DNA of 64,000 bases, from positions 1,088,001-1,152,000 of the forward strand of contig CBDFLJ010000002.1 of the NCBI GenBank assembly GCA_965248835.1. Reading direction: 5' to 3'. Numbering within the stretch: position 1 is the first letter of the stretch; each line of letters opens with the position of its first letter. Origin of the DNA: Alphaproteobacteria bacterium. Its GTDB lineage: Bacteria > Pseudomonadota > Alphaproteobacteria > MPNO01. The position numbers were made by a program, and so were the translations under genes. The notes beneath the pieces are model-generated. The model worked only from the letters and a program-made list of their open reading frames with translations. It had not been told where the DNA came from and ran no database searches. Shown here in pieces: positions 1-64,000 of the stretch.

Positions 1-128
1 TCTCCAACCAGTATCTTGCCCTGGGGCTGATGAACGGCCTTGCGATCGTGGTGCTCGCCATCATCTTCGACCGGATATCGCAGGGGTTCGGAAAGAACAT
101 CCAGAAGCACCGGAGGGAAGGGCATTAG
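1..128 (+). CDS. proW: Glycine betaine/proline ABC transporter permease, C-terminal part (cut by window edge)
   Basis: Frame 3 reads SNQYLALGLMNGLAIVVLAIIFDRISQGFGK...EGH*, with the ProW-type 'GLAIVVLAIIFDRI' C-terminus; lies directly before a ProV-like gene. Confidence 0.8.
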   Translation, partial: SNQYLALGLMNGLAIVVLAIIFDRISQGFGKNIQKHRREGH

Positions 129-1143
129 CGCCGACGTCAAGGTCACGATCAGGAATCTCTACAAGATCTTCGGCCCCCGCGCGTCCGCCATGACGGAGCA
201 TGTCAGGGCCGGGATGTCGAAGGAGGACCTGCTCGACAGGCACGGACACGTGCTCGGCGTCAAGAACATCGACCTCGACGTCGCCGCCCATCAGATCCAG
301 GTCGTCATGGGACTGTCGGGGTCGGGGAAGTCCACGCTGATCCGTCACATCAACCGGCTCATCGAACCGACCTCGGGCGAAGTGTTCGTCGACGGAGAGG
401 ACATCCTCGCCATGAAGCCGCCCGAACTGCGGGAGTTCCGGCGATACACGGCGTCCATGGTATTCCAGCGCTTTGCGCTCCTGCCCCACCGTACGGTCGC
501 CGAGAACGTCGCGTACGGCCTCCGTATTCAGGGCATAGACAAGGGAGAGAAGGCGGAACGCGCCCGGCGCTGGATCGACCGGGTCGGACTCACGGGATAC
601 GAGGACTACTACACAACGCAACTCTCGGGCGGCATGCAGCAGAGGGTGGGCCTTGCGCGCGCACTCGCGACCGACGCCGAAATCCTTCTGATGGACGAAC
701 CGTTCTCGGCGCTCGACCCCCTCATCCGCGCCGACATGCAGGACATACTGCTCGATCTGCAGACCGAGCTGCACAAGACGATCGTCTTCATCACCCACGA
801 CCTCGAAGAGGCGCTCCGAATCGGGAACAGCATCGCGATCCTGCGGGCCGGCGAAGCGGTGCAGATCGGGACACCGCAGGAAATCGTCATGCGCCCCGCG
901 GACGACTACGTCGCCGAATTCATCAAGGACATCAATCGCGGCCGGGTGATCGAGGTCGCCTCGATCATGGAGGCCGAATACGCGAACGGCGCTCCCAAAG
1001 TCGATGCGGGAACCGTTCTGGACGATGCACTGCAGCTCCTCATCGGCACCGGAGCGCAGATCGCGTCCGTGACCCGGAACGGAAAGTCGGTCGGCTCCGT
1101 CCGCCTAGAGCGGATCGCGTCCGCCCTCGCCAGGCCCGATTGA
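124..1143 (+). CDS. proV: Glycine betaine/proline ABC transporter ATP-binding protein
   Basis: NLYKIFG N-terminus, Walker A GLSGSGKS, signature LSGGMQQRV, Walker B ILLMDEPFSALDP, ITHD. Start uncertain: ATT at 124 with GGAGG at 112-116, or TTG at 40. Confidence 0.85.
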   Translation: MSADVKVTIRNLYKIFGPRASAMTEHVRAGMSKEDLLDRHGHVLGVKNIDLDVAAHQIQVVMGLSGSGKSTLIRHINRLIEPTSGEVFVDGEDILAMKPPELREFRRYTASMVFQRFALLPHRTVAENVAYGLRIQGIDKGEKAERARRWIDRVGLTGYEDYYTTQLSGGMQQRVGLARALATDAEILLMDEPFSALDPLIRADMQDILLDLQTELHKTIVFITHDLEEALRIGNSIAILRAGEAVQIGTPQEIVMRPADDYVAEFIKDINRGRVIEVASIMEAEYANGAPKVDAGTVLDDALQLLIGTGAQIASVTRNGKSVGSVRLERIASALARPD

Positions 1144-1164
1144 ACGAAGTTGCGCGTATAGCCC

Positions 1165-1828
1165 GGCATTGTCAGACTAAATGGCCTGGAGCTGCAGAAC
1201 CTTCAGTTGAGGCCCCTTAGGCTGCAAGTTGCCTCTACTCGGCCAGCGCAGCAGCCCGGTCTTGTGTGAAAATGTCGCGGCGGTTGAGATGGCGTTGGTG
1301 GTTGAAATGGTTGTGGATCGAGGCATCGACGGAGGCGAATTTCAGCAGAGTTTTTACGTCCCTGAATTTGGCCATTGCGCGTTCCCGTCGTCGGAAGGGT
1401 CGATGTGAGTTTTCTGCCCGGTTGTTGAGCCAACGCCTGTCCCCCCGGCTGCCCTCGTTGCCGATCACCTTCATCGCTGCCCGGTATGATTGTAGCCTGT
1501 CCGTGACGATCGTGGCCGGCCGGCCATAGCGCTTCATAGCCCGCTTCAGAAACCTGAGCGCGGCTTCGCGGTCCCGCCGTTTCGTGGCAAAAACCTCCAG
1601 GACTTCGCCTTCATGGTCAACGGCACGCCATAGATATGGCAAATGTCGATACCTCGTTCGAAAAGAATGTCTTCGACCTGCCGCAACGACAGCGGATAGC
1701 GGATATACGTCATCACCGCGAGGCGGATTACCTCGGGCGAGCTGTTGAAATAATGGAAGGGATTGTCCATCACTGGATGGTTACGAGAGCTTACTTCACG
1801 GCTCAAGGCGAGTTACTCTGACGGTGCC
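1165..1828 (-). mobile_element. IS6-family element, internally deleted (non-autonomous)
   Basis: Terminal IRs GGCATTGTCAGACTAA (1165-1180) and TTACTCTGACGGTGCC (1813-1828), 13/16 match; encloses IS6 transposase fragments. Confidence 0.85.
1235..1806 (-). pseudogene. IS6-family transposase, frameshifted with an internal deletion
   Basis: N-part 'FNSSPEVIRLAVMTYIRYPLSLRQVEDILFERGIDICH' joins out of frame to 'YLWRAVDHEGEVLE...TDRLQSY...NNRAENSHRPFRRRER'; the intervening WHLDE segment is missing. Confidence 0.85.
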
Positions 1829-2019
1829 CTTCAGCGGCGTTGGACGTCGCGAGGTCAGGGTGGATGTTCGCTTTGACCGCCGCTTCGGTGGAGAATTCGG
1901 CGCATCCGCGTGGCCTCTACTGTGGGCCGCCGTTGCGATAAGGTTACGCGGCGATACCGCTGTCGGCCCGATTTGATCGCGCCGCGAGAACGCCCCGCCA
2001 ACGGCACCGGTGACAGGAA

Positions 2020-2799
2020 ATGAATGTCAAGGAATCCTTCGTCGAGATCTGCGGCTGCCGCGTCCTGCTACGCCGCGCCGGAACGGGGCAGCCGGTTCTG
2101 TTTTTGCACGGCGCCGGCGGCGTGCCGCAATGGGTGCCTTTGTTCGAGCGGCTGGCGGAGCGGTTCGACCTTCTCGTGCCAGATCATCCGAGTTATAGCC
2201 GCTCCGAGACCCCCGACTGGCTTGACGGGGTGGGAGATCTCGGCTTCTTCTATCTCGACTTTTTGAGAGAGCTCAATCTCGACGGCGTTCACGTCATCGG
2301 CCACTCGCTGGGAGGCTGGGTGGCGCTTGAGGCAGCGGTGCGTTCGACCGAAAGGATCAAGATGCTGACCTTGATCGCTTCGGCCGGCATCCGCATCAAG
2401 GGCGTGCCCGCAGCCAACATTTTCTTCATGGACCGCACGCAGCTCGCCCACGCGCTCTACGCCGATCCCAAGCTCTCCGAGGCGATGCTCGCCAACGATC
2501 CGACACCCGAGGAGATCGGCGAGATGGTGACCAACAGCGTGGCGACCGCGCGGCTTGCTTGGCACCCGCGCCTGTTCGACCCCGCCTTGCGCAAGTGGTT
2601 GCGACGCATCGACAAACCGACGCACATCATCTGGGGCGAAGAAGACAGGATAATTCCCGCCGCCTACGCCTCCGAACTCGCGGGACTCATCGACGGCGCG
2701 ACGACGACGACGGTGCCGAACGCCGGACACATGGTGCATGTCGAGGCGCTCGATGCGGTGATGAACGCGCTCGACAATTTCATCGAATGCAACGCCTGA
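2020..2799 (+). CDS. Alpha/beta fold hydrolase
   Basis: FLHGAGG oxyanion motif, GHSLGG nucleophile elbow, WGEEDRI, AGHMVH. Confidence 0.85.
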   Translation: MNVKESFVEICGCRVLLRRAGTGQPVLFLHGAGGVPQWVPLFERLAERFDLLVPDHPSYSRSETPDWLDGVGDLGFFYLDFLRELNLDGVHVIGHSLGGWVALEAAVRSTERIKMLTLIASAGIRIKGVPAANIFFMDRTQLAHALYADPKLSEAMLANDPTPEEIGEMVTNSVATARLAWHPRLFDPALRKWLRRIDKPTHIIWGEEDRIIPAAYASELAGLIDGATTTTVPNAGHMVHVEALDAVMNALDNFIECNA

Positions 2800-2814
2800 T
2801 CGAGGAGACCGGTC

Positions 2815-4026
2815 ATGCTGGTCATGATGTTCCACCTGATGCCCTATCCCGGCCTGCCCGACGAGGTGACGTCGGCGTATGACAGCTACTGGATCACGCT
2901 GCCCAACAGCCAATACGACCGCGAGGTCGGCCACCATATCTACAACCGCTATCTCGACGAGCTCGAGCTTTGCGCGGAGCTCGGCCTCGACGCCGTCGCG
3001 GTGAACGAGCATCACCAGACGCCCTACGGGCTGATGCCATCGCCAATCGTCACCGCCTCAGCGCTGGCGCGCCGCGTCGGCGACCGCTGCAAGATCGCCA
3101 TCTTCGGCAGTGGGTTTTGTCTGCGCGAGCACCCGCTCACCTTGGCCGAAGAGCACGCGATGATCGACACCATAACCGGTGGACGGCTGATCTCCGGCTT
3201 CGTCCGCGGCGTGGGCGCGGAGTACACGTCCTTCGGCGTAAATCCTGTTCGCTCTCACGAACGGCACATCGAGGCACACGATCTCGTTGTGCAGGCGTGG
3301 TCGAAGCCCGGGCCTTTCGCCTTCGAAGGCAAGCATTACCACTTCGAATACATCAACATCTGGCCACGCCCGTACCAGCAGCCGCACCCGCCGATCTGGT
3401 GCCCCTCCCAAGGCTCGTCCGAGACCATCGAGTGGGCGGCCCACCCTGACCGCAAATATGTCTATCTGCAAAACTTCAACCCGTGGGACGCAGCGGTGAA
3501 GTATCTCAACTATTATCGCGAGGTCGCGCAGCGCGCCTACGGCTATGAGGCGACCTCGAGCCAGCTCGCTTGGGGCGCGCCAGTCTATGTTGCCGAGACC
3601 GACGAGCAGGCCATCGATGAAGCGCGCGAGCCTCTCGAATATCTCTTCAACAAGGCGTTCAAGATGCCGGGCGGCATGTTCTTCCCGCCCGGCTACACCT
3701 CGCACGGCTCGATGCGCCAGATCGTGGCGGCCAAGAGCTCGATCATGTCGGCCGGCCGCACGGTCGAGAATCTTGCCCATGTCGGTCTCGCTGTCATCGG
3801 CAGCCCCGAGACGGTGCGCAACCGGCTCATCCAGTGCCATAACGAGCTCGGTTTCCACGCCTTTGTCGCGCTGCTCCACTTCGGCACCATGTCGGCCGAA
3901 AAGACCGAGAACAACATCCGCCTCTTCGCCAAGGAGGTCCTGCCCGCGATCCAGGCGCTCGATGACGGACACTATGCCGGCTTCGAGATGCCCAGCACCG
4001 GCCAGCCGAGCTACGCGGCGGAGTGA
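2815..4026 (+). CDS. LLM-class (luciferase-like) flavin-dependent monooxygenase
   Basis: VNEHHQ, LAEEHAMID, GRLISGFVRG, PRPYQQPHPPIW, GSPETV; GAGGAG RBS. Confidence 0.9.
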   Translation: MLVMMFHLMPYPGLPDEVTSAYDSYWITLPNSQYDREVGHHIYNRYLDELELCAELGLDAVAVNEHHQTPYGLMPSPIVTASALARRVGDRCKIAIFGSGFCLREHPLTLAEEHAMIDTITGGRLISGFVRGVGAEYTSFGVNPVRSHERHIEAHDLVVQAWSKPGPFAFEGKHYHFEYINIWPRPYQQPHPPIWCPSQGSSETIEWAAHPDRKYVYLQNFNPWDAAVKYLNYYREVAQRAYGYEATSSQLAWGAPVYVAETDEQAIDEAREPLEYLFNKAFKMPGGMFFPPGYTSHGSMRQIVAAKSSIMSAGRTVENLAHVGLAVIGSPETVRNRLIQCHNELGFHAFVALLHFGTMSAEKTENNIRLFAKEVLPAIQALDDGHYAGFEMPSTGQPSYAAE

Positions 4027-4283
4027 GTGGTGGGAGCGCTGCAGGACGGGTTTGAAACCCGACCATAATCGCTTGCGATCGTTTTCCCGCTCGCCCGCGT
4101 GCTCACGCGCCGGCCGAGATCCCGATCCATTGGCGAACCAGGGGTTCGTCAATCCGGATGGGTTTGTCGGGGCCGCGGCCGAGAAGATCGTCGAAGCCAG
4201 CAGGGACTAAGCACGGGGCCCACGGTCGGGATTTCCTGGGCTGACAGGGAGCCCATCCAGCCGCCGCCGATTGGCTCCACGCA

Positions 4284-4449
4284 GCAGCTTATTGAATGCC
4301 CTTTCGATATGGTTGCGTTGTTCATCGAGCGCGGTGTCGTGGGGGATGTTGATTTTGCGGCCCCTTTTGCAGGGGATGACGGCGGTTGCGTTGTGGCTTT
4401 CGAGCAATGCCACCGCGTTGCGGCTGTCATGGACCTGACCGGGGCTCAG
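4284..4449 (-). pseudogene. IS5-family transposase C-terminal fragment
   Basis: LSPGQVHD...ATAVIPCKRGRK...HD...QRNHIERAFNKL parallels the C-terminal half of the intact IS5 at 6777-7610 but lacks the ADKAYD segment. Confidence 0.65.
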
Positions 4450-4776
4450 TAGTTCCCCCGAGCAACCTCCTGCAGGATCAGTTTGTCCAGCGTCAGGTGC
4501 GATACCGCCCGGCGCAGACGCGTATTCTTCGCCTCCAGCTCCTCGAGACGCTTGATTTGGTCGGTCTTCAGACCGCCGAACTCCTGTTGCCACCGATAGT
4601 CGGTAACCTCGCTCACCCCGATCTTACGGATCGCGTCCGGAACGCCGCTCCCCTGCGAAACCACAACATCAACCGGCGCAGCTTCGCAATGATCTCCTCA
4701 GGCTTGTATCGGTTCCTTGGCACGATGGTCCTCCTCCATGTTCATACACAACATCAGGGTGGACCACTTCGATGGG
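4439..4776 (-). mobile_element. IS3-family remnant (left end plus frameshifted orfA; orfB lost)
   Basis: GTG at 4723 gives PRNRYKPEEIIAKLR, then a frameshift into VSQG..DAIRKIGVSEVTDYRWQQEFGGLK...LTLDKLILQEVARGNY*, a typical IS3 OrfA. Confidence 0.8.
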
Positions 4777-6776
4777 CTCTTCACGGCCTGCTGACATCGA
4801 TAACGAAAACATCGATCCAGGAGCGCCGTGCCTCGGGCAAGCGATCAATCAACATCATTCGGAGCGCTTCGGGCGTCTCCGGCCGTTCGAGACCCTCCGG
4901 ATGTCCTGGCATCTTCTTCCCGGGAACATCTCCGAACCAAAGCACGACATACACGCCGCGGCCTTCCGCGTGCCAGTCGCGCGTATAGTTTGCGTCGAGT
5001 TGGTCGCTGGCGGCGTCCCACACATCACGATGCCACTGGCCCTTGATCTCAACCGGCAGTCCGAGCGCGTTACGGATGGCGGCAATGTCCGCCCGCGTCT
5101 GGCCGGGCATGTGCATCTCCGGCTCGAATCGGATCGACGGCGGCAACTGACCCGAAATGTGTTCGATGAGGCGGTTACGGCAGAAGTTCTCCCCCCTGGG
5201 CCCGTCCTCGGTCCAATAGGCTTCCCACATGTCGGTGTTGCTGGCTTGCATGCGCTCCTGGAGGGTTTCGATTCGGTCCGCGAAGTAGGCTCGCATGTCG
5301 TCGATGGTCTCGGGCAATCCCCGTGCCATGACGGATTGGAGTTGACCGACCGTGGGAGCAGCATACTCGGAATCCCGTCGGGCCCTGCGTTGAAGCGTAA
5401 GCGCATGCTTCGCCGTATCGGCGTAGGTCGGGACGTGACCCGCGATCAGGTTCTGCAACGCTTCGGTCGCGTCGGGTGACGGGCGAGTGGCGACGGCATA
5501 GATCGTGCGCCTGATGAAGTCGCTTGCGTCCCATGGGTTGCAATCGCCCGTCGTGACGCCCCCGGGACGCTTGATCCAGGGCCAATGCGCGCCGAAAGCC
5601 TCGACGACGAAAACAAGATGGACGAGGGAGAAATCGGCGAAGCGCTCACCGTTCTCCGTTCCGATCCGGTTTCGGATGAACCAGAGGAAGTCCGGATTAT
5701 CGGCGGCGGCCTTATCAAGTTCCTCCCGACGGTCATCGAAGTCGATGACGTAGTCCGCCGACAACCACAAAAGCTCGGTCGCGCGATCTGGGTGAGCGCG
5801 ATCCCGGACGTCGATGAGCAGTGCGCGTACCTCTCTACGCAGAGCGTTCTTGAGCGCAGAGTCCAGCAGTTCTGTCTGGACGTGGAGGTTCAATGCGGGG
5901 TAGCGGCGCAGCCAATCGACCGCGAGGCGGCCGGCCAACTGGGCAAATCGCGGGTCGGTAGCAAGCCGGTGCAGCTCGGTGATATGTCCCATATTGTGAG
6001 CAAGTTGAGGCTCAATGCTTGCGCGGAAATGGTCTTCCCAGTCCGCTTCGTTATTAAACAAGACCGTTTCGAGCGCGTAGCTGATGTCTATCTGTCCCGA
6101 AGCGTTCACCTCCAGCGCCCGGCGCCACGCCATATAGACCGCCGCGAGCTTGGGGCGATCGATCGCATCGATCGGGCGGCCTTGCCGAAGCATCTCGGCA
6201 ATGCCGCAGATCATGGGACCCTCGGCCTCCCAATGCTTATACTCGCAGTGGACTCGGGCGACGTCGGCGGCGCTCGGCAGGTCACTTCTGTCCAGAACCG
6301 CGATGAAGCCCATGAGTGCCTGATCGCCCAATATGTCGCCGAGGAACCCCCGTACTCGTGCCTCCGGCGATTCTGAGCCATCGAACCAACTGCACCGGCC
6401 GAGGTAGATGTCGGCCGGTGCAGCAAGATCTTGGACACTGCCGACGGCGATTTCATGCACCCTCTGGCGGTCGCGATGAGCTTGAAAAATTGCTTGGCGT
6501 TTTGTTTCTCTAAGGGCGCGGTGTCTCTCGTGCTCGATCTTCCATTCGGGCTCCACGACCTCCGTTTCTTCAGCGAGCACGGCCAGCAGCTCGGGATCAT
6601 CATCCGCAATCCGGATGGCCGCATCACGCACAATTTCCGAGATGCCGTCCGGAGACCGACCGAGCCGCAAGATGTGGCGCCATGTATCTGCATCTATCGA
6701 ACCATCACCCGCACGTGCACGCAGGGCTTTCAACACGCCTACGAGATCTTCAGGGGTCGGATACAGGTTGAGATTA

Positions 6777-7610
6777 GGGTCTGTACCTAATTGTAGAATG
6801 TGATTCTCTTGTTGGATTGAATTGTTATGGAGGGGATCGATGGGCGGTGGACTGTTCTGGTTGAGTGAAGGGCAATGGGCTCGGATCAAGCCGCATTTGC
6901 CGCAGGGTCTGACGGGGCCAAGGCGTTCGGACGATCGGCGGATCATCAGCGGCATTATCCATATGCTGCAATGCGGCGCGCGCTGGCGCGACTGTCCTGC
7001 CGCGTATGGTCCGTACACCACCATCTACAACCGCTTCAACCGCTGGTCCAAACACGGCCGCTGGCAGGCGATCTTCGCCGCGCTGGCCGCCAACGCCGAG
7101 GAACCGGTGGCGCTGGCGCTCGATTCCAGTTCGGTCAAGGCGCACCGCTCGGCGGCGGGCGGAAAAGGGGGGAGAAGAATCAGGCCATCGGACGCTCGCG
7201 CGGCGGGCGGACGACAAAAATCCACGCCCTGAGCGATCCGCGCTGCCGCCCGGTGGCGTTCGTCCTGAGCCCAGGCCAGAAGGCCGATATCGCGGCCGCG
7301 GTCGATGTGCTGGCCGTGGCGCCGCCCATGACCGCGCTGATCGCTGACAAGGCCTATGACGGCGATGCGCTGCGCGCCGACATCGCCAGCCGCAACGCAA
7401 CGCCCGTCATCCCTAACAAGGCCAGCCGCATCAATCTCCACCCCTTCGACGCCAAAACCTACCGCGACCGCAACGTCATCGAGCGCATGTTCTGCCGGCT
7501 CAAGGACTTCCGCCGCATCGCCACCCGCTACGACAAGCTCGCTCGAAACTTCCTCTCCGCAGTCTGTCTTGCCGCTATCCTCGCCTACTGGCTCAATTGA
7601 GTCTGGACCC
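6777..7610 (+). mobile_element. IS5-family (IS427-like) insertion sequence, apparently intact, 834 bp
   Basis: IRs GGGTCTGTACCTAATTG / CAATTGAGTCTGGACCC (12/17 match), flanked by TA at 6775-6776 and 7611-7612. Confidence 0.92.
6840..7600 (+). CDS. IS5-family transposase, two overlapping ORFs joined by a -1 frameshift
   Basis: orfA WRDCPAAYGPYTTIYNRFNRW...LDSSSVKAHRSAAG; slippery AAAAGGGGGG at 7163-7172; orfB GRSRGGRTTKIH...ADKAYD...RNVIERMFCRLKDFRRIATRYDK. Confidence 0.9.
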
Positions 7611-9684
7611 TAGTCTCAATGAGTCGATGCGCCGCCATCCAGGCGCCGTCTTCACATGGAGTCAGCAGTACATGTTCAAGAAGTGCCGCGCGGAGGCCGT
7701 GTTCCTTGTGAAAGATCTCTGTCAGCCGATTTCTGGTGTCGTCGTTGTAGCCGTCACTTCCGTCCAGCCAGTCGATCCATGCCCATATGCGCCCCGCTTC
7801 GATCCCTGGATCGGCTTCCAGAACCCGGACCGTAAGGCGTCTGACCAGGTCCGCGAGGTGCGACGTCGCGGAATGATCGGCCTCCCCTATCAACGGCCGC
7901 GCACGTTCGGCCAAGCCGTCGAGCAATGTTGCGAGCTGTTCGGTGTCGAGGTCGCCGAAAAGATGGCTGGGCACATGCCTTATCTCGCGCGATACGGATG
8001 CGGGGCCCTGATTCGCGGCAAGCCCGAAAAACGCCAAAACGACGTCGATGGCAGTTCCAGTGGACACGGTAGGCGCCCCGACACGGGCGAGTACCTCGCA
8101 TGCCAGCCGCGCGGAGTCGGCTTCTTCCATTTCGAGCAGCCGGCGAATGGTCGCTTCCCAATCAGCGCAGGCACCTGTGGCGCATATCGCATCGGCGGCA
8201 CATGACCGTTCCGCAAGAATGCGGTCCCGGTCGAACAAAATCGTCTCCAACGCCGACGCGAGTTCCTCGGCGAGGGCTGTCCCGGCCACCGCTTCGAGTA
8301 GAAGGACGGTAAGTTGCGTATGGAGGCGGGGCGTGCCGATGATGGCAAGGATGTCATCCTTGAGTTCCGCGCACACCAATCCCGATGCAGGGTGCCTACC
8401 CCAATCTTCGGATCTGAAATAGGGGTCTTCCTCGGACAGCTTCTCAAGTGCGGCGAGCAAGGCCCGCGCCTGTTCGAGGCCAAGCGTCTCCGCTTCGCCA
8501 TAGCGCAATACGGCGTAGGGATCGGCGCCAATGCATCGACCGGCCAGGACGGCGCTGAAGTGCGCCATCCATGCGTGCAGGCCACGCAGAGAGGTCGGCA
8601 CACCCTCGCCCTGCCGGAACAGAGCGAAGATCCTTCTCTCCGAGACTTCGTTGTCGAAGCACCGCACGAGCCATTCGGCGCCAAGATATTCGGCGATCAC
8701 GCGATGGATGTGCGTGAACCGGCTCTCGCCTTCGGCCTGAAACAGGCGGGTCCTGAGCGCATCATCAGCGGCCTCACCGAACAGAAGTGCGGCAACATCG
8801 GAAACGTTCACAAAGTCTTCCGGGGTGTTGGCGTATGGACCGGTATACACGCCGATGCGAGCGCATAGCACTTGGGTCGCACAAATCGCGCCGGCGGCCA
8901 GCAGCAGATCCTCATGACTTCTGTGAACATGTGAATCGTCAAGATGACGAGGATTTTTTTCGGAGAGCATGACACGGCAGGCGCGGTCGAACAGTTGGGC
9001 GCGAGTATCGGGAAGTGAGCCATCTTCTTGCGCGACCTCGCCGAGCATTCGCAGAGTCAGTGGATTTTCGTAAATACCTTCAAGCCCGCGGCTCGCGAGG
9101 TGCTCCAGAACGAAGCCCGCATCGACCGTCGGGAATTCATTCGACAAGAAGTCTTGAGCATCGCCATACCCAAAGGGCTGGAGGTGCAACAGCACCGGCG
9201 CTGCACCATAATCATCCTTGATCTGGATGCTATCGGCCGCGCCCCGCCAATCTGCTTCGCGGCAAGAGAGGATGAAAGACGGGTTGCCCATTTTGGATAG
9301 CTGGCTTAGGACGGAATCGACCGCACCCCCGGGGGTGGAAGAGGCGATCTCGTCGAGCCCGTCGACGATGATGCGCTCATCTGCGGGGATCAGAGCCTCG
9401 GGCTTGGCAGTGCGCACGAATGTACCCGCTCGGCAGTACTTCATGCTGGGCAGCTCGCCGAGCGTTTTGGTGAGGACGCTCTTACCCAGACCGGGATCAC
9501 CCAGGATTACGATTGGCTCGGGGATGGCTGCAATCTGGTCCTGATCGATGACTTGCGGCTGTCGGTCGCGGTCCTCGTGAGCCAGTTTTCTCGTGATCGG
9601 GTTCGACATCAGGTTCTTCTATCAGATAAGTTTGCTCATCCCCATGCGGTGGGAATGCGGCCGGAGGATCTTCTCGATCAGGCT

Positions 9685-10899
9685 TCACACGGCCAGGCTG
9701 GTCAGCGCCTGGATCGCCCAGCCGCCCAAGGCGCCCAGAATCACCACCAGCCAGGGCGGCAGTTTCCAAACCGCCAACGCCGCCAAAGCAGCCAGCGCCA
9801 GAGCGAAGTCGCCCGGCGCCCGGATGCCGCCGGTCCAGACCGGATCGTAGAGCGCGGCAAGCAGCAGGCCGACGACGGCGGCGTTGATCCCGCGCAGCGC
9901 CTTGCGAGCAGGTTTGAGCCGGCGGACGGACTCCCAGAACGGCAGCACGCCGGCGATCAACAGGAAGGACGGGGCAAAGACCGCGCCCAGGCAGATCAGG
10001 GCGCCGAGCCAGCCGTTCGGTGCTGCGGCCATCACCGTGCCGAGATAGGCCGCGAAGGTGAACAACGGCCCCGGCACGGCCTGGGCGGCGCCGTAGCCGG
10101 CGAGGAAGTCATCCTTGCCCACCCAGCCCGGCGGGACGATTTCGGCCTGCAGCAGCGGCAGAACCACATGGCCGCCGCCGAAGACCAGCGCCCCCGACCG
10201 GTAGAAGCTGTCTACGAGAAGCAGCGATTGCGCCGGGTAGTAGGCGGCAAGGACCGGCAGGCCGAGGAGGAGAGCGAGGAACAGGCCGAGCAAGCCGATG
10301 GAGACGGATTTCCGCAGCGGGACCCCGAGCCCGGCGGTCGGCTCATCGGGATCGACCGGCAGGAAGGCCAAGCCGGCGATGCCGCCGGCGAGGATGACGA
10401 CGACATGGAGCAAGGGGACCGGTGCGGCAAGGACCGCGACGGCCGCCAGCACCGCCAGACTCGCCCGGCGCATATCGGGGCAAAGGGTTCTCGCCATCGC
10501 CCATACGGCCTGGGCGAGGACCGCGACCGCGACGGCCTTCAACCCGTGCAGCAGTCCCGGCGGTATCGCCTCGGCATAGGCGAGGATTCCGTAGCCGAAC
10601 GCGCAAAGCACCACCGCCGAGGGCAGCGTGAAGCCGAGCCATGCCGCGAGCGCGCCGGGAATCCCGGCCCTTGCAAGCCCGATCCCGATGCCGACCTGGG
10701 AGGATGCCGGACCCGGCAGGAACTGGCACAGGGCAACGAGATCCGCATAGGCGGCTTCCTCGATCCAGCGGCGGCGGACGACGAACGCCTCATGAAAATA
10801 ACCAAGATGGGCGATCGGCCCGCCGAAGGACGTCAGCCCGAGCCCGAGGAAGACGAGGAAGACCCGCGCCGCGGGTATCCTGGCGATGGATCCGCTCAT
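9685..10899 (-). CDS. chrA: Chromate efflux transporter (long-chain CHR family)
   Basis: LGLTSFGGPIAHLGYF, ALCQFLPGPASSQVG, LVFGGGHVVLP, AQAVPGPLFTFAA; start could be 10965. Confidence 0.9.
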   Translation of the reverse strand: MSGSIARIPAARVFLVFLGLGLTSFGGPIAHLGYFHEAFVVRRRWIEEAAYADLVALCQFLPGPASSQVGIGIGLARAGIPGALAAWLGFTLPSAVVLCAFGYGILAYAEAIPPGLLHGLKAVAVAVLAQAVWAMARTLCPDMRRASLAVLAAVAVLAAPVPLLHVVVILAGGIAGLAFLPVDPDEPTAGLGVPLRKSVSIGLLGLFLALLLGLPVLAAYYPAQSLLLVDSFYRSGALVFGGGHVVLPLLQAEIVPPGWVGKDDFLAGYGAAQAVPGPLFTFAAYLGTVMAAAPNGWLGALICLGAVFAPSFLLIAGVLPFWESVRRLKPARKALRGINAAVVGLLLAALYDPVWTGGIRAPGDFALALAALAALAVWKLPPWLVVILGALGGWAIQALTSLAV

Positions 10900-11025
10900 G
10901 CGCGCGTCGGCAATTCCGGCGTGGGACTGTTCACGGTGCGCCGGGTCCCGCCGCGGGCCTGACATCCCGTTCCGCTCTGCGCTGGGCCACTATGCTCCGG
11001 TCCTTCGGGTCGGACACGGTGGACC

Positions 11026-11880
11026 CTAGGCGGAACTCGGCGCCGATCCGTTGCGGCGCCAGATGACCGGGAACAGCTCGTCGTCCTCCGGATACGCCCC
11101 GTTTTCGAGATCGGGCCATTTGGGCAAGCCCATCACGCGCGGGCGGCGGTCCCAGGTCACGTCGTCGCCCAGATAGCGGATCGACAGCGCCATCCTGCGC
11201 GTCTCCAGGGATACGTTGCCTCCGGCGCCGTGCACCGTGAGCGGGTGGTGGCAGATGCAGTCGCCCGCCTCCACGTCCCAGGACAGGAACGCGAGCGAAG
11301 GGTCGTCGCGGCGCTCGCCAAAATCCGGGCATTCCTCGAGATCCGTGTCGGTGAACGCCGCGTCCTCGTCGGGCGTGACCGCGCAGTAGAACTTGTTCCA
11401 TCGGTGCGAGCCGGCGACGTATTCGAGCCCGCTGGTCTGCCTGGTCACCGGGGTCAGCGCGAGCCAGATCGAGGCCAGATGCTCGCCTCGGAACGGCCAG
11501 AACGGCAGATCGTGATGCCACTGCGTCGGCGCGCCGGTGCCGGGATCCTTGACGAAGAGCTGGTCGTACCAGAACCGCACCTGGTCGACACCCATCAGGG
11601 TCGCGGCGATCTCGGCTGCCGGGGAGTCGTTGCGGAAGGCGAGGAACTCCGGGTCATAAACGCTCATGAACCTATTGATCGTGAATTTCGCCTCCTCGCC
11701 GGGAAGCTGCGCCACGCGCCGTCGGTGCGCGCCGCGTTCGCTCTCGAGGTATCGGGTCATCGCCGCGCGCATGCGCGTGACCCAATCCTGATCGAACATT
11801 CCCCGCAGGCAGACGACCCCCTGGTCGTTATAGGCATCCATATCGGCCTGGATGATCTTCCGTCCCGGTCGTTTGTTCAT
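11026..11880 (-). CDS. Phytanoyl-CoA dioxygenase (PhyH)-family 2OG/Fe(II) oxygenase
   Basis: FVKDPG..TQWHHD (HxD), WLAL, GLEYVAGSH, TVHGAGGN...R. Confidence 0.88.
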   Translation of the reverse strand: MNKRPGRKIIQADMDAYNDQGVVCLRGMFDQDWVTRMRAAMTRYLESERGAHRRRVAQLPGEEAKFTINRFMSVYDPEFLAFRNDSPAAEIAATLMGVDQVRFWYDQLFVKDPGTGAPTQWHHDLPFWPFRGEHLASIWLALTPVTRQTSGLEYVAGSHRWNKFYCAVTPDEDAAFTDTDLEECPDFGERRDDPSLAFLSWDVEAGDCICHHPLTVHGAGGNVSLETRRMALSIRYLGDDVTWDRRPRVMGLPKWPDLENGAYPEDDELFPVIWRRNGSAPSSA

Positions 11881-11904
11881 GTTTTACCTCGTCGATCGCA
11901 GTGA

Positions 11905-13197
11905 CTATTCCATGAAGCTCGGAAGGAACAGCGACAAGCCGGGGATCGAGACGATCAAGGTGATGCGCACCAGATCCGCGGCGACGAACGGGATCACCCC
12001 GCGGAAGATCTCGGTGAGCTTTATGTCGGGCAGCATTGCGTTGAGCACGAACACGTTGAGGCCGATCGGCGGGGTGATCAGGCTGATCTCGATGACCACC
12101 ACGACGACGATGCCGAACCAGATCAGGTCGAAGCCCAGCGCTTGCATGACCGGGTAGAAGACCGGCACCGTCAGCAGCATCATCGAGACGCTTTCCAGGA
12201 TGCAGCCGAGCAGGATGTAGATCGCAACGCAGATCACCACGACCATGATCGGTGCGATCGCGACGGTCTCGAACCAGTCGGCGAGCATGTTCGGAAGCCG
12301 CGAGACGTTGATGAAGTTGGCGAACAGCAGCGAGCCGACCAGCAAGGTCATCAGCATCGCCGTCGTTCGCCCGCTCTCGGCCAGGATCTCGAGCGTGATC
12401 CGCCAGGTCAGGGTCTTGCGGGCCAATGCGATGATGAATGCGCCGGTGGCGCCGATCCCGGCCGCCTCGGTGGGGGTGAACCAGCCGATATAGATGCCGC
12501 CCATCACGATCAGGAACAGCACCAGCATGCCCCAGACGCCGCGCAGCGCCCGGATGCGTTCCGACCACGGAACCGCCTCGGCCGGCGGGCCGAGCTCGGG
12601 GTTGATGCGGGTCACAACCGCGACTGCCCCGGCATAGAGCGCCACGCCGATGATTCCCGGGATGATGCCAGCCGCGAACAGTTGGCCGATATCGGTCTCT
12701 GTCATGATGCCGTAGAACACCAGTGCGATGCTGGGTGGGATCAGGATGCCGAGCGTGCCGCCGGCGGCGATCGAGCCCGCGGCGAGGCTGTCGGCATAGC
12801 CGAAGCTGCGCATCGGCGGCATCGCGACCTTGGCCATCGTGGCCGCGGTCGCGAAGCTCGACCCGCAGACCGCGCTGAAGCCGCCGCAGGCAACGATCGT
12901 CGCCATCGCCAGCCCGCCGCGGCGGTGGCCGAGCCAGCGGTTGGAGGCCTCGTAGAGGTCGTGGCTGATGCCCGAGCGGGCGACGAAATTGCCCATCAGG
13001 ATGAACAGCGGCAGCACCGAGAAGTCGTAGACCATGACCATGTCGGTCGCGGTGTTGCCGATGCTCCGCAGCGCCGGCGTGAGCCCGACGTAATAGGCGA
13101 ACCCGGCGGTGCCGACGATCGCCATCCCGAAGGCAATGGGGATCTGCAGCAGCAGAAGGACGAACAGGATGACGAAGCCGAGGGCGACGACTTCCAT
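11905..13197 (-). CDS. dctM: TRAP transporter large permease
   Basis: 430 aa hydrophobic; GGTLGILIPPS, FTPTEAA, ITPPIGLNVF. Confidence 0.92.
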   Translation of the reverse strand: MEVVALGFVILFVLLLLQIPIAFGMAIVGTAGFAYYVGLTPALRSIGNTATDMVMVYDFSVLPLFILMGNFVARSGISHDLYEASNRWLGHRRGGLAMATIVACGGFSAVCGSSFATAATMAKVAMPPMRSFGYADSLAAGSIAAGGTLGILIPPSIALVFYGIMTETDIGQLFAAGIIPGIIGVALYAGAVAVVTRINPELGPPAEAVPWSERIRALRGVWGMLVLFLIVMGGIYIGWFTPTEAAGIGATGAFIIALARKTLTWRITLEILAESGRTTAMLMTLLVGSLLFANFINVSRLPNMLADWFETVAIAPIMVVVICVAIYILLGCILESVSMMLLTVPVFYPVMQALGFDLIWFGIVVVVVIEISLITPPIGLNVFVLNAMLPDIKLTEIFRGVIPFVAADLVRITLIVSIPGLSLFLPSFME

Positions 13198-13202
13198 TGC
13201 GC

Positions 13203-13739
13203 TCAGCCTTCCACCACGCCGCGCGGTGCGAGCGGTGTGCGAAGCGACCGCCAGGCGAGCGCGAAGAAGATCGCCGCGGCCACGATGGTCAGCAGCGCCA
13301 TCGCATAGACGAATGTCGAGGTCTGGATCTGGAGGAACATCATCAATTCGTTGGCCGCGGCGAGCGAATCGCCCTGGATCCAGACCTCGCGCGCCCAGAC
13401 CACCGACAGCCCGCCCATCAGGAGATTGAGCACGAAGTGCTGGGCCCGCTTGAGGCTACCCTTGAACAGGCGGTCGAGCAGCCCGATGGTGATGTGCTCG
13501 CGCCGCGCGCAGACCAACGGCAGCCCGAGATAGACCGTGAAGGCCATCATCAGCTCGGTCACCTCGAAGCCTGCCGGGACCGGCCGGTCGATCGTCTGGC
13601 GGCCGAGCACGTCGACGAAGGTGAGCACCATCATCGCGAACACCAGGACTGCCAGCACGACGCCGAGCGTCGCGTCGAGCCCGCGCGCAAGGCGGTCTTC
13701 GAACGCAGTCTCGGTGCGCAGTCGGTTTCCCTCGGACAT
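13203..13739 (-). CDS. dctQ: TRAP transporter small permease
   Basis: Four TM segments, DVLGR, EVTE, EHITI; sits between dctP and dctM. Confidence 0.88.
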   Translation of the reverse strand: MSEGNRLRTETAFEDRLARGLDATLGVVLAVLVFAMMVLTFVDVLGRQTIDRPVPAGFEVTELMMAFTVYLGLPLVCARREHITIGLLDRLFKGSLKRAQHFVLNLLMGGLSVVWAREVWIQGDSLAAANELMMFLQIQTSTFVYAMALLTIVAAAIFFALAWRSLRTPLAPRGVVEG

Positions 13740-13803
13740 GATCGGGCGCCGGCGGGCGGCGGCAGGACGCGACGCCTGTCCTCACCCCGTGCGGCCGGGC
13801 CCC

Positions 13804-14784
13804 TTACGAGCCGTAGTTTTCGACTTCTCGGCGGAACATCTTGAGCGCCGCGGCACCGTCGACCCCGGCCTTTTCCGCCTTCTTGATCCAGTTCTGCTCG
13901 AAGACGGCGAGCTTCGCCCTGAGATCGGCCAGCGGCTTGCCCGTGAGCGTGGTCCAGGTCACCCCGTCCTCCTTGAGCTGCGAGGGTGCCCATTTCTCAC
14001 GCTCGTCCCATTTGCGTCCGATGCGCTTTCCGCCCAGTACCTCGCCGGCGTGCGCCATGATGGTCGCCTGGTCCTTGCTCGAGACCTTGTTCCACTTGGT
14101 CTGGTTCATCGCGATCAGGAAGCTGACATTGTAGAACCCGCCGGGAATATGGGTGGCGAACTTGACGAACTTGCCGATCTTGAAGGCGTAGATCGCCTCG
14201 TCGGTCAGCGTCGTTCCGTCGAACACCCCCTTGGCCAGCCCGTCGCGCAACTTGGTGACCGGCGCCGCCATCGGCACGCCGCCGAGCAGCTTCAGCGCAT
14301 TCGACGTGGTGTTGTTGGGGATGCGGAGCTTGAGGCCCTTGATGTCATCCAGCGTCAGGATCGCCCGCTTGTTGTTGTAGATCTGGCCGGGGACGTGCAG
14401 GAAGAGCGACAGCGCCTTGACGTCGTGGTGCATCCCGGCCGGCTCGAACATCTTCTTGAAGACCCGCCAGTAAGCGACCGAGTTGGCTTCGGCAGACTTG
14501 GTGAGGAACGGAAGCTCGGGCATCTCGCTCAGCGGGAAGGTGCCCGGCGCATAGCCATGAACCACAAACACCGCGTCGGCAATGCCATCGACCGCGAGCT
14601 GATACTGGCGCGGCGGGGCACCGAGCCCCTTGGCCGTCGGCTGGATGACGACGCGGCCCTCGGTCGCCTTGTCCATCTCCTTGAACCATTTGTGCAACAG
14701 CGCGCGCTGGGTCCAATGGCCGGGCGGCAGCCATTGGCTGTAGCGCAGGAACAGTTTCTCGGCCGATGCCGCCTGGGGCATCAC
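13804..14784 (-). CDS. dctP: TRAP transporter substrate-binding protein
   Basis: GIADA..GYAPGTFPLSE..ELPF, DIKGLKLR, MNQTKWNKVS. The in-frame signal peptide extends upstream to an ATT at 14841 (see findings). Confidence 0.88.
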   Translation of the reverse strand: MMPQAASAEKLFLRYSQWLPPGHWTQRALLHKWFKEMDKATEGRVVIQPTAKGLGAPPRQYQLAVDGIADAVFVVHGYAPGTFPLSEMPELPFLTKSAEANSVAYWRVFKKMFEPAGMHHDVKALSLFLHVPGQIYNNKRAILTLDDIKGLKLRIPNNTTSNALKLLGGVPMAAPVTKLRDGLAKGVFDGTTLTDEAIYAFKIGKFVKFATHIPGGFYNVSFLIAMNQTKWNKVSSKDQATIMAHAGEVLGGKRIGRKWDEREKWAPSQLKEDGVTWTTLTGKPLADLRAKLAVFEQNWIKKAEKAGVDGAAALKMFRREVENYGS

Positions 14785-14987
14785 GAGCGCCGCCGCCGCA
14801 AGGGCGCCGGCGGCCGCTAATCCACTGAAACTCCGTAGAATCTCGTTCGTTTCGCTGTTGCGAAGCGGTCATTCGGCAGCCGCAATGCGATCGTTTCGAG
14901 CTTACGATTGTCCGTTCCGGTCGGCAAGGCGGCCGAGACCGGCATGGGTGCGTGCGCGCTCCCGACGGGCGATGCCACCGAAGGCAA

Positions 14988-15800
14988 TCATCGCGCAGCC
15001 ATCCAGTCGAGGGCGCGGCCGAGCCACGGGCCGTCGGCCTCGCCGCCGGCAAGGCTCGCCGTGAAGTGATCGCGGCCCTCGAGCACGATGCGCTCGACCT
15101 CGCAACCCTTGGCGGCCAATGCCGCTTCCATCCGCTCGGCCTGGGTGATCAGGTGTGGAAAATCCTTGCTGCCATGGGCGATCAAGAACGGCGGCGGCGC
15201 ATCGCCGATCCTGTGGATCGGGCTTGCCGGACCGTCGTTCTCCGCGTCCTCCGGCCCCAGAAAGCGCGGGCGCATCGACATGCCGTTGCCCGGCATGAAG
15301 TCGAAGACGCCCGAGATCGGCAGGCAGCCGCGAACCGCACCGGGCGGCAGGACATCATCCCGGACGGCCAGAAGGGCGGTGTAATGCCCGCCCGCCGAAT
15401 GCCCGCCGATAAAGATCCTGGCCGGATCGCCGCCGTGGCCGGCGATATTCTCCCGCAGCCAGAGCGTGCCGGCGGCGATATCCTCCAGCCCCGTCGGGAA
15501 GACATGGGCCGGCGCGAGGCGATAGCCGATGCTCGCGAAGATCACCCCGGCGGCGAGGAAGCCCGGCGCCATGAAGTTCATGTGCTCACGGTATCCGCTG
15601 GTCCAGCCGCCGCCGTGGACGAAGGCGAAGACCGTGCCGTTCGGCGCCTCCGGCACATGCAGCGCGATCCCCTGGTATGGGTTCTCGCCGTAGAAGACGT
15701 CGATCCCGTCATGACCGGCCGAGCGGCGCGTGACTTCCTCGACATACGGCATGGCGAATTCCGAGAACGGTTCCTGCGGCGGATAGTCTTCGATGCGCAT
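14988..15800 (-). CDS. Alpha/beta hydrolase, arylformamidase/HSL-like
   Basis: FVHGGGW, IGYRLAP, GHSAGG, ISGVFD, RDHF. Confidence 0.85.
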   Translation of the reverse strand: MRIEDYPPQEPFSEFAMPYVEEVTRRSAGHDGIDVFYGENPYQGIALHVPEAPNGTVFAFVHGGGWTSGYREHMNFMAPGFLAAGVIFASIGYRLAPAHVFPTGLEDIAAGTLWLRENIAGHGGDPARIFIGGHSAGGHYTALLAVRDDVLPPGAVRGCLPISGVFDFMPGNGMSMRPRFLGPEDAENDGPASPIHRIGDAPPPFLIAHGSKDFPHLITQAERMEAALAAKGCEVERIVLEGRDHFTASLAGGEADGPWLGRALDWMAAR

Positions 15801-15815
15801 CCGGTTTCGTCTCCT

Positions 15816-16529
15816 CTAAAGCCCGAGATAGGCTTCCTTGACCGAGGGGTTTTCGAGCAGTTCGGCCCCGGTGCCGGCGAGCGCGATGCGTCCGTTCTCC
15901 ATCACATAGGCGGAATCGGCGATGGCGAGCGTCGCGTGGATGTCCTGCTCGACGATGAAGACGGTCACCCCGCGCCCGCGGACCCGAACGATCATCTCGA
16001 ACAGGTCGGCGGCCACCGTCGGCGCCAGACCGAGGCTCGGCTCGTCCAGCAGCAGCAGGCGCGGACCGGACATCAGCCCGCGGGCCAGCGCCAGCATCTG
16101 CTGCTCGCCACCGGACAGCGTCCCGCCGGCCTGGCGCCGCCGCTCGCGCAGCCGCGGGAACAGGGCGAACATCTCCTCGATACGGGCTTCGGCCGCGGCG
16201 CGGGCGCGGGGAACGACGGCGCCGACCTTGAGGTTCTCCTCGACCGAGAACTCGGGAAAGATCAGCCGGCCCTCGGGGACCAGGGCGATGCCCCGCTCGA
16301 CGCGGCGATGCGGCGCGGTGCCGGCGATCTGGGCGCCCGCGAAGGCGATGCTTCCGTGATTGAGCGGCAGCAGGCCGGCCAGGGTGCGCATCAGCGTGGT
16401 CTTGCCGGCGCCGTTGCTTCCCAACAGCGCCGTGATCGAGCCCTCGGCGACATCGAGCGACACGCCGTCGAGGATCCGCACCTCGCCGTAGCCGGCGCTG
16501 ACCTCGCGCACCTCGAGCAACGCCGTCAT
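15816..16529 (-). CDS. Branched-chain amino acid-type ABC transporter ATP-binding protein (LivF-like)
   Basis: GSNGAGKTT, VPEGRLIF, LSGGEQQML, LLLDEPSLGLAP, VEQD. Confidence 0.9.
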   Translation of the reverse strand: MTALLEVREVSAGYGEVRILDGVSLDVAEGSITALLGSNGAGKTTLMRTLAGLLPLNHGSIAFAGAQIAGTAPHRRVERGIALVPEGRLIFPEFSVEENLKVGAVVPRARAAAEARIEEMFALFPRLRERRRQAGGTLSGGEQQMLALARGLMSGPRLLLLDEPSLGLAPTVAADLFEMIVRVRGRGVTVFIVEQDIHATLAIADSAYVMENGRIALAGTGAELLENPSVKEAYLGL

Positions 16530-17257
16530 CGGGTGCCGCGCCCGAGATAGGCCTCGATCACCGCCGTATCGTTGGCGATCGCTTGCGGGCTGCCTTCGGC
16601 GATCTTGACGCCGTGATGGATCACCACCAGCCGTTCGCAAAGCCGCATGAGCGCGCGCATGACATGCTCGATCACCACGATGGTCAGCCCGTGGCGCGCG
16701 CGCAGCGCATCGATGATCGCCAGCGCCTCGTCGACCTCGGTCGGCGTGAGTCCGGCCATCACCTCGTCGAGCAGCAGGAGCTTGGGCCGCGTAGCGATGG
16801 CGCGGGCGATCTCCAGCCGCTTGCGGCCGGCGAGCGTGAGCGTCCCCGCCGGATCGGCCGCCCGATCGGCAAGCCCGACCTCTTCGAGCACCTGTCGCGC
16901 ACGCGCCTCGGCGCGGGCCACCGACGGCTCGCGCCCGCTGCCGAACAGGACGCCGACCGCGACATTCTCCAGGACGCTCAGGCCGGCGAACGGGCGGACG
17001 ATCTGGAAGGCGCGCGCGATGCCCAGCCGGCTCACCTGGTCGGGGCGCAGGCGTTCGATGCGCCGGTCTTCGAACCGGATCGTGCCCTCGCTCGGGCGCA
17101 GGTTGCCCGCGATGAGCCCGAACAGAGTCGTCTTGCCGGCGCCGTTGGCGCCCATAAGGCCGACGATCTCTCCGGGCTCGATCGCCAAGTCGATCGAATC
17201 GACGGCGAGAACCCCGCCGAAGCTCCTGCTGAGCCCGTCCAGGCGGAGAATGCTCAT
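16526..17257 (-). CDS. Branched-chain amino acid-type ABC transporter ATP-binding protein (LivG-like)
   Basis: FGGVLAVD, GANGAGKTT, LLLDEVMAGL, IEHVM, VIEAYLG. Confidence 0.9.
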   Translation of the reverse strand: MSILRLDGLSRSFGGVLAVDSIDLAIEPGEIVGLMGANGAGKTTLFGLIAGNLRPSEGTIRFEDRRIERLRPDQVSRLGIARAFQIVRPFAGLSVLENVAVGVLFGSGREPSVARAEARARQVLEEVGLADRAADPAGTLTLAGRKRLEIARAIATRPKLLLLDEVMAGLTPTEVDEALAIIDALRARHGLTIVVIEHVMRALMRLCERLVVIHHGVKIAEGSPQAIANDTAVIEAYLGRGTR

Positions 17258-18165
17258 CTGGCGAGCCGCCGGCGCAGCACGGCGATGCGGCCCTGGATGC
17301 CGTCGGGCGCACCGAGCACGAACCCGACCAGAAGCGCGCCCAGGATGATCATGTAGACCTCCGGCCAGTTCGCCCATAGCAGCTCCTGCAGCAGCACCAG
17401 AAAGCAGGCGCCGTACAGAGGGCCCGGCACGTCGTCGCCGCCGCCGATGATGGCGATCGAGACGATGGTGAACGAAGTGATCGGGTTGAAGACGTCGAGC
17501 GGCTCGAAATAAGTCGTGCGCACCACCATTACCGAGCCGACCATGCCGGGGATGATCGCCGAGAGCGCGAAGGCGAACACTTTGAAGCGGCCGACATTGA
17601 TGCCAAGGGTCTCGGCCGCCTCTTCGTTCTCGCGGATCGCGCGCAGGCCCGCGCCGAAGCGCGAGCGCCGGACAAGGTAGGTGATCACCATCGAGGCGGC
17701 GGCGAGCCCGAGGATCACGTGGAACAGCTCATCGAGGCCGGGCGCGCCGAACAGCAGACGGCCGAATTTACCGAGCGCCGCCTCGGTGTTGATGACGATG
17801 AATTTGACCAGTTCCGCCAGCCCGAACGTCAGGATCACGAAATAGGGGCCGCGCACCCGCAGGCACGGGTAGCCGACCAGGAGCGCGATCAGTCCGGTCG
17901 ACAATCCGGCCAGGACGACGGCGAGCCAGAAGGGCAGGGTTCCGAAGCACAGGACCATCACGTAAGCGCCGGCCCCGAAGAAGACCGCATGGCCGAGCGA
18001 GATGTAGCCGGTCATCGCCGACAGCACGACCCAGCTCTGGGTAAGCGCGATCCACATCAGCAGCGAGAGTGCGACGCCCAGGAAGTAGTCGCCGGTGTAG
18101 AGCGGCAAGCTCGCCAGGACCGCCACGGCGGCGGCCAGGCCGATCGCCGGGCGCAGCGCGCTCAC
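17254..18165 (-). CDS. Branched-chain amino acid-type ABC permease (LivM-like)
   Basis: TGYISLGHAVFFGAGAY, LRVRGPYF, AIRENEEAAETLGI; GTG start overlaps the upstream stop. Confidence 0.9.
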   Translation of the reverse strand: MSALRPAIGLAAAVAVLASLPLYTGDYFLGVALSLLMWIALTQSWVVLSAMTGYISLGHAVFFGAGAYVMVLCFGTLPFWLAVVLAGLSTGLIALLVGYPCLRVRGPYFVILTFGLAELVKFIVINTEAALGKFGRLLFGAPGLDELFHVILGLAAASMVITYLVRRSRFGAGLRAIRENEEAAETLGINVGRFKVFAFALSAIIPGMVGSVMVVRTTYFEPLDVFNPITSFTIVSIAIIGGGDDVPGPLYGACFLVLLQELLWANWPEVYMIILGALLVGFVLGAPDGIQGRIAVLRRRLAR

Positions 18166-19052
18166 CGCGTTGCCCTTGCGCCGCCGAACAGCCCGCGCGG
18201 CCGCCAGACCAGGACGCCGATGAAAACGCCGTAGATCAGGATCGAGCGCATGCTGGTCGAGGTCAGCGCGACGCCGTAGATCTCTATCACCGCCAGCAGG
18301 GCCGCGCCGGCGAGCCCGCCCATCAGGTTGCCGAGCCCGCCCAGGATGATCACGACGAACGCGGCGATGGTGAACGGGAAGCCCATGAAGGGCGAGACCT
18401 GCTCCAGCATGCTGATCAGGCAGCCGGCGAGCCCGGCGATGCCAAAGCCGAGCGAGAAGCTGATCATGCGCACCCGCTCGACATTGATGCCGACCAGCAT
18501 GGCCGCGTCGGGCTGCTGGATCAGCGCGCGGATCGCAAGCCCGGTGGTCGACATCCGGAAAAAGGCGACGCAGGCGAAGCAGACCGCGAGCCCGATTGCC
18601 AGCACGACCAGCCGGTCGGCAGTCACCTGGAAGCCGCCGATGCGAATGATCTGGTCGAGATAGGGATAGGCCCGCGCGGTCGCGGTGAACGACAGCGCGA
18701 CGACGTTCTGCAGGATGATCGAGACACCGAACAGCACCAACAGGGAGTTCGCCTCGATCTGCTCGATCAATTTGGACGAGGCGAGCACCCGGCGGCACAG
18801 CGTGCGGTAGACGAACGCACCGAACGCACCGGCAAGGATGAGCGCCGCCACCATCGAATAGACCGGCCCGACCCCGGTCAGGGTGAACGACCAGTAGCCG
18901 AGATAGCCGCCCAGCATCAGGATCTCGCCGTGGGCGACATTGAGCAGCCGCATGGTGCCGTAGATCAAGTTCAGCCCGAGCGCCACCAACCCGTAGATCG
19001 CGGCGAGCACCAGCGCCGCGATCAGGAGCTGGCCGGAAAGAATGTCAGCCAT
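18162..19052 (-). CDS. Branched-chain amino acid-type ABC permease (LivH-like)
   Basis: YGLVALGLNLIYG..LNVAHGE, VVIILGGLGN, RPRGLFG. Confidence 0.9.
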   Translation of the reverse strand: MADILSGQLLIAALVLAAIYGLVALGLNLIYGTMRLLNVAHGEILMLGGYLGYWSFTLTGVGPVYSMVAALILAGAFGAFVYRTLCRRVLASSKLIEQIEANSLLVLFGVSIILQNVVALSFTATARAYPYLDQIIRIGGFQVTADRLVVLAIGLAVCFACVAFFRMSTTGLAIRALIQQPDAAMLVGINVERVRMISFSLGFGIAGLAGCLISMLEQVSPFMGFPFTIAAFVVIILGGLGNLMGGLAGAALLAVIEIYGVALTSTSMRSILIYGVFIGVLVWRPRGLFGGARATR

Positions 19053-19120
19053 CGCTGGCACCGGGCAGTGGACGACGCCCCATCCCGCGGGGCTGCGGGA
19101 CCGGGCGTGCCGGCTGGTGT

Positions 19121-20299
19121 CTACTTCCAGGCCGGCTTGGCGATCACGCTGGCGGTCGCCTGATCGGGCGGCCAGACTATGTGCTGTTTCTGGTCCTGGA
19201 TCTGAGAGATCATCGTCGGCAACAACACGTTCTGGACGCCTTCGAATCTGGCCGGGCCGTTGATGGTCTGGAAGGTCATGGTCGAGATGGCTTTGCGCAG
19301 CTTGTCCTTGTCGGTGCCGGCAATCGCCACGGCCTGCTCGAGGATCTCGACCGAGATGTAGGCAAGCGGCGCATCAAGGAAGTCGGGATCGGTCTTCCAG
19401 CGCGCCTTGAAGGCATCGGCGAAAGTCTTCGCGGTCGGCCAGTCGGTCCTGAGCGGCGTCCAATGGCCCATGGTCAGGATCCCGTTGCGCGCCGGCCCGA
19501 AGATCTTGGCGAAGAAGTCGTATTGCGGGCCAAGCAGCACGACCTGAGTGCCGGCATTGAGCCCGACCTCGCGCGCGCCCTTGACGTAGAGCACCGCATC
19601 CGCCGGGTATGTATAGGCGAGAACGGCATCGGGCTTGGCGTTTCTGATCTTGTTGAGCAGCGGCGTCAGGTCCTTGACGTTGGGCGGGTAGTCCTCGTTC
19701 ACCAAAAGCTTGATGCCGACGCTCTTGAGCGCGGGAATGACGAACTTCTTGTTCTCCTGGGTGTAGGGAAGCTGGTTGGTGATCAGCGCGGCCGAGCCGA
19801 TCCCTCGGGCCTTCAGGAGCTTGGCAAGCGCGATCGACTGCTTGTCCGGAAACAGCGAGGTCGGGAACCAGATGTTGCCCGCCTTCAGGTCACGGAGCTG
19901 GACGGAGGCCGCGGTGTTGCCGACCACCGGGAACCGATAGCGCTCGATGACGCCGGCGATCGCGAAATGGAGCGAGGTCCCCCAGGGTGAGAGCAGGAGG
20001 TCGACCTTGTCGTCGGTGATCAGCTTCTCGTAGATCTGGACCGTCTTGCCCGAGCTCGACTGGTCGTCATAGGTGACGAATTCGATCATCCGCTTGATAC
20101 CGGCGACGTTCAGCCCGCCGCGCGCATTGACCTGTTCGCGCCACAGCTCATAGACCTGAATCTGCGAGGTCGCGGCCTGGGCGAAGATCCCGGTCTTGGA
20201 GTGGGAAAAGCCGATCCTGATCGGGTCCGCGGCCATGGTTGCGGTCGCCGCCAGCGCCACCGCCGCGCCGGCCGCGGCTGAAAGAAAGCGTTTGAGCAT
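19121..20299 (-). CDS. ABC transporter substrate-binding protein (LivK-like, PBP type 1)
   Basis: Signal peptide, IRIGFSHSKTG, VNARGGL, YDDQS, YEKLITDDKVD; GGGAGG RBS. Confidence 0.9.
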   Translation of the reverse strand: MLKRFLSAAAGAAVALAATATMAADPIRIGFSHSKTGIFAQAATSQIQVYELWREQVNARGGLNVAGIKRMIEFVTYDDQSSSGKTVQIYEKLITDDKVDLLLSPWGTSLHFAIAGVIERYRFPVVGNTAASVQLRDLKAGNIWFPTSLFPDKQSIALAKLLKARGIGSAALITNQLPYTQENKKFVIPALKSVGIKLLVNEDYPPNVKDLTPLLNKIRNAKPDAVLAYTYPADAVLYVKGAREVGLNAGTQVVLLGPQYDFFAKIFGPARNGILTMGHWTPLRTDWPTAKTFADAFKARWKTDPDFLDAPLAYISVEILEQAVAIAGTDKDKLRKAISTMTFQTINGPARFEGVQNVLLPTMISQIQDQKQHIVWPPDQATASVIAKPAWK

Positions 20300-20506
20300 C
20301 CTTGCCTCCCGACTCACTTGTCACCCGCCATGCGCGCTGCGCGGGCCGTATGGTCAAAATCATGACGGAGTTGCAAACCCGCGTAAACCTGTCCGGGCAT
20401 TGCCTTGAAATGTTTGCAGTTAAAGTCGGTTTGTTTGACCGGCCCGGTTCCGGAGCAGAGCGCAAGCGCGCGGAACCGGCCGCTGCGGCGGCTCAATTCT
20501 CCCCGG

Positions 20507-21574
20507 TCACCCCAGCCTCGGGCCCGGGTCGCGGATGAGCTGCATGGTGTTGCAGCGGATGCCGCCGCCGTATTTGTGGACCTCGTCGTAGGGGATCGGG
20601 ATGACCTCGACGCCCCTTTCCTCCAACAGCGCGCGGGTCCTGGTCGCGCTTGCGTTCATGATCACCCGGCGCGGCGCCACGGTGATGCCGTTGGTGGGGT
20701 AGAGGTCGATCTCCTCGCGCGGGGCCTCGATCAGCTCGTATCCCATCGCGTGCAGATCGCGGATGGTCTGGTAGTCGCACCACGGCGGGTAAATGAGGGC
20801 GAGGCGCACGTCGAGCGGCATGATCCACATGTCGGCGTGCATCCAGCCCGGCACCTCGTGATGGTAGTCGTAGAGCGGGCCGGGGCTGTGGGCGATCAGG
20901 ACGTGCGCATAGCCCGCGCGCTCGAGCACCGGGACCACCTGGTCCGCACCCTCACGGTTGCAGTCGGTGGACAGCATCAGCACGATGAAGTCATCGGCCA
21001 TCCGGACCGAAGCGCCGATCTCGCACACCCCGGTGCCGTGCACGGTATAGAGGATCGGGCAGCCGAGATCGCTGAGCGCCTTCGCGACATAGCGCGAACG
21101 GCCGCGCCAATAGGGTGTGGCCTCGCGCGGAATGATCGCTCCGCCGTTGATCACGAACCCGGCCGCGGCCGAGATCGACCGCTTCATCGGCCCGTAGGCC
21201 GCCATCGGCGGGTCGTCGGCCCAGCGGATCTCGTGCACCGTAATGCCGAGCGCCTCATAGGCCTTCATCAGCCCGGCATGCTGCTCCTGCATGAGCGCAA
21301 GATCCGGCGTTATACCGTTGAAAACGAAGAACGAAGAGTCCTGCTCGTAGAGCGCCAGCACCTCGGCTTCGGTGGGCTTGACCATGGCCACCTCGCGCAG
21401 CCGCCCGATGCCTTGGGCGCCCCAGGGCTTGCCCCATATGCGCTCCAGCTCGTCGAGGTAGGAGATTTCGGCATGGTAGCGCTGGTATTGCGGGACCTTG
21501 CCTTCCTCGTAATACGGGAAATCCGCGAAGGCTTCGGCGACCGAAGGATTCTGCTTGCCGTCCCCGTCGTTCAT
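20507..21574 (-). CDS. Amidinotransferase / arginine deiminase / DDAH (pentein) family protein
   Basis: IGRLREV, MHADM (catalytic His/Asp), C-terminal YGGGIRCNT (catalytic Cys). Confidence 0.85.
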   Translation of the reverse strand: MNDGDGKQNPSVAEAFADFPYYEEGKVPQYQRYHAEISYLDELERIWGKPWGAQGIGRLREVAMVKPTEAEVLALYEQDSSFFVFNGITPDLALMQEQHAGLMKAYEALGITVHEIRWADDPPMAAYGPMKRSISAAAGFVINGGAIIPREATPYWRGRSRYVAKALSDLGCPILYTVHGTGVCEIGASVRMADDFIVLMLSTDCNREGADQVVPVLERAGYAHVLIAHSPGPLYDYHHEVPGWMHADMWIMPLDVRLALIYPPWCDYQTIRDLHAMGYELIEAPREEIDLYPTNGITVAPRRVIMNASATRTRALLEERGVEVIPIPYDEVHKYGGGIRCNTMQLIRDPGPRLG

Positions 21575-22635
21575 CGCGGAACGCGCGGCACCGCCATCTT
21601 GGGGTCGGCGAACCGGCCTTTGTCCAGGATCAGGTCGTTGTCGAGCATGATCGAGCAGTCGCGCATCGGCACGTCGTAGTGGCCCTTGGTGGTCCGCTTT
21701 CCGCCGCCTTGGGAGTTCGGTCCCGTCGAGAACAGGAAATTGCCGGCAAACGTCCGCAGCGCCGCGTTGCTGCGGTCGGGATCATCGCCGTACAGCGCGA
21801 CGTTGTCCCAGCGTGACTGCGGGTTGAGGCCCCAGCCGAGATGGGAAATCGCGTGCCCGTCCATGTCGTCCGGCGCGGCGCGGTTGTCCTCGAGCCAGGA
21901 GTCCAACAGCTTGGCATCGAGCCCGCCCTCGATCTTGCGGATGAACCCGTCGCGCACCTCGAGCCGGATTTCGTCGGTGACGTAGCGGTTATAGGGCAGT
22001 ACCACGAAGTCGCCGGGGCTGATCACCACGGTGCCGTTGGCCGAGCCTTCGTTGGGGAAGGTGTGGACGTGGCCGCCGCCCCAATGGTCGAACCGGCCGG
22101 GCTCCTCGGCGAAGCCGTACTGGATCATCACAGGGTACTCGCCGAGCTCGACCGTGAGGTCCATGCCCGCCTCGTTGAACATCCTCATGGTCCTGGCCTC
22201 TTCGAGCCGCTTGCCCGAATGGACCACCGCGTCCTTGAGCCCCGGCGGCGCCATCGCCTGTTCGAGGTCGTCGGGGTGATCGATCACCATCAGGACGCGG
22301 GTGCCGGAATCGCGCACCTCCTTGAGCCATTTGGTGAACAGCGGGACATGCAGGCAGACCAGCATGTCGGCGGCGCACAGCGCCTCCAGCGTACCCTTGC
22401 AGGCGCCGACGGTGGCGACACCGACCTTGGTCCAACTCGGCACCGCGTTGACGCACATCTCGTAAGCATCGGCGCCCAATTCCTGGGCGGCCGCGAACGA
22501 GGCGGCCACGAAATCGCGGCGGGTCGCCAGATCGCTCAACAACGCGATCGTCTCGCCCGGCTGGACGTTGCACAGCTTGAACTCTTCGCGGAACAGGCCG
22601 GCCAGCTTCGCCGGGTTCATCGATTGCGCGCGCAT
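21571..22635 (-). CDS. 2,5-dihydroxypyridine 5,6-dioxygenase-like ring-cleavage enzyme (NicX-like)
   Basis: YGFAEEPGRFDHW, FPNEGSANGTVV, ISHLGWGLNP, FAGNFLFSTGPN, HYDVPMRDC, which match NicX as I recall it. Confidence 0.8.
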   Translation of the reverse strand: MRAQSMNPAKLAGLFREEFKLCNVQPGETIALLSDLATRRDFVAASFAAAQELGADAYEMCVNAVPSWTKVGVATVGACKGTLEALCAADMLVCLHVPLFTKWLKEVRDSGTRVLMVIDHPDDLEQAMAPPGLKDAVVHSGKRLEEARTMRMFNEAGMDLTVELGEYPVMIQYGFAEEPGRFDHWGGGHVHTFPNEGSANGTVVISPGDFVVLPYNRYVTDEIRLEVRDGFIRKIEGGLDAKLLDSWLEDNRAAPDDMDGHAISHLGWGLNPQSRWDNVALYGDDPDRSNAALRTFAGNFLFSTGPNSQGGGKRTTKGHYDVPMRDCSIMLDNDLILDKGRFADPKMAVPRVPR

Positions 22636-22850
22636 GACCCTGGTCTCCCGAATGTCCGGTTCGCGCCGAGCCTCACATGACCGCCCGGACCCGTCAACAG
22701 GTCCGGCGGCCGGCGGGCGCGGCGGCGTCTGTCCGCCAGGCTGGGCCGAACGGTCGATTTCGATGGACATGGAACCTTGCGGATTGCACGATCTGCAGCC
22801 AACCGGATGGGTCGCAACGGGAACCACGGGCAAACGACGGGAGCTTGACG

Positions 22851-23915
22851 ATGAAACACCAGATACCGGTCTTCGATGGCGACGGTCACGTACTGGAGAC
22901 CGATGCCGGGTTGACTCCGTATTACGAGGGCAGGTGGCAGGGCAACCGGCGGCTCGACGGATTGACGATCTTCCCCAGCCTCGACGGCTGGTCTCGCAGC
23001 ACCATCGTCCATGAGGGCGACGAGGGCCGGAAATACTGGTCGACCGACGCCGAGATCTGGTCCGAGATCCTCGACAAGGTCGGGCTCGAGGGCAGCGTGC
23101 TCTACCCGACCGCCGGGCTCGCCTTCGGGCTGATGCAGTCCGAGGAATTCCAGACCGCGACCTGCATCGCCTACAACAACTGGATGGAGGCGGAATACAC
23201 CAAGCGGGACGGCAGGCTCTACGGTGTCGGCATGACCCCCTACAACGACGTTCCCACGGCGGTGAAGGAAGTCGCCCGCTGCAAGAACGAGCGCAAGAAC
23301 ATCGTCGCGATGCTGCTGCCTTCGGTCACGGTCAACGGCAAGCATTTCGGCGACGAGTCCTACTGGCCGATCTACGAGGAGGCCGAGCGCCAGAACATGC
23401 CGCTGGTCTTCCACGGCGCGCCGAGCCGCGGCTTCGGGCTCGACAACCTCAAGCCGTTCCTCAAGGTCCATACCCTCGAACACCCGGTGCCGCTGATGAT
23501 CCAGCTCACCGACATGATGTTCTCCGGCGTCTTCGAAACCTTCCCCAAGCTCAAGTTCGCCTTCCTCGAGGGCGGCTGCGCATGGGTGACGTTCATGATG
23601 GACCGGCTGGACTACGAGTATAATTCGGTCTTCGGCGCGCCGGTCCGGCCGAAGCTGAAGAAAAAGCCCTCGGAGATCTTCCGCGACACCGAGAGCATCT
23701 GGGTGTCCTGCGAGATGGGCGAGAACAGCCTGAAATACGTGGTCGACGCGGTCGGTCCGGACCGGATCATCTATGCCTCGGACTTCCCGCACGAGCCGAC
23801 CGAGGACGACCTGACGGCGGACGTGCCGGATTTCCTGGCCAACAACGAGTATTCGATGGAGGTCAAGGAGAAGGTCCTCTACCACAACACCAAGGCGCTC
23901 TATAACATCCAGTAG
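22851..23915 (+). CDS. Amidohydrolase-2 family protein
   Basis: DGDGHVLE, VLYPT, YNNW, PLVFH, FPKLKFAFLEGG, YASDFPH. Confidence 0.88.
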   Translation: MKHQIPVFDGDGHVLETDAGLTPYYEGRWQGNRRLDGLTIFPSLDGWSRSTIVHEGDEGRKYWSTDAEIWSEILDKVGLEGSVLYPTAGLAFGLMQSEEFQTATCIAYNNWMEAEYTKRDGRLYGVGMTPYNDVPTAVKEVARCKNERKNIVAMLLPSVTVNGKHFGDESYWPIYEEAERQNMPLVFHGAPSRGFGLDNLKPFLKVHTLEHPVPLMIQLTDMMFSGVFETFPKLKFAFLEGGCAWVTFMMDRLDYEYNSVFGAPVRPKLKKKPSEIFRDTESIWVSCEMGENSLKYVVDAVGPDRIIYASDFPHEPTEDDLTADVPDFLANNEYSMEVKEKVLYHNTKALYNIQ

Positions 23916-23985
23916 GGCGCAGTCGGTTTCCGCATCGGGCGCGGCCTCGCGCGGCCGCGCCCGTCCCAGTTCGGAGGGAGCGCCG

Positions 23986-24954
23986 ATGCAGACGATCCCG
24001 GTTATCGACATCGCCCCCTTTCTCGACGGCGATGGGGCCGGCAAGCACGCGGTCGCGGCCGAGATCGCCGCGGCGTGCGAACATTCCGGCTTTTTCTGTA
24101 TAACCGGACACGGGATCGATCCCGATCTGATCGCCCGCACCCGCCAGGCCGCGGTGGGTTTCTTCGCTCTGTCCGAAGACGAGAAGCGGCGGATCCTGCG
24201 GCCCGAGGATCGGGTCGGGCGCGGCTATTATCCCTTCGCCGACCGCTCGCTCGCCTACACGCTGGGGGTCGAGACCCCACCCGACCTTCAGGAAGCCTAC
24301 GCGATGGGGCCGCCGGACGTTCCCGACGAGCCCTATTATCAGGGGCCGGTCGCGGAATACTTCTTCGCCCGAAACCGCTACCCGGACCGCCCGGAGGCCT
24401 TCCGCGAGGCCGTGGAAACCTATTTTCGGAGCCTGTGCGCGCTGGCCGGCCGGCTGATGGGCGCGATGGCGCTCTCGCTCGGGCGGGGTGAGGACTTCTT
24501 TGCCGACAAGATCGACCGGCCGGCCTGCGTGCTGCGGCTGATCCGCTACCCCGGCCAGAGCGAGGCGCCGGCCGAGCGCCAGTTGCGCGCAGGCGCCCAC
24601 TCCGACTACGGCACGCTGACGGTGCTGCGCGGCGACGACGTGCCAGGGACGCTCCAGGTCAAGCTGCCGCGCCGCGGCTGGACCGACATCCGCCCGCCGC
24701 CCGACGGGTTCGTGTGCAATCTCGGCGACGCGATGGCGCGCTGGACCGGCGGGCGCTGGGCCTCGACGCTCCACCGGGTCGCCAACCCGCCGCGCGAGGC
24801 CGCCGGGCAGGATCGGATCTCGCTGGTCTTCTTCCATCAGCCGAACTACGACGCGATGCTGAACGGTCTGTGCGGCGATACGGGCGAAGCGGTCAGCCTC
24901 GCCGATCATTATATCGACAAGATCCACAAGGCGGCCGGCCGGCGGGCGTCCTGA
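23986..24954 (+). CDS. Isopenicillin N synthase-family 2OG/Fe(II) oxygenase
   Basis: IPVIDI, GFFCITGHG, AHSDYGTLT (HxD), STLHRV, RISLVFF. Confidence 0.9.
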   Translation: MQTIPVIDIAPFLDGDGAGKHAVAAEIAAACEHSGFFCITGHGIDPDLIARTRQAAVGFFALSEDEKRRILRPEDRVGRGYYPFADRSLAYTLGVETPPDLQEAYAMGPPDVPDEPYYQGPVAEYFFARNRYPDRPEAFREAVETYFRSLCALAGRLMGAMALSLGRGEDFFADKIDRPACVLRLIRYPGQSEAPAERQLRAGAHSDYGTLTVLRGDDVPGTLQVKLPRRGWTDIRPPPDGFVCNLGDAMARWTGGRWASTLHRVANPPREAAGQDRISLVFFHQPNYDAMLNGLCGDTGEAVSLADHYIDKIHKAAGRRAS

Positions 24955-25249
24955 GCGCCCTGGGCGGCGACCAAGCTGCCTTTCTCACGTCGCCGCTGAT
25001 CTGGCTCGACGATGCAATAGGACCGGTCGAGGACCCGAAGGTTGCCGAACAACAGCTTCGAAAGTTCAGATATCACTGAAATTTATCTCTGCAAATAATT
25101 GATAAAAATAGAGAATACGAAATTTCTTTGAGTGTGCACATCTCTCGATACGAGGCGTAACCGGGCGGCGCTGGACGGCATGGGCGGTTCTGCCTAGGCT
25201 GGCCGACAGGGCCGTTCCATTTCGGCGGCCGCGCGCGGAAAAGCAGCCG

Positions 25250-26194
25250 ATGGATGGCTCGGAGCCGGATCGTCCGGCGGCGCAGAGCTCAGCGCTCCTG
25301 CGCTTCCTGACCTCCCCCTATGTCGCGGTGATCACGGCCATGCTGTTTTGGGCCTGCAGCACGGTCATCGTTCGCGGCGTGCGCGAATCCACCCCGCCGA
25401 TCGGCCTGTCGTTCTGGCGGACCTTGCTGGGCGCCGCGATCGTGCTGCCTTTCGTGTGGCGGCCGATGTTGCTGCAGATCGGCCTCATCAGGCGGCATAT
25501 CGGCATCATCCTGGTGCTGACATTCCTCCTGATCGTCGGCGGCAACGCGGTGCTGTTCGTCTCCCTCCAATACACGATCGCGATCAACGCCGGCGTGCTC
25601 AATTCCTTCGAGCCGGTGCTGATCCTGATCGTTGCATGGGCGGTGTTCCGCGACCGGGTCTCGATCTTCCAGGCGCTCGGGGTCGCGATCTCCCTGCTGG
25701 GCGTGATGGCGCTGCTCGGCAAGGGCGATACGGCGGTGCTTCTGGGCCTCGATTTCAATTTCGGCGATATCCTGGTGCTCGGCGCCTATACGAGCTGGGC
25801 GTTCTACGCGGTCTATCTGCGCAAGGCGCCGCGCGGGATCGAGCCCATGGTGATGCTGTTCCTGATCCTGTTCCTCGGCTCGGCGATGCTGCTGCCGCTC
25901 TATATTCTCGAGACGGTCTTCGACCGGCCGACGGTCGCCAACGGCGCCACGATCCTCAGCGTCGTGGTGCTCGCCGTGTTCTCCTCGGTGATCTCGATCT
26001 TCCTGTGGAACTACGGGCTCGGCCGGCTGGGCGCCGGGCGCGCTTCGATCTTCATCCACCTGATTGTGGTCTTCACGGTCATACTGGCGATCCTGTTTCT
26101 CGGCGAACGGTTCGAATGGTTCCATGCCGTGGGCGTGGTTCTGATCATGACCGGGATCTATCTGTCGACCATCCGCGGCAAGGCCGGCGTCTAG
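25250..26194 (+). CDS. DMT/EamA-family transporter
   Basis: About 10 TM helices in two EamA repeats, LFLGE motif. Confidence 0.88.
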   Translation: MDGSEPDRPAAQSSALLRFLTSPYVAVITAMLFWACSTVIVRGVRESTPPIGLSFWRTLLGAAIVLPFVWRPMLLQIGLIRRHIGIILVLTFLLIVGGNAVLFVSLQYTIAINAGVLNSFEPVLILIVAWAVFRDRVSIFQALGVAISLLGVMALLGKGDTAVLLGLDFNFGDILVLGAYTSWAFYAVYLRKAPRGIEPMVMLFLILFLGSAMLLPLYILETVFDRPTVANGATILSVVVLAVFSSVISIFLWNYGLGRLGAGRASIFIHLIVVFTVILAILFLGERFEWFHAVGVVLIMTGIYLSTIRGKAGV

Positions 26195-26286
26195 GCCCGC
26201 CGCCAGGTCTGGAACCCGCCGCGATTATCGATAAGCTGGACTGAAGCCCGAAAAATCCCGGACCGGTCCGGGACCAGGAGGCCGCC

Positions 26287-27480
26287 ATGCCGCATATCCC
26301 CGCTTCGGATGCGTTGAAGCGCATCCGCGTCCTCGACCTTACGCGGGTGCGCTCGGGCCCGACCTGTGTGCGCCAGCTTGCCGACTGGGGCGCCGATGTG
26401 ATCCGGATCGAGACCCCGGCTGCCTTCGGCGACGACGGTGCGCTCGGCGCGCCGCGCGCCTCGGCCGACTTCCAGAACCTCAACCGCAACAAGCGCTCGT
26501 TGACGCTCGATCTCAAGCACCCCGACGGCCATGCGCTGTTCATGCGGCTGATCGGGATTGCCGACGTGGTGGTCGAGAATTTCCGCCCTGACGTCAAGGA
26601 CCGGCTGAAGATCGATTATGACGCCCTGGCGGCGGTCAACCCGGGGATCGTCTTGGCCAGCATCTCGGGGTTCGGCCAGGACGGCCCCTATGCGGCACGT
26701 GCCGGATTCGACCAGATCGCCCAGGGCATGGGCGGGCTGATGTCGATTACCGGCGAGCCGGGACGCGGACCCATGCGGGTCGGCATCCCGGTCGCGGACC
26801 TCACGGCCGGGCTGTTCTGCGCGCTCGGCATCCTGACCGCCCTGCTGGAGCGCGAGGCCTCCGGCAAGGGGCAGTGGGTCCAGACCTCGCTGCTCCAGGC
26901 CCAGGCGTTCATGCTCGACTTCCAGGCCGCGCGCTACCTGATCCAAGGCGAAGTGCCGGGCCAGGCGGGCAACGACCACCCGACATCGATCCCGACCGGG
27001 GTGTTTCGCACCGCCGACGGTCACATCAACATCGGCGTCTCGGGCCAGCGGATCTGGGCGCGGTTCTGCGCGGCGGTCGAGCATCCGGAGTGGGCGGACG
27101 ACCCGCGCTTCGAGACCGCGCCCAAGCGTTCGGAGAACCGCCATGCGCTCAACGCTCTGATCGACGAGGTCACCGAGGCCCGGCCGTCCGAGGGCTGGCT
27201 CGCGCTGTTCGCCGAGGCGGGCGTGCCGGCCGGCCCCATCAACGACATCGCACAGGTCTTCGCCGACCCCCAGGTCGCGCATCTCGGCATCGCCCAGCCG
27301 ATCGAGACCCATCCGTTCGGGCCGACCCGGATGCTGGGCCAGCCGATCACGTTGAGCCGGACGCCGAGCACGCTCGCGGCACCGGCGCCGGAATTGGGCG
27401 AGCATTCCGAGGAGATCCTGTCCGCGGCCGGGCTGGGCGCGGACGAGATCGCGCGGCTGCGCGGCGCGGGCGTAATCTGA
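26287..27480 (+). CDS. CaiB/BaiF (family III) CoA-transferase
   Basis: RVLDLTRVRSGP, LADWGADVI, NRNKRS, VENFRP, FDQIAQ, PELGEHS. Confidence 0.92.
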   Translation: MPHIPASDALKRIRVLDLTRVRSGPTCVRQLADWGADVIRIETPAAFGDDGALGAPRASADFQNLNRNKRSLTLDLKHPDGHALFMRLIGIADVVVENFRPDVKDRLKIDYDALAAVNPGIVLASISGFGQDGPYAARAGFDQIAQGMGGLMSITGEPGRGPMRVGIPVADLTAGLFCALGILTALLEREASGKGQWVQTSLLQAQAFMLDFQAARYLIQGEVPGQAGNDHPTSIPTGVFRTADGHINIGVSGQRIWARFCAAVEHPEWADDPRFETAPKRSENRHALNALIDEVTEARPSEGWLALFAEAGVPAGPINDIAQVFADPQVAHLGIAQPIETHPFGPTRMLGQPITLSRTPSTLAAPAPELGEHSEEILSAAGLGADEIARLRGAGVI

Positions 27481-27511
27481 AGGGCAACAGGGCAGTCACG
27501 GGAGAGGCGGG

Positions 27512-28300
27512 ATGGCAACCGACAAGATGCTGTCGCAAAAAGACGGCTTCATCGGCCGGATGATCTTCAACAACCCCGAGCGCCGGAACGCGGTCTCGCT
27601 GGAGATGTGGGAGGCAGCCGAAGCGATCCTCGCCGGCTTCGCCGAGGATCCGGAGGTCCGGGTGGTGGTGGTCTCCGGTGCGGGCGGAAAGGCCTTCGTC
27701 TCCGGGGCGGACATCTCGCGCTTCGAGTCCGAACGCTCCAGCCAGGACGCCATCCATCACTACAATGAGAAGGTTGGGGCGGCGAACGCGCGGCTGGAGT
27801 CCCTGCCCAAGCCGACGATCGCCGAGATCGACGGGTTCTGCATCGGCGGCGGGCTGGCGCTGTCGCTGTGCTGCGACCTGCGGTTCTGTTCGGCGAAGTC
27901 GCAGTTCGGCTTGCCGGCGGCGCGTCTGGGCCTCGGCTACGGCCTCACCGGGCTGAAACGGCTGGTCGATGCGGTAGGGCCCGGTGCCGCGCGCGACATC
28001 ACCTTCTCCGCCCGCCGGCTGGATGCGGAGGAGGCGCTCCGGATCGGCCTGGTGCAAAAAGTCGTGCCCGACGGCGAGGTCCACGATTTCGTCGCCGCGT
28101 ACGCCACCGCGATCGCGGCCAACGCGCCGCTGACCGTCAAGGGCATGAAGGTGATCATCGGCGAGGTGCTCAAGCCGGACACCGCGCGCGACCTGGCTGC
28201 ATGCCAGGCCCTGATCGAGGACTGCTACCGCAGCGAGGACTATGTCGAGGGCCGCACCGCGTTCATGGAAAAGCGCCCGCCCGTCTTCAAGGGTCGTTGA
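27512..28300 (+). CDS. Enoyl-CoA hydratase/crotonase-family protein
   Basis: NNPERRNA, AFVSGADI, GFCIGGG, FGLPAARLGLGY, EGRTAFMEKRPP. Confidence 0.9.
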   Translation: MATDKMLSQKDGFIGRMIFNNPERRNAVSLEMWEAAEAILAGFAEDPEVRVVVVSGAGGKAFVSGADISRFESERSSQDAIHHYNEKVGAANARLESLPKPTIAEIDGFCIGGGLALSLCCDLRFCSAKSQFGLPAARLGLGYGLTGLKRLVDAVGPGAARDITFSARRLDAEEALRIGLVQKVVPDGEVHDFVAAYATAIAANAPLTVKGMKVIIGEVLKPDTARDLAACQALIEDCYRSEDYVEGRTAFMEKRPPVFKGR

Positions 28301-28412
28301 ACCAACACGGACGCGGGTCGCCCGGCTCGGCTCCGATGGACTCGTTCCCGCCGGCGCCATATGATTTTGGGCGGTATATGAACGGTTCAATCCTATAAGA
28401 ACGGAGGCTCAC

Positions 28413-29432
28413 ATGAGGTTGACATCTCGGCAGGCCGCTGTGGCCCTTGCCGCGGCCGGCGCGGTCGCATTCGCCGCGAGCGCCGGCATCGCCAAGACCT
28501 ACACTATGAAAATCGGCTTCGCGACCGTCAAAGGCCCGCAGCAGGGATCGTCGGAGTACTACAAGAGGGAGATCGAGAAGCGGACGAACGGGCGGATCGA
28601 AGCGAAGCTCTTCCCCGCCGCCCAGCTCGGCAAGATCTCGCGCCAGATCGAGGGCATCCAGCTCGGCACGCAGGAGGCCATTCACACGCCGCCCGGCTTC
28701 CTCGTGGGCATCAACCAGGCCTTCCAGGTGGTCGACGCGCCCGGCCTGTTCGACGACATCGACCACATGCACCGGAGCGTCAACCATCCCAGCGTCCGGA
28801 CCAAGCTGCTGCGTCTGGCCGAGCACAAGGGCATCGTCGGCTGCTACCTGTTCGGGTCGGGCGAAGGCGCGTTCGCTTCCAAGCAGCCGCTGAACACCCT
28901 CGCCAGTCTGAAGGGCAAGAAGATCCGCGTGCTGGCCAGCAAGCTCGAAGTCGCGCTGATGAAGGAGCTCGGCGTGACCGGCATCCCGATCGCCTATTCG
29001 GAGGTGCTGCCCGCCCTTCAGCGCAACGTGATCGATGGCGCACGCAGCGCGATCGTGGTCATGGGGCCGTCCAAGTTCTACACCGTCGCCAAGCACATCA
29101 CGCTGACCCACGGCGGCTTCATTCCGACCGGCATCTGGTTCAGCAAGCTTTGGCTCAACAAGCTGCCGGAAGATCTGCGCAAGGCGTTGTTCGACCTCGG
29201 CCCCGAAGCGGCCGATGAGGGTTTGAGGATTTCCAAGGGGATCAACCGCCTCTGGGAAAAGAAGTGGGTCAAGGAAGGTGGAACGGTGCACTATTTGTCG
29301 ACCGAGGAGCGCAAGGAGTTCCTGCGCCGCGCACGACCGATCGGCGACAGGATTCTCGGCACCGACCCGAAGACCCGCGACATGTGGGAGATCTTCAAGG
29401 CCGCCGCGGAGGCGACCCGAACCAAGAGCTGA
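28413..29432 (+). CDS. dctP: TRAP transporter substrate-binding protein (no adjacent dctQM)
   Basis: Signal peptide, RTNGRIE..FPAAQLG, LKGKKIRV, YSEVLPALQRNVIDG. Confidence 0.88.
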   Translation: MRLTSRQAAVALAAAGAVAFAASAGIAKTYTMKIGFATVKGPQQGSSEYYKREIEKRTNGRIEAKLFPAAQLGKISRQIEGIQLGTQEAIHTPPGFLVGINQAFQVVDAPGLFDDIDHMHRSVNHPSVRTKLLRLAEHKGIVGCYLFGSGEGAFASKQPLNTLASLKGKKIRVLASKLEVALMKELGVTGIPIAYSEVLPALQRNVIDGARSAIVVMGPSKFYTVAKHITLTHGGFIPTGIWFSKLWLNKLPEDLRKALFDLGPEAADEGLRISKGINRLWEKKWVKEGGTVHYLSTEERKEFLRRARPIGDRILGTDPKTRDMWEIFKAAAEATRTKS

Positions 29433-29545
29433 GCCCGAGCGTTCATCATCCAAGCGGCACGCCCGCCCAGCCACCCGACACCGATAATCCCGGGGTGGCC
29501 GGGCGGGCTAAGGTCCGGACCCGGCCGATCCGGTTGGAAGATCGG

Positions 29546-30163
29546 CTACGCTTTCTCGAACACCTGGATGCGCATCGACGTGCCGCGGTAGTAGGGGCAG
29601 TTCGACAGCCCGACGAGACAGTCGATCAGGGCCTCGAACTCGACATGATCGCCCGGGCGGGAGCAGCCGTCGGCAAGCGTCCACCAGTTGTTGGCGCAGT
29701 CGTGATGGTAGTTCATGAACAGGTCCATGGTGTCGGGGATGTCCTCGGGCAGCAGGCCGTAAGGCGCGACCGCGGCGGCGATGATCTCCTGGCAGCCGTC
29801 CTTCGGCCCCTGGCCGAGCGCCTCGTAGAGGGTGCGGTTGCACATCCGGCCGTGGACGTCGTGCATGCCCTTGATCGGCGGGGTGTCGGCGGTCATCACC
29901 ATCATGTCCCGGTTGATGCACGACACCAGCACGTCGCCGACGCTCAGCCGGTCGCGCGGATGGAATGGCCCGCCGGCCGCGGTGCCTGCCCGGGTGCGCG
30001 AATAGGATGTCGACAGCCGTTCGCGCATGTTGTGGGCGTTGAAAACCGCCATGTCGACGACCTGCAGCCCTTCCAGATCGGTCACCCGCAGCCGCTGGCC
30101 CGGCGCCAGCATGACGGCGAGGCCGGTTGCGGGCGCGAGAATTTGGTTGATAATCTCGGTCAT
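29546..30163 (-). CDS. DUF1989 / urea carboxylase-associated family protein
   Basis: GQRLRVTDLEGLQVVD, HDVHGRMC, GCQE, DLFMN, SRPGDHVEF, LSNCP. Confidence 0.85.
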   Translation of the reverse strand: MTEIINQILAPATGLAVMLAPGQRLRVTDLEGLQVVDMAVFNAHNMRERLSTSYSRTRAGTAAGGPFHPRDRLSVGDVLVSCINRDMMVMTADTPPIKGMHDVHGRMCNRTLYEALGQGPKDGCQEIIAAAVAPYGLLPEDIPDTMDLFMNYHHDCANNWWTLADGCSRPGDHVEFEALIDCLVGLSNCPYYRGTSMRIQVFEKA

Positions 30164-30214
30164 CGGCTCTCCAGCTCTTGACTGCCGTTTCATCGATATC
30201 GGGAGCACTATGCC

Positions 30215-31054
30215 ATGGCCGCCCTTGAGATCGAGCCCCTGGGTCCTGCGCTCGGCGCGCGCATCACCGGCATCGACCTGCGCGAGGACTATGACGGACA
30301 GACCGCCGCCGCCATGCGCGCGGCCTTCGTCGAGCACGCGATGCTGTGCTTTCCCGATCAGAAGATCTCCGCCCAGGACCAGGTGCGGTTCGCCGCGGTG
30401 TTCGGGCCGGTCGATGCCGACTTCCGGCCGCCGTCTTCCACCCTTACGACCACCAACACCAAGCGCGGGGTGATGCTGGTCAGCAACATCCGCAAGGACG
30501 GCAAGCAGATCGGCTCGCTTCCCGACGGCGAAATGCATTTCCATTCCGACGGCGCGCACCGCAAGGTGCCGTATCGGGCAACCACCCTGTTCGCCATAAA
30601 GATCCCCTCGCGCGGCGGCGAGACCCTGTTCGCCAACCTGACGAAGGCCTACGAGGCGCTGCCGCTTCACCGCAAGGAGTGGCTGGAGGGCAAGCGGGCC
30701 CGACACATATACAACTACGATTCGGTGACCCGCGATCTGATTGACCACTCCAGGGCGGACCTTTCCGAAGCGGTCCACCCGCTGGTAAAAATCCATCCGG
30801 ACTCGGGGCGGCCGGCGCTCTATCTCAGCCGGCTGATGACCGACAGCGTGCTGGAAACCGACCCGGAGGAGAGCGGGCCGATCCTCGACGAGTTGTTCGA
30901 CCATGCCGAAAGGCCCGAGTTCGTCTATGCTCACCGCTGGGCACCGGGCGATTTGGTGATCTGGGACAACCGGTGTCTCAACCACGCACGGACCGACTTC
31001 CCGGCCGACGAGGATCGGCTGCTGCGCCGCTACACGATCTCCGAATCGGAGTGA
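30215..31054 (+). CDS. TauD/TfdA-family 2OG-dependent dioxygenase
   Basis: LGARITGIDL, FHSDG, GGETLFAN, HPLV..HP, IWDNRCLNHAR. Confidence 0.9.
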   Translation: MAALEIEPLGPALGARITGIDLREDYDGQTAAAMRAAFVEHAMLCFPDQKISAQDQVRFAAVFGPVDADFRPPSSTLTTTNTKRGVMLVSNIRKDGKQIGSLPDGEMHFHSDGAHRKVPYRATTLFAIKIPSRGGETLFANLTKAYEALPLHRKEWLEGKRARHIYNYDSVTRDLIDHSRADLSEAVHPLVKIHPDSGRPALYLSRLMTDSVLETDPEESGPILDELFDHAERPEFVYAHRWAPGDLVIWDNRCLNHARTDFPADEDRLLRRYTISESE

Positions 31055-31107
31055 TCGCCGGGCATTCCTTGCAAGACCCCGGCCAAACGAAATCCAGGAG
31101 TTCAACG

Positions 31108-31989
31108 ATGTCCAAGTTCGTGATCGGACCCCACATGCGGCTGCACGAGTGGGTCGCCGAGGAGAAAGGCTTTTTCGACGACGAAGGCCTCGACTACGTC
31201 TTTCGCGAGCAGCTTTCCTCCGAGGACGGCAGGTACCACGACCTCGGCGATAAGGTCGGCGCCTATCAGACCTTCGAGGAAGGACGGACTTGCGACGTCA
31301 GCGCGGCGTGTCATTGGACGGTCAATGCCGCCGCCGCCGCCGGTCACGGCAAGCTCTATCCGGCGTGCTATTCGGTCGCGCCCTGCGGCATCTTCGTGCC
31401 CGCGGACTCCGAGATCCGCGCGCCCGAGGACCTCGCCAGCGTGCCGATCTCGGTCGGCTACCAGTCGGGCAGCCACTATTCGACCATCCAGGCGCTGGAG
31501 ACCTTTCTCGATGCCGGCGAGATCGCGCTGACGTTTGCCGGCGGGCTGCTGTTCCACCGGCTCGAGCTGCTGATCGACGGCGAAGCGCCGGCGGTCAGCC
31601 TGTTCAGCGGGCCGTTCTACTTCGCCGAGCAGTTGGGCTTCCGCAAGGTGGCCGATACCAGCTTCATGATTGCGGCGATGATCACCGGCGACCCCGATCC
31701 CGAGGACATCGCCAAATATTTCCGTGCGCTGAAGCGGGCGCAGATCGAGATCGATCTGAGGCTGGAACTCTACCGGCATTACTACAAGCGCGAGTTCCCG
31801 CGGCGCTTCCGGGACCAGATGGACGTCCGCCGCTTCGGCCCCGGCGAACGCATCGTCTTCGAGACCTATTCCGAGGATCTCTTCGAGCGCTCGCGGGAAT
31901 GGATCGCAGAGCGCGGCATCTTCCCCGACGGCGGCCTGGGCGAGGGCTCGTACCGCGATTCGATCTATCAGGCAGCCGCGGCGGAGTAG
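31108..31989 (+). CDS. SsuA/THI5-like periplasmic-binding-fold protein lacking a signal peptide
   Basis: WVAEEKGFFDDEGLD N-terminal motif, S.IRAPEDL, GSHY; AGGAG RBS. Confidence 0.7.
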   Translation: MSKFVIGPHMRLHEWVAEEKGFFDDEGLDYVFREQLSSEDGRYHDLGDKVGAYQTFEEGRTCDVSAACHWTVNAAAAAGHGKLYPACYSVAPCGIFVPADSEIRAPEDLASVPISVGYQSGSHYSTIQALETFLDAGEIALTFAGGLLFHRLELLIDGEAPAVSLFSGPFYFAEQLGFRKVADTSFMIAAMITGDPDPEDIAKYFRALKRAQIEIDLRLELYRHYYKREFPRRFRDQMDVRRFGPGERIVFETYSEDLFERSREWIAERGIFPDGGLGEGSYRDSIYQAAAAE

Positions 31990-32056
31990 GCGCCGCACGC
32001 CGGGTCCGCCGCACCCTCAGGCCATTGTCCTGTGGGAACGGTCCGGTCCGGCTTGT

Positions 32057-33052
32057 TCAGCGGAGCAACGTCCTGGGGACCTCCTCGTAGATCGCGCGCC
32101 GGTCGTCTTCGGTGCATTCCAGCGAATCGATCACTTCGATCGTCAGGCGCAGATTTCGCATGCCGTGCTCGTAATCGAACGGATAGTCGGTGGCGAAGGT
32201 CGAATGGTGGGCGCCGAAGAAATCGAGGCCGCATTGGCTGGCCGCCTTCGCGCCGAACATCGCGGTATCGCCATAGAACAGCTTGAAGGACTCGACCAGC
32301 GAGCGCGACTTGTTGTGCCACAAGGGCTCATCCTCGAACGTGTCGGAGACCATCATGCCGCGCTCCCAGTTGGGCCCTAGCCGGCCCTCGGCGTGCGGGA
32401 TGTATGCGCCCCAGTGGTGGGCGACGATCTTGAGGTCGGGCAGGCGCTCGAAGACATCGGAGAAGACGATCCGCGCCATCGCGGCCGAGGTCTCGTAGGG
32501 CCAGCCGAGCCCCCACCAGACATCGAACTTGGAGGTCTTCTCGCTGGCGTAATCCGCGAAGTTCGGCCCGCGGATCGGATGCAGCCAGATCGGCCGGTCG
32601 AACTGCGCCATGCGCTCGAAGACCGGGTAGAACTCGGGCAGATCGAGCGGCTTGCCGGCAACGTTGGAATAGATCTGGATGCCCGAGGCGGCGCCGTCGC
32701 GCACGGTGCGGTCGATCTCGGACAGTGCGGCCGCGGGATTGTTCATCGGCAGCGAGGCGATATAGCCCGGAAAGCGGTCCGGATGCGCGGCCGCGATGGC
32801 CGCGATCTCGTCATTGAGCAGACGGGCCAGCGCCGGCGTGTCCTCCGGCCCTGCCCAGTCGTCGATCACCGGGTTCCCCGCCGCCAGGATCTGCTGATAG
32901 TCCTCGAACGGCTCGATATGGCGCAGCCGCGCATCGACGTCGTGAATGGTCGGGATCGACCGCAGCACCTTGATCATGAAACCCGGCGCGAAGGCCTCCA
33001 GCCGCTCGATGAACGCCGGCGGCATGATGTGGTTGAACGTGTCGATCTTCAT
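32057..33052 (-). CDS. Amidohydrolase-2 family protein (ACMSD/aromatic acid decarboxylase-like)
   Basis: MKIDTFNH, HPDRF, PIWLHP, GWPYETS, HHWG, YGDT, FATDYPF. Confidence 0.88.
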   Translation of the reverse strand: MKIDTFNHIMPPAFIERLEAFAPGFMIKVLRSIPTIHDVDARLRHIEPFEDYQQILAAGNPVIDDWAGPEDTPALARLLNDEIAAIAAAHPDRFPGYIASLPMNNPAAALSEIDRTVRDGAASGIQIYSNVAGKPLDLPEFYPVFERMAQFDRPIWLHPIRGPNFADYASEKTSKFDVWWGLGWPYETSAAMARIVFSDVFERLPDLKIVAHHWGAYIPHAEGRLGPNWERGMMVSDTFEDEPLWHNKSRSLVESFKLFYGDTAMFGAKAASQCGLDFFGAHHSTFATDYPFDYEHGMRNLRLTIEVIDSLECTEDDRRAIYEEVPRTLLR

Positions 33053-33141
33053 GGCCCGTTCCCTCCGGGTGAGTTGCGGTCCGCGACAAAGCCCGATACT
33101 ACCCTTTCCGGGCGCGCAGGACGCCCCGGGCGGGGAGACGA

Positions 33142-33984
33142 ATGAACAAGGCGAAATCAGGGAGTGGGCACAAGTCCGCACCGCATGCCAGAAGCAAGGA
33201 GACGCTCAGGATTCAAGGCGCCAGGATCGAAGTCGAGCGGTGCGGCAAGGGCGCGCCGCTGGTGCTGCTGCAGTCCGAGGAGACGTACGAGACGGGCCTG
33301 CCGCTGATCGAGCGCCTGGCCGAACGCTTCGAGGTCATCCTGCCGTGGGCCCCGGGTTACGGCCGCTCGAGCCTGCCCGAGACGATCACCGGCATCGACG
33401 ACATCGCCTACATCTATCTCGACCTGATGGACCGTTACGATCTGCACCGCGCGATCCTGATGGGCTTCTCGGTCGGCGGTTGGATCGCTGCCGAGATGGC
33501 GACCAAGTCCTGCGCCAGGCTGGAGTCCGTCGTCCTGGTGAGCCCTCTGGGCGCGAAGTTCGGCGGCGCGTATGACCGTGACATTGCCGACATCTACTTC
33601 CTGCCCTTCGCGACGGTGAAGGCGCTCAAGTTCGCCGACCCCTCCAAGGACCCGCTGGGCGACTTGATGGGGCTGTCCGACAGGGCGGCGATGCGGGTGG
33701 CCAAGCACCGCGAGACCACGGCACGGCTCTGCTGGGAGCCCTATTTCCACAACCCGGCGCTCAAGAACCGGCTGCATCGCATCCAGGCGAAGACGCTGGT
33801 CGTCTGGGGTGCCGATGACGGGTTGGTGAGCGCCGGATACGGTCGATCCTATGCCAAGCGCATCCCCCGCGCGCGGTTTGTCAGCCTGCGCAATGCCGGC
33901 CATTATCCCCATATCGAACGGCCCGAGGCGTTCATGGCCACCCTCGAAGCCTTCCTCGGCGTTAGCGCGGCGGCGCGCGATTAG
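33142..33984 (+). CDS. Alpha/beta fold hydrolase
   Basis: PGYGRS, GFSVGG, WGADD, AGHYPHIE. Confidence 0.82.
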   Translation: MNKAKSGSGHKSAPHARSKETLRIQGARIEVERCGKGAPLVLLQSEETYETGLPLIERLAERFEVILPWAPGYGRSSLPETITGIDDIAYIYLDLMDRYDLHRAILMGFSVGGWIAAEMATKSCARLESVVLVSPLGAKFGGAYDRDIADIYFLPFATVKALKFADPSKDPLGDLMGLSDRAAMRVAKHRETTARLCWEPYFHNPALKNRLHRIQAKTLVVWGADDGLVSAGYGRSYAKRIPRARFVSLRNAGHYPHIERPEAFMATLEAFLGVSAAARD

Positions 33985-33998
33985 GAGTCCGAAGCCCG

Positions 33999-35219
33999 AT
34001 GGAGCTTTATCACTTCACCGAATTTCCCTGGCCGCATTTGCCGCCCGACGACGCGTTCACCTCGATGCGGCTGAGCCTGCCGAGCCGGTACTACGATCCC
34101 AAGATCGGCGCGGACCTCTACAACATGTACCTCGACCAATACATGCTGGCCGACGAGCTCGGCATCAACTGCATGATCAACGAGCACCACCAGACCGCGA
34201 CCTGCCTGAACTCTTCCGGCCCGGTCGCACTTGCGATCCTGGCACGCCAGACCCGGAACGCACGGCTGTGCATCCTCGGCAACCCGGCGGCCAACCTGGC
34301 CGATCCGATCCGCTGCGCCGAGGAGATGGCGATGATCGACAACATCTCGCACGGCCGGCTCGAGTGCGGCTTCGTGCGCGGTGTGCCCTACGAGCTGTTC
34401 GCCTCCAACGCCAACCCGACCGAGACCAAGGAACGGCTTTGGGAATCGATCGATCTGATCATCCGCGCCTGGACCAGCCACGACGGGCCGTTCAACTACG
34501 AAGGGCGCTGGATCCACAAGCGCCAGGTCAATGTCTGGCCCAGGCCCTATCAGCAGCCCCATCCGCCGATCTGGACCACCGGCGGCAGCGATGTCGAGCA
34601 CGGCTTCAAGACGGTCTCACGCGGGTTCACGTTTGCGATGTTCCTGACCCCGGTCGATGTCCTGGCCAAGATGTTTCAGGGCGTGCGCGCGCGTTGCCGC
34701 GCCGAAGGCCATGTCGATCCCGCCGACGACCAGTTCGCCTTCATGCCGCTGGTTGCCGTCGGCGAGACCGAGGAGGAGGCGCGCAAGGTGATCGACGGCG
34801 TCTTCTGGTACGTCACCCACAACAAGTCCGAGCCGCAGTTCCGCGCCCCGCCGGGCTACGTCCAGCGCCGCCTCTACGCCAACTTCCTGACCGGCAAGTT
34901 CTCGGGCGGACGTACCGATGCGATCCGCAAACTGGGCATGGAGTATTTCCGCGACAACCACGTCGCGCTCTACGGTACGCCGGACCAGGTCGTCGACCAG
35001 ATCCGCGCGCTCTACGACAAGGTCGGCGGCTTCGGCCACCTGATCGCCATGTTGCACGCCGGCGACATGGACTATGCGACCACCGCTCGGTCGATGACCC
35101 TGTTCGCCGAGGAGGTCATGCCGCGGGTCCGCGATCTCGGCAGCAGGAGCACCGGTTTCGGCCCGCTCGCCAAGCGCGGCGAGGAGATCAACGGCAACGT
35201 GCGCTCTTGCGCGGCCTGA
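33999..35219 (+). CDS. LLM-class flavin-dependent monooxygenase
   Basis: INEHHQT, AEEMAMID, GRLECGFVRG, WPRPYQQPHPPIW, GTPDQV. Confidence 0.9.
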   Translation: MELYHFTEFPWPHLPPDDAFTSMRLSLPSRYYDPKIGADLYNMYLDQYMLADELGINCMINEHHQTATCLNSSGPVALAILARQTRNARLCILGNPAANLADPIRCAEEMAMIDNISHGRLECGFVRGVPYELFASNANPTETKERLWESIDLIIRAWTSHDGPFNYEGRWIHKRQVNVWPRPYQQPHPPIWTTGGSDVEHGFKTVSRGFTFAMFLTPVDVLAKMFQGVRARCRAEGHVDPADDQFAFMPLVAVGETEEEARKVIDGVFWYVTHNKSEPQFRAPPGYVQRRLYANFLTGKFSGGRTDAIRKLGMEYFRDNHVALYGTPDQVVDQIRALYDKVGGFGHLIAMLHAGDMDYATTARSMTLFAEEVMPRVRDLGSRSTGFGPLAKRGEEINGNVRSCAA

Positions 35220-35235
35220 GGTGCGGCCGGGCGCG

Positions 35236-36144
35236 ATGAAGCTCGGCGTCGTCTTTCCCCAGACCGAGATCGGCGCGGATCCCGGCGGCGTCGCCGCCTT
35301 CGCACAAGCCGCCGAAGATCTGGGCTACCACCACATCGCGGCCTTCGATCACGTGATCGGCGCCAATCCTGCGAGCCGGCCGGGCTATGCCGGGCTGTAC
35401 AACCACGAGTCGATGTTCCACGAGCCGATGGTGCTGTTCGCTTACCTCGCCGGACTGACCGAGACGATCGCGTTTGCCACCGGGATCCTGATATTGCCGC
35501 AGCGCCAAACCGTGCTGGTGGCCAAGCAGGCCGCTGCGCTCGACGTCTTGTCCGGCGGGCGGCTGCGGCTGGGGATCGGCATCGGCTGGAACCCGGTCGA
35601 ATACGAGGCGCTCGGCGAAAGCTTCGCCGACCGCGGCCGGCGCTGCGAGGAGCAGGTCGCGGTCCTGCGTGCGCTGTGGACCCGGAACCCGATCAGCTTC
35701 GAAGGGCGTTGGCACAGGATCGACGATGCGGGCCTCAACCCGCTGCCGGTCCAGCGTCCGATCCCGATCTGGTTCGGCGGCATGGCCGAGCCGGTGATCG
35801 CCCGCGTCGGGCGTATCGGCGACGGCTGGTACCCGCGCTTCCCGGGCCTCGGTCAGCGCGCCGATTCCTCAGTGATGCCTCACCACAGCGGCGCTCCGGC
35901 CGCGGTCATCGCGCGGATGCATGATCATGCCCGCGCCGCCGGCCGCGATCCCGCCGCCATCGGCATCGAGGGCCGCGTCTTCCACCGTGGCGCCGACCCG
36001 GACGATTGGCGGGCCGAATACGAGACCTGGCGTGCGCTCGGCGCAAGTCACATGCAGGTCTTCGCCATGGGCGCCGGCCTCGAGGGTCCCGACGCCCACA
36101 TTGCCGCGATCCGTGCGATGAAGGCAGCGCTGAACGGCGTCTAG
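35236..36144 (+). CDS. LLM-class oxidoreductase, F420-dependent-like subfamily
   Basis: FAQAAEDLGY...DHV, LPQRQTVLVAKQAAALDVLSGGRL, GIGWNPVEY, PIPIWFGG. Confidence 0.85.
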   Translation: MKLGVVFPQTEIGADPGGVAAFAQAAEDLGYHHIAAFDHVIGANPASRPGYAGLYNHESMFHEPMVLFAYLAGLTETIAFATGILILPQRQTVLVAKQAAALDVLSGGRLRLGIGIGWNPVEYEALGESFADRGRRCEEQVAVLRALWTRNPISFEGRWHRIDDAGLNPLPVQRPIPIWFGGMAEPVIARVGRIGDGWYPRFPGLGQRADSSVMPHHSGAPAAVIARMHDHARAAGRDPAAIGIEGRVFHRGADPDDWRAEYETWRALGASHMQVFAMGAGLEGPDAHIAAIRAMKAALNGV

Positions 36145-36155
36145 CCGATCGCGGG

Positions 36156-37850
36156 TCAGTGACTCGCGAACACCTCCTGGTATTGAGCGATTTTGGCGGC
36201 GATGGCGTCGAGCTCGGCCCTGGTCGGGGCGTCCTCGTCCGCCGGCACGGGCAGGCCGCCGAACTTGAGCTGGCAGGCGAGCAGCACCAGCCGCGCCTTG
36301 GTCGCGGTCAGGTTGCCGCCGCCGATGAAATACGCGGTGCCGGCGGTGAAGCCGTCGTTGTTGCCGCGCCCGACCCGGACGACCGGCATGCCGTTGTGGA
36401 TGGCCCGGGTCATCATCCGGTTGCGCACCTGCGAGGTGAGCGTGCCGTAGGGTGACTGGCCCTCCAGCACGAAACCCGCCAGCGGACAATGGCGCAGATT
36501 GTAGTCGATCAGGGCGGTGATATCGGTCTCGGGCTCGGTCGAGAGATCGAGGCTGCGGGCGGAATAGTTGCCGTCCTTGAGGATCGAGACCCTGGGCATC
36601 GCATCGCCCAGAAGCGCGCCGGCAGCGTCCTTGATGCGGACCGTGGTCTGCCGTCGCCTGCCGTCTTCGAGGATCGTGCCGGAAACCTCTTCGGGCAGCA
36701 GGGAACGCTTGACCGCCGAGCGGTAGGTATGCCGGGCATGGGGCAGGTAGGTCAGGACCGGCGGTGCGTCGTGCGGCAGCCCGCCGAGAATCCCGCCGTG
36801 GCCGCCGGTGGTGACGTAGCCGCCCGGCCGGGCATCGCCCTTCTGGACATCGCGCGCGGAAAAGATCTGCTGCTCCTGGATCAGCACCATACCCGCCTTG
36901 TTGCGGCCTTCCTCATCCGCCCAGACGCGCGAGGTGAGGTACTCCACCGAGTCGACCAGATTCTTGGGCCCGTCGTTGCTGATCTCGCCCATGGTACGCT
37001 GCGCGGCGTTGCCGCAGATCGGCAGCGTTGTGTCGAGCAGAAGGTTGAACCAGTACATCGTCTCTTCGATGCGCGGGCTGCCCTGGGTCCAGATCGCGCC
37101 GATATAGGCTCCGCTGTCGAGGATCTCCTGGACCCGGTTGACCATGTGCGCCAGGGCTTGCCGCGCCGGCGATGCGGCGAGGTGGACCGGACGGTAGGGG
37201 AAGAAGTCCCGCCCCAGCATCTCCGGCGGGATGTCACCGGTCCCCACATCGGTCCGTTCGGCCTCCGGCAGGCCCTTGGTGTAGCCGCCCGGGGGAATGA
37301 TCCGGTGGAAGTCGATATCGGCCATCCGTGAGATCAGGCTTCCCTCGCCCAACATGCCGACACCAAGCCGGTCGACATCCTCGAACAGCCGCGCGCCGTC
37401 GGGATAGTACGCCTGGCGGCATTTCTCGGCCGGCGCCCCCGGATGGGCGGCGTCGTCCTCCCAGGCGCTGCCGTCGGCTTGGCGGCTCATATAGGGCAGC
37501 GGATAGACCCCGTCCTCCGGCCGCAACTCGACGTTGTAGACCGGCTTGTCGGTCTCGCTCTGCCGGGTTTCGTGGAAGGTCCCGTCGGCATCGACGTAAC
37601 CGTCCGGCGGGGCGTAGAGCTCGGCCGCGTCACGCTCCAGCGGATGGGCGCTGAACTGCTCGATATAGACCGTCACCGGCGCCGCCAGCCGCTGCGTGCG
37701 CAGCACGTCGAAACGCACCGGCGTGCCGTCGGCATCGGTGATCAGCGGCAGTCCGTGACGAGCACGCGCCTTGTTCGAAGTCACCAGAGGCGGGCTGTTC
37801 TGGATCGTCGCGTTGGGCCCGGTGAGATGGGCGATCTTCGGTTTGGCCAT
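36156..37850 (-). CDS. Asparaginase-domain-containing protein (divergent, 564 aa)
   Basis: TQGSPRIEETMYWFNL, GNAAQR, NDGPKNL, C-terminal GGNLTATKARLVL. Confidence 0.7.
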   Translation of the reverse strand: MAKPKIAHLTGPNATIQNSPPLVTSNKARARHGLPLITDADGTPVRFDVLRTQRLAAPVTVYIEQFSAHPLERDAAELYAPPDGYVDADGTFHETRQSETDKPVYNVELRPEDGVYPLPYMSRQADGSAWEDDAAHPGAPAEKCRQAYYPDGARLFEDVDRLGVGMLGEGSLISRMADIDFHRIIPPGGYTKGLPEAERTDVGTGDIPPEMLGRDFFPYRPVHLAASPARQALAHMVNRVQEILDSGAYIGAIWTQGSPRIEETMYWFNLLLDTTLPICGNAAQRTMGEISNDGPKNLVDSVEYLTSRVWADEEGRNKAGMVLIQEQQIFSARDVQKGDARPGGYVTTGGHGGILGGLPHDAPPVLTYLPHARHTYRSAVKRSLLPEEVSGTILEDGRRRQTTVRIKDAAGALLGDAMPRVSILKDGNYSARSLDLSTEPETDITALIDYNLRHCPLAGFVLEGQSPYGTLTSQVRNRMMTRAIHNGMPVVRVGRGNNDGFTAGTAYFIGGGNLTATKARLVLLACQLKFGGLPVPADEDAPTRAELDAIAAKIAQYQEVFASH

Positions 37851-37869
37851 TCGATGCGCTCCCCGCCGA

Positions 37870-38448
37870 TCAAGCGTTGACCGGCGGGTCTATGGCGAAG
37901 ACTCCGGCAAAGGCGTCGACGACCTTTTTACCGAAGTCGCGCTCGACCTCCTGGGCGATCGAGCCGGCGATCGAGACGTCGTTGCGGTTCTCGTCCTGGC
38001 CGGTGATGACGGTGAGCTGAACCGCATCGATATCGCCGACATTGCGGAAGCCGCGATAGACCCGCGGCGGGCAGGAGAAAGTGTCGAACTTCTCCAGCGT
38101 CACCTTGTGCTCGACCGGGTCGCCGATGTGGTATTCGATCCGGCCGTCCAGGACCATGAAGGTCTCGAAGGTCGTGTTGTGCGAGTGCAGGCACGGACCC
38201 TGGCCGGGCGGCATGATCGAGATGAACATCGTCGCGCCGGCAGCGCCGAAGATCGGCGCGATGTTGCCGAACGGATTCTTGGTGTCGTCCAGGATCAGCG
38301 GCATGATCTTGCGGGCGAAGAAGACGTCCATCGCCTCCTGGCCGACCCAGCCGAGGTCGCCCTCGGTCGACATCGCCTGGAGATCGGCATAGCGACCGAT
38401 CCGCGAGTCCAGCTCTTCCTTGGTCGGGGTGTAGATCTTGTGCGCCAT
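37870..38448 (-). CDS. Cupin-domain protein
   Basis: PPGQGPCLHSHNTTFETFMVLDG, PPRVYRGFRN. Confidence 0.85.
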   Translation of the reverse strand: MAHKIYTPTKEELDSRIGRYADLQAMSTEGDLGWVGQEAMDVFFARKIMPLILDDTKNPFGNIAPIFGAAGATMFISIMPPGQGPCLHSHNTTFETFMVLDGRIEYHIGDPVEHKVTLEKFDTFSCPPRVYRGFRNVGDIDAVQLTVITGQDENRNDVSIAGSIAQEVERDFGKKVVDAFAGVFAIDPPVNA

Positions 38449-38647
38449 TGCTCCATACCTCCCTGGGCGGCTTGGCCATTTCGATCGATGGCATTATGGA
38501 CGAGCCGAACGCGCCGCGCGAGAGATCGAACACGGCATGAAATCCCCGACCGAAATCAATCCGGACGAATGCCGGGCAGCCGGTTGCCAGGACACGGCTT
38601 GGACCTGTTAAGTTTGTCCGGGTCCACGGTTGGGAAAGCACATCGGC

Positions 38648-39526
38648 ATGCACGATTTCAGTTTTGGCGAGATCAGCCTCACCCGGGTCGTCGAGATGGA
38701 AATGCCGCTTCTGCAGGCACGGGACTTCTTCCCGGACTGGGACGAGGCCGCCGTCGCGCCACATTCCGGATGGATGGTGCCGCGCCACTATCAGCCGGAG
38801 ACCGGGCTGGTGGTGCTGGCGATCCAGGCCTTCCTGATCCGCACGCCGCATCACACGATCCTGATCGATAGCTGCGTCGGCAATCGCAAGCCGCGCAACC
38901 GGGAGTCTTTCAACGATGCCGAATTCCCGTGGATGGACCGGTTTCTTGCGACCGGGGCCCGCCCGGAGGATATCGATTTCGTCCTGTGCACCCATCTGCA
39001 CGTCGATCACGTCGGCTGGAACACCAGGCTCGAAGACGGACGCTGGGTGCCCACTTTCCCCAACGCGCGCTACATCTTTGCCCGCACCGAGCTCGACTTC
39101 TGGCTGGAACAGTCCAGGCAGGGGCTGATGACCCGGACCGGCGATTACGTCGCCGACAGCGTGATCCCGATCCTGGAGGCCAGGCGCGAGCTCCTGGTCG
39201 AGATGGATCACCAGATCGAAGACGGGATCACGCTCGAACCGCTGCCCGGCCACACCCCGGGCCAGGTCGGGCTGCGCATCGCCTCGGGCGGGGTGGAGGC
39301 GCTGCTCTGCGGCGATCTGATGCACCACATGATCCAGTGCCATATCCCCGACTGGAGCACGATCGCGTGCGCCGACCAGGACGCGGCGCGCATGACCCGC
39401 AAGGCGTTCCTCGATCGCTACGCCGAGACCGAGGTGACCATCCTGCCGTCGCATTTCCCGAACCCGACCGCCGGCCACATCATCCCCAAGGGCGAGGCCT
39501 TCGCCTTTCGCTACATCGGGGAATGA
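38648..39526 (+). CDS. Metallo-beta-lactamase-fold hydrolase
   Basis: THLHVDHVG (HxHxDH), PGHTPG, GDLMH, SHF. Confidence 0.9.
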   Translation: MHDFSFGEISLTRVVEMEMPLLQARDFFPDWDEAAVAPHSGWMVPRHYQPETGLVVLAIQAFLIRTPHHTILIDSCVGNRKPRNRESFNDAEFPWMDRFLATGARPEDIDFVLCTHLHVDHVGWNTRLEDGRWVPTFPNARYIFARTELDFWLEQSRQGLMTRTGDYVADSVIPILEARRELLVEMDHQIEDGITLEPLPGHTPGQVGLRIASGGVEALLCGDLMHHMIQCHIPDWSTIACADQDAARMTRKAFLDRYAETEVTILPSHFPNPTAGHIIPKGEAFAFRYIGE

Positions 39527-39529
39527 CGG

Positions 39530-40621
39530 GTGATGCGGGTCCATGTCGAGGCCTACCCCACTGTTGGACCGCAAGACGTCGAGGGGCTGAAACGGATCCT
39601 GAGCCGCTTGCCGAAGGGCGGCATCAAGCGTCTGGCGCTGGTCGCCAAGACCGAAGGGACCGCAACCATCAACGATTTCTCCCGCGAGCTCGCGATGGGC
39701 GCGGCAATGGATACGATCGGGGCGTTCGGCGGTGAACGTCTGCTGGGGGACTCCACCCTGATCTTCTCCACCGGCTCGGAAGGTGCGCTGAGCCCGGTGG
39801 TCTATGTGCTTGCCGCGATCGAGGATGCCGGCACCGGCGAGGACGAGCGTCTGGTCATCGGCGGCGCGCGGACCCGGGCGATGGCGCCCGAAGAACTCGT
39901 CACCCGCGCCCATACAAACCTGATTGCCGATGCCGTTCGCGAGGCGATGGACGAGGCGGGGCTGGTGCCCGGGCAGGTCGGTCTGGTCTTCGTCAAGAGC
40001 CCGATTCTCGGCCACCGCGATGCGGTCGAGACCGGTGATCCGGCGGTCATCGCGCGGGCCGGCTCCAGCGGGCAGTCGCGCGGCGCTGCGGCGCTCGGGG
40101 TTGCGCTGGCCCTCGGCGAGTTGGACGACGCGGCGATTGCCGAGACCCGGATCGGCATCGATCTCGATCGTCATTCCAGCCGCGCGATGAGTTTCTCGGG
40201 CACCGAGGTCGCGGTCGGCGAAATCCTGGTGCTCGGCAACCGCCCCGGCGTGGGCGGTTCGTCAAAAATCTATTCGCGTCCGATGGCCGACATCCTGGAT
40301 TCGCGCGCGCTCAAGGCGCTGTTCCGCGACGCCGGCTGCGGCTTCGACGAGGCCGGCGAGATCACCGGCCGGGAGCGGCTCCGTGCGGTGTTCCTCAAGG
40401 CCGGGGTTGCCCCCGACGGACGCATTCGCGGCGAACGCACGACGGTCTTCAACAGCGAGCTCGACCCCGACAAGCACATGCGCGCCACCGCGAGCGGGGT
40501 GATCGGCGGCATCCTCGGCACCGGCCGCGTCTTCGTCAGCGGCGGCACCGAGCACCAGGCGCCGCCCGGCGGCGGGCTCTGCGCCTGTATCGCGGCCGCG
40601 GGGGAGGGCGCCGATGGATGA
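39530..40621 (+). CDS. Ring-opening amidohydrolase, cyanuric acid hydrolase/barbiturase (AtzD) family, divergent
   Basis: KTEG..NDFSR, FSTGSEG, FVKSP, SRGAAALG, C-terminal SGGTEHQAPPGGG. Confidence 0.85.
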   Translation: MMRVHVEAYPTVGPQDVEGLKRILSRLPKGGIKRLALVAKTEGTATINDFSRELAMGAAMDTIGAFGGERLLGDSTLIFSTGSEGALSPVVYVLAAIEDAGTGEDERLVIGGARTRAMAPEELVTRAHTNLIADAVREAMDEAGLVPGQVGLVFVKSPILGHRDAVETGDPAVIARAGSSGQSRGAAALGVALALGELDDAAIAETRIGIDLDRHSSRAMSFSGTEVAVGEILVLGNRPGVGGSSKIYSRPMADILDSRALKALFRDAGCGFDEAGEITGRERLRAVFLKAGVAPDGRIRGERTTVFNSELDPDKHMRATASGVIGGILGTGRVFVSGGTEHQAPPGGGLCACIAAAGEGADG

Positions 40622-41357
40622 GCTTCCCGCCATCGGCCCCTATGCCGGGCTCGGCAGGATCGGGCTGATCTGCCCCTCGACCAACACCAGCATCGAGCCC
40701 GAGTTCCAGCTTATGGCACCGCCGGGGCTTGCCATCCACGTCGCGCGCGCCTTCCAGGACGGACCTCAGGCGCCGGCACTCTACGAGCAGATCGCGGCCA
40801 ATGTCGAAGGGGCCAGCCGCGACCTCGGCTCGGCGGGGGTGGACGTGATCGCCTTCGGCTGCACCTCGTGCACCTATTTCTTTCCCGGCGCGGTGCTCGG
40901 CGAAACAATGACCCGGATGACCGGCGCGCCCGCGGTCCTGACCGCCGATGCTGTGGTCGCGGCGCTGCGCGTGCTCGGCGCCCGGCGGATCGCCTTGGCG
41001 ACACCGCGAACCGACTTCGTCAACCGGCAGGAGAGGGAATGGCTCGCCGAGCGCGGCTTCGAGGTCGTCTCCGCCGAAGGGCTGCAACTCGGCAAGACCG
41101 CCGCCGAACGAGCCGGCATCGGCCGGGTGCCGCTCAATGCGACCTACGATCTCGCGCGCCGGGTCGACCGGGAGGGCGTCGAGGCGGTGTTCATAAGCTG
41201 CACCAACCTGCCCTCGCTCGCGCTGATCCCGCTTCTGGAGGACGATCTCGGCAAGCCGGTTGTCACCAGCAACCAGGCGACCTTCTGGCAGTGTCTGCGA
41301 GCGATGGGATCGACGCTCAGGCTCCCAGCGCATGGAAAGCTGCTTTGCGAACACTGA
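40614..41357 (+). CDS. Asp/Glu racemase superfamily protein (maleate cis-trans isomerase / arylmalonate decarboxylase-like)
   Basis: IGLICPSTN, FGCTS and ISCTN catalytic cysteines, PVVTSNQA. Confidence 0.85.
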   Translation: MDELPAIGPYAGLGRIGLICPSTNTSIEPEFQLMAPPGLAIHVARAFQDGPQAPALYEQIAANVEGASRDLGSAGVDVIAFGCTSCTYFFPGAVLGETMTRMTGAPAVLTADAVVAALRVLGARRIALATPRTDFVNRQEREWLAERGFEVVSAEGLQLGKTAAERAGIGRVPLNATYDLARRVDREGVEAVFISCTNLPSLALIPLLEDDLGKPVVTSNQATFWQCLRAMGSTLRLPAHGKLLCEH

Positions 41358-41361
41358 GCCC

Positions 41362-42354
41362 TTATTCGAAGAGATCGAGCATGCTGCCCAATCCCCGCCT
41401 TCGCGCTTCGTCCAGGGCGTGGCAAGCGAGCGCGAGGTCGCAGATCGCCATGCCCTGAATGATGGCGAATATGCGCTGATCCTCGTCGCTGCGCCCGGGG
41501 ATCGTCCCGGCGACGATCTGGCCGATATGCCCGTCGAGGCGGGACTGCAACCGCTCGCGTGATGCGCGCCCATCGGCGAGCCATGCGGCGATGTCGCCCA
41601 GCACGCATGCATATTCGAAGTCGTCGACGATGAAGCGGTCGATCTCCTCGAGAACGGGAAAGGCGACCTCCTCCGTCTCGCCCATCGAGCACAGGAAGGC
41701 ACCCGGGGCCAGCATGCCGGGCATGATCACCGGCTCGGCCGCCAGGGTGAGGGTGACCACGATGTCGGCGCCGTCCAGCGCCTCATCGGCCCGTTGCTCC
41801 GCGCGAAACCGCGGGCCTTCCTGGGCGTAGCGTTCGCAGAACGCCGCCGCGCTGGAATGCCGTCTTGCAACCACGCGGACCTCGTCGAGATCGAACGTTC
41901 GGGTGATCGCCGGGAAGAGCTCGCGCGCGATCGCACCGGCGCCGATCACCGCAAGAACTCTCGAGCTGGGTCGCGCGAGATGTTTGGCGGCGACCACGCC
42001 GGTCAGCGCGGTGCGGAAGCGATGGAGCCAGGTCTCGTTCAAAAGCCCGATCGGCGCTCCGGTCGAGTCGTCGAAAACACACAACATGTGGTGGGAGCGG
42101 TACCCTTGGTCCCGCGCCACGTCGCTGATCATGCGGATCCCGGTGACGTTCTCGGAGATCAGCGTCGCGCCCTTGGACTTGTAGCGCGCCGCGCCGTCCA
42201 GCCCGGAGCCGCCGAACAGCGCCGCCGGCTCGGACAGACGGAAGATGTCTCTGGTGCCCAGATCGCGGAACGTGCGCTCGATGATCTCGAGCCCGGTTGC
42301 GACATCGAGCACGGCCCTGAGGTCGGCCTCCTTCAAGACGCGCAGTCCCGGCAA
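41362..42354 (-). CDS. Ornithine cyclodeaminase/mu-crystallin family protein
   Basis: YKSKG, RTALTG..AAKHLAR, IGAGAIA, QGMAICDL; TTG start at 42354 inferred. Confidence 0.85.
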   Translation of the reverse strand: MPGLRVLKEADLRAVLDVATGLEIIERTFRDLGTRDIFRLSEPAALFGGSGLDGAARYKSKGATLISENVTGIRMISDVARDQGYRSHHMLCVFDDSTGAPIGLLNETWLHRFRTALTGVVAAKHLARPSSRVLAVIGAGAIARELFPAITRTFDLDEVRVVARRHSSAAAFCERYAQEGPRFRAEQRADEALDGADIVVTLTLAAEPVIMPGMLAPGAFLCSMGETEEVAFPVLEEIDRFIVDDFEYACVLGDIAAWLADGRASRERLQSRLDGHIGQIVAGTIPGRSDEDQRIFAIIQGMAICDLALACHALDEARRRGLGSMLDLFE

Positions 42355-42459
42355 CGCAAGGATCCCTTGTTCACGCGCCCGGGTGGACGCCGATGGTCCG
42401 AACCGCGAGTATACCGGACGTGCGGGCAGGGGAGGGGCGTTCTGAACGGGACTCGCGGT

Positions 42460-44325
42460 ATGGCCGAAGCGTTCCGGGGCGAGTGGAAATCGCTCGGCTT
42501 CGTCATCGGCCTCGGGACGACCTGCTATTACCTCTATGTCGCGACCCTGGGCACGTTCAGCCCGGCGCTCGACCGCAGCCTGTTCATCTATGTCGGCGTG
42601 GCGATTGCGATCTGCGTGCATCCGTTGGCGAAGACGGTCCCGGCCCGCCTGTTCGATGCCGTCTTCCTGGCCGCGGCGAGCTACGCGACCTTCCGGTTCA
42701 ACGACCGCTACCTCTACTTCGCCGAGAACGAGGGCTTCGATATCGGCGACTTCGACATGGCGGTCGGTTGGATCATGATTCTGGGCGTGATCGAGGCCGG
42801 CCGGCGGGCGCTCGGCATCGCCATGGCGCTGATCTCGGCGGCGTTCCTGCTGTTTCTTTACTTCGGCGCCTCGGTGCCTTGGCCGTTCGTCCATAGCGGG
42901 TTCAACCTGCGCCAGATCGCCACCGCGCTCTATGCCCAGACCGACGGTCTTTACGGCTCGATCACCTACGTGCTGGCCTCCAACCTTTTCCTGTTCCTGG
43001 TCTTCGGCGTGTTTCTGATCCGCTCGGGCGCCTCGGACTTTTTCACCAACATCTGCCTGTCCTTCCTCGGCACACGGCCGGGCGGCGGGGCCAAGGCGGC
43101 GGTGGGCTCGTCCTTCATCACCGCCTCGATCTCCGGTTCGGCCTCGGCCAATGTCGCGATCACCGGCAACATCACCATCCCGATGATGATCAAGACCGGC
43201 TACCGGCCGGCGGTGGCGGGCGGGATCGAGGCGGCCGCATCGACCGGCGGGACGGTCATGCCGCCCGTGATGGGCGCCTCGGCCTTCATCATGGTCGCGC
43301 TGACCGGCTTCTCCTACGGTACGATCGTGATCGCGGCGACGATCCCGGCGCTGCTCTATTTCCTCAATGTCTACATGCAGGTCCACTTCTATGCCCGGCG
43401 CAACGACCTGACCGGGCTGCCGGCCGAGGAATGTCCGTCCTTCCGCGAGACCCTGCGGGCAGGCTGGGTCTATCTGGTGCCGATCCTGGTGGTGATCGTG
43501 CTGATCTACCTCGACTATTCGCTGCGGCGGATCGGCATGCTGGCGATCCTCAGCGTGATTGCCGCAAGCTGGCTCACGCGGCGCCCGATGGGCCCGCGGG
43601 AGATCGTCGAGACGCTCGCCGAGGGCACGAAGGCCTCGCTTCCGATCATCGCGATCGCCGGGCCGGTCTCGATCATCGCCGGCGCGGTCCTGCTGCCCGG
43701 CACCGGTATCCGGGTGACCGGGCTGATCATCGACCTTGCCGAAAGCAATCTCGCCTTCACCGTGATGTTCATCTTCGTGATCGGCTACATCCTCGGGATG
43801 GGGCTGTCGGTGATCCCGGCCTACGTGATCCTGGCGACCCTTGCCGCGCCCGCCTTGATCCAGCTCGGAATCCCGGTGATGGCCGCCCATTTGCTGGTGC
43901 TGTGGTGGGGCCAGGCCTCCAACGTCACCCCGCCGGTCGCGCTCGCCGCCTATATGGCCGCCGGGATCTCCAAGGAGCGGCTGTGGCCGGTCTGCAACGT
44001 CGCCATGGTCAAGGCGATGGCGATTTTCTACCTGCCGGTCCTGTTCGTCTATCAACCCGGCCTGCTGCTGCAGGGCAGCCCGCTGGACATCGGCCTGACG
44101 ATCGTCTCGCTCGCCCTTGGCGGGCTCGCGATCTCGGCCGGCGTGGAGGGCTTCTTCCACACGCGCCTGTCGCTTGCGGCGCGGCTTGTCGCGGTCCTCA
44201 TCGGCGTCGGTCTGGTGCTGACCCATGGCACCCAGGCGCTGATCCCGGTGGCCTGCTTCGCCGTCTTCTGGGTCTGGCAGATCCGGCAGGGCAAAGCGCT
44301 CCGGGCGCCGGCGGCACGCTCCTGA
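42460..44325 (+). CDS. TAXI-type TRAP fused permease (4TM/12TM)
   Basis: GGGAKAAV, SGSASANV, EAAASTGG..MPPVMGASAF, TPPVALAAY. Confidence 0.9.
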   Translation: MAEAFRGEWKSLGFVIGLGTTCYYLYVATLGTFSPALDRSLFIYVGVAIAICVHPLAKTVPARLFDAVFLAAASYATFRFNDRYLYFAENEGFDIGDFDMAVGWIMILGVIEAGRRALGIAMALISAAFLLFLYFGASVPWPFVHSGFNLRQIATALYAQTDGLYGSITYVLASNLFLFLVFGVFLIRSGASDFFTNICLSFLGTRPGGGAKAAVGSSFITASISGSASANVAITGNITIPMMIKTGYRPAVAGGIEAAASTGGTVMPPVMGASAFIMVALTGFSYGTIVIAATIPALLYFLNVYMQVHFYARRNDLTGLPAEECPSFRETLRAGWVYLVPILVVIVLIYLDYSLRRIGMLAILSVIAASWLTRRPMGPREIVETLAEGTKASLPIIAIAGPVSIIAGAVLLPGTGIRVTGLIIDLAESNLAFTVMFIFVIGYILGMGLSVIPAYVILATLAAPALIQLGIPVMAAHLLVLWWGQASNVTPPVALAAYMAAGISKERLWPVCNVAMVKAMAIFYLPVLFVYQPGLLLQGSPLDIGLTIVSLALGGLAISAGVEGFFHTRLSLAARLVAVLIGVGLVLTHGTQALIPVACFAVFWVWQIRQGKALRAPAARS

Positions 44326-44393
44326 GCCCGGCTATCATCCGGTGAGGATCCGGTGGTAGTGTTGTGGGCCAAGATTCAACAGGGGAGCCTGGA

Positions 44394-45356
44394 ATGAAAA
44401 GAATCCTTGCAACCACGCTTGCCTCCGGGGCGGTGCTCGCGCTGGCCCAGGGCGCGGCGGCACAAAGCCTGGTGATCGGGACCAGCTCGCCCGGCGGCAG
44501 CTACTTCCTGATGGGCGGCGGGCTTTCGACCGCGGTCACCAGGGACCTCGACGGCATCATCCTGTCGACCCGCACGACCGCCGGATCGACCACCAATATG
44601 CGCATGCTGAGCCGCCAGGGCGGTGGGCTCGACCTCGGGCTGGCGAACCTCGGCGCGGTCTACAACGCGGTCACCGCGACCGGCAAGTTCAAGGACAAAA
44701 AGCCGGCCACCAACGTGCGGGCGCTGATGGCGCTGACGATCTCGCCGATCCATTGGGTCAGCCTGGCCAAGGACAACATCAAGTCGTTCGCCGACCTCAA
44801 GGGCAGGCGCGTCTCGCTGGCCAAGGCGGGCAGCGGCACTGCGGCGAACGCCGATCTGATCCTGCGGACCGTCGGCATGCGCGATCAGATCAAGGCCCAG
44901 TTCCTCGGCTTCAGCGAGGCGGGCAACGCGCTGCGCGACGGCAACATCGATGCTTTCGCCGTCGCCTCGGCGGTCCCGGTGCCGGTGGTCATGGCCATGG
45001 CGGCCACGCGCAAGATCCGCCTGATCCCGCTGAGCCCGACGGAGCTGAACAACGTCCTGGGCAAGAACCCGGCCTTCGCACCGGTGGTCATCAAGGCATC
45101 GGAATATGGCGGCGGCGTGGTTGGCGATGCCCAGTCCTACGGCGTGCCGAGCACCATCATGGCCCAGGACAGCGTGCCCGACGAGACGATCTATCGCATC
45201 GTCAAATACGTGTTCACCGAAAAGACCATGAAATACATGACGACGGTCTACAAGTCCTGGAACCCCAAGCCCGGGACCGATGCCTTCAAGAATGCCGGCA
45301 TCAAGCATCATCCGGGCGCCGTTAAGGCCTACAAGGAGCTCGGCCTGCTGAAATAG
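44394..45356 (+). CDS. TAXI-family TRAP substrate-binding protein
   Basis: IGTSSPGGSYF, TTAGSTTN, DLKGRRVS..GSGT, HPGAVKAYKE. Confidence 0.9.
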   Translation: MKRILATTLASGAVLALAQGAAAQSLVIGTSSPGGSYFLMGGGLSTAVTRDLDGIILSTRTTAGSTTNMRMLSRQGGGLDLGLANLGAVYNAVTATGKFKDKKPATNVRALMALTISPIHWVSLAKDNIKSFADLKGRRVSLAKAGSGTAANADLILRTVGMRDQIKAQFLGFSEAGNALRDGNIDAFAVASAVPVPVVMAMAATRKIRLIPLSPTELNNVLGKNPAFAPVVIKASEYGGGVVGDAQSYGVPSTIMAQDSVPDETIYRIVKYVFTEKTMKYMTTVYKSWNPKPGTDAFKNAGIKHHPGAVKAYKELGLLK

Positions 45357-45581
45357 CGCTTGGACGCCTGCAACAACGGGCCACTGCGGGGCGATTTGCG
45401 CGGGATTTAGCTGCCGGGGCGAAATCTTGGTCCGGCTGGCGTTACTGACGCGCCTGTTTGACCGGCATTTCTGTCTGGCGGAGCGTTTTTCGTTGTCCGG
45501 ACAGCCCCATGCCATGGCCGCCGCTCGCCGCGCGTGCTTCACCGCCCCGGGGGGGAGACCTCAACCAGGGAGCTGCGACAC

Positions 45582-46433
45582 ATGGCGTTGCCGCAACATC
45601 GCATCGGGACGACGCCGTCGGGCGACGTCGAAATCTTCTACCGCGCTTTCGGCACCAGCGGCGCGACGCCTATCCTGATCATCCACGGCCTGTCTTATTT
45701 CTCCTACGATTGGATCGCCGTCGCGGACCGCCTGGCGGCTGATCGCGAGGTCGCCGCTATGGACATGCGCGGCTTTGGGGACTCGACCTGGAGCACGGAC
45801 AAGAACTACGCGGTCGGTGATTTCGCCCAGGATTGCCTGAACCTGATGGATCACCTGGGTTGGCGGAAGGCAGTGCTGATGGGCCATTCCATGGGCGGAC
45901 GCAACGCGACCTGGTGCGCAGCGGAAAATTCCGATCGCCTCGCGGCGCTGGTGCTGGTCGACTATACGCCGCAGAACGCGCCGACCGGCTCCAATCGCGT
46001 CGCCACCACGGTCGCCGGCGTGCCCGATCATTTTGCATCGATCGCCCAGGGAATGGCCTATTTCGGCGCCGATGCGAGCGACCCGGTTGCCCGGGCACGT
46101 TACGAGGCCTACCTCGACAAGCGTGACGGCGGCTATGTCGTCAAGCGCGACACCATACACCGCGACCGCTTCCGCAAGCTGCTGGCGGGCCAAGCACCCG
46201 GCGGCGGTCCCGACATGTGGGACGCGCTGGCGCGGGTCGGCTGCCCGATCCTCGCAGTGCGCGGTACCCGGTCGGACATGTTTGCCAAGGAGACCGTTGG
46301 ACCGATAAGATCGACCAACGAAAACATCACCCTGGTCGAGGTCGACGCCGGCCACAACGTCGGCGGCGAGAACCCCGAGGCCCTGCTGGCCGAGGTCGGC
46401 AAGTTCCTCGACTCACTGGAGCGGCTGCCATGA
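45582..46433 (+). CDS. Alpha/beta fold hydrolase
   Basis: IIHG, DMRGFGDS, GHSMGG, RGTRSD, AGHNV. Confidence 0.88.
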   Translation: MALPQHRIGTTPSGDVEIFYRAFGTSGATPILIIHGLSYFSYDWIAVADRLAADREVAAMDMRGFGDSTWSTDKNYAVGDFAQDCLNLMDHLGWRKAVLMGHSMGGRNATWCAAENSDRLAALVLVDYTPQNAPTGSNRVATTVAGVPDHFASIAQGMAYFGADASDPVARARYEAYLDKRDGGYVVKRDTIHRDRFRKLLAGQAPGGGPDMWDALARVGCPILAVRGTRSDMFAKETVGPIRSTNENITLVEVDAGHNVGGENPEALLAEVGKFLDSLERLP

Positions 46434-47056
46434 ACGAAATGACCAAGCCGATCGCCGAGGCGCGTGGCATCCGGGTCGTTCCGACCCGAGGGGTCGATCA
46501 CCTGGCGCTGGTCAGCGACGACATGCCGACGACGATGGACTTCTACACCCGCGTGCTGAAGATGCAGCTCGTCCACGTCCGCCGCGTTCCGTTCGCCGCG
46601 GACCGGGGCCAGCCTCCCCATGACAACCTGCGCCACTACTTCTTCGACATGGGCGGCGACCAGCTGCTGGCCTTCTTCGAATATCCCAAGGACGCCCCGC
46701 GAGGCGACCGCGACCATCTCGGCATGATGCAGCACCTTGCCCTCCACGTGCCGCGCGAGGAGTTCGACCCGCTCATCGCGCATATCCGTGCCTGCGGGGT
46801 CGAGGTCACCGGTCCGGTGTGGTTGGGCGGCCGGTTCTGGTCGGCCTATTTCTTCGATCCCAACGGCATCCGGCTGGAGCTTGCGACCACGCTGGCGGTC
46901 GCCGATATCGGTGTTGTCGGCTCGGCGTACCAGACGGTCGAGGAGGCTCGCGCCGAGCTCGAGACCTTGTTCGACGATGCGGCGGAGGTCGAGCGCTGGC
47001 TCGCCCGGATGCCGCTTGTCGACCAGGACGTGCCCTGCCACCCACCGCCGGCGTGA
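46430..47056 (+). CDS. VOC/glyoxalase-family protein
   Basis: GVDHLAL, DFYTRVL, LAFFEY, MQHLAL, YFFDPNGIRLE; ATGA overlap with the upstream gene. Confidence 0.88.
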   Translation: MNEMTKPIAEARGIRVVPTRGVDHLALVSDDMPTTMDFYTRVLKMQLVHVRRVPFAADRGQPPHDNLRHYFFDMGGDQLLAFFEYPKDAPRGDRDHLGMMQHLALHVPREEFDPLIAHIRACGVEVTGPVWLGGRFWSAYFFDPNGIRLELATTLAVADIGVVGSAYQTVEEARAELETLFDDAAEVERWLARMPLVDQDVPCHPPPA

Positions 47057-47155
47057 GGCGTCGCGGCATCAGACTCGTCATCGCGAGATCGCCATAGGCG
47101 GCGGCGGGGCAGGGCCGATTTCCGGTAATCTTTGGCGCAACGAAGGGGTCCTGCG

Positions 47156-48295
47156 ATGGCGGACTCGATCGGGGCCGGCCCGCCGTTCCGCGCGGAGCAT
47201 GTGGGCAGTCTGTTGCGGCCGCGTGAGCTGCTCGACGCCCGCACGGCGCGGCAGGGCGATTGGACCGTTCCGGTCAGCGGCTCCCTCGCCCTGGACGAGC
47301 TCAAACCCCTGGAGGACCGGTGTATCCGCGATGCCGTCGCGCTGCAGGAGGAGGTCGGCCTCCAGGTCGTTACCGATGGCGAGTTGCGGCGCCGGACGTG
47401 GTGGCAGAACTTCATCTCGGCGCTTGATGGTACGACCATCAAAATCGCCGAGCATGGTGCGGAATTCGGCGACCATGAAGGGCACCAGCATGTTGCGCCC
47501 ACGCCCTATACCGACGGCAAGATACGGCGGGCGGGCAGCATCACGGGCGCGGACTACACGTTCATCAAATCGCTGACCAGCCGTATGCCCAAAGTGACGA
47601 TCCCGTCCCCGCCGGTGCTGCATTTCTTCGGCGGACGCCATGCTATCAGCGAGGCGGTGTACCCTGATTTGCAGGAGTTCTGGGCCGACGTGGTCGCTGC
47701 GTATCGCGAGGAGATCGCGGAACTCGCCGGTCTTGGGTGCACGTATCTGCAGCTCGACGAGACCAACCTTGCATGTCTTTGCGATCCCAAGATCCAGGAT
47801 CAGTTCCGCGCGCGCGGCGAGGACCCGGAGCTGACCGCGCGCCAATACGGCGAAGTGATCGAGGCGGCGATCTCGGAGCGGCCCGGATCGATGGTCATCG
47901 GAATGCATCTCTGCCGGGGCAACAGCCAGGGCCGCTGGCTCGCCGAAGGCGGTTACGACTACGTCGCCGATATCATGTTCAACCAGATCTCGGTGGATAC
48001 CTATTTCATGGAGTACGACTCGCCAAGGGCCGGAGACTTCAGCCCATTGAGGCTGGTTCCACCGGATAAACTGGTCGTTCTCGGCCTGATTTCCACCAAG
48101 ACGCCGGAGCTCGAACTGTCCGAAGACGTCAAGCGCCGGATAGATGAAGCCGCGCGGTATCTCCCGCTGGAGCAGCTTGCCCTCAGCCCGCAATGCGGCT
48201 TCGCCAGCAACTATCTCGGCAACCCGGTGACGATCGACGACCAGAAGCGCAAGCTTGCCCTGGTCGTGGAGATCGCCGAGGAAGTCTGGGGCTAG
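47156..48295 (+). CDS. Cobalamin-independent methionine synthase II (MetE C-terminal-like) protein
   Basis: RAEHVGSLLRP, TDGELRR, YLQLDE, HLCRGN, EYD, SPQCGF (Zn ligands). Confidence 0.88.
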   Translation: MADSIGAGPPFRAEHVGSLLRPRELLDARTARQGDWTVPVSGSLALDELKPLEDRCIRDAVALQEEVGLQVVTDGELRRRTWWQNFISALDGTTIKIAEHGAEFGDHEGHQHVAPTPYTDGKIRRAGSITGADYTFIKSLTSRMPKVTIPSPPVLHFFGGRHAISEAVYPDLQEFWADVVAAYREEIAELAGLGCTYLQLDETNLACLCDPKIQDQFRARGEDPELTARQYGEVIEAAISERPGSMVIGMHLCRGNSQGRWLAEGGYDYVADIMFNQISVDTYFMEYDSPRAGDFSPLRLVPPDKLVVLGLISTKTPELELSEDVKRRIDEAARYLPLEQLALSPQCGFASNYLGNPVTIDDQKRKLALVVEIAEEVWG

Positions 48296-48317
48296 CGGAC
48301 TACGAAGGCGGGCGCCC

Positions 48318-49379
48318 ATGTCGAAATCCGAAGACATTGTCCACGACACGTTGCTGCTGGGCAGCTTTCCCGCCGAGAGCGCCGAGGAGGTTTTCCTGAC
48401 AACCAGCGAGGCGCTGGGCGAATGCGTCAGCCGAATTCCCGACGGCGAGGTCGGCCCGCGTAATATATGGATCGGCTGGCAGGAGCACGTCCTGAGGGAT
48501 CATCCTCAATTCGAGCTGGTCCACGATGACCGGACCAGGCGCGCCGAGCATCGCAAGATGGCCGATGGATCGCTGATCCCGCCGCGCTACCGGTTGCGCG
48601 ACGGCATCGCGCGGGAGGAGATCGCTTTCTCGAGCTTGGGCCATGTCGAGGCCGCGCGCGAGTCATATGCCGTCTTCTCGATGCTCAAGAATGCCGGAAA
48701 GATCCCGGCGAGGATGCGGTTTCAGGTCTGCCTGCCGACGGCCATCGCTTTTCTGGAGCATCTTGTCCTGACCGCATCACAGCCGATGGTCGAGCCGGCT
48801 TATGAAGCGCGATTGTTCGCCGAGGTGCGCGAGATCGCTGCCTTTGTGCCGCCCGGGGAACTGGCCATTCAGTGGGACGTATCGAAGGAGATGGCGATTT
48901 GGGAAGGCGTATGGCCAATCCATTTCGAGGATGTGGAGGCGGGAATCGTCGAGCGTCTGGCGCGCCATGGCGAGGCCGTGCCGAGGACGGTCGAGCTCGG
49001 CTTTCATCTGTGCTATGGCGACTTCGGCCACAAGCATTGGAAGGAGCCGGCCGACACCGCCAATATGGTCGATGTGGCCAATGGCCTATTCGCGTCCGTT
49101 CGCCGGCCGATCGAGTGGCTGCACATGCCGGTGCCGCGCGCTCGCGAAGACGAAGCGTATTTCGCGCCTTTGGCGAACTTGCGTCTGCCTCCCGAGACGC
49201 GCTTGTATCTCGGGCTGGTGCATCACACCGGCGGTGAAGACGGCACCAGGCGGCGCATCGCCGCCGCGAAGAAGTTCGTGCCCGATTTTGGCATAGGGAC
49301 CGAATGCGGGATGGGCCGACGGCCCACCGAGACGATTGCCGAGCTGCTGCGTATCCACGTTGCCGTGGCGGGCGGTTAG
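48318..49379 (+). CDS. MetE/UROD-like superfamily protein of unknown function
   Basis: LLGSFP, RIPDGE, AIQWD, HLCYGD, LGLVH, TECGMGR. Confidence 0.75.
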   Translation: MSKSEDIVHDTLLLGSFPAESAEEVFLTTSEALGECVSRIPDGEVGPRNIWIGWQEHVLRDHPQFELVHDDRTRRAEHRKMADGSLIPPRYRLRDGIAREEIAFSSLGHVEAARESYAVFSMLKNAGKIPARMRFQVCLPTAIAFLEHLVLTASQPMVEPAYEARLFAEVREIAAFVPPGELAIQWDVSKEMAIWEGVWPIHFEDVEAGIVERLARHGEAVPRTVELGFHLCYGDFGHKHWKEPADTANMVDVANGLFASVRRPIEWLHMPVPRAREDEAYFAPLANLRLPPETRLYLGLVHHTGGEDGTRRRIAAAKKFVPDFGIGTECGMGRRPTETIAELLRIHVAVAGG

Positions 49380-49442
49380 CCGTCGCCGTGCCGCCGGTTT
49401 CCGCGCGGACGATTCCATGGAAGCGATAGACCTCGAGCACTC

Positions 49443-49471
49443 TTGACGCTCTATCGGCGTGCCGATAACGT
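49443..49471 (+). promoter_or_regulatory. Putative sigma70 promoter with a palindromic operator in the spacer
   Basis: TTGACG-N17-TAACGT; TATCGGC-gt-GCCGATA inverted repeat at 49452-49467, upstream of dctP. Confidence 0.45.
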
Positions 49472-49525
49472 TTTGTGTCATTGGCAACGAATAACAAGAC
49501 AGCGATGTTGACAGGGAGGAATGTC

Positions 49526-50566
49526 GTGAATGGACTCTATACCAGAACCACATGTGCGGTGATTGTCGGCTTGACTTTGGGACTTTCGGTGGCGCCACCT
49601 GCCAACGCCGAAACCAACTTGCGCTTCAATCGATGGCTGCCGGCGTCTCATTTCCTCCAGAAAGTGGTCCTTGACGGGTGGATGGCCGATGTCGCCAAAG
49701 TCACCCAGGGCCGGATCAAGCCGCAGGTCACGGCCGCCGGTGTCGGCGGGCCCAAACGGCAATATCAGGTGGTCGCCGACGGGATTGTCGATGTGGGCTG
49801 GATCGCGCATGGCTACACGCCGGGCGAATTCCCGCTGACCGAGTTCGTCGAGCTTCCTTTCCTCGGCGAAAGCGGCGAGGCGATCTCCGTCGCCTACTGG
49901 AATACCTACAACAAGTTTCTGTTGTCGGCCAAGGAGCACCGGGCGACACATCTGGTGACCCTCCATACCCATACGCCGGGCCATGTGTACAACAAGAAAC
50001 GGGCCATTAAGACGGTCGCCGATTTCAAGGGCCTGAAAATCAGGGCGAATAATCGCACGACGACCAAGTTCCTGAAATCCGTCGGTGCGACGCCGCTGTT
50101 CATGCCGGTGACGACGATGGGCGATGGTCTGGCCAAGGGCGTGCTCGACGGAACCGTCTTCACCGATGAGGCGTTCGTCAACTTCCGGATCCAAAAACAG
50201 GTGAAATACGCGCTCAAGTTCCCTGGCGGGCTTTACAACACCAGTTTTGCAACGGTTATGAACAGAGACGCCTGGAAGAAGATCTCGGCACAGGACAGAG
50301 CGGCGATCTCCAAGATTTCCGGCGCCGCGTTCGCCCGAAAAGCGGGCCGCGAATGGGATCGTCAGGAACGCATGGGGGAAAAAACGCTCGCCGGAATCGG
50401 CGTTCAGACGATTCATCTGAAAGGCAAGTTTCTCGATCTGATGCGTGCCAGGGTGTCGGGGTTCGAGCAGGATTGGATCAAGACTGCCGACGCCCGGGGG
50501 TTTGACGGCGCGGCGATCCTTCGGCAATTCCGTAAAGAAATCGCGGACTATCAAAAGAAGATGTAG
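49526..50566 (+). CDS. dctP: TRAP transporter substrate-binding protein
   Basis: GTG start after GGAGG; signal peptide; GYTPGEFPL..ELPF, DFKGLKIR, MNRDAW. Confidence 0.88.
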   Translation: MNGLYTRTTCAVIVGLTLGLSVAPPANAETNLRFNRWLPASHFLQKVVLDGWMADVAKVTQGRIKPQVTAAGVGGPKRQYQVVADGIVDVGWIAHGYTPGEFPLTEFVELPFLGESGEAISVAYWNTYNKFLLSAKEHRATHLVTLHTHTPGHVYNKKRAIKTVADFKGLKIRANNRTTTKFLKSVGATPLFMPVTTMGDGLAKGVLDGTVFTDEAFVNFRIQKQVKYALKFPGGLYNTSFATVMNRDAWKKISAQDRAAISKISGAAFARKAGREWDRQERMGEKTLAGIGVQTIHLKGKFLDLMRARVSGFEQDWIKTADARGFDGAAILRQFRKEIADYQKKM

Positions 50567-50653
50567 GCGCGGCCCTCTCGCCACCGGGCATCCAGGCTCG
50601 ACCCGGACAGATCCGCCACGCCATCCGGGTTGAGCCGAACCCACGATCACACC

Positions 50654-51205
50654 ATGTCAGAGACCCCCAGCCGGACGACCTCCGACCGCGCCACGGCAAC
50701 CCGGGCCGTCCGGCGGCTCGAACAAGCACTCGGTTATTTCGCCGCCTTGATCCTGTTCGTGACGATGGTGATGACCCTTGTCGACGTCTTGGGGCGGTAT
50801 TTTTTCTCCACCCCCTTGCCCGCGGGTCACGAGCTGACGGAACTGCTGGTCGGGCTGGTCGTCTATGCGGCCATTCCTCTGATCACCATCCGGAACCAGC
50901 AGATCACGATCACCCTGTTCAGCACGCGTTTGCGCGGTCTGTTCCGTTACATGCTGGACACGATTCTGCCGCTGTTCAGCGCCGTCGTCATGGGTCTTTT
51001 CGCCTGGCGGCTCGTCGTACAGGCGAGCAAGCTGGCCGAGTTCGGCTCGGCGACACTTTACCTGCAATGGTCGATTTATCCGTTCGTCTACTTCATGGGC
51101 GTCATGGCCGCGCTGTCCGCACTGATCTATCTGATCCTCGCGATCTTTCGGATAAAGCTCCACGGTGACGATGCCGATGCCGGTGCCGGTGTCTCGGCGG
51201 TATGA
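50654..51205 (+). CDS. dctQ: TRAP transporter small permease
   Basis: DVLGRY, HELTE, four TM segments. Confidence 0.88.
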   Translation: MSETPSRTTSDRATATRAVRRLEQALGYFAALILFVTMVMTLVDVLGRYFFSTPLPAGHELTELLVGLVVYAAIPLITIRNQQITITLFSTRLRGLFRYMLDTILPLFSAVVMGLFAWRLVVQASKLAEFGSATLYLQWSIYPFVYFMGVMAALSALIYLILAIFRIKLHGDDADAGAGVSAV

Positions 51206-52494
51206 CGCTCAGCATCATCGCTTTCGTGAGTCTGTTCGCGCTTCTTTTCCTCGAAGTGCCGATCGCCTTTGGCATGGCCGCCGTCGGTTTCGTCGGTTTC
51301 GCCGTCGTGATCGGCATCAATCCCGCGCTCAACCTGGTCGGCCAGATCGCATCCGACACGGTCATGAACTACACGCTGTCCGTCGTGCCGCTGTTCGTGC
51401 TGATGGGAAATTTCGTGACCCAGTCGCGGATCTCGCACGATCTCTACGATGCGTCCAATGCCTTTCTGGGCCATCGGCGCGGTGGGCTCGCGATGGCGAC
51501 GATCGTCGCCTGCGGCGGATTCAGTGCGGTCTGCGGCTCGAGCCTGGCGACGGCCGCAACCATGAGCCGGATCGCCATCCCGTCGATGCGGCGCTTTGGC
51601 TACGCCGACAGCCTGGCGGCGGGATCGGTCGCGGCCGGGGGCACGTTGGGGATCCTTATCCCACCCAGCGTAATCCTCGTCCTTTACGGCGCGATGACGG
51701 AACAGAATGTCGCGGCCCTGTTCGCGGCCGGCATCCTGCCCGGTATCATCGGAATCCTGCTTTATATCGCAGCGATCGCGGCCGCCACGGCGATCAACCC
51801 GGCGCTAGGACCGCGCGCGGATCGAACCAGCTGGGCCGGCCGTTTGCGGGCCCTGACGGGTGTATGGGGCGTGCTGCTGCTGTTTTCGCTGGTCATGGGT
51901 GGGATCTATTTCGGCGTGTTCACCCCGACCGAGGCGGCGGGGATCGGCGCGAGCGGCGCGTTTCTGATCGCAGCGCTGCGCGGCACGTTGACGGTGCGCT
52001 CGACGATTGCCGTCCTGATCGATGCCGCCCGCACGACGGCGATGATGTTCATCGTCCTGATCGGCGCTCTGATTTTCGCCAACTTCATCAATATGGCCCG
52101 GCTGCCGAACATCATCGCGGACTGGGTCCAGGGCCTCGACGCTTCACCGATCGCGGTGATCTTCATCATATTGGCGATATACGTGGTCCTGGGATGCATC
52201 TTGGAGAGCCTGTCCATGATGCTGCTGACCGTGCCGCTGTTCTATCCGATGGTATCGGCGCTTGGATTCGATCTGGTCTGGTTCGGGATCTTCGTCGTCG
52301 TGGCGATCGAGCTCAGCCTCATCACGCCGCCCATCGGGCTGAACGTGTTCATGTTGAAAGCGATGCTGCCGGACGTCGAGACGGCAACGATCTTTCGTGG
52401 CGTCGTTACGTTCATCGTGGCGGATTTCTTCCGGTTGGCAATTCTGGTGTTCTTTCCCGGCCTCGTATTGTTCCTTCCGAGGCTGATGGAATAG
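51202..52494 (+). CDS. dctM: TRAP transporter large permease
   Basis: GGTLGILIPPS, FTPTEAA, ITPPIGLNVF. Confidence 0.92.
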   Translation: MTLSIIAFVSLFALLFLEVPIAFGMAAVGFVGFAVVIGINPALNLVGQIASDTVMNYTLSVVPLFVLMGNFVTQSRISHDLYDASNAFLGHRRGGLAMATIVACGGFSAVCGSSLATAATMSRIAIPSMRRFGYADSLAAGSVAAGGTLGILIPPSVILVLYGAMTEQNVAALFAAGILPGIIGILLYIAAIAAATAINPALGPRADRTSWAGRLRALTGVWGVLLLFSLVMGGIYFGVFTPTEAAGIGASGAFLIAALRGTLTVRSTIAVLIDAARTTAMMFIVLIGALIFANFINMARLPNIIADWVQGLDASPIAVIFIILAIYVVLGCILESLSMMLLTVPLFYPMVSALGFDLVWFGIFVVVAIELSLITPPIGLNVFMLKAMLPDVETATIFRGVVTFIVADFFRLAILVFFPGLVLFLPRLME

Positions 52495-52496
52495 CC

Positions 52497-52680
52497 CGGA
52501 CGACAATGACGACGTGATTCTCATACCCGAATACCGGGATTGTAATTTCGGATATGTGCCGCTGCGCCCCGTCGGGGTTCTTGCCCCGCCGGTCTTCAGC
52601 GTCCAGCGCGCTTGCGTATCCGTCTGTGCCGTCTTGGCCGGCCTGTCGTGCCAGATCTCGGACGTGCTCTCGCCCGGACC
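52497..52680 (-). pseudogene. Internal fragment of an IS5-family transposase
   Basis: W.DRPAKTAQTDTQARWTLK then, after a frameshift, ITIPVFGYENHV; resembles the alphaproteobacterial IS5 motif 'KPAK..QKD.DARWT.K...IP.FGYKNH' as I recall it. Confidence 0.6.
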
Positions 52681-52879
52681 TGATCGGCGCAACCCCCGCC
52701 GAGCAGAACGACCAGTGGGCGGTCCACAGGGCGCACTACATGACACTGGAAACCATCGCTCCGCTCGGCGAGGATGAATTTATCAAGCTGCCTCCCGTGG
52801 CCGCTTGACCGGACCCGCCTCAATCCGCCGGACACCGCGTGGTGCTCGATGCTGCTACGCCACAACGCGGGACACGATC
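52680..52879 (+). mobile_element. IS256-family 3' remnant (transposase C-terminus plus right end)
   Basis: LIGA...EQNDQWAVHRAHYMTLETIAPL...LPPVAA* followed by ...CACAACGCGGGACACGATC, an IS256-like end. Confidence 0.72.
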
Positions 52880-52896
52880 AGCAGAGGAGTTTCCAA

Positions 52897-53635
52897 ATGA
52901 TGCGCTACATGCTCCTTTTCACAATTTCGTTGCTGGCGAGCGGCGCCTGTTGCGAAGCCGTGGCCGAGACCTGCGCCACAGGAGAAATCAGGATCAACGC
53001 TCCGGGGCTGTCCGCCTCCGAAGAGGTCGCGTTCCGTGAGCGCTTCGCCGTTGCGGCAGAAAGAGTCTGCGCATGGTGGGGGCCGTCATGGACGGGGGCT
53101 TCGAAATCGATGTCGAGGACAATCGCGGCCCGTCCATGGCGCTGCTGCCTGCTTGGCGCGGGAACCGCGGCCGCATGATCTTCCGTGCTCCCACCGTACG
53201 CCGCGCCGCCTCGGCCATCATCCACGAAGTCACGCATGTCACGGCGCCGAACGCGAACCGGTTCCTCGCGGAGGGTCTTGCGGTCTACGCACAGAAAAAA
53301 TTGCGGGGCCAGGCCGCCTACCCCAATTTCGGCCGCGATCTGCACCGACGGGCATCGACGTTCGCCAGGGCGGCTGACATACCGACATTGGAGCGCCACG
53401 CGACGCCGAAGCGGCTTCGGTCCGACACACTTCGGGCGGGACGTATATCGTCGCCGGATCTTTCATCAGGTACCTGATCGAGACCTACGGGTTCGAAAAG
53501 TTCCGCGCCTTATACGCCTTGACGCCGCTGGTCTCCCGGGCGCGAGACGCCGGTGATCCGGTACGTTGGGAACCGGTCTATGGAAAATCATTATCGGCTC
53601 TCGCGCGGGACTGGGAACGGATGCTCCAAAAATAG
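52897..53635 (+). pseudogene. Secreted HExxH (gluzincin/peptidase MA-like) protein, frameshifted twice
   Basis: Signal peptide in frame A; IIHEVTHV...FLAEGLAVY in frame B; YIVAGSFIRYLIETYG...W..VYGKSL..LARDW* in frame C; shifts near 53100 and 53435. Confidence 0.7.
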
Positions 53636-53770
53636 TCCCGGGACGTTGCGGTGAAACAAAGCCCGGTACATTGAGGCGGACCGCTTCACCCCATCAACGC
53701 AAGTGACCTTGCGGACCGGGGCGGGCCATGCATTTTCTCATGTGGCCGCCCGGGACGGATCCGATATCGC

Positions 53771-53797
53771 GAAGAAGGGGCCACCGGCCCCTTCTTC
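53771..53797 (-). terminator. Hairpin downstream of the BMP gene (possible terminator)
   Basis: GAAGAAGGGGCC-acc-GGCCCCTTCTTC, perfect 12-bp stem; no clear U-tract. Confidence 0.5.
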
Positions 53798-53824
53798 CGT
53801 TACCGGCGTTTCTTGAAGCTGGGA

Positions 53825-54796
53825 TCAGCGGATCTTGGGCAGGTCCTCGACCTTGCCGGCGATGATGTCGGCGATGAGCCGCTTGATCTTCATCTTGTCG
53901 GCGTCCGGGATCCGGTTTTCGAACTTGTAATAGGGTGCAAGGCCGAGCGCGTTCTCCTTGAAGCCCAGCAGGTAGTTCTTCGGCTCGATGGTGCCGGCAA
54001 CCACTTTCCCCAGCACGTGGTCGATGGCGACGTCCATATTGACCAGCGCGGTGCTGAGGATGGTGTCGGGCGCGAGCCCCGCGGAGTCGAAGAAAGTGCC
54101 GATCGCCATCACGCCCGCCTCCTTGGCGGCGTTGATCGTGCCCATCACCGACTCGTTGCCCTGCGCGGTCACCACGTCGGCTTTGCGCTCGATCATGGCG
54201 ACGGTGATCTCCTTGCCCTTGGCGGCATCGGTGAACGAGCCGACATAGGCGGAGAGCACCTTGATGTCCGGGCGCATCCGCTTGGCGCCGCGCTCGAAGC
54301 CGTCGGCATATTCCTGGATGACCGGGACCGGGATGCCGCCGACGGTGCCGATCACTCCGGTCTTGCTGGCCAAGGCAGCCAGCGCACCGGCGACATAGCC
54401 CGCATCGCCCAGCCGCACATCGAGCGAGGCGAGGTTGGGTGGGGCCGAGGCCTTGACCATGGTCACCAGGAACCACGTCTTGGGAAACTGCTTGTGGATC
54501 TTCGCTGCCGACTCGGCGAACTGGAACCCGTGGGCGATGATCACGTCGTAGCCGGCGCGCCCGTAACTGACCAGCGCCTCGTCGATCGCAGCGACCGAAG
54601 TGTTCTCCTGCATCGAGACCGAGATGTCGTAGTTCTTCCTGGCCATCTCGATGCCCTTGTGGGCGGCCGAGTTGAAAGTCCCATCGGTAATCGGGCCCGG
54701 CAGGACCAGGGCGACCTTGAGCGTCCTGGCTTGCGGCGCGGCCAGCACCGGCACCAGCAGGATCAACGCGGCAAACGCGAGCTTTTTGATTTTCAT
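53825..54796 (-). CDS. BMP-family (nucleoside-type) ABC substrate-binding protein
   Basis: PGPITDGTFN, YDVIIAHGFQF, GYVAGALAA..SKTG, YVGSFTD..KGKE. Confidence 0.9.
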   Translation of the reverse strand: MKIKKLAFAALILLVPVLAAPQARTLKVALVLPGPITDGTFNSAAHKGIEMARKNYDISVSMQENTSVAAIDEALVSYGRAGYDVIIAHGFQFAESAAKIHKQFPKTWFLVTMVKASAPPNLASLDVRLGDAGYVAGALAALASKTGVIGTVGGIPVPVIQEYADGFERGAKRMRPDIKVLSAYVGSFTDAAKGKEITVAMIERKADVVTAQGNESVMGTINAAKEAGVMAIGTFFDSAGLAPDTILSTALVNMDVAIDHVLGKVVAGTIEPKNYLLGFKENALGLAPYYKFENRIPDADKMKIKRLIADIIAGKVEDLPKIR

Positions 54797-54910
54797 CGGT
54801 GATCCTCCATCTCGCGAGCGTTCAAATGCTTGGATCGCACGAGTCAGGCTACAGTCAGGTTTCCCGATGGGCAAGCGGAGCCGCCGGGCAGCGCGATGGC
54901 GCGGGTGCGC

Positions 54911-56080
54911 TTAGCGCCTTGCGACCGGCTCGCCCCACAGGATGTACTCGATCGCCGGGCCGATCCTCTCGAAGGGACCGAGCTCCTCGATATCCTCGCC
55001 AGCCAGCAGCGGGACTTCGAGCGTCTTGAATTCGGGCGCGGTTACCACCAGCCGGGCGATCGGATCGCCCTTGTTGATCGGGGCCGGCACCGGACCGGCA
55101 TAGGCAATCACCGCCTTGAGCTTGCTGCGTGCGCGGCGTTGCAGCGTGATCTTGATGTCCTGCTCGGCGATTAGACGCACGAGATCCCGTTTGCCCAGCC
55201 ATACGCCGGCCGCGCCGACCACCGCGCCCTTCTCGAACAGGGCATAGTTGCGGAACCGGCGGAAGGCGAAATCCATCAGCCGGCGCGATTCCCGCGCTCG
55301 CTTGCGCGCGGTCGGCAGGCCGGCGAGGACCAGGATGATGCGCCGGCCATCGCGGGCCGCCGATCCCGCCAAGCCGTATCCTGCAGCCGCGGTGTAGCCG
55401 GTCTTGAGCCCGTCGGCCCCGCCATCGCGGTACAGCAGCGGGTTGCGGTTGCCCTGCTTGATGCCGCCGTGCGCGAAGCTCTTTTCGGCGAACAGAGGAT
55501 AGTATTCGGGGAATTCCTCGATGATCCGCTGCGACAGGATCGCGATGTCGCGCGCGCTCATCAGATGGCCCTCCTCAGGCCAGCCGGTCGCGTTGTGGAA
55601 GGTGCTGTTGCGCAGACCGATCTCGCGCCCGCGCTCGTTCATCTGCTCGGCGAACCGTTCCTCGCTGCCGGCGATTCCCTCGGCCAGGACGATGCAGGCG
55701 TCGTTGCCCGACTGGACGATGATGCCGCGCAGCAGATCCTCGACGCGGACCTGCTTGTTGATCATCACGAACATCTTCGAGCCGCCCTTGCGCCATGCCT
55801 TCCGGCTGACCAGGAACTTGTCGTCCATGCTCAGCCTTCCGTCCTTGAGCTGTTCGAAGGCCATGTAGACGGTCATCAGCTTGCTCATCGACGCCGGCGG
55901 GATCGGCGTGTCGGCGTCGCGCTCCAGCAGCACCGTGCCGGTCTCGGCATCGAGCAGGATCGCGTGCTTGGCGGTGGTCTGGAAGGATGCGGCCGGCGCC
56001 GGGCGAATCTGGACCGCAAGACACAGCGCAAGCGCCGCCGTGACGGCAAGCAGTCGCCGGTTGTGAAGCCCAGATCTCAT
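54911..56080 (-). CDS. dacA: D-alanyl-D-alanine carboxypeptidase (PBP5/6 family)
   Basis: PASMSK (SxxK), QSGNDA (SxN), LKTG, C-terminal APINKG domain. Confidence 0.9.
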   Translation of the reverse strand: MRSGLHNRRLLAVTAALALCLAVQIRPAPAASFQTTAKHAILLDAETGTVLLERDADTPIPPASMSKLMTVYMAFEQLKDGRLSMDDKFLVSRKAWRKGGSKMFVMINKQVRVEDLLRGIIVQSGNDACIVLAEGIAGSEERFAEQMNERGREIGLRNSTFHNATGWPEEGHLMSARDIAILSQRIIEEFPEYYPLFAEKSFAHGGIKQGNRNPLLYRDGGADGLKTGYTAAAGYGLAGSAARDGRRIILVLAGLPTARKRARESRRLMDFAFRRFRNYALFEKGAVVGAAGVWLGKRDLVRLIAEQDIKITLQRRARSKLKAVIAYAGPVPAPINKGDPIARLVVTAPEFKTLEVPLLAGEDIEELGPFERIGPAIEYILWGEPVARR

Positions 56081-56358
56081 CGCGGCAGCCTCCTCACGGG
56101 TCACCCTCTCACCGAGTCAAAATATCTGTAGCCGATTCTGGGACCGCCGGGTAGCTTCGCCACTCATGGACGATTCGGGCTTCCCCGACCCATTTGATCG
56201 CGCATTCCCTTCCCGGACGCATCGGATCGGTTTTTCGGTCGGGCAAGCCGTTTCCGACACCCGTACCTTCCGCAGCCACCATCCTTCGATCACCGACGGC
56301 CCGCACCGGACGGCTCCCGGCTGTCCGGCCGCACGGCGCCCAAGACAAGGCGAACGCG

Positions 56359-57165
56359 ATGTATGACCCCGATGACATCTTCCCGCTGATCGGCCGCCCG
56401 GCGTCCGCCGCAGGCGTTCCCATCGCGCTGATATTCGACCAGCCTTCGACCCGCACCGACATGTCCTTTCGTCTGGCCTGCCACGCCATCGGGGCGATCC
56501 CCGATCCGAAGCCCATGGGGATGTCAAGCATGGCCAAGGGCGAAACCCTGACGCACACCTTCCAGGCGCTCGCCGACATGGGCTATGCCGCGATCGTCTA
56601 CCGCGGCTATGGAACCTACGAGGAGCCCGGCATACCGGTGATCAACGCCGGCAACAAGGGAGAACATCCGACCCAGGCGCTGATCGACCTCTATACCGCC
56701 GAGTGCGCGCTCGGCAAGACCGAGGGCATTCGGGTGCGCCTGGAGGGCGATAGTTCGAGCCGGGTGGCCCAGTCGGTCACCGACCTGTTCCGCCGGCGCG
56801 GCCATCGGGTGATGATCGACTATCAGTGCGACCCGCCGCTCGAAGACCCTGACCGGCTGAACTACGACATTCTGATGGTCTTCCGCTGGCAGGACGGCCG
56901 CCCGGCGGAACGGCCCATCTCGCGCATTCCGCCCGGCATCCGCCTGATGGCGCCAGGTCCGGTGATCGACGAGATCGATCACGGCCTGATCAGCATGCCC
57001 CAATCGCTTATCCGCGAGCAGGTGAGGAACGCGGTTAAAGTCCGCGCCGCGGTCATCCTGTGGGAGCTGGACCGCGCCCAGCGGCTGCGCGAGCTTTCAC
57101 TTCCCGAGATTGACGTGCTCCATCGGCCCGATCAGGCCGCGGTGCGAGAGATCGCGGCCCACTGA
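56359..57165 (+). CDS. Compact, divergent aspartate carbamoyltransferase-like protein
   Basis: PSTRT, KGET, INAG...HPTQAL, SRVAQS, RWQ, MAPGP, QVRN...R; 268 aa. Confidence 0.75.
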   Translation: MYDPDDIFPLIGRPASAAGVPIALIFDQPSTRTDMSFRLACHAIGAIPDPKPMGMSSMAKGETLTHTFQALADMGYAAIVYRGYGTYEEPGIPVINAGNKGEHPTQALIDLYTAECALGKTEGIRVRLEGDSSSRVAQSVTDLFRRRGHRVMIDYQCDPPLEDPDRLNYDILMVFRWQDGRPAERPISRIPPGIRLMAPGPVIDEIDHGLISMPQSLIREQVRNAVKVRAAVILWELDRAQRLRELSLPEIDVLHRPDQAAVREIAAH

Positions 57166-57230
57166 GGGGGCAAGCGCGCGATCTGGCGCGGCGTTCATCG
57201 CCCCGGCGGTCGTTTGAGGGCGGCTGAGGG

Positions 57231-57671
57231 TTACGTGCCGGCGATCGCCTCGCGCACCCGTGCGGAGTCCTCTTTCTTTTCGATCAGCGGCAGCTTGGCC
57301 TTGGCGTAGGTGTGCTTCTCCTTGAGCTTGCCGTTCTCGAAATGGAGGATGTCGAGGCCGCGCCAGCCGCCCGATCGCTCCTCGGTCTCGATCGTCAGGA
57401 GCCAGCGGATCAGTGCCTTTCCGGCGGCGACGTCGAGGAACATGTCCTCGGTGTGAAAGCGCAGCTTGCCGTAATCGCCGCGGAACTGCGGGACGAACGC
57501 CTGTTGGATCGCTTCCCTGCCGTGGTGGCGCACGCCGTGAAATTCGTCATAGATCGCATCCTCGGCGAAATACGACATCACCTCCTCGATGTTCTCGCGG
57601 TTGAAGGCCTCTGTGAAATCGACCACCAGCGCCGCGAGCGCCGCCCGGTCCGTGCTGTCGTTGGATGTCAT
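57231..57671 (-). CDS. NTF2/SnoaL-like protein
   Basis: FTEAFN...YFAEDAIY, HGREAI, GLDILHFENGKL.EK.TY. Confidence 0.85.
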   Translation of the reverse strand: MTSNDSTDRAALAALVVDFTEAFNRENIEEVMSYFAEDAIYDEFHGVRHHGREAIQQAFVPQFRGDYGKLRFHTEDMFLDVAAGKALIRWLLTIETEERSGGWRGLDILHFENGKLKEKHTYAKAKLPLIEKKEDSARVREAIAGT

Positions 57672-58447
57672 CGTCTTTGCTCCAGTTCTGACGGGGCCGA
57701 ACCGTCCCCGGTCACCGCCGGTTCATCGCCGCGCGGCCATCGCCGGCCGAGCACGACCAGCGCATCGACCGCCACCGGATCCGCGCCGGTGACGATCATC
57801 GGGTTGACGTCGATCTGCTCGATCTCGGGGTGATCGAGGCCGATCCTGCCCAGCGCGACGATCGACCTGGTGAGCGCGGCCAGATCGACCGCCGGCATGC
57901 CGCGGATGGCCTCGAGCAGCTTGTGCCCCCTGATGCTCCGGACCATTTCCAGCGCATCGCGCTTGCGCACGGGCGCGATGCGGAACACAACGTCTTCGAG
58001 AACCTCGGTGAAGATGCCGCCAAGGCCGAACATGACCGATGGTCCGAACTGCTCGTCGCGGATCATCCCGATCGCGACCTCGCGCTCGCCTCTGATCATC
58101 TGCTGGACCAGGAAGCCGCCGGTAAACGCCGGCCCGGCGCGTTGGTTGATGGTGCGGAAGGCATCGCCCAGCGCCCTGTCCGAGCTGAGATTGACCGCGA
58201 CCAGACCCTTTTCCGTCTTATGGGTCGCTTCCGCTGCACATGCCTTCAGCACGACCGGATAGCCGAGTGTCTTTGCTGCGTCCCTGGCCTGTGCAAGCCG
58301 GCTCACCAGCACCTCACGGGTCACCGGGATGGCGTAGGCGGCAAGAATCCGCTTGCTGTCGTACTCCGAAAGCGTGCGCTCGCCGCGGGATTTCGCCGCA
58401 TCGATGACTGCGGCCGCTTGTCTTGCGGCGTCGCTTCGCCCCGCCAT
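57668..58447 (-). CDS. ADP-forming acyl-CoA ligase ATP-grasp (beta) subunit
   Basis: LSEYDSKRIL, GYPVVLK, HKTEKG, FGPSVMFGLGG, DVNPM, AVDA. Confidence 0.85.
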   Translation of the reverse strand: MAGRSDAARQAAAVIDAAKSRGERTLSEYDSKRILAAYAIPVTREVLVSRLAQARDAAKTLGYPVVLKACAAEATHKTEKGLVAVNLSSDRALGDAFRTINQRAGPAFTGGFLVQQMIRGEREVAIGMIRDEQFGPSVMFGLGGIFTEVLEDVVFRIAPVRKRDALEMVRSIRGHKLLEAIRGMPAVDLAALTRSIVALGRIGLDHPEIEQIDVNPMIVTGADPVAVDALVVLGRRWPRGDEPAVTGDGSAPSELEQRR

Positions 58448-58469
58448 CGAAGCCGGTCCGGCGGCCGGC

Positions 58470-59468
58470 TCAGCCGGCCTTGCCCGTGGTCAGCACGATC
58501 TTGCCGATCGATTTGCGCTGGCCGAACAGCGTGATCGCCTTCTGGAAGTCTTCCAGCGGATAGGTGGCGGTGATCGCCGGACGGATCTCGCCCTTGACGC
58601 ACATCTCCAGGACCTCGGCGACGACCTTCTCCATGGTCTCGGGCACGTAGCGGAAGTGCAGGTCGAGCGATACGCCGGCCATGGTCAGGTTCTTGACGTT
58701 GAAATAGCCGACCTTGGCCTCGGGGATGCGGCCGGCCGCGAAGCCGATGGCGACGATCCGCCCGGCGAAGGCAAGCGTGCGGATGGCGGCATCGAACACG
58801 TCGCCGCCGACCGGATCGAGCACGATGTCCACGCCCCTGCCGTCGGTCACGGCGAAGATCTGCTCACGCAGGGACTCGCGCAGGTCGCCGACCGACAGGT
58901 CGATCGTATGATCGGCACCGTTGGCCTTCGCCAGCGCGTTTTTCTCCTCGGAAATATCCGCCGCGAGCACGACCGCGCCCTTGGCCTTGGCGATCTGGAC
59001 GGCCGCCAGCCCGACACCGCCGGAGGCGCCCAGCACCAGCACGGTCTCGCCCGGCTGATACTGACCGCGGATCATCAAGGACACATAGGCGGTGTTGTAG
59101 ATGGTCGTCATTCCCGCCCCGGTGATGAAATCGATGCCCTCGGGCAGCGGGAAACACCGCGATTCCGGAGCAACGACCTGTTCGGCATAGGCGCCGGTCG
59201 GGACGAGGACCGCGACCCTGTCGCCGACCTTGACCTTGGTGATCTTCTCGCCAATCGCGGTGACGATCCCGGCGGCGTCGCGGCCGGGAACGAAGGGGCG
59301 CTGGGGCTTGGTCTGATAAAGACCCTGCATCATCAAGGTGTCGGGGAAGTTGACGCCGATTGCGTGGACCTCGACCAGCACTTCCTGCGGTCCGGGTCTG
59401 GGGTCGGGCACCTCCTCGAGCTTGTGGCTTTCCAGCGGCCCGAATTCGTGGATGAGGACACCGCGCAC
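58470..59468 (-). CDS. NADPH:quinone oxidoreductase-family (MDR) protein
   Basis: GVNFPD, PFVPG, VLGASGGVG, LDPVGG, GFAAG, GKIVL; GTG start after GGAGG. Confidence 0.9.
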   Translation of the reverse strand: MRGVLIHEFGPLESHKLEEVPDPRPGPQEVLVEVHAIGVNFPDTLMMQGLYQTKPQRPFVPGRDAAGIVTAIGEKITKVKVGDRVAVLVPTGAYAEQVVAPESRCFPLPEGIDFITGAGMTTIYNTAYVSLMIRGQYQPGETVLVLGASGGVGLAAVQIAKAKGAVVLAADISEEKNALAKANGADHTIDLSVGDLRESLREQIFAVTDGRGVDIVLDPVGGDVFDAAIRTLAFAGRIVAIGFAAGRIPEAKVGYFNVKNLTMAGVSLDLHFRYVPETMEKVVAEVLEMCVKGEIRPAITATYPLEDFQKAITLFGQRKSIGKIVLTTGKAG

Positions 59469-59799
59469 TGTTCTTGCCTCCGATCTTTCCGGGCCACCAT
59501 CGGCCGCATCGTTTTCGGTGGGCGACATCCCCGGCGGAGTGATCCACCGCGCGCGCGCACCGTTTGGTTCAAAGAGGCGGACTCTGGCTCAACGAGGCGG
59601 ATCGATCACGCCCCCAGCCCTGCCGCACAACGAAATTTCCGGCAAAATATCATCGCCATACGCGGCATGAAAGCCTCAAACAAGCGCCGCCCGAACAGGT
59701 TCGGGGACCCGCTTGACCCCGGTCGGCATCCTATCGACTATCGCGTCAATGAACGCCGGGCCGGGTTCCGGCCGAAGCGACAAGGATGGGGTAAAGGCA

Positions 59800-61395
59800 A
59801 TGGCGCAAAAGCCGGGTGGGACCAGGCCCGGGGCGAAGCACGACCTCGCCATCCCCTTCCAGTCGGTGCGCTCGCTGCTCGACCGTTACAAGGCGAGGGA
59901 CCCCGACAAGACCGCACTCTACGACCTCGACCAGGGCAGCTCGATCACCTTCGGCCAGCTCCACACCGAGGCCAACCGCATCGCGAACTTCCTGGCCCAG
60001 CGCGGGATCGGCAAGGGCGACAACGTCGCGGTGCTGTCCGACGAACGGCTGGAGAAGCTCATCCTGTGGATGGGGGTCTGGCGCGCCGGTGCGGTGGTCT
60101 GCCCGCTCAACGTCGAGATGAACATCGCCTATATCGCCGAGATCCTGCAAAATCTCGCGCCCAAGCTGACGCTCTGGCACGAGGCCATGGACGGCCCGCG
60201 GATGACCCGGGGCGTCGGCGGCGAGATCATGGCGTTCTCGACCTGGCGCCCGAGCACCCAGGGCGCGGCGGATGCCGAGGAGTTCTTCACCCGCGTTGCC
60301 GCCTGTCCCGCCTCGCCGGAACAAGGCCTCGATAACGCGCCCGAGGATATCGGCAGCATCTATTGCACTTCGGGCACCACCGACAAGCCCAAGCTGTTCG
60401 TGTGCGACCAGCTCGGACATTGGTTGTTCGGCCTGTCGACGATCGATTTCCTCGGGCTTACCGAAGACGACCGGACCCTGGAGTACCGCTCGTTCGGCTG
60501 GAACTCCGCCCAGGGGCTGAGCCTTCTGCCATGGATGCAGACCGGCTGCACGCTCTACTTCGCCAGGCGGTTCTCCGCCAGCCGGTTCTTCGACTGGATC
60601 AAGACCCACGGCATCACCTTCTCTGTCGGCATCCCGACGGTGATCAACATGCTGCTCAACGAGCCTGCCGGGGTGACGGCAAAGGACCTGCCGACGCTTC
60701 GGCTGATGAGCTCGAGCACCGCGCCGCTGGCGCCCGAGCGCTGGCAGCAGTTCGAGGATACCTACGGCATCCCGGTCATCCAGTTCTACGGCTCCTCGGA
60801 GGGCGGCTGGGGGTGCGGCAACCGGCATTACTACAAGAAAAAGGGCACCGTCGGCCCGCCAGCCAAGCACCAGGAATTTCTCATCGTCGATGCGGACGGC
60901 AACCCATGCCCGCCGGGTGTCGAGGGCGAGGTTACCCTGGGCGGTCCGCAATGCGTCGTCGCCTCGATCTCCGCCGACGGCGCGTGGGAGGATCTCCGGG
61001 GCCACCGCATCCACCTGGGCGATCTCGCGGTGATGGACGACGACGGATTCGTGACCGTCACCGGCCGGCTCAAGGACCTGATCATCCGTGGCGGTGTCAA
61101 CATATCGCCGAACGAGATAGACAACGTGATCCTGCGCCACCCCAAGGTGCTGGAGGCCGCCGCCGTCGGCGTGCCCGATCCCATCTATGGCGAAGAGGTG
61201 GTGTGCTACGTCGTCGCGCGGGCCGGCGAGTCTCCGACCGAAGATGAGATCAAGGGCCATTGCGTTCGGGTCATGCCGGAATACCGGGTGCCGAAAACGG
61301 TCCATTTCATCGACGCTCTGCCGAAGAACGACCGCGGCAAGGTCCGCCGCGACGATCTCAAGGCGATCTGGCAGCGCGACCATCCCGACGCCTGA
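59800..61395 (+). CDS. AMP-forming acyl-CoA synthetase (class I adenylate-forming enzyme)
   Basis: YCTSGTTDKPK, FYGSSEG, LGDLA, RLKDLIIRGG, LPKNDRGK. Confidence 0.9.
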   Translation: MAQKPGGTRPGAKHDLAIPFQSVRSLLDRYKARDPDKTALYDLDQGSSITFGQLHTEANRIANFLAQRGIGKGDNVAVLSDERLEKLILWMGVWRAGAVVCPLNVEMNIAYIAEILQNLAPKLTLWHEAMDGPRMTRGVGGEIMAFSTWRPSTQGAADAEEFFTRVAACPASPEQGLDNAPEDIGSIYCTSGTTDKPKLFVCDQLGHWLFGLSTIDFLGLTEDDRTLEYRSFGWNSAQGLSLLPWMQTGCTLYFARRFSASRFFDWIKTHGITFSVGIPTVINMLLNEPAGVTAKDLPTLRLMSSSTAPLAPERWQQFEDTYGIPVIQFYGSSEGGWGCGNRHYYKKKGTVGPPAKHQEFLIVDADGNPCPPGVEGEVTLGGPQCVVASISADGAWEDLRGHRIHLGDLAVMDDDGFVTVTGRLKDLIIRGGVNISPNEIDNVILRHPKVLEAAAVGVPDPIYGEEVVCYVVARAGESPTEDEIKGHCVRVMPEYRVPKTVHFIDALPKNDRGKVRRDDLKAIWQRDHPDA

Positions 61396-61697
61396 TTCCT
61401 CCAGTGCGGCATAGCGTTTCACGCTGGTTGTAATCGAAACAAAATCTCGCTCGACGCCGCGCTATATTTTGCCTTTATGGACGCGGACGGGTAGTGTCCG
61501 CTCCGCGATCCGCTGTGCGCGGATCGCTGCGCCGCCCGGTCCGGCGCGCCGGCCGCGATGCCGGGAAACAGACCGGAAAGCGCGTTGCGGTGGGTTTTGT
61601 CGACCGATCGCTCGTTTCCGCCGCCGACTAACGCGGCATCGAACCGCCCCGGCCGCCGATTAACGCGGGCCCATGGGGACGCTTGAAGGAGAGACTG

Positions 61698-63275
61698 ATG
61701 AGCACGGCTGCAAAGGAAGCCCTCGGTGCGCCGCCCGAGGCGATCTTCGATCTGCGCAACACGCTGGAGTGGCTGAAGAGCGAAGGCGACCTGATCGAGA
61801 CCGACAAGGAGGTCGATCCGGACCTCGAGCTAACCGCGATCCAGAAGCAGATGGACGGCGGCTGCCCGATCCTGTTCAACAACGTCAAGGGCAAGCCCAA
61901 CCATCGCCTGATCACCAACCTGTTCGGCGACATCTCGGTGATCAACAAGATGTTCGGCTGGGCGGACGATACCGACCGCACCCGCAAGCTCGCCCATGCT
62001 CTGTCACATCCGCTGGCCCCTGTGGAGGTCTCCCAGGACGAGGCCCCGGCCCAGCAGCATGTCATCGAGAACCCGGCGGACGTCAATGACTACATGGTCC
62101 CGATCCGCCATACCACCTACGAGCCCGAACTGACGGTGGGCTCCGGCAACCGGGTCGTCACCGGCGAATATTTCGACGGCGGCTCCGACCTCGGATACAA
62201 CCGGATGAACTTCCGCTGGGGCAATGTCGGCACCTTCCAGATCTCGCCCGGCTCCCACATGTGGCAGGTCGTTTCCAAACACTACAAAGACGACAAGCCG
62301 GTGCCGATCACCATGTGCTTCGGCGTGCCGCCGTCCTGCACACTGCTTTCCGGTGCGGGCTTCGACTACGTGATCCTGCCCCAAGGCTGCGACGAGATCG
62401 GCATCGCCGGCGCCGTCCAGGGCCAGCCGGTCCGTCTGGTCAAGGCGCGCACGGTCGATGCGATGGCGCTTGCCGATTGCGAGGTCGTGCTGGAGGGCTA
62501 CGTCAACCCGCGCGACCGCCGCTACGAGACCGCCGAGTCCGAGGAAGCCGGCGTCCAGGGACGGTTCCATTTCCACCCCGAATGGGCCGGTTACATGGGC
62601 AAGGCCTATAAGGCGCCCACCTTCCACGTCACCGCGGTGACCATGCGCGATCCGGCGACCAAGCCGATCATCTTTGCACTCGGCGTGCACACGCTGGACG
62701 ACCACAACATCGACACGACGGTACGCGAAGCGGCGATGTTCGAGCTGTGCGAGCGCATGCAGCCCGGCATCATCCAGGACTGCGTCATCCCCTACTGCAT
62801 GACCGACTGGGGCGGCGGGATCATCCAGGTCAAGAAGCGCAACCGGCTGGACGAAGGCTGGCAGCGCAACTTCATGGCCGCGATCCTGGCGACCTCGCAA
62901 GGCGCGCGCCTGTGCGTGGCGGTCTCCGAGGACACCGACCCCTATGACATGGACGACGTGATGTGGTGCCTGACCACGCGGGTCAACCCGAAGACCGATA
63001 TCCTGAACCCGCTGCCGGGCGGCCGCGGCCAGACCTTCATGCCGGCCGAGCGGATGACCGCCGGGGATAAGGAATGGACGGCGTCGAACACCACGTTCGA
63101 GGGCGGAATGGGCATCGACGCCACGGTACCGTTCGGCTACGAGAGCGACTTCATGCGTCCGGTCTATCCGATCGAGAAGGTCACGCTGTCGGACTTCTTC
63201 TCCGAAGACCAGATCAGCAACGCCCGTTCGCGCATGAAGGGCTGGGTCCACAGCCTCGCGCGCACCGGCAGGTAA
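61698..63275 (+). CDS. UbiD-family prFMN decarboxylase, phthaloyl-CoA decarboxylase-like
   Basis: UbiD architecture; GYNRMNFRWGNVGTFQISPGSHMWQV, FHFHPEWAGYMGKAYKAPTF and C-terminal WV.SLARTGR match phthaloyl-CoA decarboxylases as I recall them. Confidence 0.85.
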   Translation: MSTAAKEALGAPPEAIFDLRNTLEWLKSEGDLIETDKEVDPDLELTAIQKQMDGGCPILFNNVKGKPNHRLITNLFGDISVINKMFGWADDTDRTRKLAHALSHPLAPVEVSQDEAPAQQHVIENPADVNDYMVPIRHTTYEPELTVGSGNRVVTGEYFDGGSDLGYNRMNFRWGNVGTFQISPGSHMWQVVSKHYKDDKPVPITMCFGVPPSCTLLSGAGFDYVILPQGCDEIGIAGAVQGQPVRLVKARTVDAMALADCEVVLEGYVNPRDRRYETAESEEAGVQGRFHFHPEWAGYMGKAYKAPTFHVTAVTMRDPATKPIIFALGVHTLDDHNIDTTVREAAMFELCERMQPGIIQDCVIPYCMTDWGGGIIQVKKRNRLDEGWQRNFMAAILATSQGARLCVAVSEDTDPYDMDDVMWCLTTRVNPKTDILNPLPGGRGQTFMPAERMTAGDKEWTASNTTFEGGMGIDATVPFGYESDFMRPVYPIEKVTLSDFFSEDQISNARSRMKGWVHSLARTGR

Positions 63276-63311
63276 TCCGGCGGAAATTCCGGACAAACAC
63301 CGGACCTGCGA

Positions 63312-63341
63312 GTCGGGGCGGCCCTGCCGGGCCGCCCCGAC
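63312..63341. terminator. Strong hairpin between convergent genes
   Basis: GTCGGGGCGGCCC-tgcc-GGGCCGCCCCGAC, perfect 13-bp stem. Confidence 0.6.
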
Positions 63342-63346
63342 CCGCT

Positions 63347-63370
63347 TCATTCCCGCGAAAGCGGGGATGC
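63347..63370. repeat. REP-like palindrome
   Basis: TCATTCCCGC-GAAA-GCGGGGATGC resembles the widespread TCATTCCCGCGAAAGCGGGAATC extragenic palindrome. Confidence 0.5.
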
Positions 63371-63421
63371 TTGCACCGTGGGACAATCCGCCGCTTCGAT
63401 CGATCGGTCGGCGGCAAGCGC

Positions 63422-64000
63422 TCAGCTCGGCGCGCGCAGCCGGAAGCGCTGGATTTTGCCGGTCGCCGTCTTGGGCAGCTCGTCGAGGAAGTTGAACCAG
63501 CGCGGGTATTTGTAGCGGGCGAGCCTGTCTCGGCAGTGCTCGCGCAGATCATCGGCCAACGCATCCCCGGCGTCGGCGGCGTCATTGAGGACCACGAACG
63601 CCTCGGGCTTGATCAGCCCGTCGTCGTCGGCGCGGCCGACGACCGCGGCTTCCAGCACCTTGGCATGCTCGATCAGGGTGGCCTCGATCTCGAAGGGCGA
63701 ACACCACAGCGCGCCGACCTTCATCATGTCGTCGCCGCGGCCGCAGTTGACGAAATAGCCGTCCTCGTCCTGATAGTACATGTCGCCGGTGTTGAGCCAT
63801 TCGCCCAGCATGGTGCTGGCGGTCTTCTCCGGATTGTTCCAATAGCACTTGGCTGCGGATTCTCCCTTGACGTGGACGACGCCGATCTCGCCGGTCGGGA
63901 CGGTGTCGCCGTTTTCATCGACGATCTTGACCTCGTATCCCGGGACCACGCGGCCCGAGGTGCCGCGCTTGTGGTCGGCCTCCGTGTTGGTGATGAAGAT
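63422..64000 (-). CDS. Benzoate-CoA ligase-family protein, C-terminal part (cut by window edge)
   Basis: IFITN...GTSGRVVPGYE, YWNNPEKT, TGD, GRGDDMMKVG..WCSPFEIE, LPKTATGKIQRF.LR. Confidence 0.82.
   Translation of the reverse strand: MFITNTEADHKRGTSGRVVPGYEVKIVDENGDTVPTGEIGVVHVKGESAAKCYWNNPEKTASTMLGEWLNTGDMYYQDEDGYFVNCGRGDDMMKVGALWCSPFEIEATLIEHAKVLEAAVVGRADDDGLIKPEAFVVLNDAADAGDALADDLREHCRDRLARYKYPRWFNFLDELPKTATGKIQRFRLRAPS

Follow-up and report, generated by a model that had tools for sequence, protein, structure and literature searches.

A copy of the Erebus (Avs10) antiphage gene eruA, very probably inactivated by a single IS5-family insertion in an alphaproteobacterium

Within a 64,000-nucleotide stretch of an alphaproteobacterial contig (hereafter the window), the minus-strand gene eruA is split into two ORFs by one 834-bp IS5-family element (Table 1). 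Deleting the element by script together with either copy of the flanking TA gives 3993 nt that read in frame through 1330 aa with 0 internal stops, and the restored junction runs from ...HRLIET directly into NLNLYPTP; deletion of the element without a TA yields 3995 nt that are out of frame and carry 10 stops. The script thus agrees with the first-pass annotation on every coordinate and length (element at 6777-7610, 3993 nt, the RLIET-NLNLYPTP junction and no other stop), and the claim that the two ORFs are one gene is borne out both by the restored frame and by the collinearity of the halves on a single family model, described below. As the locus stands, the N-terminal ORF stops 9 codons inside the element and the part bearing the putative nuclease is without its start, so the full protein cannot be made in this genome.

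Table 1 Features of the disrupted eruA locus, in window positions
Feature	Position	Strand	Basis or remark
eruA 5' part: codons 1-665 + 2 nt; NACHT NTPase and first sensor half	7613..9609	-	NCBIfam EruA model, AF2, Foldseek
Walker A / P-loop GDPGLGKS, residues 37-44	9478..9501	-	G37, D38, P39, G40, G42, K43 invariant, 38 sequences
Walker B IIVDGLDE, residues 80-87	9349..9372	-	D83, D86 invariant, 38 sequences
TA, one target-site duplication copy	7611..7612	.	sequence
IS5-family insertion sequence, 834 bp, imperfect terminal inverted repeats	6777..7610	+	Pfam and NCBIfam transposase matches
IS transposase orfA and orfB	6822-7232 and 6875-7600	+	overlapping frames; orfB in the -1 frame relative to orfA
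TA, other target-site duplication copy	6775..6776	.	sequence
eruA 3' part: last base of codon 666, codons 667-1330 + stop; second sensor half and C-terminal effector domain	4781..6776	-	NCBIfam EruA model, AF2
150-residue C-terminal domain, Pfam DUF8371 (PF28130), putative PD-(D/E)xK-type effector	4784..5233	-	conserved residues, predicted topology
IS debris right downstream of the eruA stop: IS3-family orfA fragment (4446-4664) adjoining IS5-family transposase fragment (4207-4593)	4207..4700	-	NCBIfam

The inserted element has an IS5-type DDE transposase, terminal inverted repeats and a short TA duplication, as expected of the IS5 family. Its two ends share GGGTC, then AC, then AATTG within their first 17 bases, and the transposase matches Pfam DUF4096 (E 1.1e-24) and DDE_Tnp_1 (E 3e-15) as well as NCBIfam transpos_IS5_3 (NF033580.1; 159.3 bits against a cut-off of 110). 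The element is present once in the window; ISMra5-like elements in plasmid records match it only partially, at ~80%, and it may belong to the IS427-like subgroup.

Both halves of the gene match one NCBIfam profile, NF058535.1, an equivalog for "NACHT domain-containing antiphage protein EruA" with a whole-protein cut-off of 1000 bits. In the profile search the N half corresponds to model positions 1-650 (630.9 bits) and the C half to positions 656-1318 (606.5 bits), which together cover the 1318-position model collinearly from end to end and sum to 1237.4 bits with the halves scored separately; either half alone falls below 1000 bits because it is half a protein. All 11 intact homologues tested score above the cut-off (1191-1347 bits), among them the closest intact relative (P0001, 1230.7 bits), which is 90% and 83% identical to the N and C halves, respectively. 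Intact relatives are single ORFs of 1330-1365 aa and, given the collinear halves, chance does not account for the appearance of a single gene. Judged by sequence, the two ORFs are one IS-split gene for EruA, an already named system known as Erebus (a name probably coined by van den Berg et al. in 2024) and also called Avs10. Membership of a single-gene antiphage family, as the first-pass annotation had proposed, is therefore upheld by both halves and all 11 homologues, but the novelty it had attached to the gene, which by its own account a match to a named system would remove, is lost to this equivalog match. The PADLOC search that it had recommended as a check returned 0 matches for either half (PADLOC-DB v2.0.0, 2023).

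The family is large and the window copy has hardly decayed. A word-index search returned 635 longer homologues, and the C-terminal domain alone has matches in 1665 representative clusters at E<=0.001 and in 1229 at E<=1e-10; among the best 150 of these 1665, the domain lies nearly always at or near the C-terminal end (a few proteins have up to ~120 more residues) and the proteins are mostly 1300-1400 aa long. Of 151 positions that do not vary across 37 homologues the window gene has kept 150, and of 299 that are conserved in at least 35 of the 37 it has kept 295. Because conserved positions show almost no decay, and because the duplicated TA and both ends of the element are intact, the inactivation appears to be recent. 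Decayed eruA copies were found in other genomes at three loci (L002, L009 and L020), in one of which (L020) an ISAs1-family transposase (E 5.3e-115), lying between residues 236 and 246, has independently disrupted the gene.

The NTPase spans about residues 30-330 and thus lies almost at the N-terminus, as previously annotated, with every motif named for it present: alongside the two Walker motifs, SCR occupies residues 115-117 and HRVIAEY residues 302-308, and R117 and H302 are invariant in the 38-sequence alignment. The AF2 model of the N half (pLDDT 84.3) matches NOD2 (5irm) in Foldseek at E 3.6e-9, and NLRP3 and NLRC4 are also found among 73 matches at E<=0.001; together with the invariant Walker A and B motifs, these matches identify an NLR-like P-loop NTPase fold. 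The N half missed the gathering score of Pfam NACHT (PF05729; 18.5 vs 26.7 bits), and homologues scored 24.7 and 17.5 bits with this model, both sub-threshold. Precomputed annotation lists PF05729 for a few relatives.

Beyond the NTPase, the ~850 residues that had been described as probably helical form an alpha-solenoid in the AF2 models, which extends up to ~residue 519 of the C half (C-half model pLDDT 84.2) and for which Foldseek returned armadillo/HEAT-type repeat proteins only, at E ~0.01. This sensor is far more variable than the NTPase and the effector, with many x positions in the consensus at ~residues 480-1100.

The surroundings of the window copy agree with the earlier description of an IS-rich patch among metabolic genes: its neighbours are metabolic, and IS debris lies immediately downstream of the stop (transpos_IS3, E 1.2e-7; transpos_IS5_3, E 2.5e-6), which we regard as fragments because both NCBIfam scores are far under cut-off. 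Homologues are often found beside defense genes: 12 of the 23 loci of relatives have a neighbour that PADLOC matches at E<=1e-40. This is a raw count, for which the threshold was picked after the data had been seen, the ORFs came from a crude caller, and 2 of the 12 loci depend on a lone methyltransferase. Their neighbours include Olokun, Thoeris ThsB, AbiE, type I R-M with RmrTA, HEC-05, PDC-S05 and PDC-S11. By contrast, none of the 51 ORFs in the window has a PADLOC match at E<=1e-40. The defense-island association thus holds for the family but not for this copy, which sits outside any such island.

The C-terminal domain had been annotated as PD-(D/E)xK-like, and its residues and predicted topology fit that description. 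The segments ENFCRNR, RFEPE, RADIAA, VEIKGQ and SDQLDANY begin at full-length residues 1195, 1215, 1227, 1241 and 1256, and within them E1195, E1219, D1229, E1242, K1244, Q1246, Q1258 and Y1263 are invariant in 18/18 domain sequences and in 38/38 full-length rows. The C-half model predicts the order helix, three strands, helix, strand, and helix-strand-strand-strand-helix-strand is the canonical order of the PD-(D/E)xK core. D1229 falls just ahead of predicted strand E564-568 and E1242/K1244 lie inside strand E571-579 (C-half numbering), so that the D...(D/E)xK residues of these nucleases are found on the predicted second and third core strands. What the domain lacks is a match to a restriction-endonuclease fold or profile: Foldseek of the whole C-half model returned no nuclease fold and 0 matches at E<=0.001, a PDB profile search with the domain gave noise only (troponin C, E 0.1), a Pfam scan of the C half gave no match, and, of 18 domain sequences scanned against Pfam, just one matched Tox-REase-9 (E 0.14). 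In the ESM Atlas the best cluster is DUF8371 itself (0.96); the nearest other named clusters listed, REase_DpnII-MboI (three times, 0.81-0.82), PDDEXK_3 (0.80), RE_AlwI and PDDEXK_1, which we take to be restriction-endonuclease-type families, range from 0.76 to 0.82 and, lying below the mark of 0.9, serve as leads only. From the motifs, the predicted topology and these weak sub-threshold leads, we consider DUF8371 a putative PD-(D/E)xK-like nuclease effector that may cut DNA.

According to Lee et al., who credit Erebus and Hypnos to van den Berg et al. 2024 (Cell Host Microbe 32:1427), these two systems and bNACHT64 fall within the STAND family Avs10, which detects the major capsid protein of phages and contacts its A-domain (PMC13581612; Lee et al., Nature 2026). 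In the data presented there, capsid triggering and killing were measured in E. coli for EhAvs10 from Enterobacter hormaechei, and the E1263A-K1265A mutant loses capsid-triggered killing (PMC13581612, source data): when capsid genes from Pal001, HdK1 and Skarpretter are supplied, EhAvs10 gives readouts of 0.0005-0.015 and the mutant 0.57-1.16 (PMC13581612, Supplementary Fig. 13). The mutants of other Avs proteins in the same table affect residues 47-98, except for extra EcAvs19 constructs (PMC13581612). In the window protein, E1242-x-K1244 sits 87-89 residues before the C-terminus, and the position of E1263/K1265 in EhAvs10, compared by residue number, is compatible with the family lengths of 1330-1365 aa. 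It is this apparent match in the position of the E/K pair, together with the grouping by Lee et al., that would tie the window protein to a capsid trigger. Activity of the family against phages is likewise known from cited work and from Lee et al. (PMC13581612).

Taken together, the locus very probably holds a copy of eruA (Erebus; Avs10 according to Lee et al. 2026) whose function was lost recently, when a single IS5-family element inserted midway through the sensor. The intact 1330-aa protein would be a STAND/NLR-like receptor composed of a NACHT NTPase, an ~850-residue alpha-solenoid sensor and a DUF8371 effector. Under the model published for the family, the solenoid would wrap a monomer of the phage HK97-fold major capsid protein, capsid binding would lift autoinhibition of the NTPase, the protein would then oligomerise, and the effector would kill the infected cell ahead of phage release. 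We infer that the alphaproteobacterial EruA clade may likewise sense the capsid protein and that its activation would proceed via oligomerisation.

This reading has competitors. The clade might respond to something other than the major capsid protein, in which case the Enterobacter Avs10 result would not transfer; the window protein is only 35-66% identical to relatives found in the genome scan, and the sensor is where the family varies most. We nevertheless consider another trigger unlikely, since NF058535.1 is an equivalog, implying the same function, that 11/11 tested homologues pass, and Avs sensors are reported to recognise a conserved target fold across homologues with little sequence similarity (PMC13581612). 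That DUF8371 is not a nuclease at all seems less probable still; it would then be, for instance, a different hydrolase or a module for DNA binding or oligomerisation, and the E/K pair would matter otherwise than for phosphodiester cleavage. Such a role would accommodate the failure of the Foldseek, PDB profile and Pfam searches to link the domain significantly to a nuclease family or a solved structure, the Pfam classification as a domain of unknown function, and E/K mutant data that, as given in the source, record a loss of toxicity and not DNA cleavage (PMC13581612). It fits poorly with the invariant E...E...D...ExK.Q...Q....Y pattern set in a matching predicted order of strands and helices, and with the restriction-endonuclease type of all the nearest named ESM Atlas clusters shown, even at scores of only 0.76-0.82.

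More remote than either is a reading in which the insertion is no knock-out, being instead a reversible switch whose precise excision toggles a costly abortive-infection gene, or a break that leaves two working parts: a protein of NACHT and half the sensor, and another of half the sensor and the nuclease that starts at an ATG at 7024 inside the element. Both ends and both transposase frames of the element do look intact, eruA itself is almost undecayed, a 747-aa ORF runs from within the element into the 3' part, and an independent IS-disrupted eruA exists elsewhere. But IS5-family elements seldom excise precisely, a search of 4500-10000 for sigma-70-like promoters gave no match, and the sensor is severed mid-solenoid. 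The intact relatives are single ORFs, the broken copies at the three other loci resemble plain decay, and the family model, as published, needs ligand binding to be coupled to the NTPase in one chain (PMC13581612). We give equally little credence to the more general proposal that IS insertions recurrently silence Erebus/EruA as a costly capsid-triggered nuclease, with the present insertion an off-state that persists until the element excises precisely; if true, an NLR-like immune receptor would be under phase control by an IS.

With recent inactivation as the preferred reading, the locus offers a clean example of an NLR-like abortive-infection gene lost through a single IS insertion, and the decayed copies elsewhere fit the view of such systems as costly and subject to fast turnover. 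The two ORFs are best annotated together, as a single eruA (Erebus/Avs10) pseudogene disrupted by an IS, and not as two hypothetical proteins. No new mechanism emerges here, as published work on the family already covers both the trigger and the dependence on the C-terminal E/K pair. A small gap concerns the effector, which Pfam still lists as DUF8371 and for which our searches gave no nuclease relative that is solved or formally classified; it is not known to have been formally described as a PD-(D/E)xK effector placed at the C-terminus, which would reverse the usual Avs order of effector, NTPase and sensor.

Among known systems, Erebus EruA is the closest, compared here via the NCBIfam model: the match is a full-length collinear equivalog one to a single gene of the ~1320-1350 aa class, with NACHT at the N-terminus, a helical middle and a conserved C-terminal DUF8371, whereas the window copy is IS-split, makes no full protein and lies outside any defense island. 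Hypnos HyoA (NF058534.1) was considered and rejected as an identity. It is a sister family with a related NACHT and proximal sensor, the N half corresponding to HyoA positions 230-710 (E 3.2e-23), but the N half scores 81 bits, far under the cut-off of 1200, and the C half is without any HyoA match. EhAvs10 has its effector mutant site at the C-terminal end, where E1242/K1244 of the window protein also lie; the capsid trigger and killing, in the data cited, come from measurements on EhAvs10 and not on this alphaproteobacterial clade. Avs1-4, Avs7 and most Avs/AVAST proteins likewise combine a STAND NTPase, a large helical sensor for a conserved phage protein, a nuclease-type effector and cell death; theirs, however, run effector-NTPase-sensor with an N-terminal Cap4- or Mrr-type nuclease, whereas the NTPase of the window protein is N-terminal and its effector lies at the far C-terminus. 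Finally, the eukaryotic NLRs NOD2, NLRP3 and NLRC4 are the best structural matches of the N half (E 3.6e-9 to 1e-7, probability 1.00) but are only 10-14% identical to it, and the window protein differs from them in having a helical solenoid as sensor in place of leucine-rich repeats and, without a CARD or PYD adaptor, an effector fused at its C-terminus.

Two long minus-strand ORFs in the window are separated by an IS5-family element, and the first-pass annotation had proposed that they form one gene cut by this single insertion. The junction is as predicted: in-silico deletion of the IS together with one TA copy, by script, yields 3993 nt, or 1330 codons, with zero internal stops; deletion of the IS only produces a frameshift with 10 stops. 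The insertion interrupts the sensor midway, at codon 666. The N-terminal ORF terminates 9 codons inside the IS, and the sole start of the 3' part is an ATG within the IS, on its antisense strand. The IS5-type transposase is encoded in two overlapping frames (orfA and orfB). A scan of 4500-10000 for sigma-70-like promoters returned 0 sites, and a repeat search of 1-12000 yielded nothing more than chance-like pairs. Searched in plasmid records, the IS gave only partial matches at ~80%, and the flanking 20 kb used as query gave only short matches at 72-77%.

Features of the interrupted gene and its surroundings (window coordinates)
Feature	Coordinates	Strand	Remarks
ORF with eruA N half	7585-9609	-	ORF calling, 674 aa
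ORF with eruA C half	4781-7024	-	ORF calling, 747 aa
IS5-family element	6777-7610		834 bp, between both eruA ORFs; imperfect terminal inverted repeats
TA copies bordering the IS	6775-6776 and 7611-7612		one on each side
IS orfA	6822-7232		Pfam DUF4096, E 1.1e-24
IS orfB	6875-7600		Pfam DDE_Tnp_1, E 3e-15; NCBIfam transpos_IS5_3, 159.3 bits vs cut-off 110
Luciferase-like monooxygenase gene	2815-4026		neighbour on one side of eruA
Chromate transporter gene	9685-10965		neighbour on the other side of eruA
IS3-family orfA fragment	4446-4664	-	far below family cut-off
IS5-family transposase fragment	4207-4593	-	abuts the IS3 fragment; far below family cut-off
IS6-family transposase fragment	1235-1642	-	E 2e-26, 92.9 bits vs cut-off 125; model positions 85-201 only

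Both halves of the product match NF058535.1 (NCBIfam release 20), an equivalog model of 1318 positions named "NACHT domain-containing antiphage protein EruA" with a whole-protein cut-off of 1000 bits; the N half covers model positions 1-650 (630.9 bits, E 6e-189) and the C half positions 656-1318 (606.5 bits, E 1.5e-181). The closest relative, the intact homologue P0001 (identity 90% over the N half, 83% over the C half), scores 1230.7 bits, approximately the sum of the two halves, and 11/11 intact homologues scored lie above the cut-off (1191-1347 bits). Together, these scores indicate that the window gene is an interrupted eruA. The sister model, HyoA of the Hypnos system, differs in matching the product only weakly, at 81 bits where 1200 are required. 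Longer relatives number 635 in a protein search, and lengths of 1330-1365 aa predominate among the best 120. PADLOC-DB v2.0.0 (2023), a library older than the naming of Erebus, held no match to either half, and a Pfam copy without PF28130 returned only sub-threshold NACHT matches for both halves and three intact homologues. Membership in the EruA antiphage family, as judged by the equivalog model, supports the anti-phage role first suggested for the gene. The accompanying suggestion that a new system lay hidden here is not upheld, as the EruA family is already named and covered by a curated annotation model, and both its trigger and a mutant of its effector have been published.

The reading of the N-terminus as an NLR-like NTPase was borne out by structure prediction. 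An AF2 model of the N half (pLDDT 84.3, pTM 0.75) matched NOD2 (5irm, E 3.6e-9), NLRP3 and NLRC4 in a Foldseek search of the PDB, with 73 matches at E≤0.001, and Walker A (G37-K43), Walker B (D83, D86), R117 and H302/R303 show no variation across 38 sequences. The middle region, described at first pass as probably helical, is a helical solenoid in both AF2 half models, starting near N-half residue 330 and extending to C-half residue 519. Foldseek with the C-half model found only armadillo/HEAT-type repeats (E ~0.01); this whole-half search did not pick out the small terminal domain. PDB sequence searches with each half returned only noise.

The last 150 residues, predicted to fold in the order helix, three strands, helix, strand, had been read as PD-(D/E)xK-like. 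Consistent with this, E1195, E1219, D1229, E1242, K1244, Q1246, Q1258 and Y1263, which include the D/ExK residues, are invariant in 18/18 domain sequences (an alignment that leaves out locus L002, as its ORF terminates in non-homologous sequence) and in 38/38 full-length rows. In the ESM Atlas the domain falls within the cluster DUF8371 (PF28130; score 0.96). Once that family is set aside, the closest named clusters are REase_DpnII-MboI (three, 0.81-0.82), PDDEXK_3 (0.80), and RE_AlwI and PDDEXK_1 (0.76), which serve as leads only because all lie below the tool's 0.9 mark. The nuclease fold itself, however, drew no significant match by profile or by fold search, the latter made with the whole C-half model: a PDB search with the domain profile gave only noise, and among 18 C-terminal domains compared with Pfam (E up to 10), one matched Tox-REase-9 (E 0.14) and one WDR90 (E 0.27). 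A two-copy complex prediction of the domain scored 0.00 against a mark of 0.42, which gives no verdict in either direction. We regard DUF8371 as a putative nuclease, a well-motivated but tentative assignment. The domain is found in 1665 representative clusters at E≤0.001; nearly all of the best 150 have it at or close to the C-terminus, followed in a few rows by up to about 120 more residues. Plasmid records of Agrobacterium, Rhizobium, Pantoea and Ralstonia hold many matches limited to roughly the C-terminal 210-260 residues of the C half (C-half residues 403-453 to 662-664, 30-37% identity, with hypothetical-protein annotations); this module may also be part of other protein architectures.

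The insertion is recent and is the sole visible defect of the gene, since nearly all conserved positions are kept (150/151 of those invariant in 37 homologues and 295/299 of those conserved in at least 35/37) and the IS is complete: its two ends and two frames are present, and the TA duplication is exact. The insertion may represent simple decay or a reversible off-state. Other broken copies were examined by tblastn of P0001 against odd eruA loci from other genomes. The L002 copy (10001-12803) has a frameshift near residue 835, which could stem from assembly error in a long-read MAG, and ends near residue 935; the L009 copy (10001-12931) ends near residue 977, adjoining a PDC-S05 gene. Both truncated copies are without the C-terminal effector domain. 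The L020 copy (8040-11395, OZ219786.1) is interrupted between residues 1-236 and 246-710 by a gene for an ISAs1-family transposase (8826-9941, E 5.3e-115), and homology stops near residue 710, adjoining IS1182-like genes; this is a second, independent IS-disrupted eruA. The window is therefore not alone in having lost eruA, nor in having lost it to an IS.

A scan of genome contigs identified 23 eruA loci (26-66% identity), mostly in Alphaproteobacteria (including Sphingomonas, Sphingobium, Acetobacter and Brevundimonas), with others in MAGs of Binatia, Longimicrobiales, Bryobacterales, Nitrospinota and Gammaproteobacteria; several are short contigs. A crude longest-ORF script called 314 ORFs of at least 100 aa, and after exclusion of 31 overlapping eruA, 283 were scanned with PADLOC. 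At E≤1e-40, 12/23 loci have a PADLOC neighbour: HEC-05 (L001), AbiEi/AbiEii and a CBASS cyclase fragment (L002), type I R-M and RmrT/RmrA (L005), PDC-S11 (L007), a type I methyltransferase (L008), PDC-S05 (L009), a type III methyltransferase (L010), ThsB and IetA/IetS (L011), OloB (L016), OloA and OloB (L017, Sphingomonas citricola), a DrmD fragment (L018, Acetobacter lovaniensis), and OloA, OloB and RmrA (L019). Weaker matches occur in L003, L006, L013, L015 and L022 and none in L004, L012, L014, L020 and L021; in L023 the only ORF overlaps the eruA span, so zero neighbours were scanned. These neighbours support a defence-island habit of the family, but with a threshold set post hoc and the window, whose own copy has no such neighbours, as sole control, the count falls short of formal enrichment testing.

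Three sphingomonad loci share a conserved pairing of defence systems, with eruA directly beside opposite-strand Olokun genes (L016 559-2463, L017 6068-9891, L019 6083-9891; OloB E ~1e-193 throughout; for OloA, E 1e-88 to 1e-91 in L017 and L019). Among full-length eruA copies, the most divergent (35% identity; L022 2003-7784, Brevundimonas sp. R86498) lies 2 kb from Tn7-like genes (TnsB-like E 3e-21, TniQ-like E 1e-19) and may be transposon cargo.

The window itself fits the earlier description of an IS-rich patch among metabolic genes, with IS3, IS5 and IS6 fragments near eruA and transport and catabolism genes in the remainder of the 64 kb. Nested IS debris (4207-4700, minus strand) immediately follows the eruA stop, and IS6 is the third IS family with remnants <6 kb from the gene. 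PADLOC with 51 window ORFs gave no match at E≤1e-40 and only generic cross-matches, in which ABC ATPases drew mad3/mad8 (best E 2.8e-26), oxidoreductases drew C3a156 and the IS3 fragment drew DrmC. G+C is ~0.58-0.63 in the gene and ~0.57-0.63 in the eruA segment (4401-9800, IS excluded) vs 0.61-0.70 upstream, where the chromate transporter and dioxygenase genes lie at 0.66-0.70, and 0.62-0.64 downstream, which is compatible with acquisition by horizontal transfer. The whole 64 kb contains 0 tRNA or tmRNA genes and 0 Rfam families at gathering score. NCBIfam matches at E≤1e-5 were lacking for 28/52 scanned window ORFs, including the long 37928-40174 and 58353-60335; some of these may be ORF-caller artefacts.

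Erebus is listed as a defence system in papers using DefenseFinder. Its mechanism is "currently unclear" according to one preprint of 2026; a review of the same year makes no mention of it, and searches under the protein names EruA and HyoA found no relevant paper. Lee et al. (bioRxiv 10.64898/2026.01.04.697583; Nature 2026, PMC13581612), who cite van den Berg et al. 2024 for Erebus and Hypnos, group both with bNACHT64 as Avs10 and report that phage major capsid proteins trigger cell death induced by Avs10 (PMC13581612). In their source data for Supplementary Fig. 13, values for the Enterobacter hormaechei member EhAvs10 and its E1263A-K1265A mutant are, respectively, 0.005-0.015 and 0.57-0.92 with the Pal001 capsid gene, 0.0005-0.007 and 1.05-1.14 with that of HdK1, and 0.0006-0.002 and 0.72-1.16 with that of Skarpretter (PMC13581612). 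The other Avs effector mutants in the same source data, extra EcAvs19 constructs aside, fall at residues 47-98, whereas Avs10 is the only Avs family tested there with effector residues at the C-terminal end (PMC13581612).

Follow-up and report, generated by a model that had tools for sequence, protein, structure and literature searches.

A putative phthalate-to-benzoyl-CoA gene cluster with a structured decarboxylase leader RNA in an order of Alphaproteobacteria

The locus and its UbiD-family decarboxylase

The window (the whole 64,000-nucleotide stretch that was analysed) closes with an acyl/aryl-CoA ligase gene (LIG1) followed by a UbiD-family gene (pcd) on the forward strand, with a benzoate-CoA-ligase-like gene (LIG2) converging from the reverse strand, all three where the preliminary description had placed them (Table 1). 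The LIG1 open reading frame spans 59713-61395 and likely starts at M30, since homologues are about 531 residues long. Transcribed divergently from LIG1 is an MDR-family gene, which falls below the cut-off of TIGR02824 (254.8 against 296.8); it lies 5' of LIG1 in 11 of 11 LIG1-type loci (62-86%) and has an orthologue (56-57%) in the corresponding cluster of a sister family (f3). The stand-alone ATP-grasp_5 protein resembles the beta part of ADP-forming acyl-CoA synthetases, is 76-77% conserved in loci L019 and L020, and has a 58-62% counterpart beside the molybdenum hydroxylase of the f3 cluster. A SnoaL_2 gene also adjoins the LIG1 orthologue in f3.

Table 1. Features at the right-hand end of the window
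Feature	Position	Strand	Basis
SnoaL_2-domain protein, last gene of the divergent operon	57231..57668	-	Pfam PF12680, 52.2 bits
Stand-alone ATP-grasp_5 protein	57668..58447	-	Pfam PF13549, 220 bits
MDR-family NAD(P)H quinone-oxidoreductase-like gene	58470..59528	-	Pfam ADH_N and ADH_zinc_N
LIG1, AMP-forming acyl/aryl-CoA ligase, candidate phthalate-CoA ligase	59800..61395	+	Pfam, synteny with pcd, ligase tree
pcd leader, two-hairpin structured RNA	61618..61694	+	Covariance model, covariation
Pcd, predicted UbiD-family prFMN-dependent phthaloyl-CoA decarboxylase orthologue	61698..63275	+	PDB 8pmk match, clade, invariant residues
LIG2, benzoate-CoA-ligase-family gene converging on pcd	63422..64000 (in window)	-	TIGR02262

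The pcd reading frame opens at 61683, and alignments make the ATG at 61698 its likely start. The product carries the Pfam domains UbiD_N, UbiD and UbiD_C, and its residues 22-530 match phthaloyl-CoA decarboxylase (PDB 8pmk/8oz5) at 884.5 bits (E 2e-265), whereas the next UbiD families are far behind, protocatechuate decarboxylase reaching 149 bits and the HmfF structures 6h6v and 6h6x 113-115 bits. It is 72% identical (367/508) to the Pcd of plasmid 2 of A. aromaticum EbN1; a published study applies the name Pcd to homologues of 74-85% identity. A tree of 76 rows separates 74 Pcd rows from the outgroups by a branch of 0.89 with 99% support, and the window protein lies within the Pcd clade. It also keeps 220 of the 221 columns that are invariant in 63 other members of the clade, the sole change being A223S. 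Judged by sequence, then, the window UbiD is an orthologue of Pcd. The preliminary description had proposed this match, naming a position outside the clade as the result that would overturn it; the match is borne out. Pcd is near-universal in the order, occurring in 68 of 78 genomes and in 42 of the 43 high-quality ones, and so ranks as a near-core gene. The window genome encodes a second Pcd-like UbiD, 39% identical, whose gene overlaps by 5 nt that of a ligase from the LIG1 family. Genomes of this group hold 26-41 UbiD paralogues each.

A structured RNA ahead of pcd

The spacer between LIG1 and pcd, about 300 bp long, holds a hairpin and the pcd leader, so co-transcription of the two genes is not assured. 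The leader (77 nt) forms two hairpins, each of the form GCCGC[CGAnnAAC]GCGGC, the second enclosed in a 7-bp covarying helix that stops 4-6 nt short of the Shine-Dalgarno sequence. Its 16-mer occurs twice in the genome, both times at the pcd leader. Run over 1.57 Mb of loci, a covariance model (R1) gave 31 matches. Pairing holds in 95.6% of cells and drops to 28-55% when it is slid, and compensatory changes are seen in 9 of 17 pairs, among them all 7 of the outer helix. Across the order, 43 matches were found in 42 of 78 genomes, ahead of Pcd genes only, and no Rfam family matches the leader. Its covariation marks it as a structured RNA, one previously undescribed. In the outer helix, the pyrimidine-rich strand resembles an anti-Shine-Dalgarno sequence, and a translational switch may be its mode of action.

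The conserved element might instead be read as a DNA operator, here two 16-bp transcription-factor sites set three helical turns apart. The two copies of CCGCCGA-NN-AACGCGG are indeed regularly spaced (30-35 bp in the 30 sequences examined, 32 bp in the window), each bears a short inverted repeat (CCGC/GCGG), the hairpin stems themselves barely vary (helix 1), and the window leader taken singly has a folding energy like that of shuffled sequence (z -0.39). A DNA site, however, does not predict that the 7-bp helix should be wholly replaced in sequence between lineages with its pairing kept, as it is in the versions CGCCCC/GGGG-CG, CGCUCC/GGAG-CG, CCGCUUC/GAAGCGG, CACUUU/AAAGUG and CGUCC/GGACG. 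All 43 matches, moreover, lie on the coding strand and abut the Shine-Dalgarno sequence. We therefore regard the operator as improbable.

Candidate activating ligases and the molybdenum-hydroxylase module

LIG1 carries AMP-binding (216.7 bits) and AMP-binding_C (77.6 bits) domains and falls below every cut-off among the NCBIfam models, with no curated ligase model matched. Its best solved relatives, oxalate-CoA ligase 5ie0 (196 bits) and malonyl-CoA synthetase 4fuq (167 bits), are dicarboxylate activators, which counts in favour of LIG1 as the partner of Pcd. As the preliminary description proposed in suggesting a ligase-type route, the gene beside the UbiD encodes an AMP-forming ligase, with no family III CoA-transferase pair. 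Of the 80 closest public loci, 11 have LIG1 immediately 5' of pcd and in the same orientation, as do 15 of the 20 genomes in the window's family (f1), its own included; the arrangement is not a matter of chance. In f3, at least 15 of 25 genomes carry a LIG1 orthologue (63-70%) that is co-oriented with pcd at a distance of 5-17 kb. Ligases of a sister subfamily are paired with Pcd in 10 further loci of the 80; in 36, some of them short contigs, the 6 kb around Pcd contain no activating enzyme. It is gene order that points to LIG1 as the presumed phthalate activator.

LIG2 extends beyond the window to about 65002, the part inside being C-terminal. The whole protein matches the benzoate-CoA ligase family TIGR02262 at 599.6 bits (cut-off 375.25), and among solved structures it comes closest to anthranilate-CoA ligase 4wv3 (457 bits) and benzoate-CoA ligase 2v7b (454 bits). 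It is divergent from a molybdenum-hydroxylase operon outside the window, and its orthologue lies beside pcd in both f1 and f3. LIG2 is no incidental neighbour, being part of a conserved module with this hydroxylase. For the hydroxylase large subunit, the nearest solved relatives are CoxL-like 8uem (424 bits), quinoline 2-oxidoreductase (359) and 6-hydroxypseudooxynicotine dehydrogenase (326), with 4-hydroxybenzoyl-CoA reductase lower at 239 bits; these relatives hint at a heteroaromatic substrate.

The hydroxylase, conserved beside pcd, is a point against phthalate, and opens the reading that the same chemistry serves another ortho-dicarboxylated ring, such as pyridine-2,3-dicarboxylate or a substituted phthalate, with the product hydroxylated by the molybdenum enzyme and not passed to the box pathway; LIG2 would then make the same (hetero)aroyl-CoA directly from the monocarboxylate. 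LIG2 and the three hydroxylase subunits adjoin pcd in f1 (the large subunit in 8 of 11 LIG1-type loci), as do their f3 counterparts, which are 63% and 69-70% identical, and a near-core Pcd is hard to square with a purely industrial substrate. Nevertheless, the Pcds of the LIG1-type group leave 218 of the 221 clade-invariant columns unchanged, giving no sign of a remodelled active site; the second Pcd copy of f3 accompanies BoxB and BoxC and not the hydroxylase; family f4 and other phyla have Pcd without LIG2 or the hydroxylase genes; and the molybdenum enzyme itself scores below every curated cut-off. We consider a different substrate unlikely.

Slightly less unlikely, though still doubtful, is that Pcd acts as described in partnership with LIG2, or with a ligase encoded beside the box genes (C2:154731-156332; L100:11731-13332), while LIG1 activates an unrelated acid. 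LIG2 is a paralogue of benzoate/anthranilate-CoA ligases that tolerate ortho substituents, its top solved match being the anthranilate enzyme, and in f3 genomes each of the two Pcd copies has a LIG2 orthologue no more than about 14 kb away. In the ligase tree, moreover, the ligases found with Pcd in other lineages cluster with the box-adjacent enzyme and not with LIG1 (the L087 ligase is 52% identical to the former and 40% to the latter), and LIG1 has paralogues, at 61% and 52%, in unrelated contexts. On the other side, LIG1 is the only same-strand ligase directly 5' of pcd in those 15 f1 genomes and is linked to it in f3 too, LIG2 is divergently paired with the hydroxylase operon, and ligase-bearing Pcd loci outside the order have members of the LIG1/LIG40 family and no BCL-type ligase. 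LIG1 is the most likely source of phthaloyl-CoA, with LIG2 and the box-adjacent ligase as its rivals.

A proposed aerobic route and its relatives

The cluster is probably an oxygen-independent funnel that carries phthalate, or an ortho-dicarboxylated aromatic acid much like it, to benzoyl-CoA in an aerobe. An ATP-dependent, AMP-forming ligase, most likely LIG1, would convert phthalate to the labile thioester phthaloyl-CoA, from which Pcd would remove the free ortho carboxyl to give benzoyl-CoA and CO2, its prenylated-FMN cofactor presumably supplied by the genome's single UbiX. Benzoyl-CoA would then be dearomatised aerobically by the epoxidase BoxB and the dihydrolase BoxC, LIG2 may channel free monocarboxylate into the same CoA-ester pool, and Pcd synthesis would be separately controlled by its own structured 5' leader.

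The genome encodes BoxB (849 bits), BoxC (926 bits) and benzoate-CoA ligase (600 bits), all above cut-off, the BoxB and BoxC genes being on the contig of pcd at a distance of about 1 Mb, together with two COX1 genes (haem-copper oxidases); it has no member of the HGD-D (BcrB/C-type benzoyl-CoA reductase) family and no NarG or NapA above cut-off. The single UbiX-family match in the genome (C2:1889332-1889877) lies about 738 kb from pcd. Because BoxB, BoxC, the two oxidases and UbiX are present and the BcrB/C-type reductase, NarG and NapA are absent, an aerobic hybrid route is the best reading. Two points count against it: no canonical BoxA was found in the genome (best 36.9 bits, cut-off 459), and characterised Pcd is oxygen-sensitive. 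The preliminary description had judged the host probably aerobic, had seen no ubiX in the window and had asked for box and bcr genes elsewhere in the genome; in these respects, as in every part that could be checked in silico, its interpretation held.

The Pcds of Thauera chlorobenzoica (8pmk, 8oz5, 8p02) and EbN1 share the three-domain UbiD fold, align over the full length and fall in the same clade. In EbN1, pcd lies beside ubiX on conjugative plasmid 2, flanked by IS elements. Unlike the pcd genes of the denitrifiers, which adjoin ubiX, the window pcd is chromosomal, near-universal in its order and distant from ubiX; it has AMP-forming ligases on both sides and a leader RNA ahead of it, and its host lacks a BcrB/C-type reductase. 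Ebenau-Jehle et al. 2020 reportedly described Pcd combined with the aerobic benzoyl-CoA (box) pathway in denitrifying Betaproteobacteria, a route said to use a CoA-transferase in facultative denitrifiers; the window system differs in its ligase, in the lack of NarG and NapA, and in belonging to an alphaproteobacterial order. The Hmf system comprises the 2,5-furandicarboxylate decarboxylase HmfF/HmfG, the furoyl-CoA dehydrogenase HmfABC, the ligase HmfD and the GMC oxidase HmfH, and HmfF acts on a free acid, not a CoA ester. The same kinds of parts (UbiD, aryl-CoA ligase, three-subunit molybdenum hydroxylase and GMC oxidoreductase) occur in the window neighbourhood, although the window UbiD is far closer to Pcd than to HmfF.

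A 2026 review has denitrifiers activating phthalate by a CoA-transferase and Desulfosarcina cetonica by an ATP-dependent ligase, in agreement with the background given in the preliminary description, and places ubiX in all known clusters. According to the review and PMC9516798, D. cetonica, a sulfate reducer, shares the pathway logic of ligase, Pcd and benzoyl-CoA, and the likeness is one of logic, as it is a strict anaerobe with reductive dearomatisation. Syntrophorhabdus aromaticivorans likewise pairs an ATP-dependent isophthalate-CoA ligase with a UbiD-family isophthaloyl-CoA decarboxylase; its ligase is PaaK-like and about 50 kDa, whereas LIG1, of about 531 residues, has AMP-binding_C and not AMP-binding_C_2.

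That an oxygen-respiring alphaproteobacterium has so close a relative of a decarboxylase regarded as anaerobic, next to ATP-dependent CoA ligases and behind a leader RNA, suggests that the degradation of plasticiser-type aromatic diacids along this path extends far beyond the known cases. In the f3 genome G046, some 6.6 kb separate the second Pcd copy (71%) from a BoxB that is 70% identical to that of the window genome, in a box cluster that also holds a BoxC-like gene, two sister-subfamily ligases and a BCL-like ligase. The f3 pcd is also flanked by two alpha/beta hydrolase genes, whose products may hydrolyse phthalate esters.

Identity and distribution of the UbiD decarboxylase

The ligase gene (LIG1) and the UbiD-family gene (pcd, product Pcd) on the forward strand, and the benzoate-CoA ligase (BCL) family gene that converges on them from the reverse strand (LIG2), are all present where the preliminary description had placed them. 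The window's UbiD has a three-domain architecture of UbiD_N, UbiD and UbiD_C, each scoring above its cut-off, and its likely start, judged from an alignment of homologous upstream regions, is at 61698.

Coordinates of the features discussed (window terms unless prefixed; G000 is the window's genome, C2 the contig that carries the window, at C2:1088001-1152000, and L-numbers are individual loci)
Feature	Position	Strand	Basis
LIG1 ORF	59713-61395	+	AMP-binding and AMP-binding_C (PF13193)
GC-rich hairpin, then short T-rich run	~61560-61617		alignment, by eye
pcd leader RNA	61618-61694	+	covariance model
UbiD ORF (pcd)	61683-63275	+	PF20695 65.8, PF01977 106.9, PF20696 68.9 bits
LIG2, 3' part	63422-64000, whole gene to ~65002	-	AMP-binding; TIGR02262
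Molybdenum hydroxylase, three subunits	65269-69592 (L007:7269-11592)
Luciferase-like monooxygenases (three)	2815-4023, 33999-35216, 35221-36141	+
PhyH dioxygenase	11026-11877	-
2OG-Fe(II) oxygenase	23986-24951	+
AtzD/TrzD-type module	39530-41354	+	241 bits (amidohydrolase)
DDE_Tnp_IS240 transposase fragment	1235-1639	-
Box-adjacent ligase, subfamily A	C2:154731-156332 (L100:11731-13332)
Second Pcd-like UbiD and ligase pair	G000:C2:1661018-1664162 (L101:6018-9162; ligase 6018-7535, UbiD 7531-9162)	-
UbiX	C2:1889332-1889877		TIGR00421
Aldehyde:ferredoxin-oxidoreductase-family gene	C2:2529000-2533630 (L103:7015-11629)		AFOR_N and AFOR_C
Box cluster with second Pcd copy, genome G046	G046 C1:1911001-1930900 (L121)

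When searched against all PDB chains, the window's UbiD matches best the Pcd entries 8pmk, 8oz5 and 8p02 (884.5 bits, E 2e-265, query residues 22-530), with the next families well below (3,4-dihydroxybenzoate decarboxylase 149 bits, HmfF 113-115, Fdc1 at most 85). It shares 72% identity (367/508) with the UbiD of Aromatoleum aromaticum EbN1 whose gene adjoins ubiX on plasmid 2, and its nearest UbiD paralogue within the genome is 39% identical. In a tree of 76 rows, obtained by a quick search under the LG+G4 model, a branch of 0.89 (SH-aLRT 99) separates 74 Pcd rows, EbN1 among them, from the two UbiDs used as outgroups. The window's protein falls on the Pcd side, where it belongs to 11 loci that form a monophyletic group, each with the ligase upstream. 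This LIG1-type group keeps 218 of the 221 columns that are invariant among the 63 other clade members, and the window's Pcd departs from the clade-invariant columns at one site, A223S. NCBIfam has no model for the clade; the best match is to VdcC, which reaches 166 bits where the cut-off is 650. A metagenome study took 74-85% identity to known enzymes as indicating Pcd (PMC8269228). We conclude that the window's UbiD is a Pcd orthologue, in the decarboxylase clade that the preliminary description had named; its predicted activity would be the conversion of phthaloyl-CoA to benzoyl-CoA.

The genome encodes a single UbiX (236 bits, cut-off 108.9), a flavin prenyltransferase that would supply prFMN. 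Its gene lies outside the pcd cluster, whereas ubiX is always inside the phthalate clusters presented in a 2026 review (PMC13040137).

In a scan that took one genome each for 185,579 prokaryotic species, 411 stretches encode Pcd relatives. The best 80 of these are 78-95% identical to the window's Pcd over the best aligned segment, and their records are labelled Alphaproteobacteria, Defluviicoccus, Rhodospirillaceae, Binatia, Deltaproteobacteria, Xanthobacteraceae and others (MAGs). Within 6 kb of pcd in the best 80 loci, a LIG1 orthologue (at least 73% identity) occurs in 11, a ligase of about 40% identity in 10, family III CoA-transferase genes, usually two, in 23, and UbiX in five; none of these activating genes is found within that distance in 36, several of which are short contigs. 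The ligase-Pcd pairing is therefore real, yet one solution among several.

Within the window's order, 68 of 78 genomes encode Pcd (42 of 43 among those of high quality), and they span five families (f1, the window's own, to f5). Identity to the window's Pcd is 95% in its own genus (g1), 90-91% in g6, 81-86% in f4, 78-79% in f2 and 73-76% in the sister family f3; the corresponding RpoB identities to the window's genome are 93%, 85-88%, 75-82%, 79-80% and 76-82%. Both measures drop from the genus to the other families, and their rank orders are not identical. Because Pcd identity falls broadly, though imperfectly, with kinship, and because the Pcd tree interleaves other phyla, with Binatia and Deltaproteobacteria rows among the alphaproteobacterial ones, this pattern suggests an old residence in the order with some transfer. 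Whereas the pcd locus on the EbN1 plasmid is IS-flanked, no mobile-element traces were seen near the window's pcd cluster; a transposase fragment of 134 aa is the sole mobile-element trace seen in the window.

The genome contains 38 matches to PF01977, as against one UbiX. There are 26-41 such matches per genome in 50 genomes at least 90% complete from f1, f3, f4 and f5, even at genome sizes of 2.5-3.1 Mb, and 9-14 in three f2 genomes. By tblastn, an AMP-ligase gene lies within 4 kb of nine of 34 UbiD genes in the window's genome, pcd included, and a CoA-transferase gene lies near one. A second Pcd-like UbiD and ligase pair occurs elsewhere on the same contig, where the stop of a 543-aa UbiD, 39% identical to Pcd, overlaps by 5 nt the start of a 505-aa AMP-ligase from the same wider family as LIG1; the neighbouring genes encode an isochorismatase-family protein and a Rieske oxygenase of LigXa-like type. 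This pair may carry out CoA-dependent decarboxylation of another aromatic diacid.

Candidate activating ligases and the box pathway

The start of LIG1 is likely at 59800, because its homologues are about 531 aa in length. Like the phthalate-CoA ligase of the Desulfosarcina cetonica type, LIG1 is an AMP-forming (ANL) ligase encoded beside pcd, and its closest solved relatives act on dicarboxylates, being oxalate- and malonyl-CoA ligases. LIG1 lies on the same strand, about 300 bp 5' of pcd, in 15 of 20 f1 genomes and 1.4 kb away in a sixteenth; in f3, an orthologue (63-70%) occurs on the same strand, 5-17 kb from pcd, in at least 15 of 25 genomes. None of the curated ligase models matched LIG1. 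A ligase tree of 52 rows, rooted on two BCL-family proteins, resolves two sister subfamilies. In subfamily B, LIG1 groups with two paralogues from its own genome and with its database homologues; subfamily A unites the Pcd-linked ligases of other lineages with two more from the window's genome, one beside and divergent from boxC, the other being the ligase that overlaps the 39%-identical Pcd-like UbiD. We regard LIG1 as a candidate phthalate-activating ligase, in view of its position beside pcd, its persistence in f3 and its dicarboxylate-ligase relatives; the topology of the ligase tree and the lack of a curated-model match count as evidence against this assignment.

The activating enzyme could instead be LIG2, the product of which, read past the window end, is of the BCL family, as had been supposed (TIGR02262 599.6 bits, cut-off 375.25), and shares 63% identity with the BCL of the genome's cluster for the aerobic benzoyl-CoA (box) pathway. 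A LIG2 orthologue converges on pcd in both f1 and f3, and f3 genomes have a further BCL-like gene with their second Pcd copy. The constant pairing of LIG2 with a molybdenum hydroxylase suggests a separate role. A transferase-type cluster (succinyl-CoA:phthalate CoA-transferase SptAB plus Pcd) was rejected, as no CoA_transf_3 (family III CoA-transferase) gene lies within 6 kb of the window's pcd; the proteins of this genome that come closest to the Pcd-linked transferases of locus L061 are 24-39% identical and encoded elsewhere. With an AMP-forming ligase beside pcd, the cluster is thus of the ligase type rather than the transferase type, in keeping with the first reading. Also rejected for LIG1 was a PaaK-like isophthalate-CoA ligase, a type described in PMC9516798: LIG1 differs in both C-terminal domain type and size, having AMP-binding_C (PF13193) and about 531 aa, as against AMP-binding_C_2 and about 50 kDa. 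In the phylum of locus L062, which is labelled Thermodesulfobacteriota, a sample of 401 genomes has Pcd matches in four; at three loci examined, the Pcd relatives are 47-49% identical and all CoA-transferase-linked, one being also ubiX-linked.

The divergent partner of LIG2 is a three-subunit molybdenum hydroxylase, encoded past the window end (locus L007, C2:1146001-1166000), whose 1003-aa large subunit has a fused C-terminal CoxG/SRPBCC domain. The hydroxylase genes are always divergent from LIG2, and the f3 counterpart is 69-70% identical. The enzyme scores below every curated cut-off. Its assignment as a 4-hydroxybenzoyl-CoA reductase is not supported (358 bits against a cut-off of 995; 1rm6 at 239 bits, under N-heterocycle hydroxylases), nor is one as a CODH, since the AYR active-site motif is absent. 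Beyond these genes are a SnoaL_4 protein and a GMC oxidoreductase. Upstream of LIG1 and divergent from it run three genes: one is of the MDR family and quinone-oxidoreductase-like, and the others encode a lone ATP-grasp_5 protein and a SnoaL_2 protein. The molybdenum hydroxylase, GMC oxidase and ligase neighbours had led us to suspect an HmfF-type furandicarboxylate decarboxylase, which was rejected on the PDB scores (113-115 bits for HmfF versus 884 for Pcd).

In the window's genome (4.89 Mb, two contigs), boxC, boxB and BCL are consecutive and all above curated cut-offs (BoxB epoxidase, TIGR03225, 849 bits, cut-off 499; BoxC dihydrolase, TIGR03222, 926 bits, cut-off 712; BCL, 600 bits). The best match to the canonical BoxA reductase in the genome reaches 36.9 bits against the TIGR03224 cut-off of 459.2. 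The look-up of ubiX and box/bcr genes elsewhere in the genome thus returned the single UbiX together with BoxB and BoxC, with no member of the HGD-D family, home of BcrB/C. The genome has two haem-copper oxidase subunit I genes, and no NarG or NapA above cut-off. These findings agree with the aerobic host that the preliminary description had thought probable, and its 'oxygenase-rich' label fits the luciferase-like monooxygenases, PhyH dioxygenase and 2OG-Fe(II) oxygenase of the window.

The strongest comparative support for a putative flow from Pcd to the box pathway comes from the f3 genome G046, in which a second Pcd copy (71%) is located inside a box cluster of about 14 kb. Besides a BCL-like ligase, a VanA-like Rieske oxygenase and a BoxC-like crotonase-family protein of 576 aa, this cluster encodes a BoxB 70% identical to that of the window's genome and two tandem subfamily-A ligases; one of these two shares 56% identity with the ligase beside the box genes of the window's genome. 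Many f3 genomes have two Pcd copies, 73-76% and 69-72% identical to the window's Pcd, and the first is flanked by two alpha/beta hydrolases, which would suit phthalate esters. Elsewhere in the window's genome, its sole aldehyde:ferredoxin-oxidoreductase-family gene (680 aa) follows a LIG1 paralogue of 52% identity at a distance of about 1 kb.

A structured leader RNA 5' of pcd

In an alignment of the LIG1-pcd spacer, the approximately 110 nt before the pcd ATG are more conserved than the remainder. As derived from 30 sequences, the core of this leader consists of two copies of GCCGC[CGAnnAAC]GCGGC spaced 30-35 nt apart; a 16-mer from it occurs twice in the whole 4.9-Mb genome, both times in the pcd leader. 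The core element is found 5' of pcd in 30 of the best 80 loci, with or without LIG1 upstream. A 7-bp outer helix encloses the second hairpin, and its sequence varies by lineage with complementarity kept. A covariance model built on eight sequences gave 31 matches in 1.57 Mb of loci, all directly 5' of a Pcd gene. In the alignment fitted to this model, which favours the structure, 95.6% of cells pair, versus 28-55% with partners slid; compensatory changes occur in nine of 17 pairs, including all seven of the outer helix, a helix countable only after aligning to the model, so that these counts are biased to the structure; and the covariation score, with the same bias, is 0.344, which none of 500 shuffles reaches, versus 0.148 for shuffled alignments. 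RNAalifold on the raw MAFFT alignment recovers the two small hairpins only, and single-sequence folding of the window's leader is unremarkable (z -0.39).

Across the order, the model has 43 matches in 42 genomes, one per Pcd copy, with two in the one genome that has two leader-bearing copies. All but three of the 43 adjoin a listed Pcd match, and these three are on contigs with none among the Pcd matches listed, one of them at a contig end. By family, the leader is present in 17/19 genomes of f1, 22/26 of f4 and 2/2 of f5, and in 0/5 of f2 and 0/25 of f3. No Rfam 15 family reaches its gathering score for the leader in 59400-63600, where the sole match at E <= 1 is IRES_mnt (25.4 bits, gathering score 100) at 61462-61560, outside the leader. 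The papers found to join 'riboswitch' and 'UbiD' concern no natural element, judged by title and abstract, and the 2026 review mentions phthalate-responsive riboswitches only as a wished-for biosensor (PMC13040137). The pcd leader is apparently a new, Pcd-specific RNA.

In the outer helix, a pyrimidine-rich 5' strand (CCCC, CUCC, CUUC) pairs with one that resembles a Shine-Dalgarno sequence; the true Shine-Dalgarno lies 4-6 nt downstream of the helix. A reasonable guess is that the leader acts as an anti-SD/pseudo-SD translational switch. Just 5' of it, a GC-rich hairpin is followed by a short T-rich run; by eye, the hairpin's sequence varies between families in the alignment while its pairing is kept, and it may terminate the upstream gene or belong to the leader as a third helix. 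A simple promoter and terminator scan of 59400-63600 gave no promoter-like and three terminator-like sites, without excess over shuffles. Among public sequencing data, nine runs from three studies contain all or part of 59500-63500, and no RNA run is listed for it.

Significance and other features of the window

As far as sequence reaches, the earlier interpretation is supported, and the cluster would represent a variant of the known phthaloyl-CoA route that is ligase-type, chromosomal, lineage-wide and found in an aerobe. Phthalates are mass-produced pollutants, and the CoA-dependent route has been discussed as a xenobiotic pathway of recent origin. According to the 2026 review, this CoA-dependent, oxygen-independent route is documented only in a small number of anaerobes that denitrify, reduce sulfate or ferment (PMC13040137). 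None of the papers found to contain 'phthaloyl-CoA decarboxylase' concerns, judged by title and abstract, such a cluster with box genes, whether ligase-type or from an aerobic alphaproteobacterium. Pcd is near-core in the order, has relatives encoded in 411 stretches, and is wired to ATP-dependent ligases and, in the sister family f3, directly to box genes; the range of bacteria that may degrade phthalates in oxic habitats is thereby broadened. The same findings raise the question of which natural ortho-dicarboxy aromatics drove the evolution of the enzyme.

A joint reading, which we offer only tentatively and consider rather doubtful, is that phthaloyl-CoA decarboxylation would be an old, largely vertical trait of an aerobic alphaproteobacterial order and not a recent plasticiser patchwork, that the 26-41 UbiD paralogues (with one UbiX in the window's genome) would decarboxylate natural aromatic acids, and that Pcd would there be gated by a riboswitch-like leader sensing phthalate, its CoA ester or a metabolite related to these. 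On this reading, the pcd leader would be the first RNA sensor of natural origin for the phthalate compound class. The leader could serve as a biosensor part, and the ligase-decarboxylase pair is a candidate biocatalyst module without a need for succinyl-CoA.

Elsewhere in the window, a gene for an AtzD/TrzD-type ring-opening amidohydrolase and, behind it, a gene of the arylmalonate-decarboxylase/Asp-Glu-racemase family precede a fused TRAP transporter gene, in what looks like a module for cyanuric-acid or barbiturate-type ring cleavage. The window also contains three TRAP transporter gene sets and several alpha/beta hydrolases.
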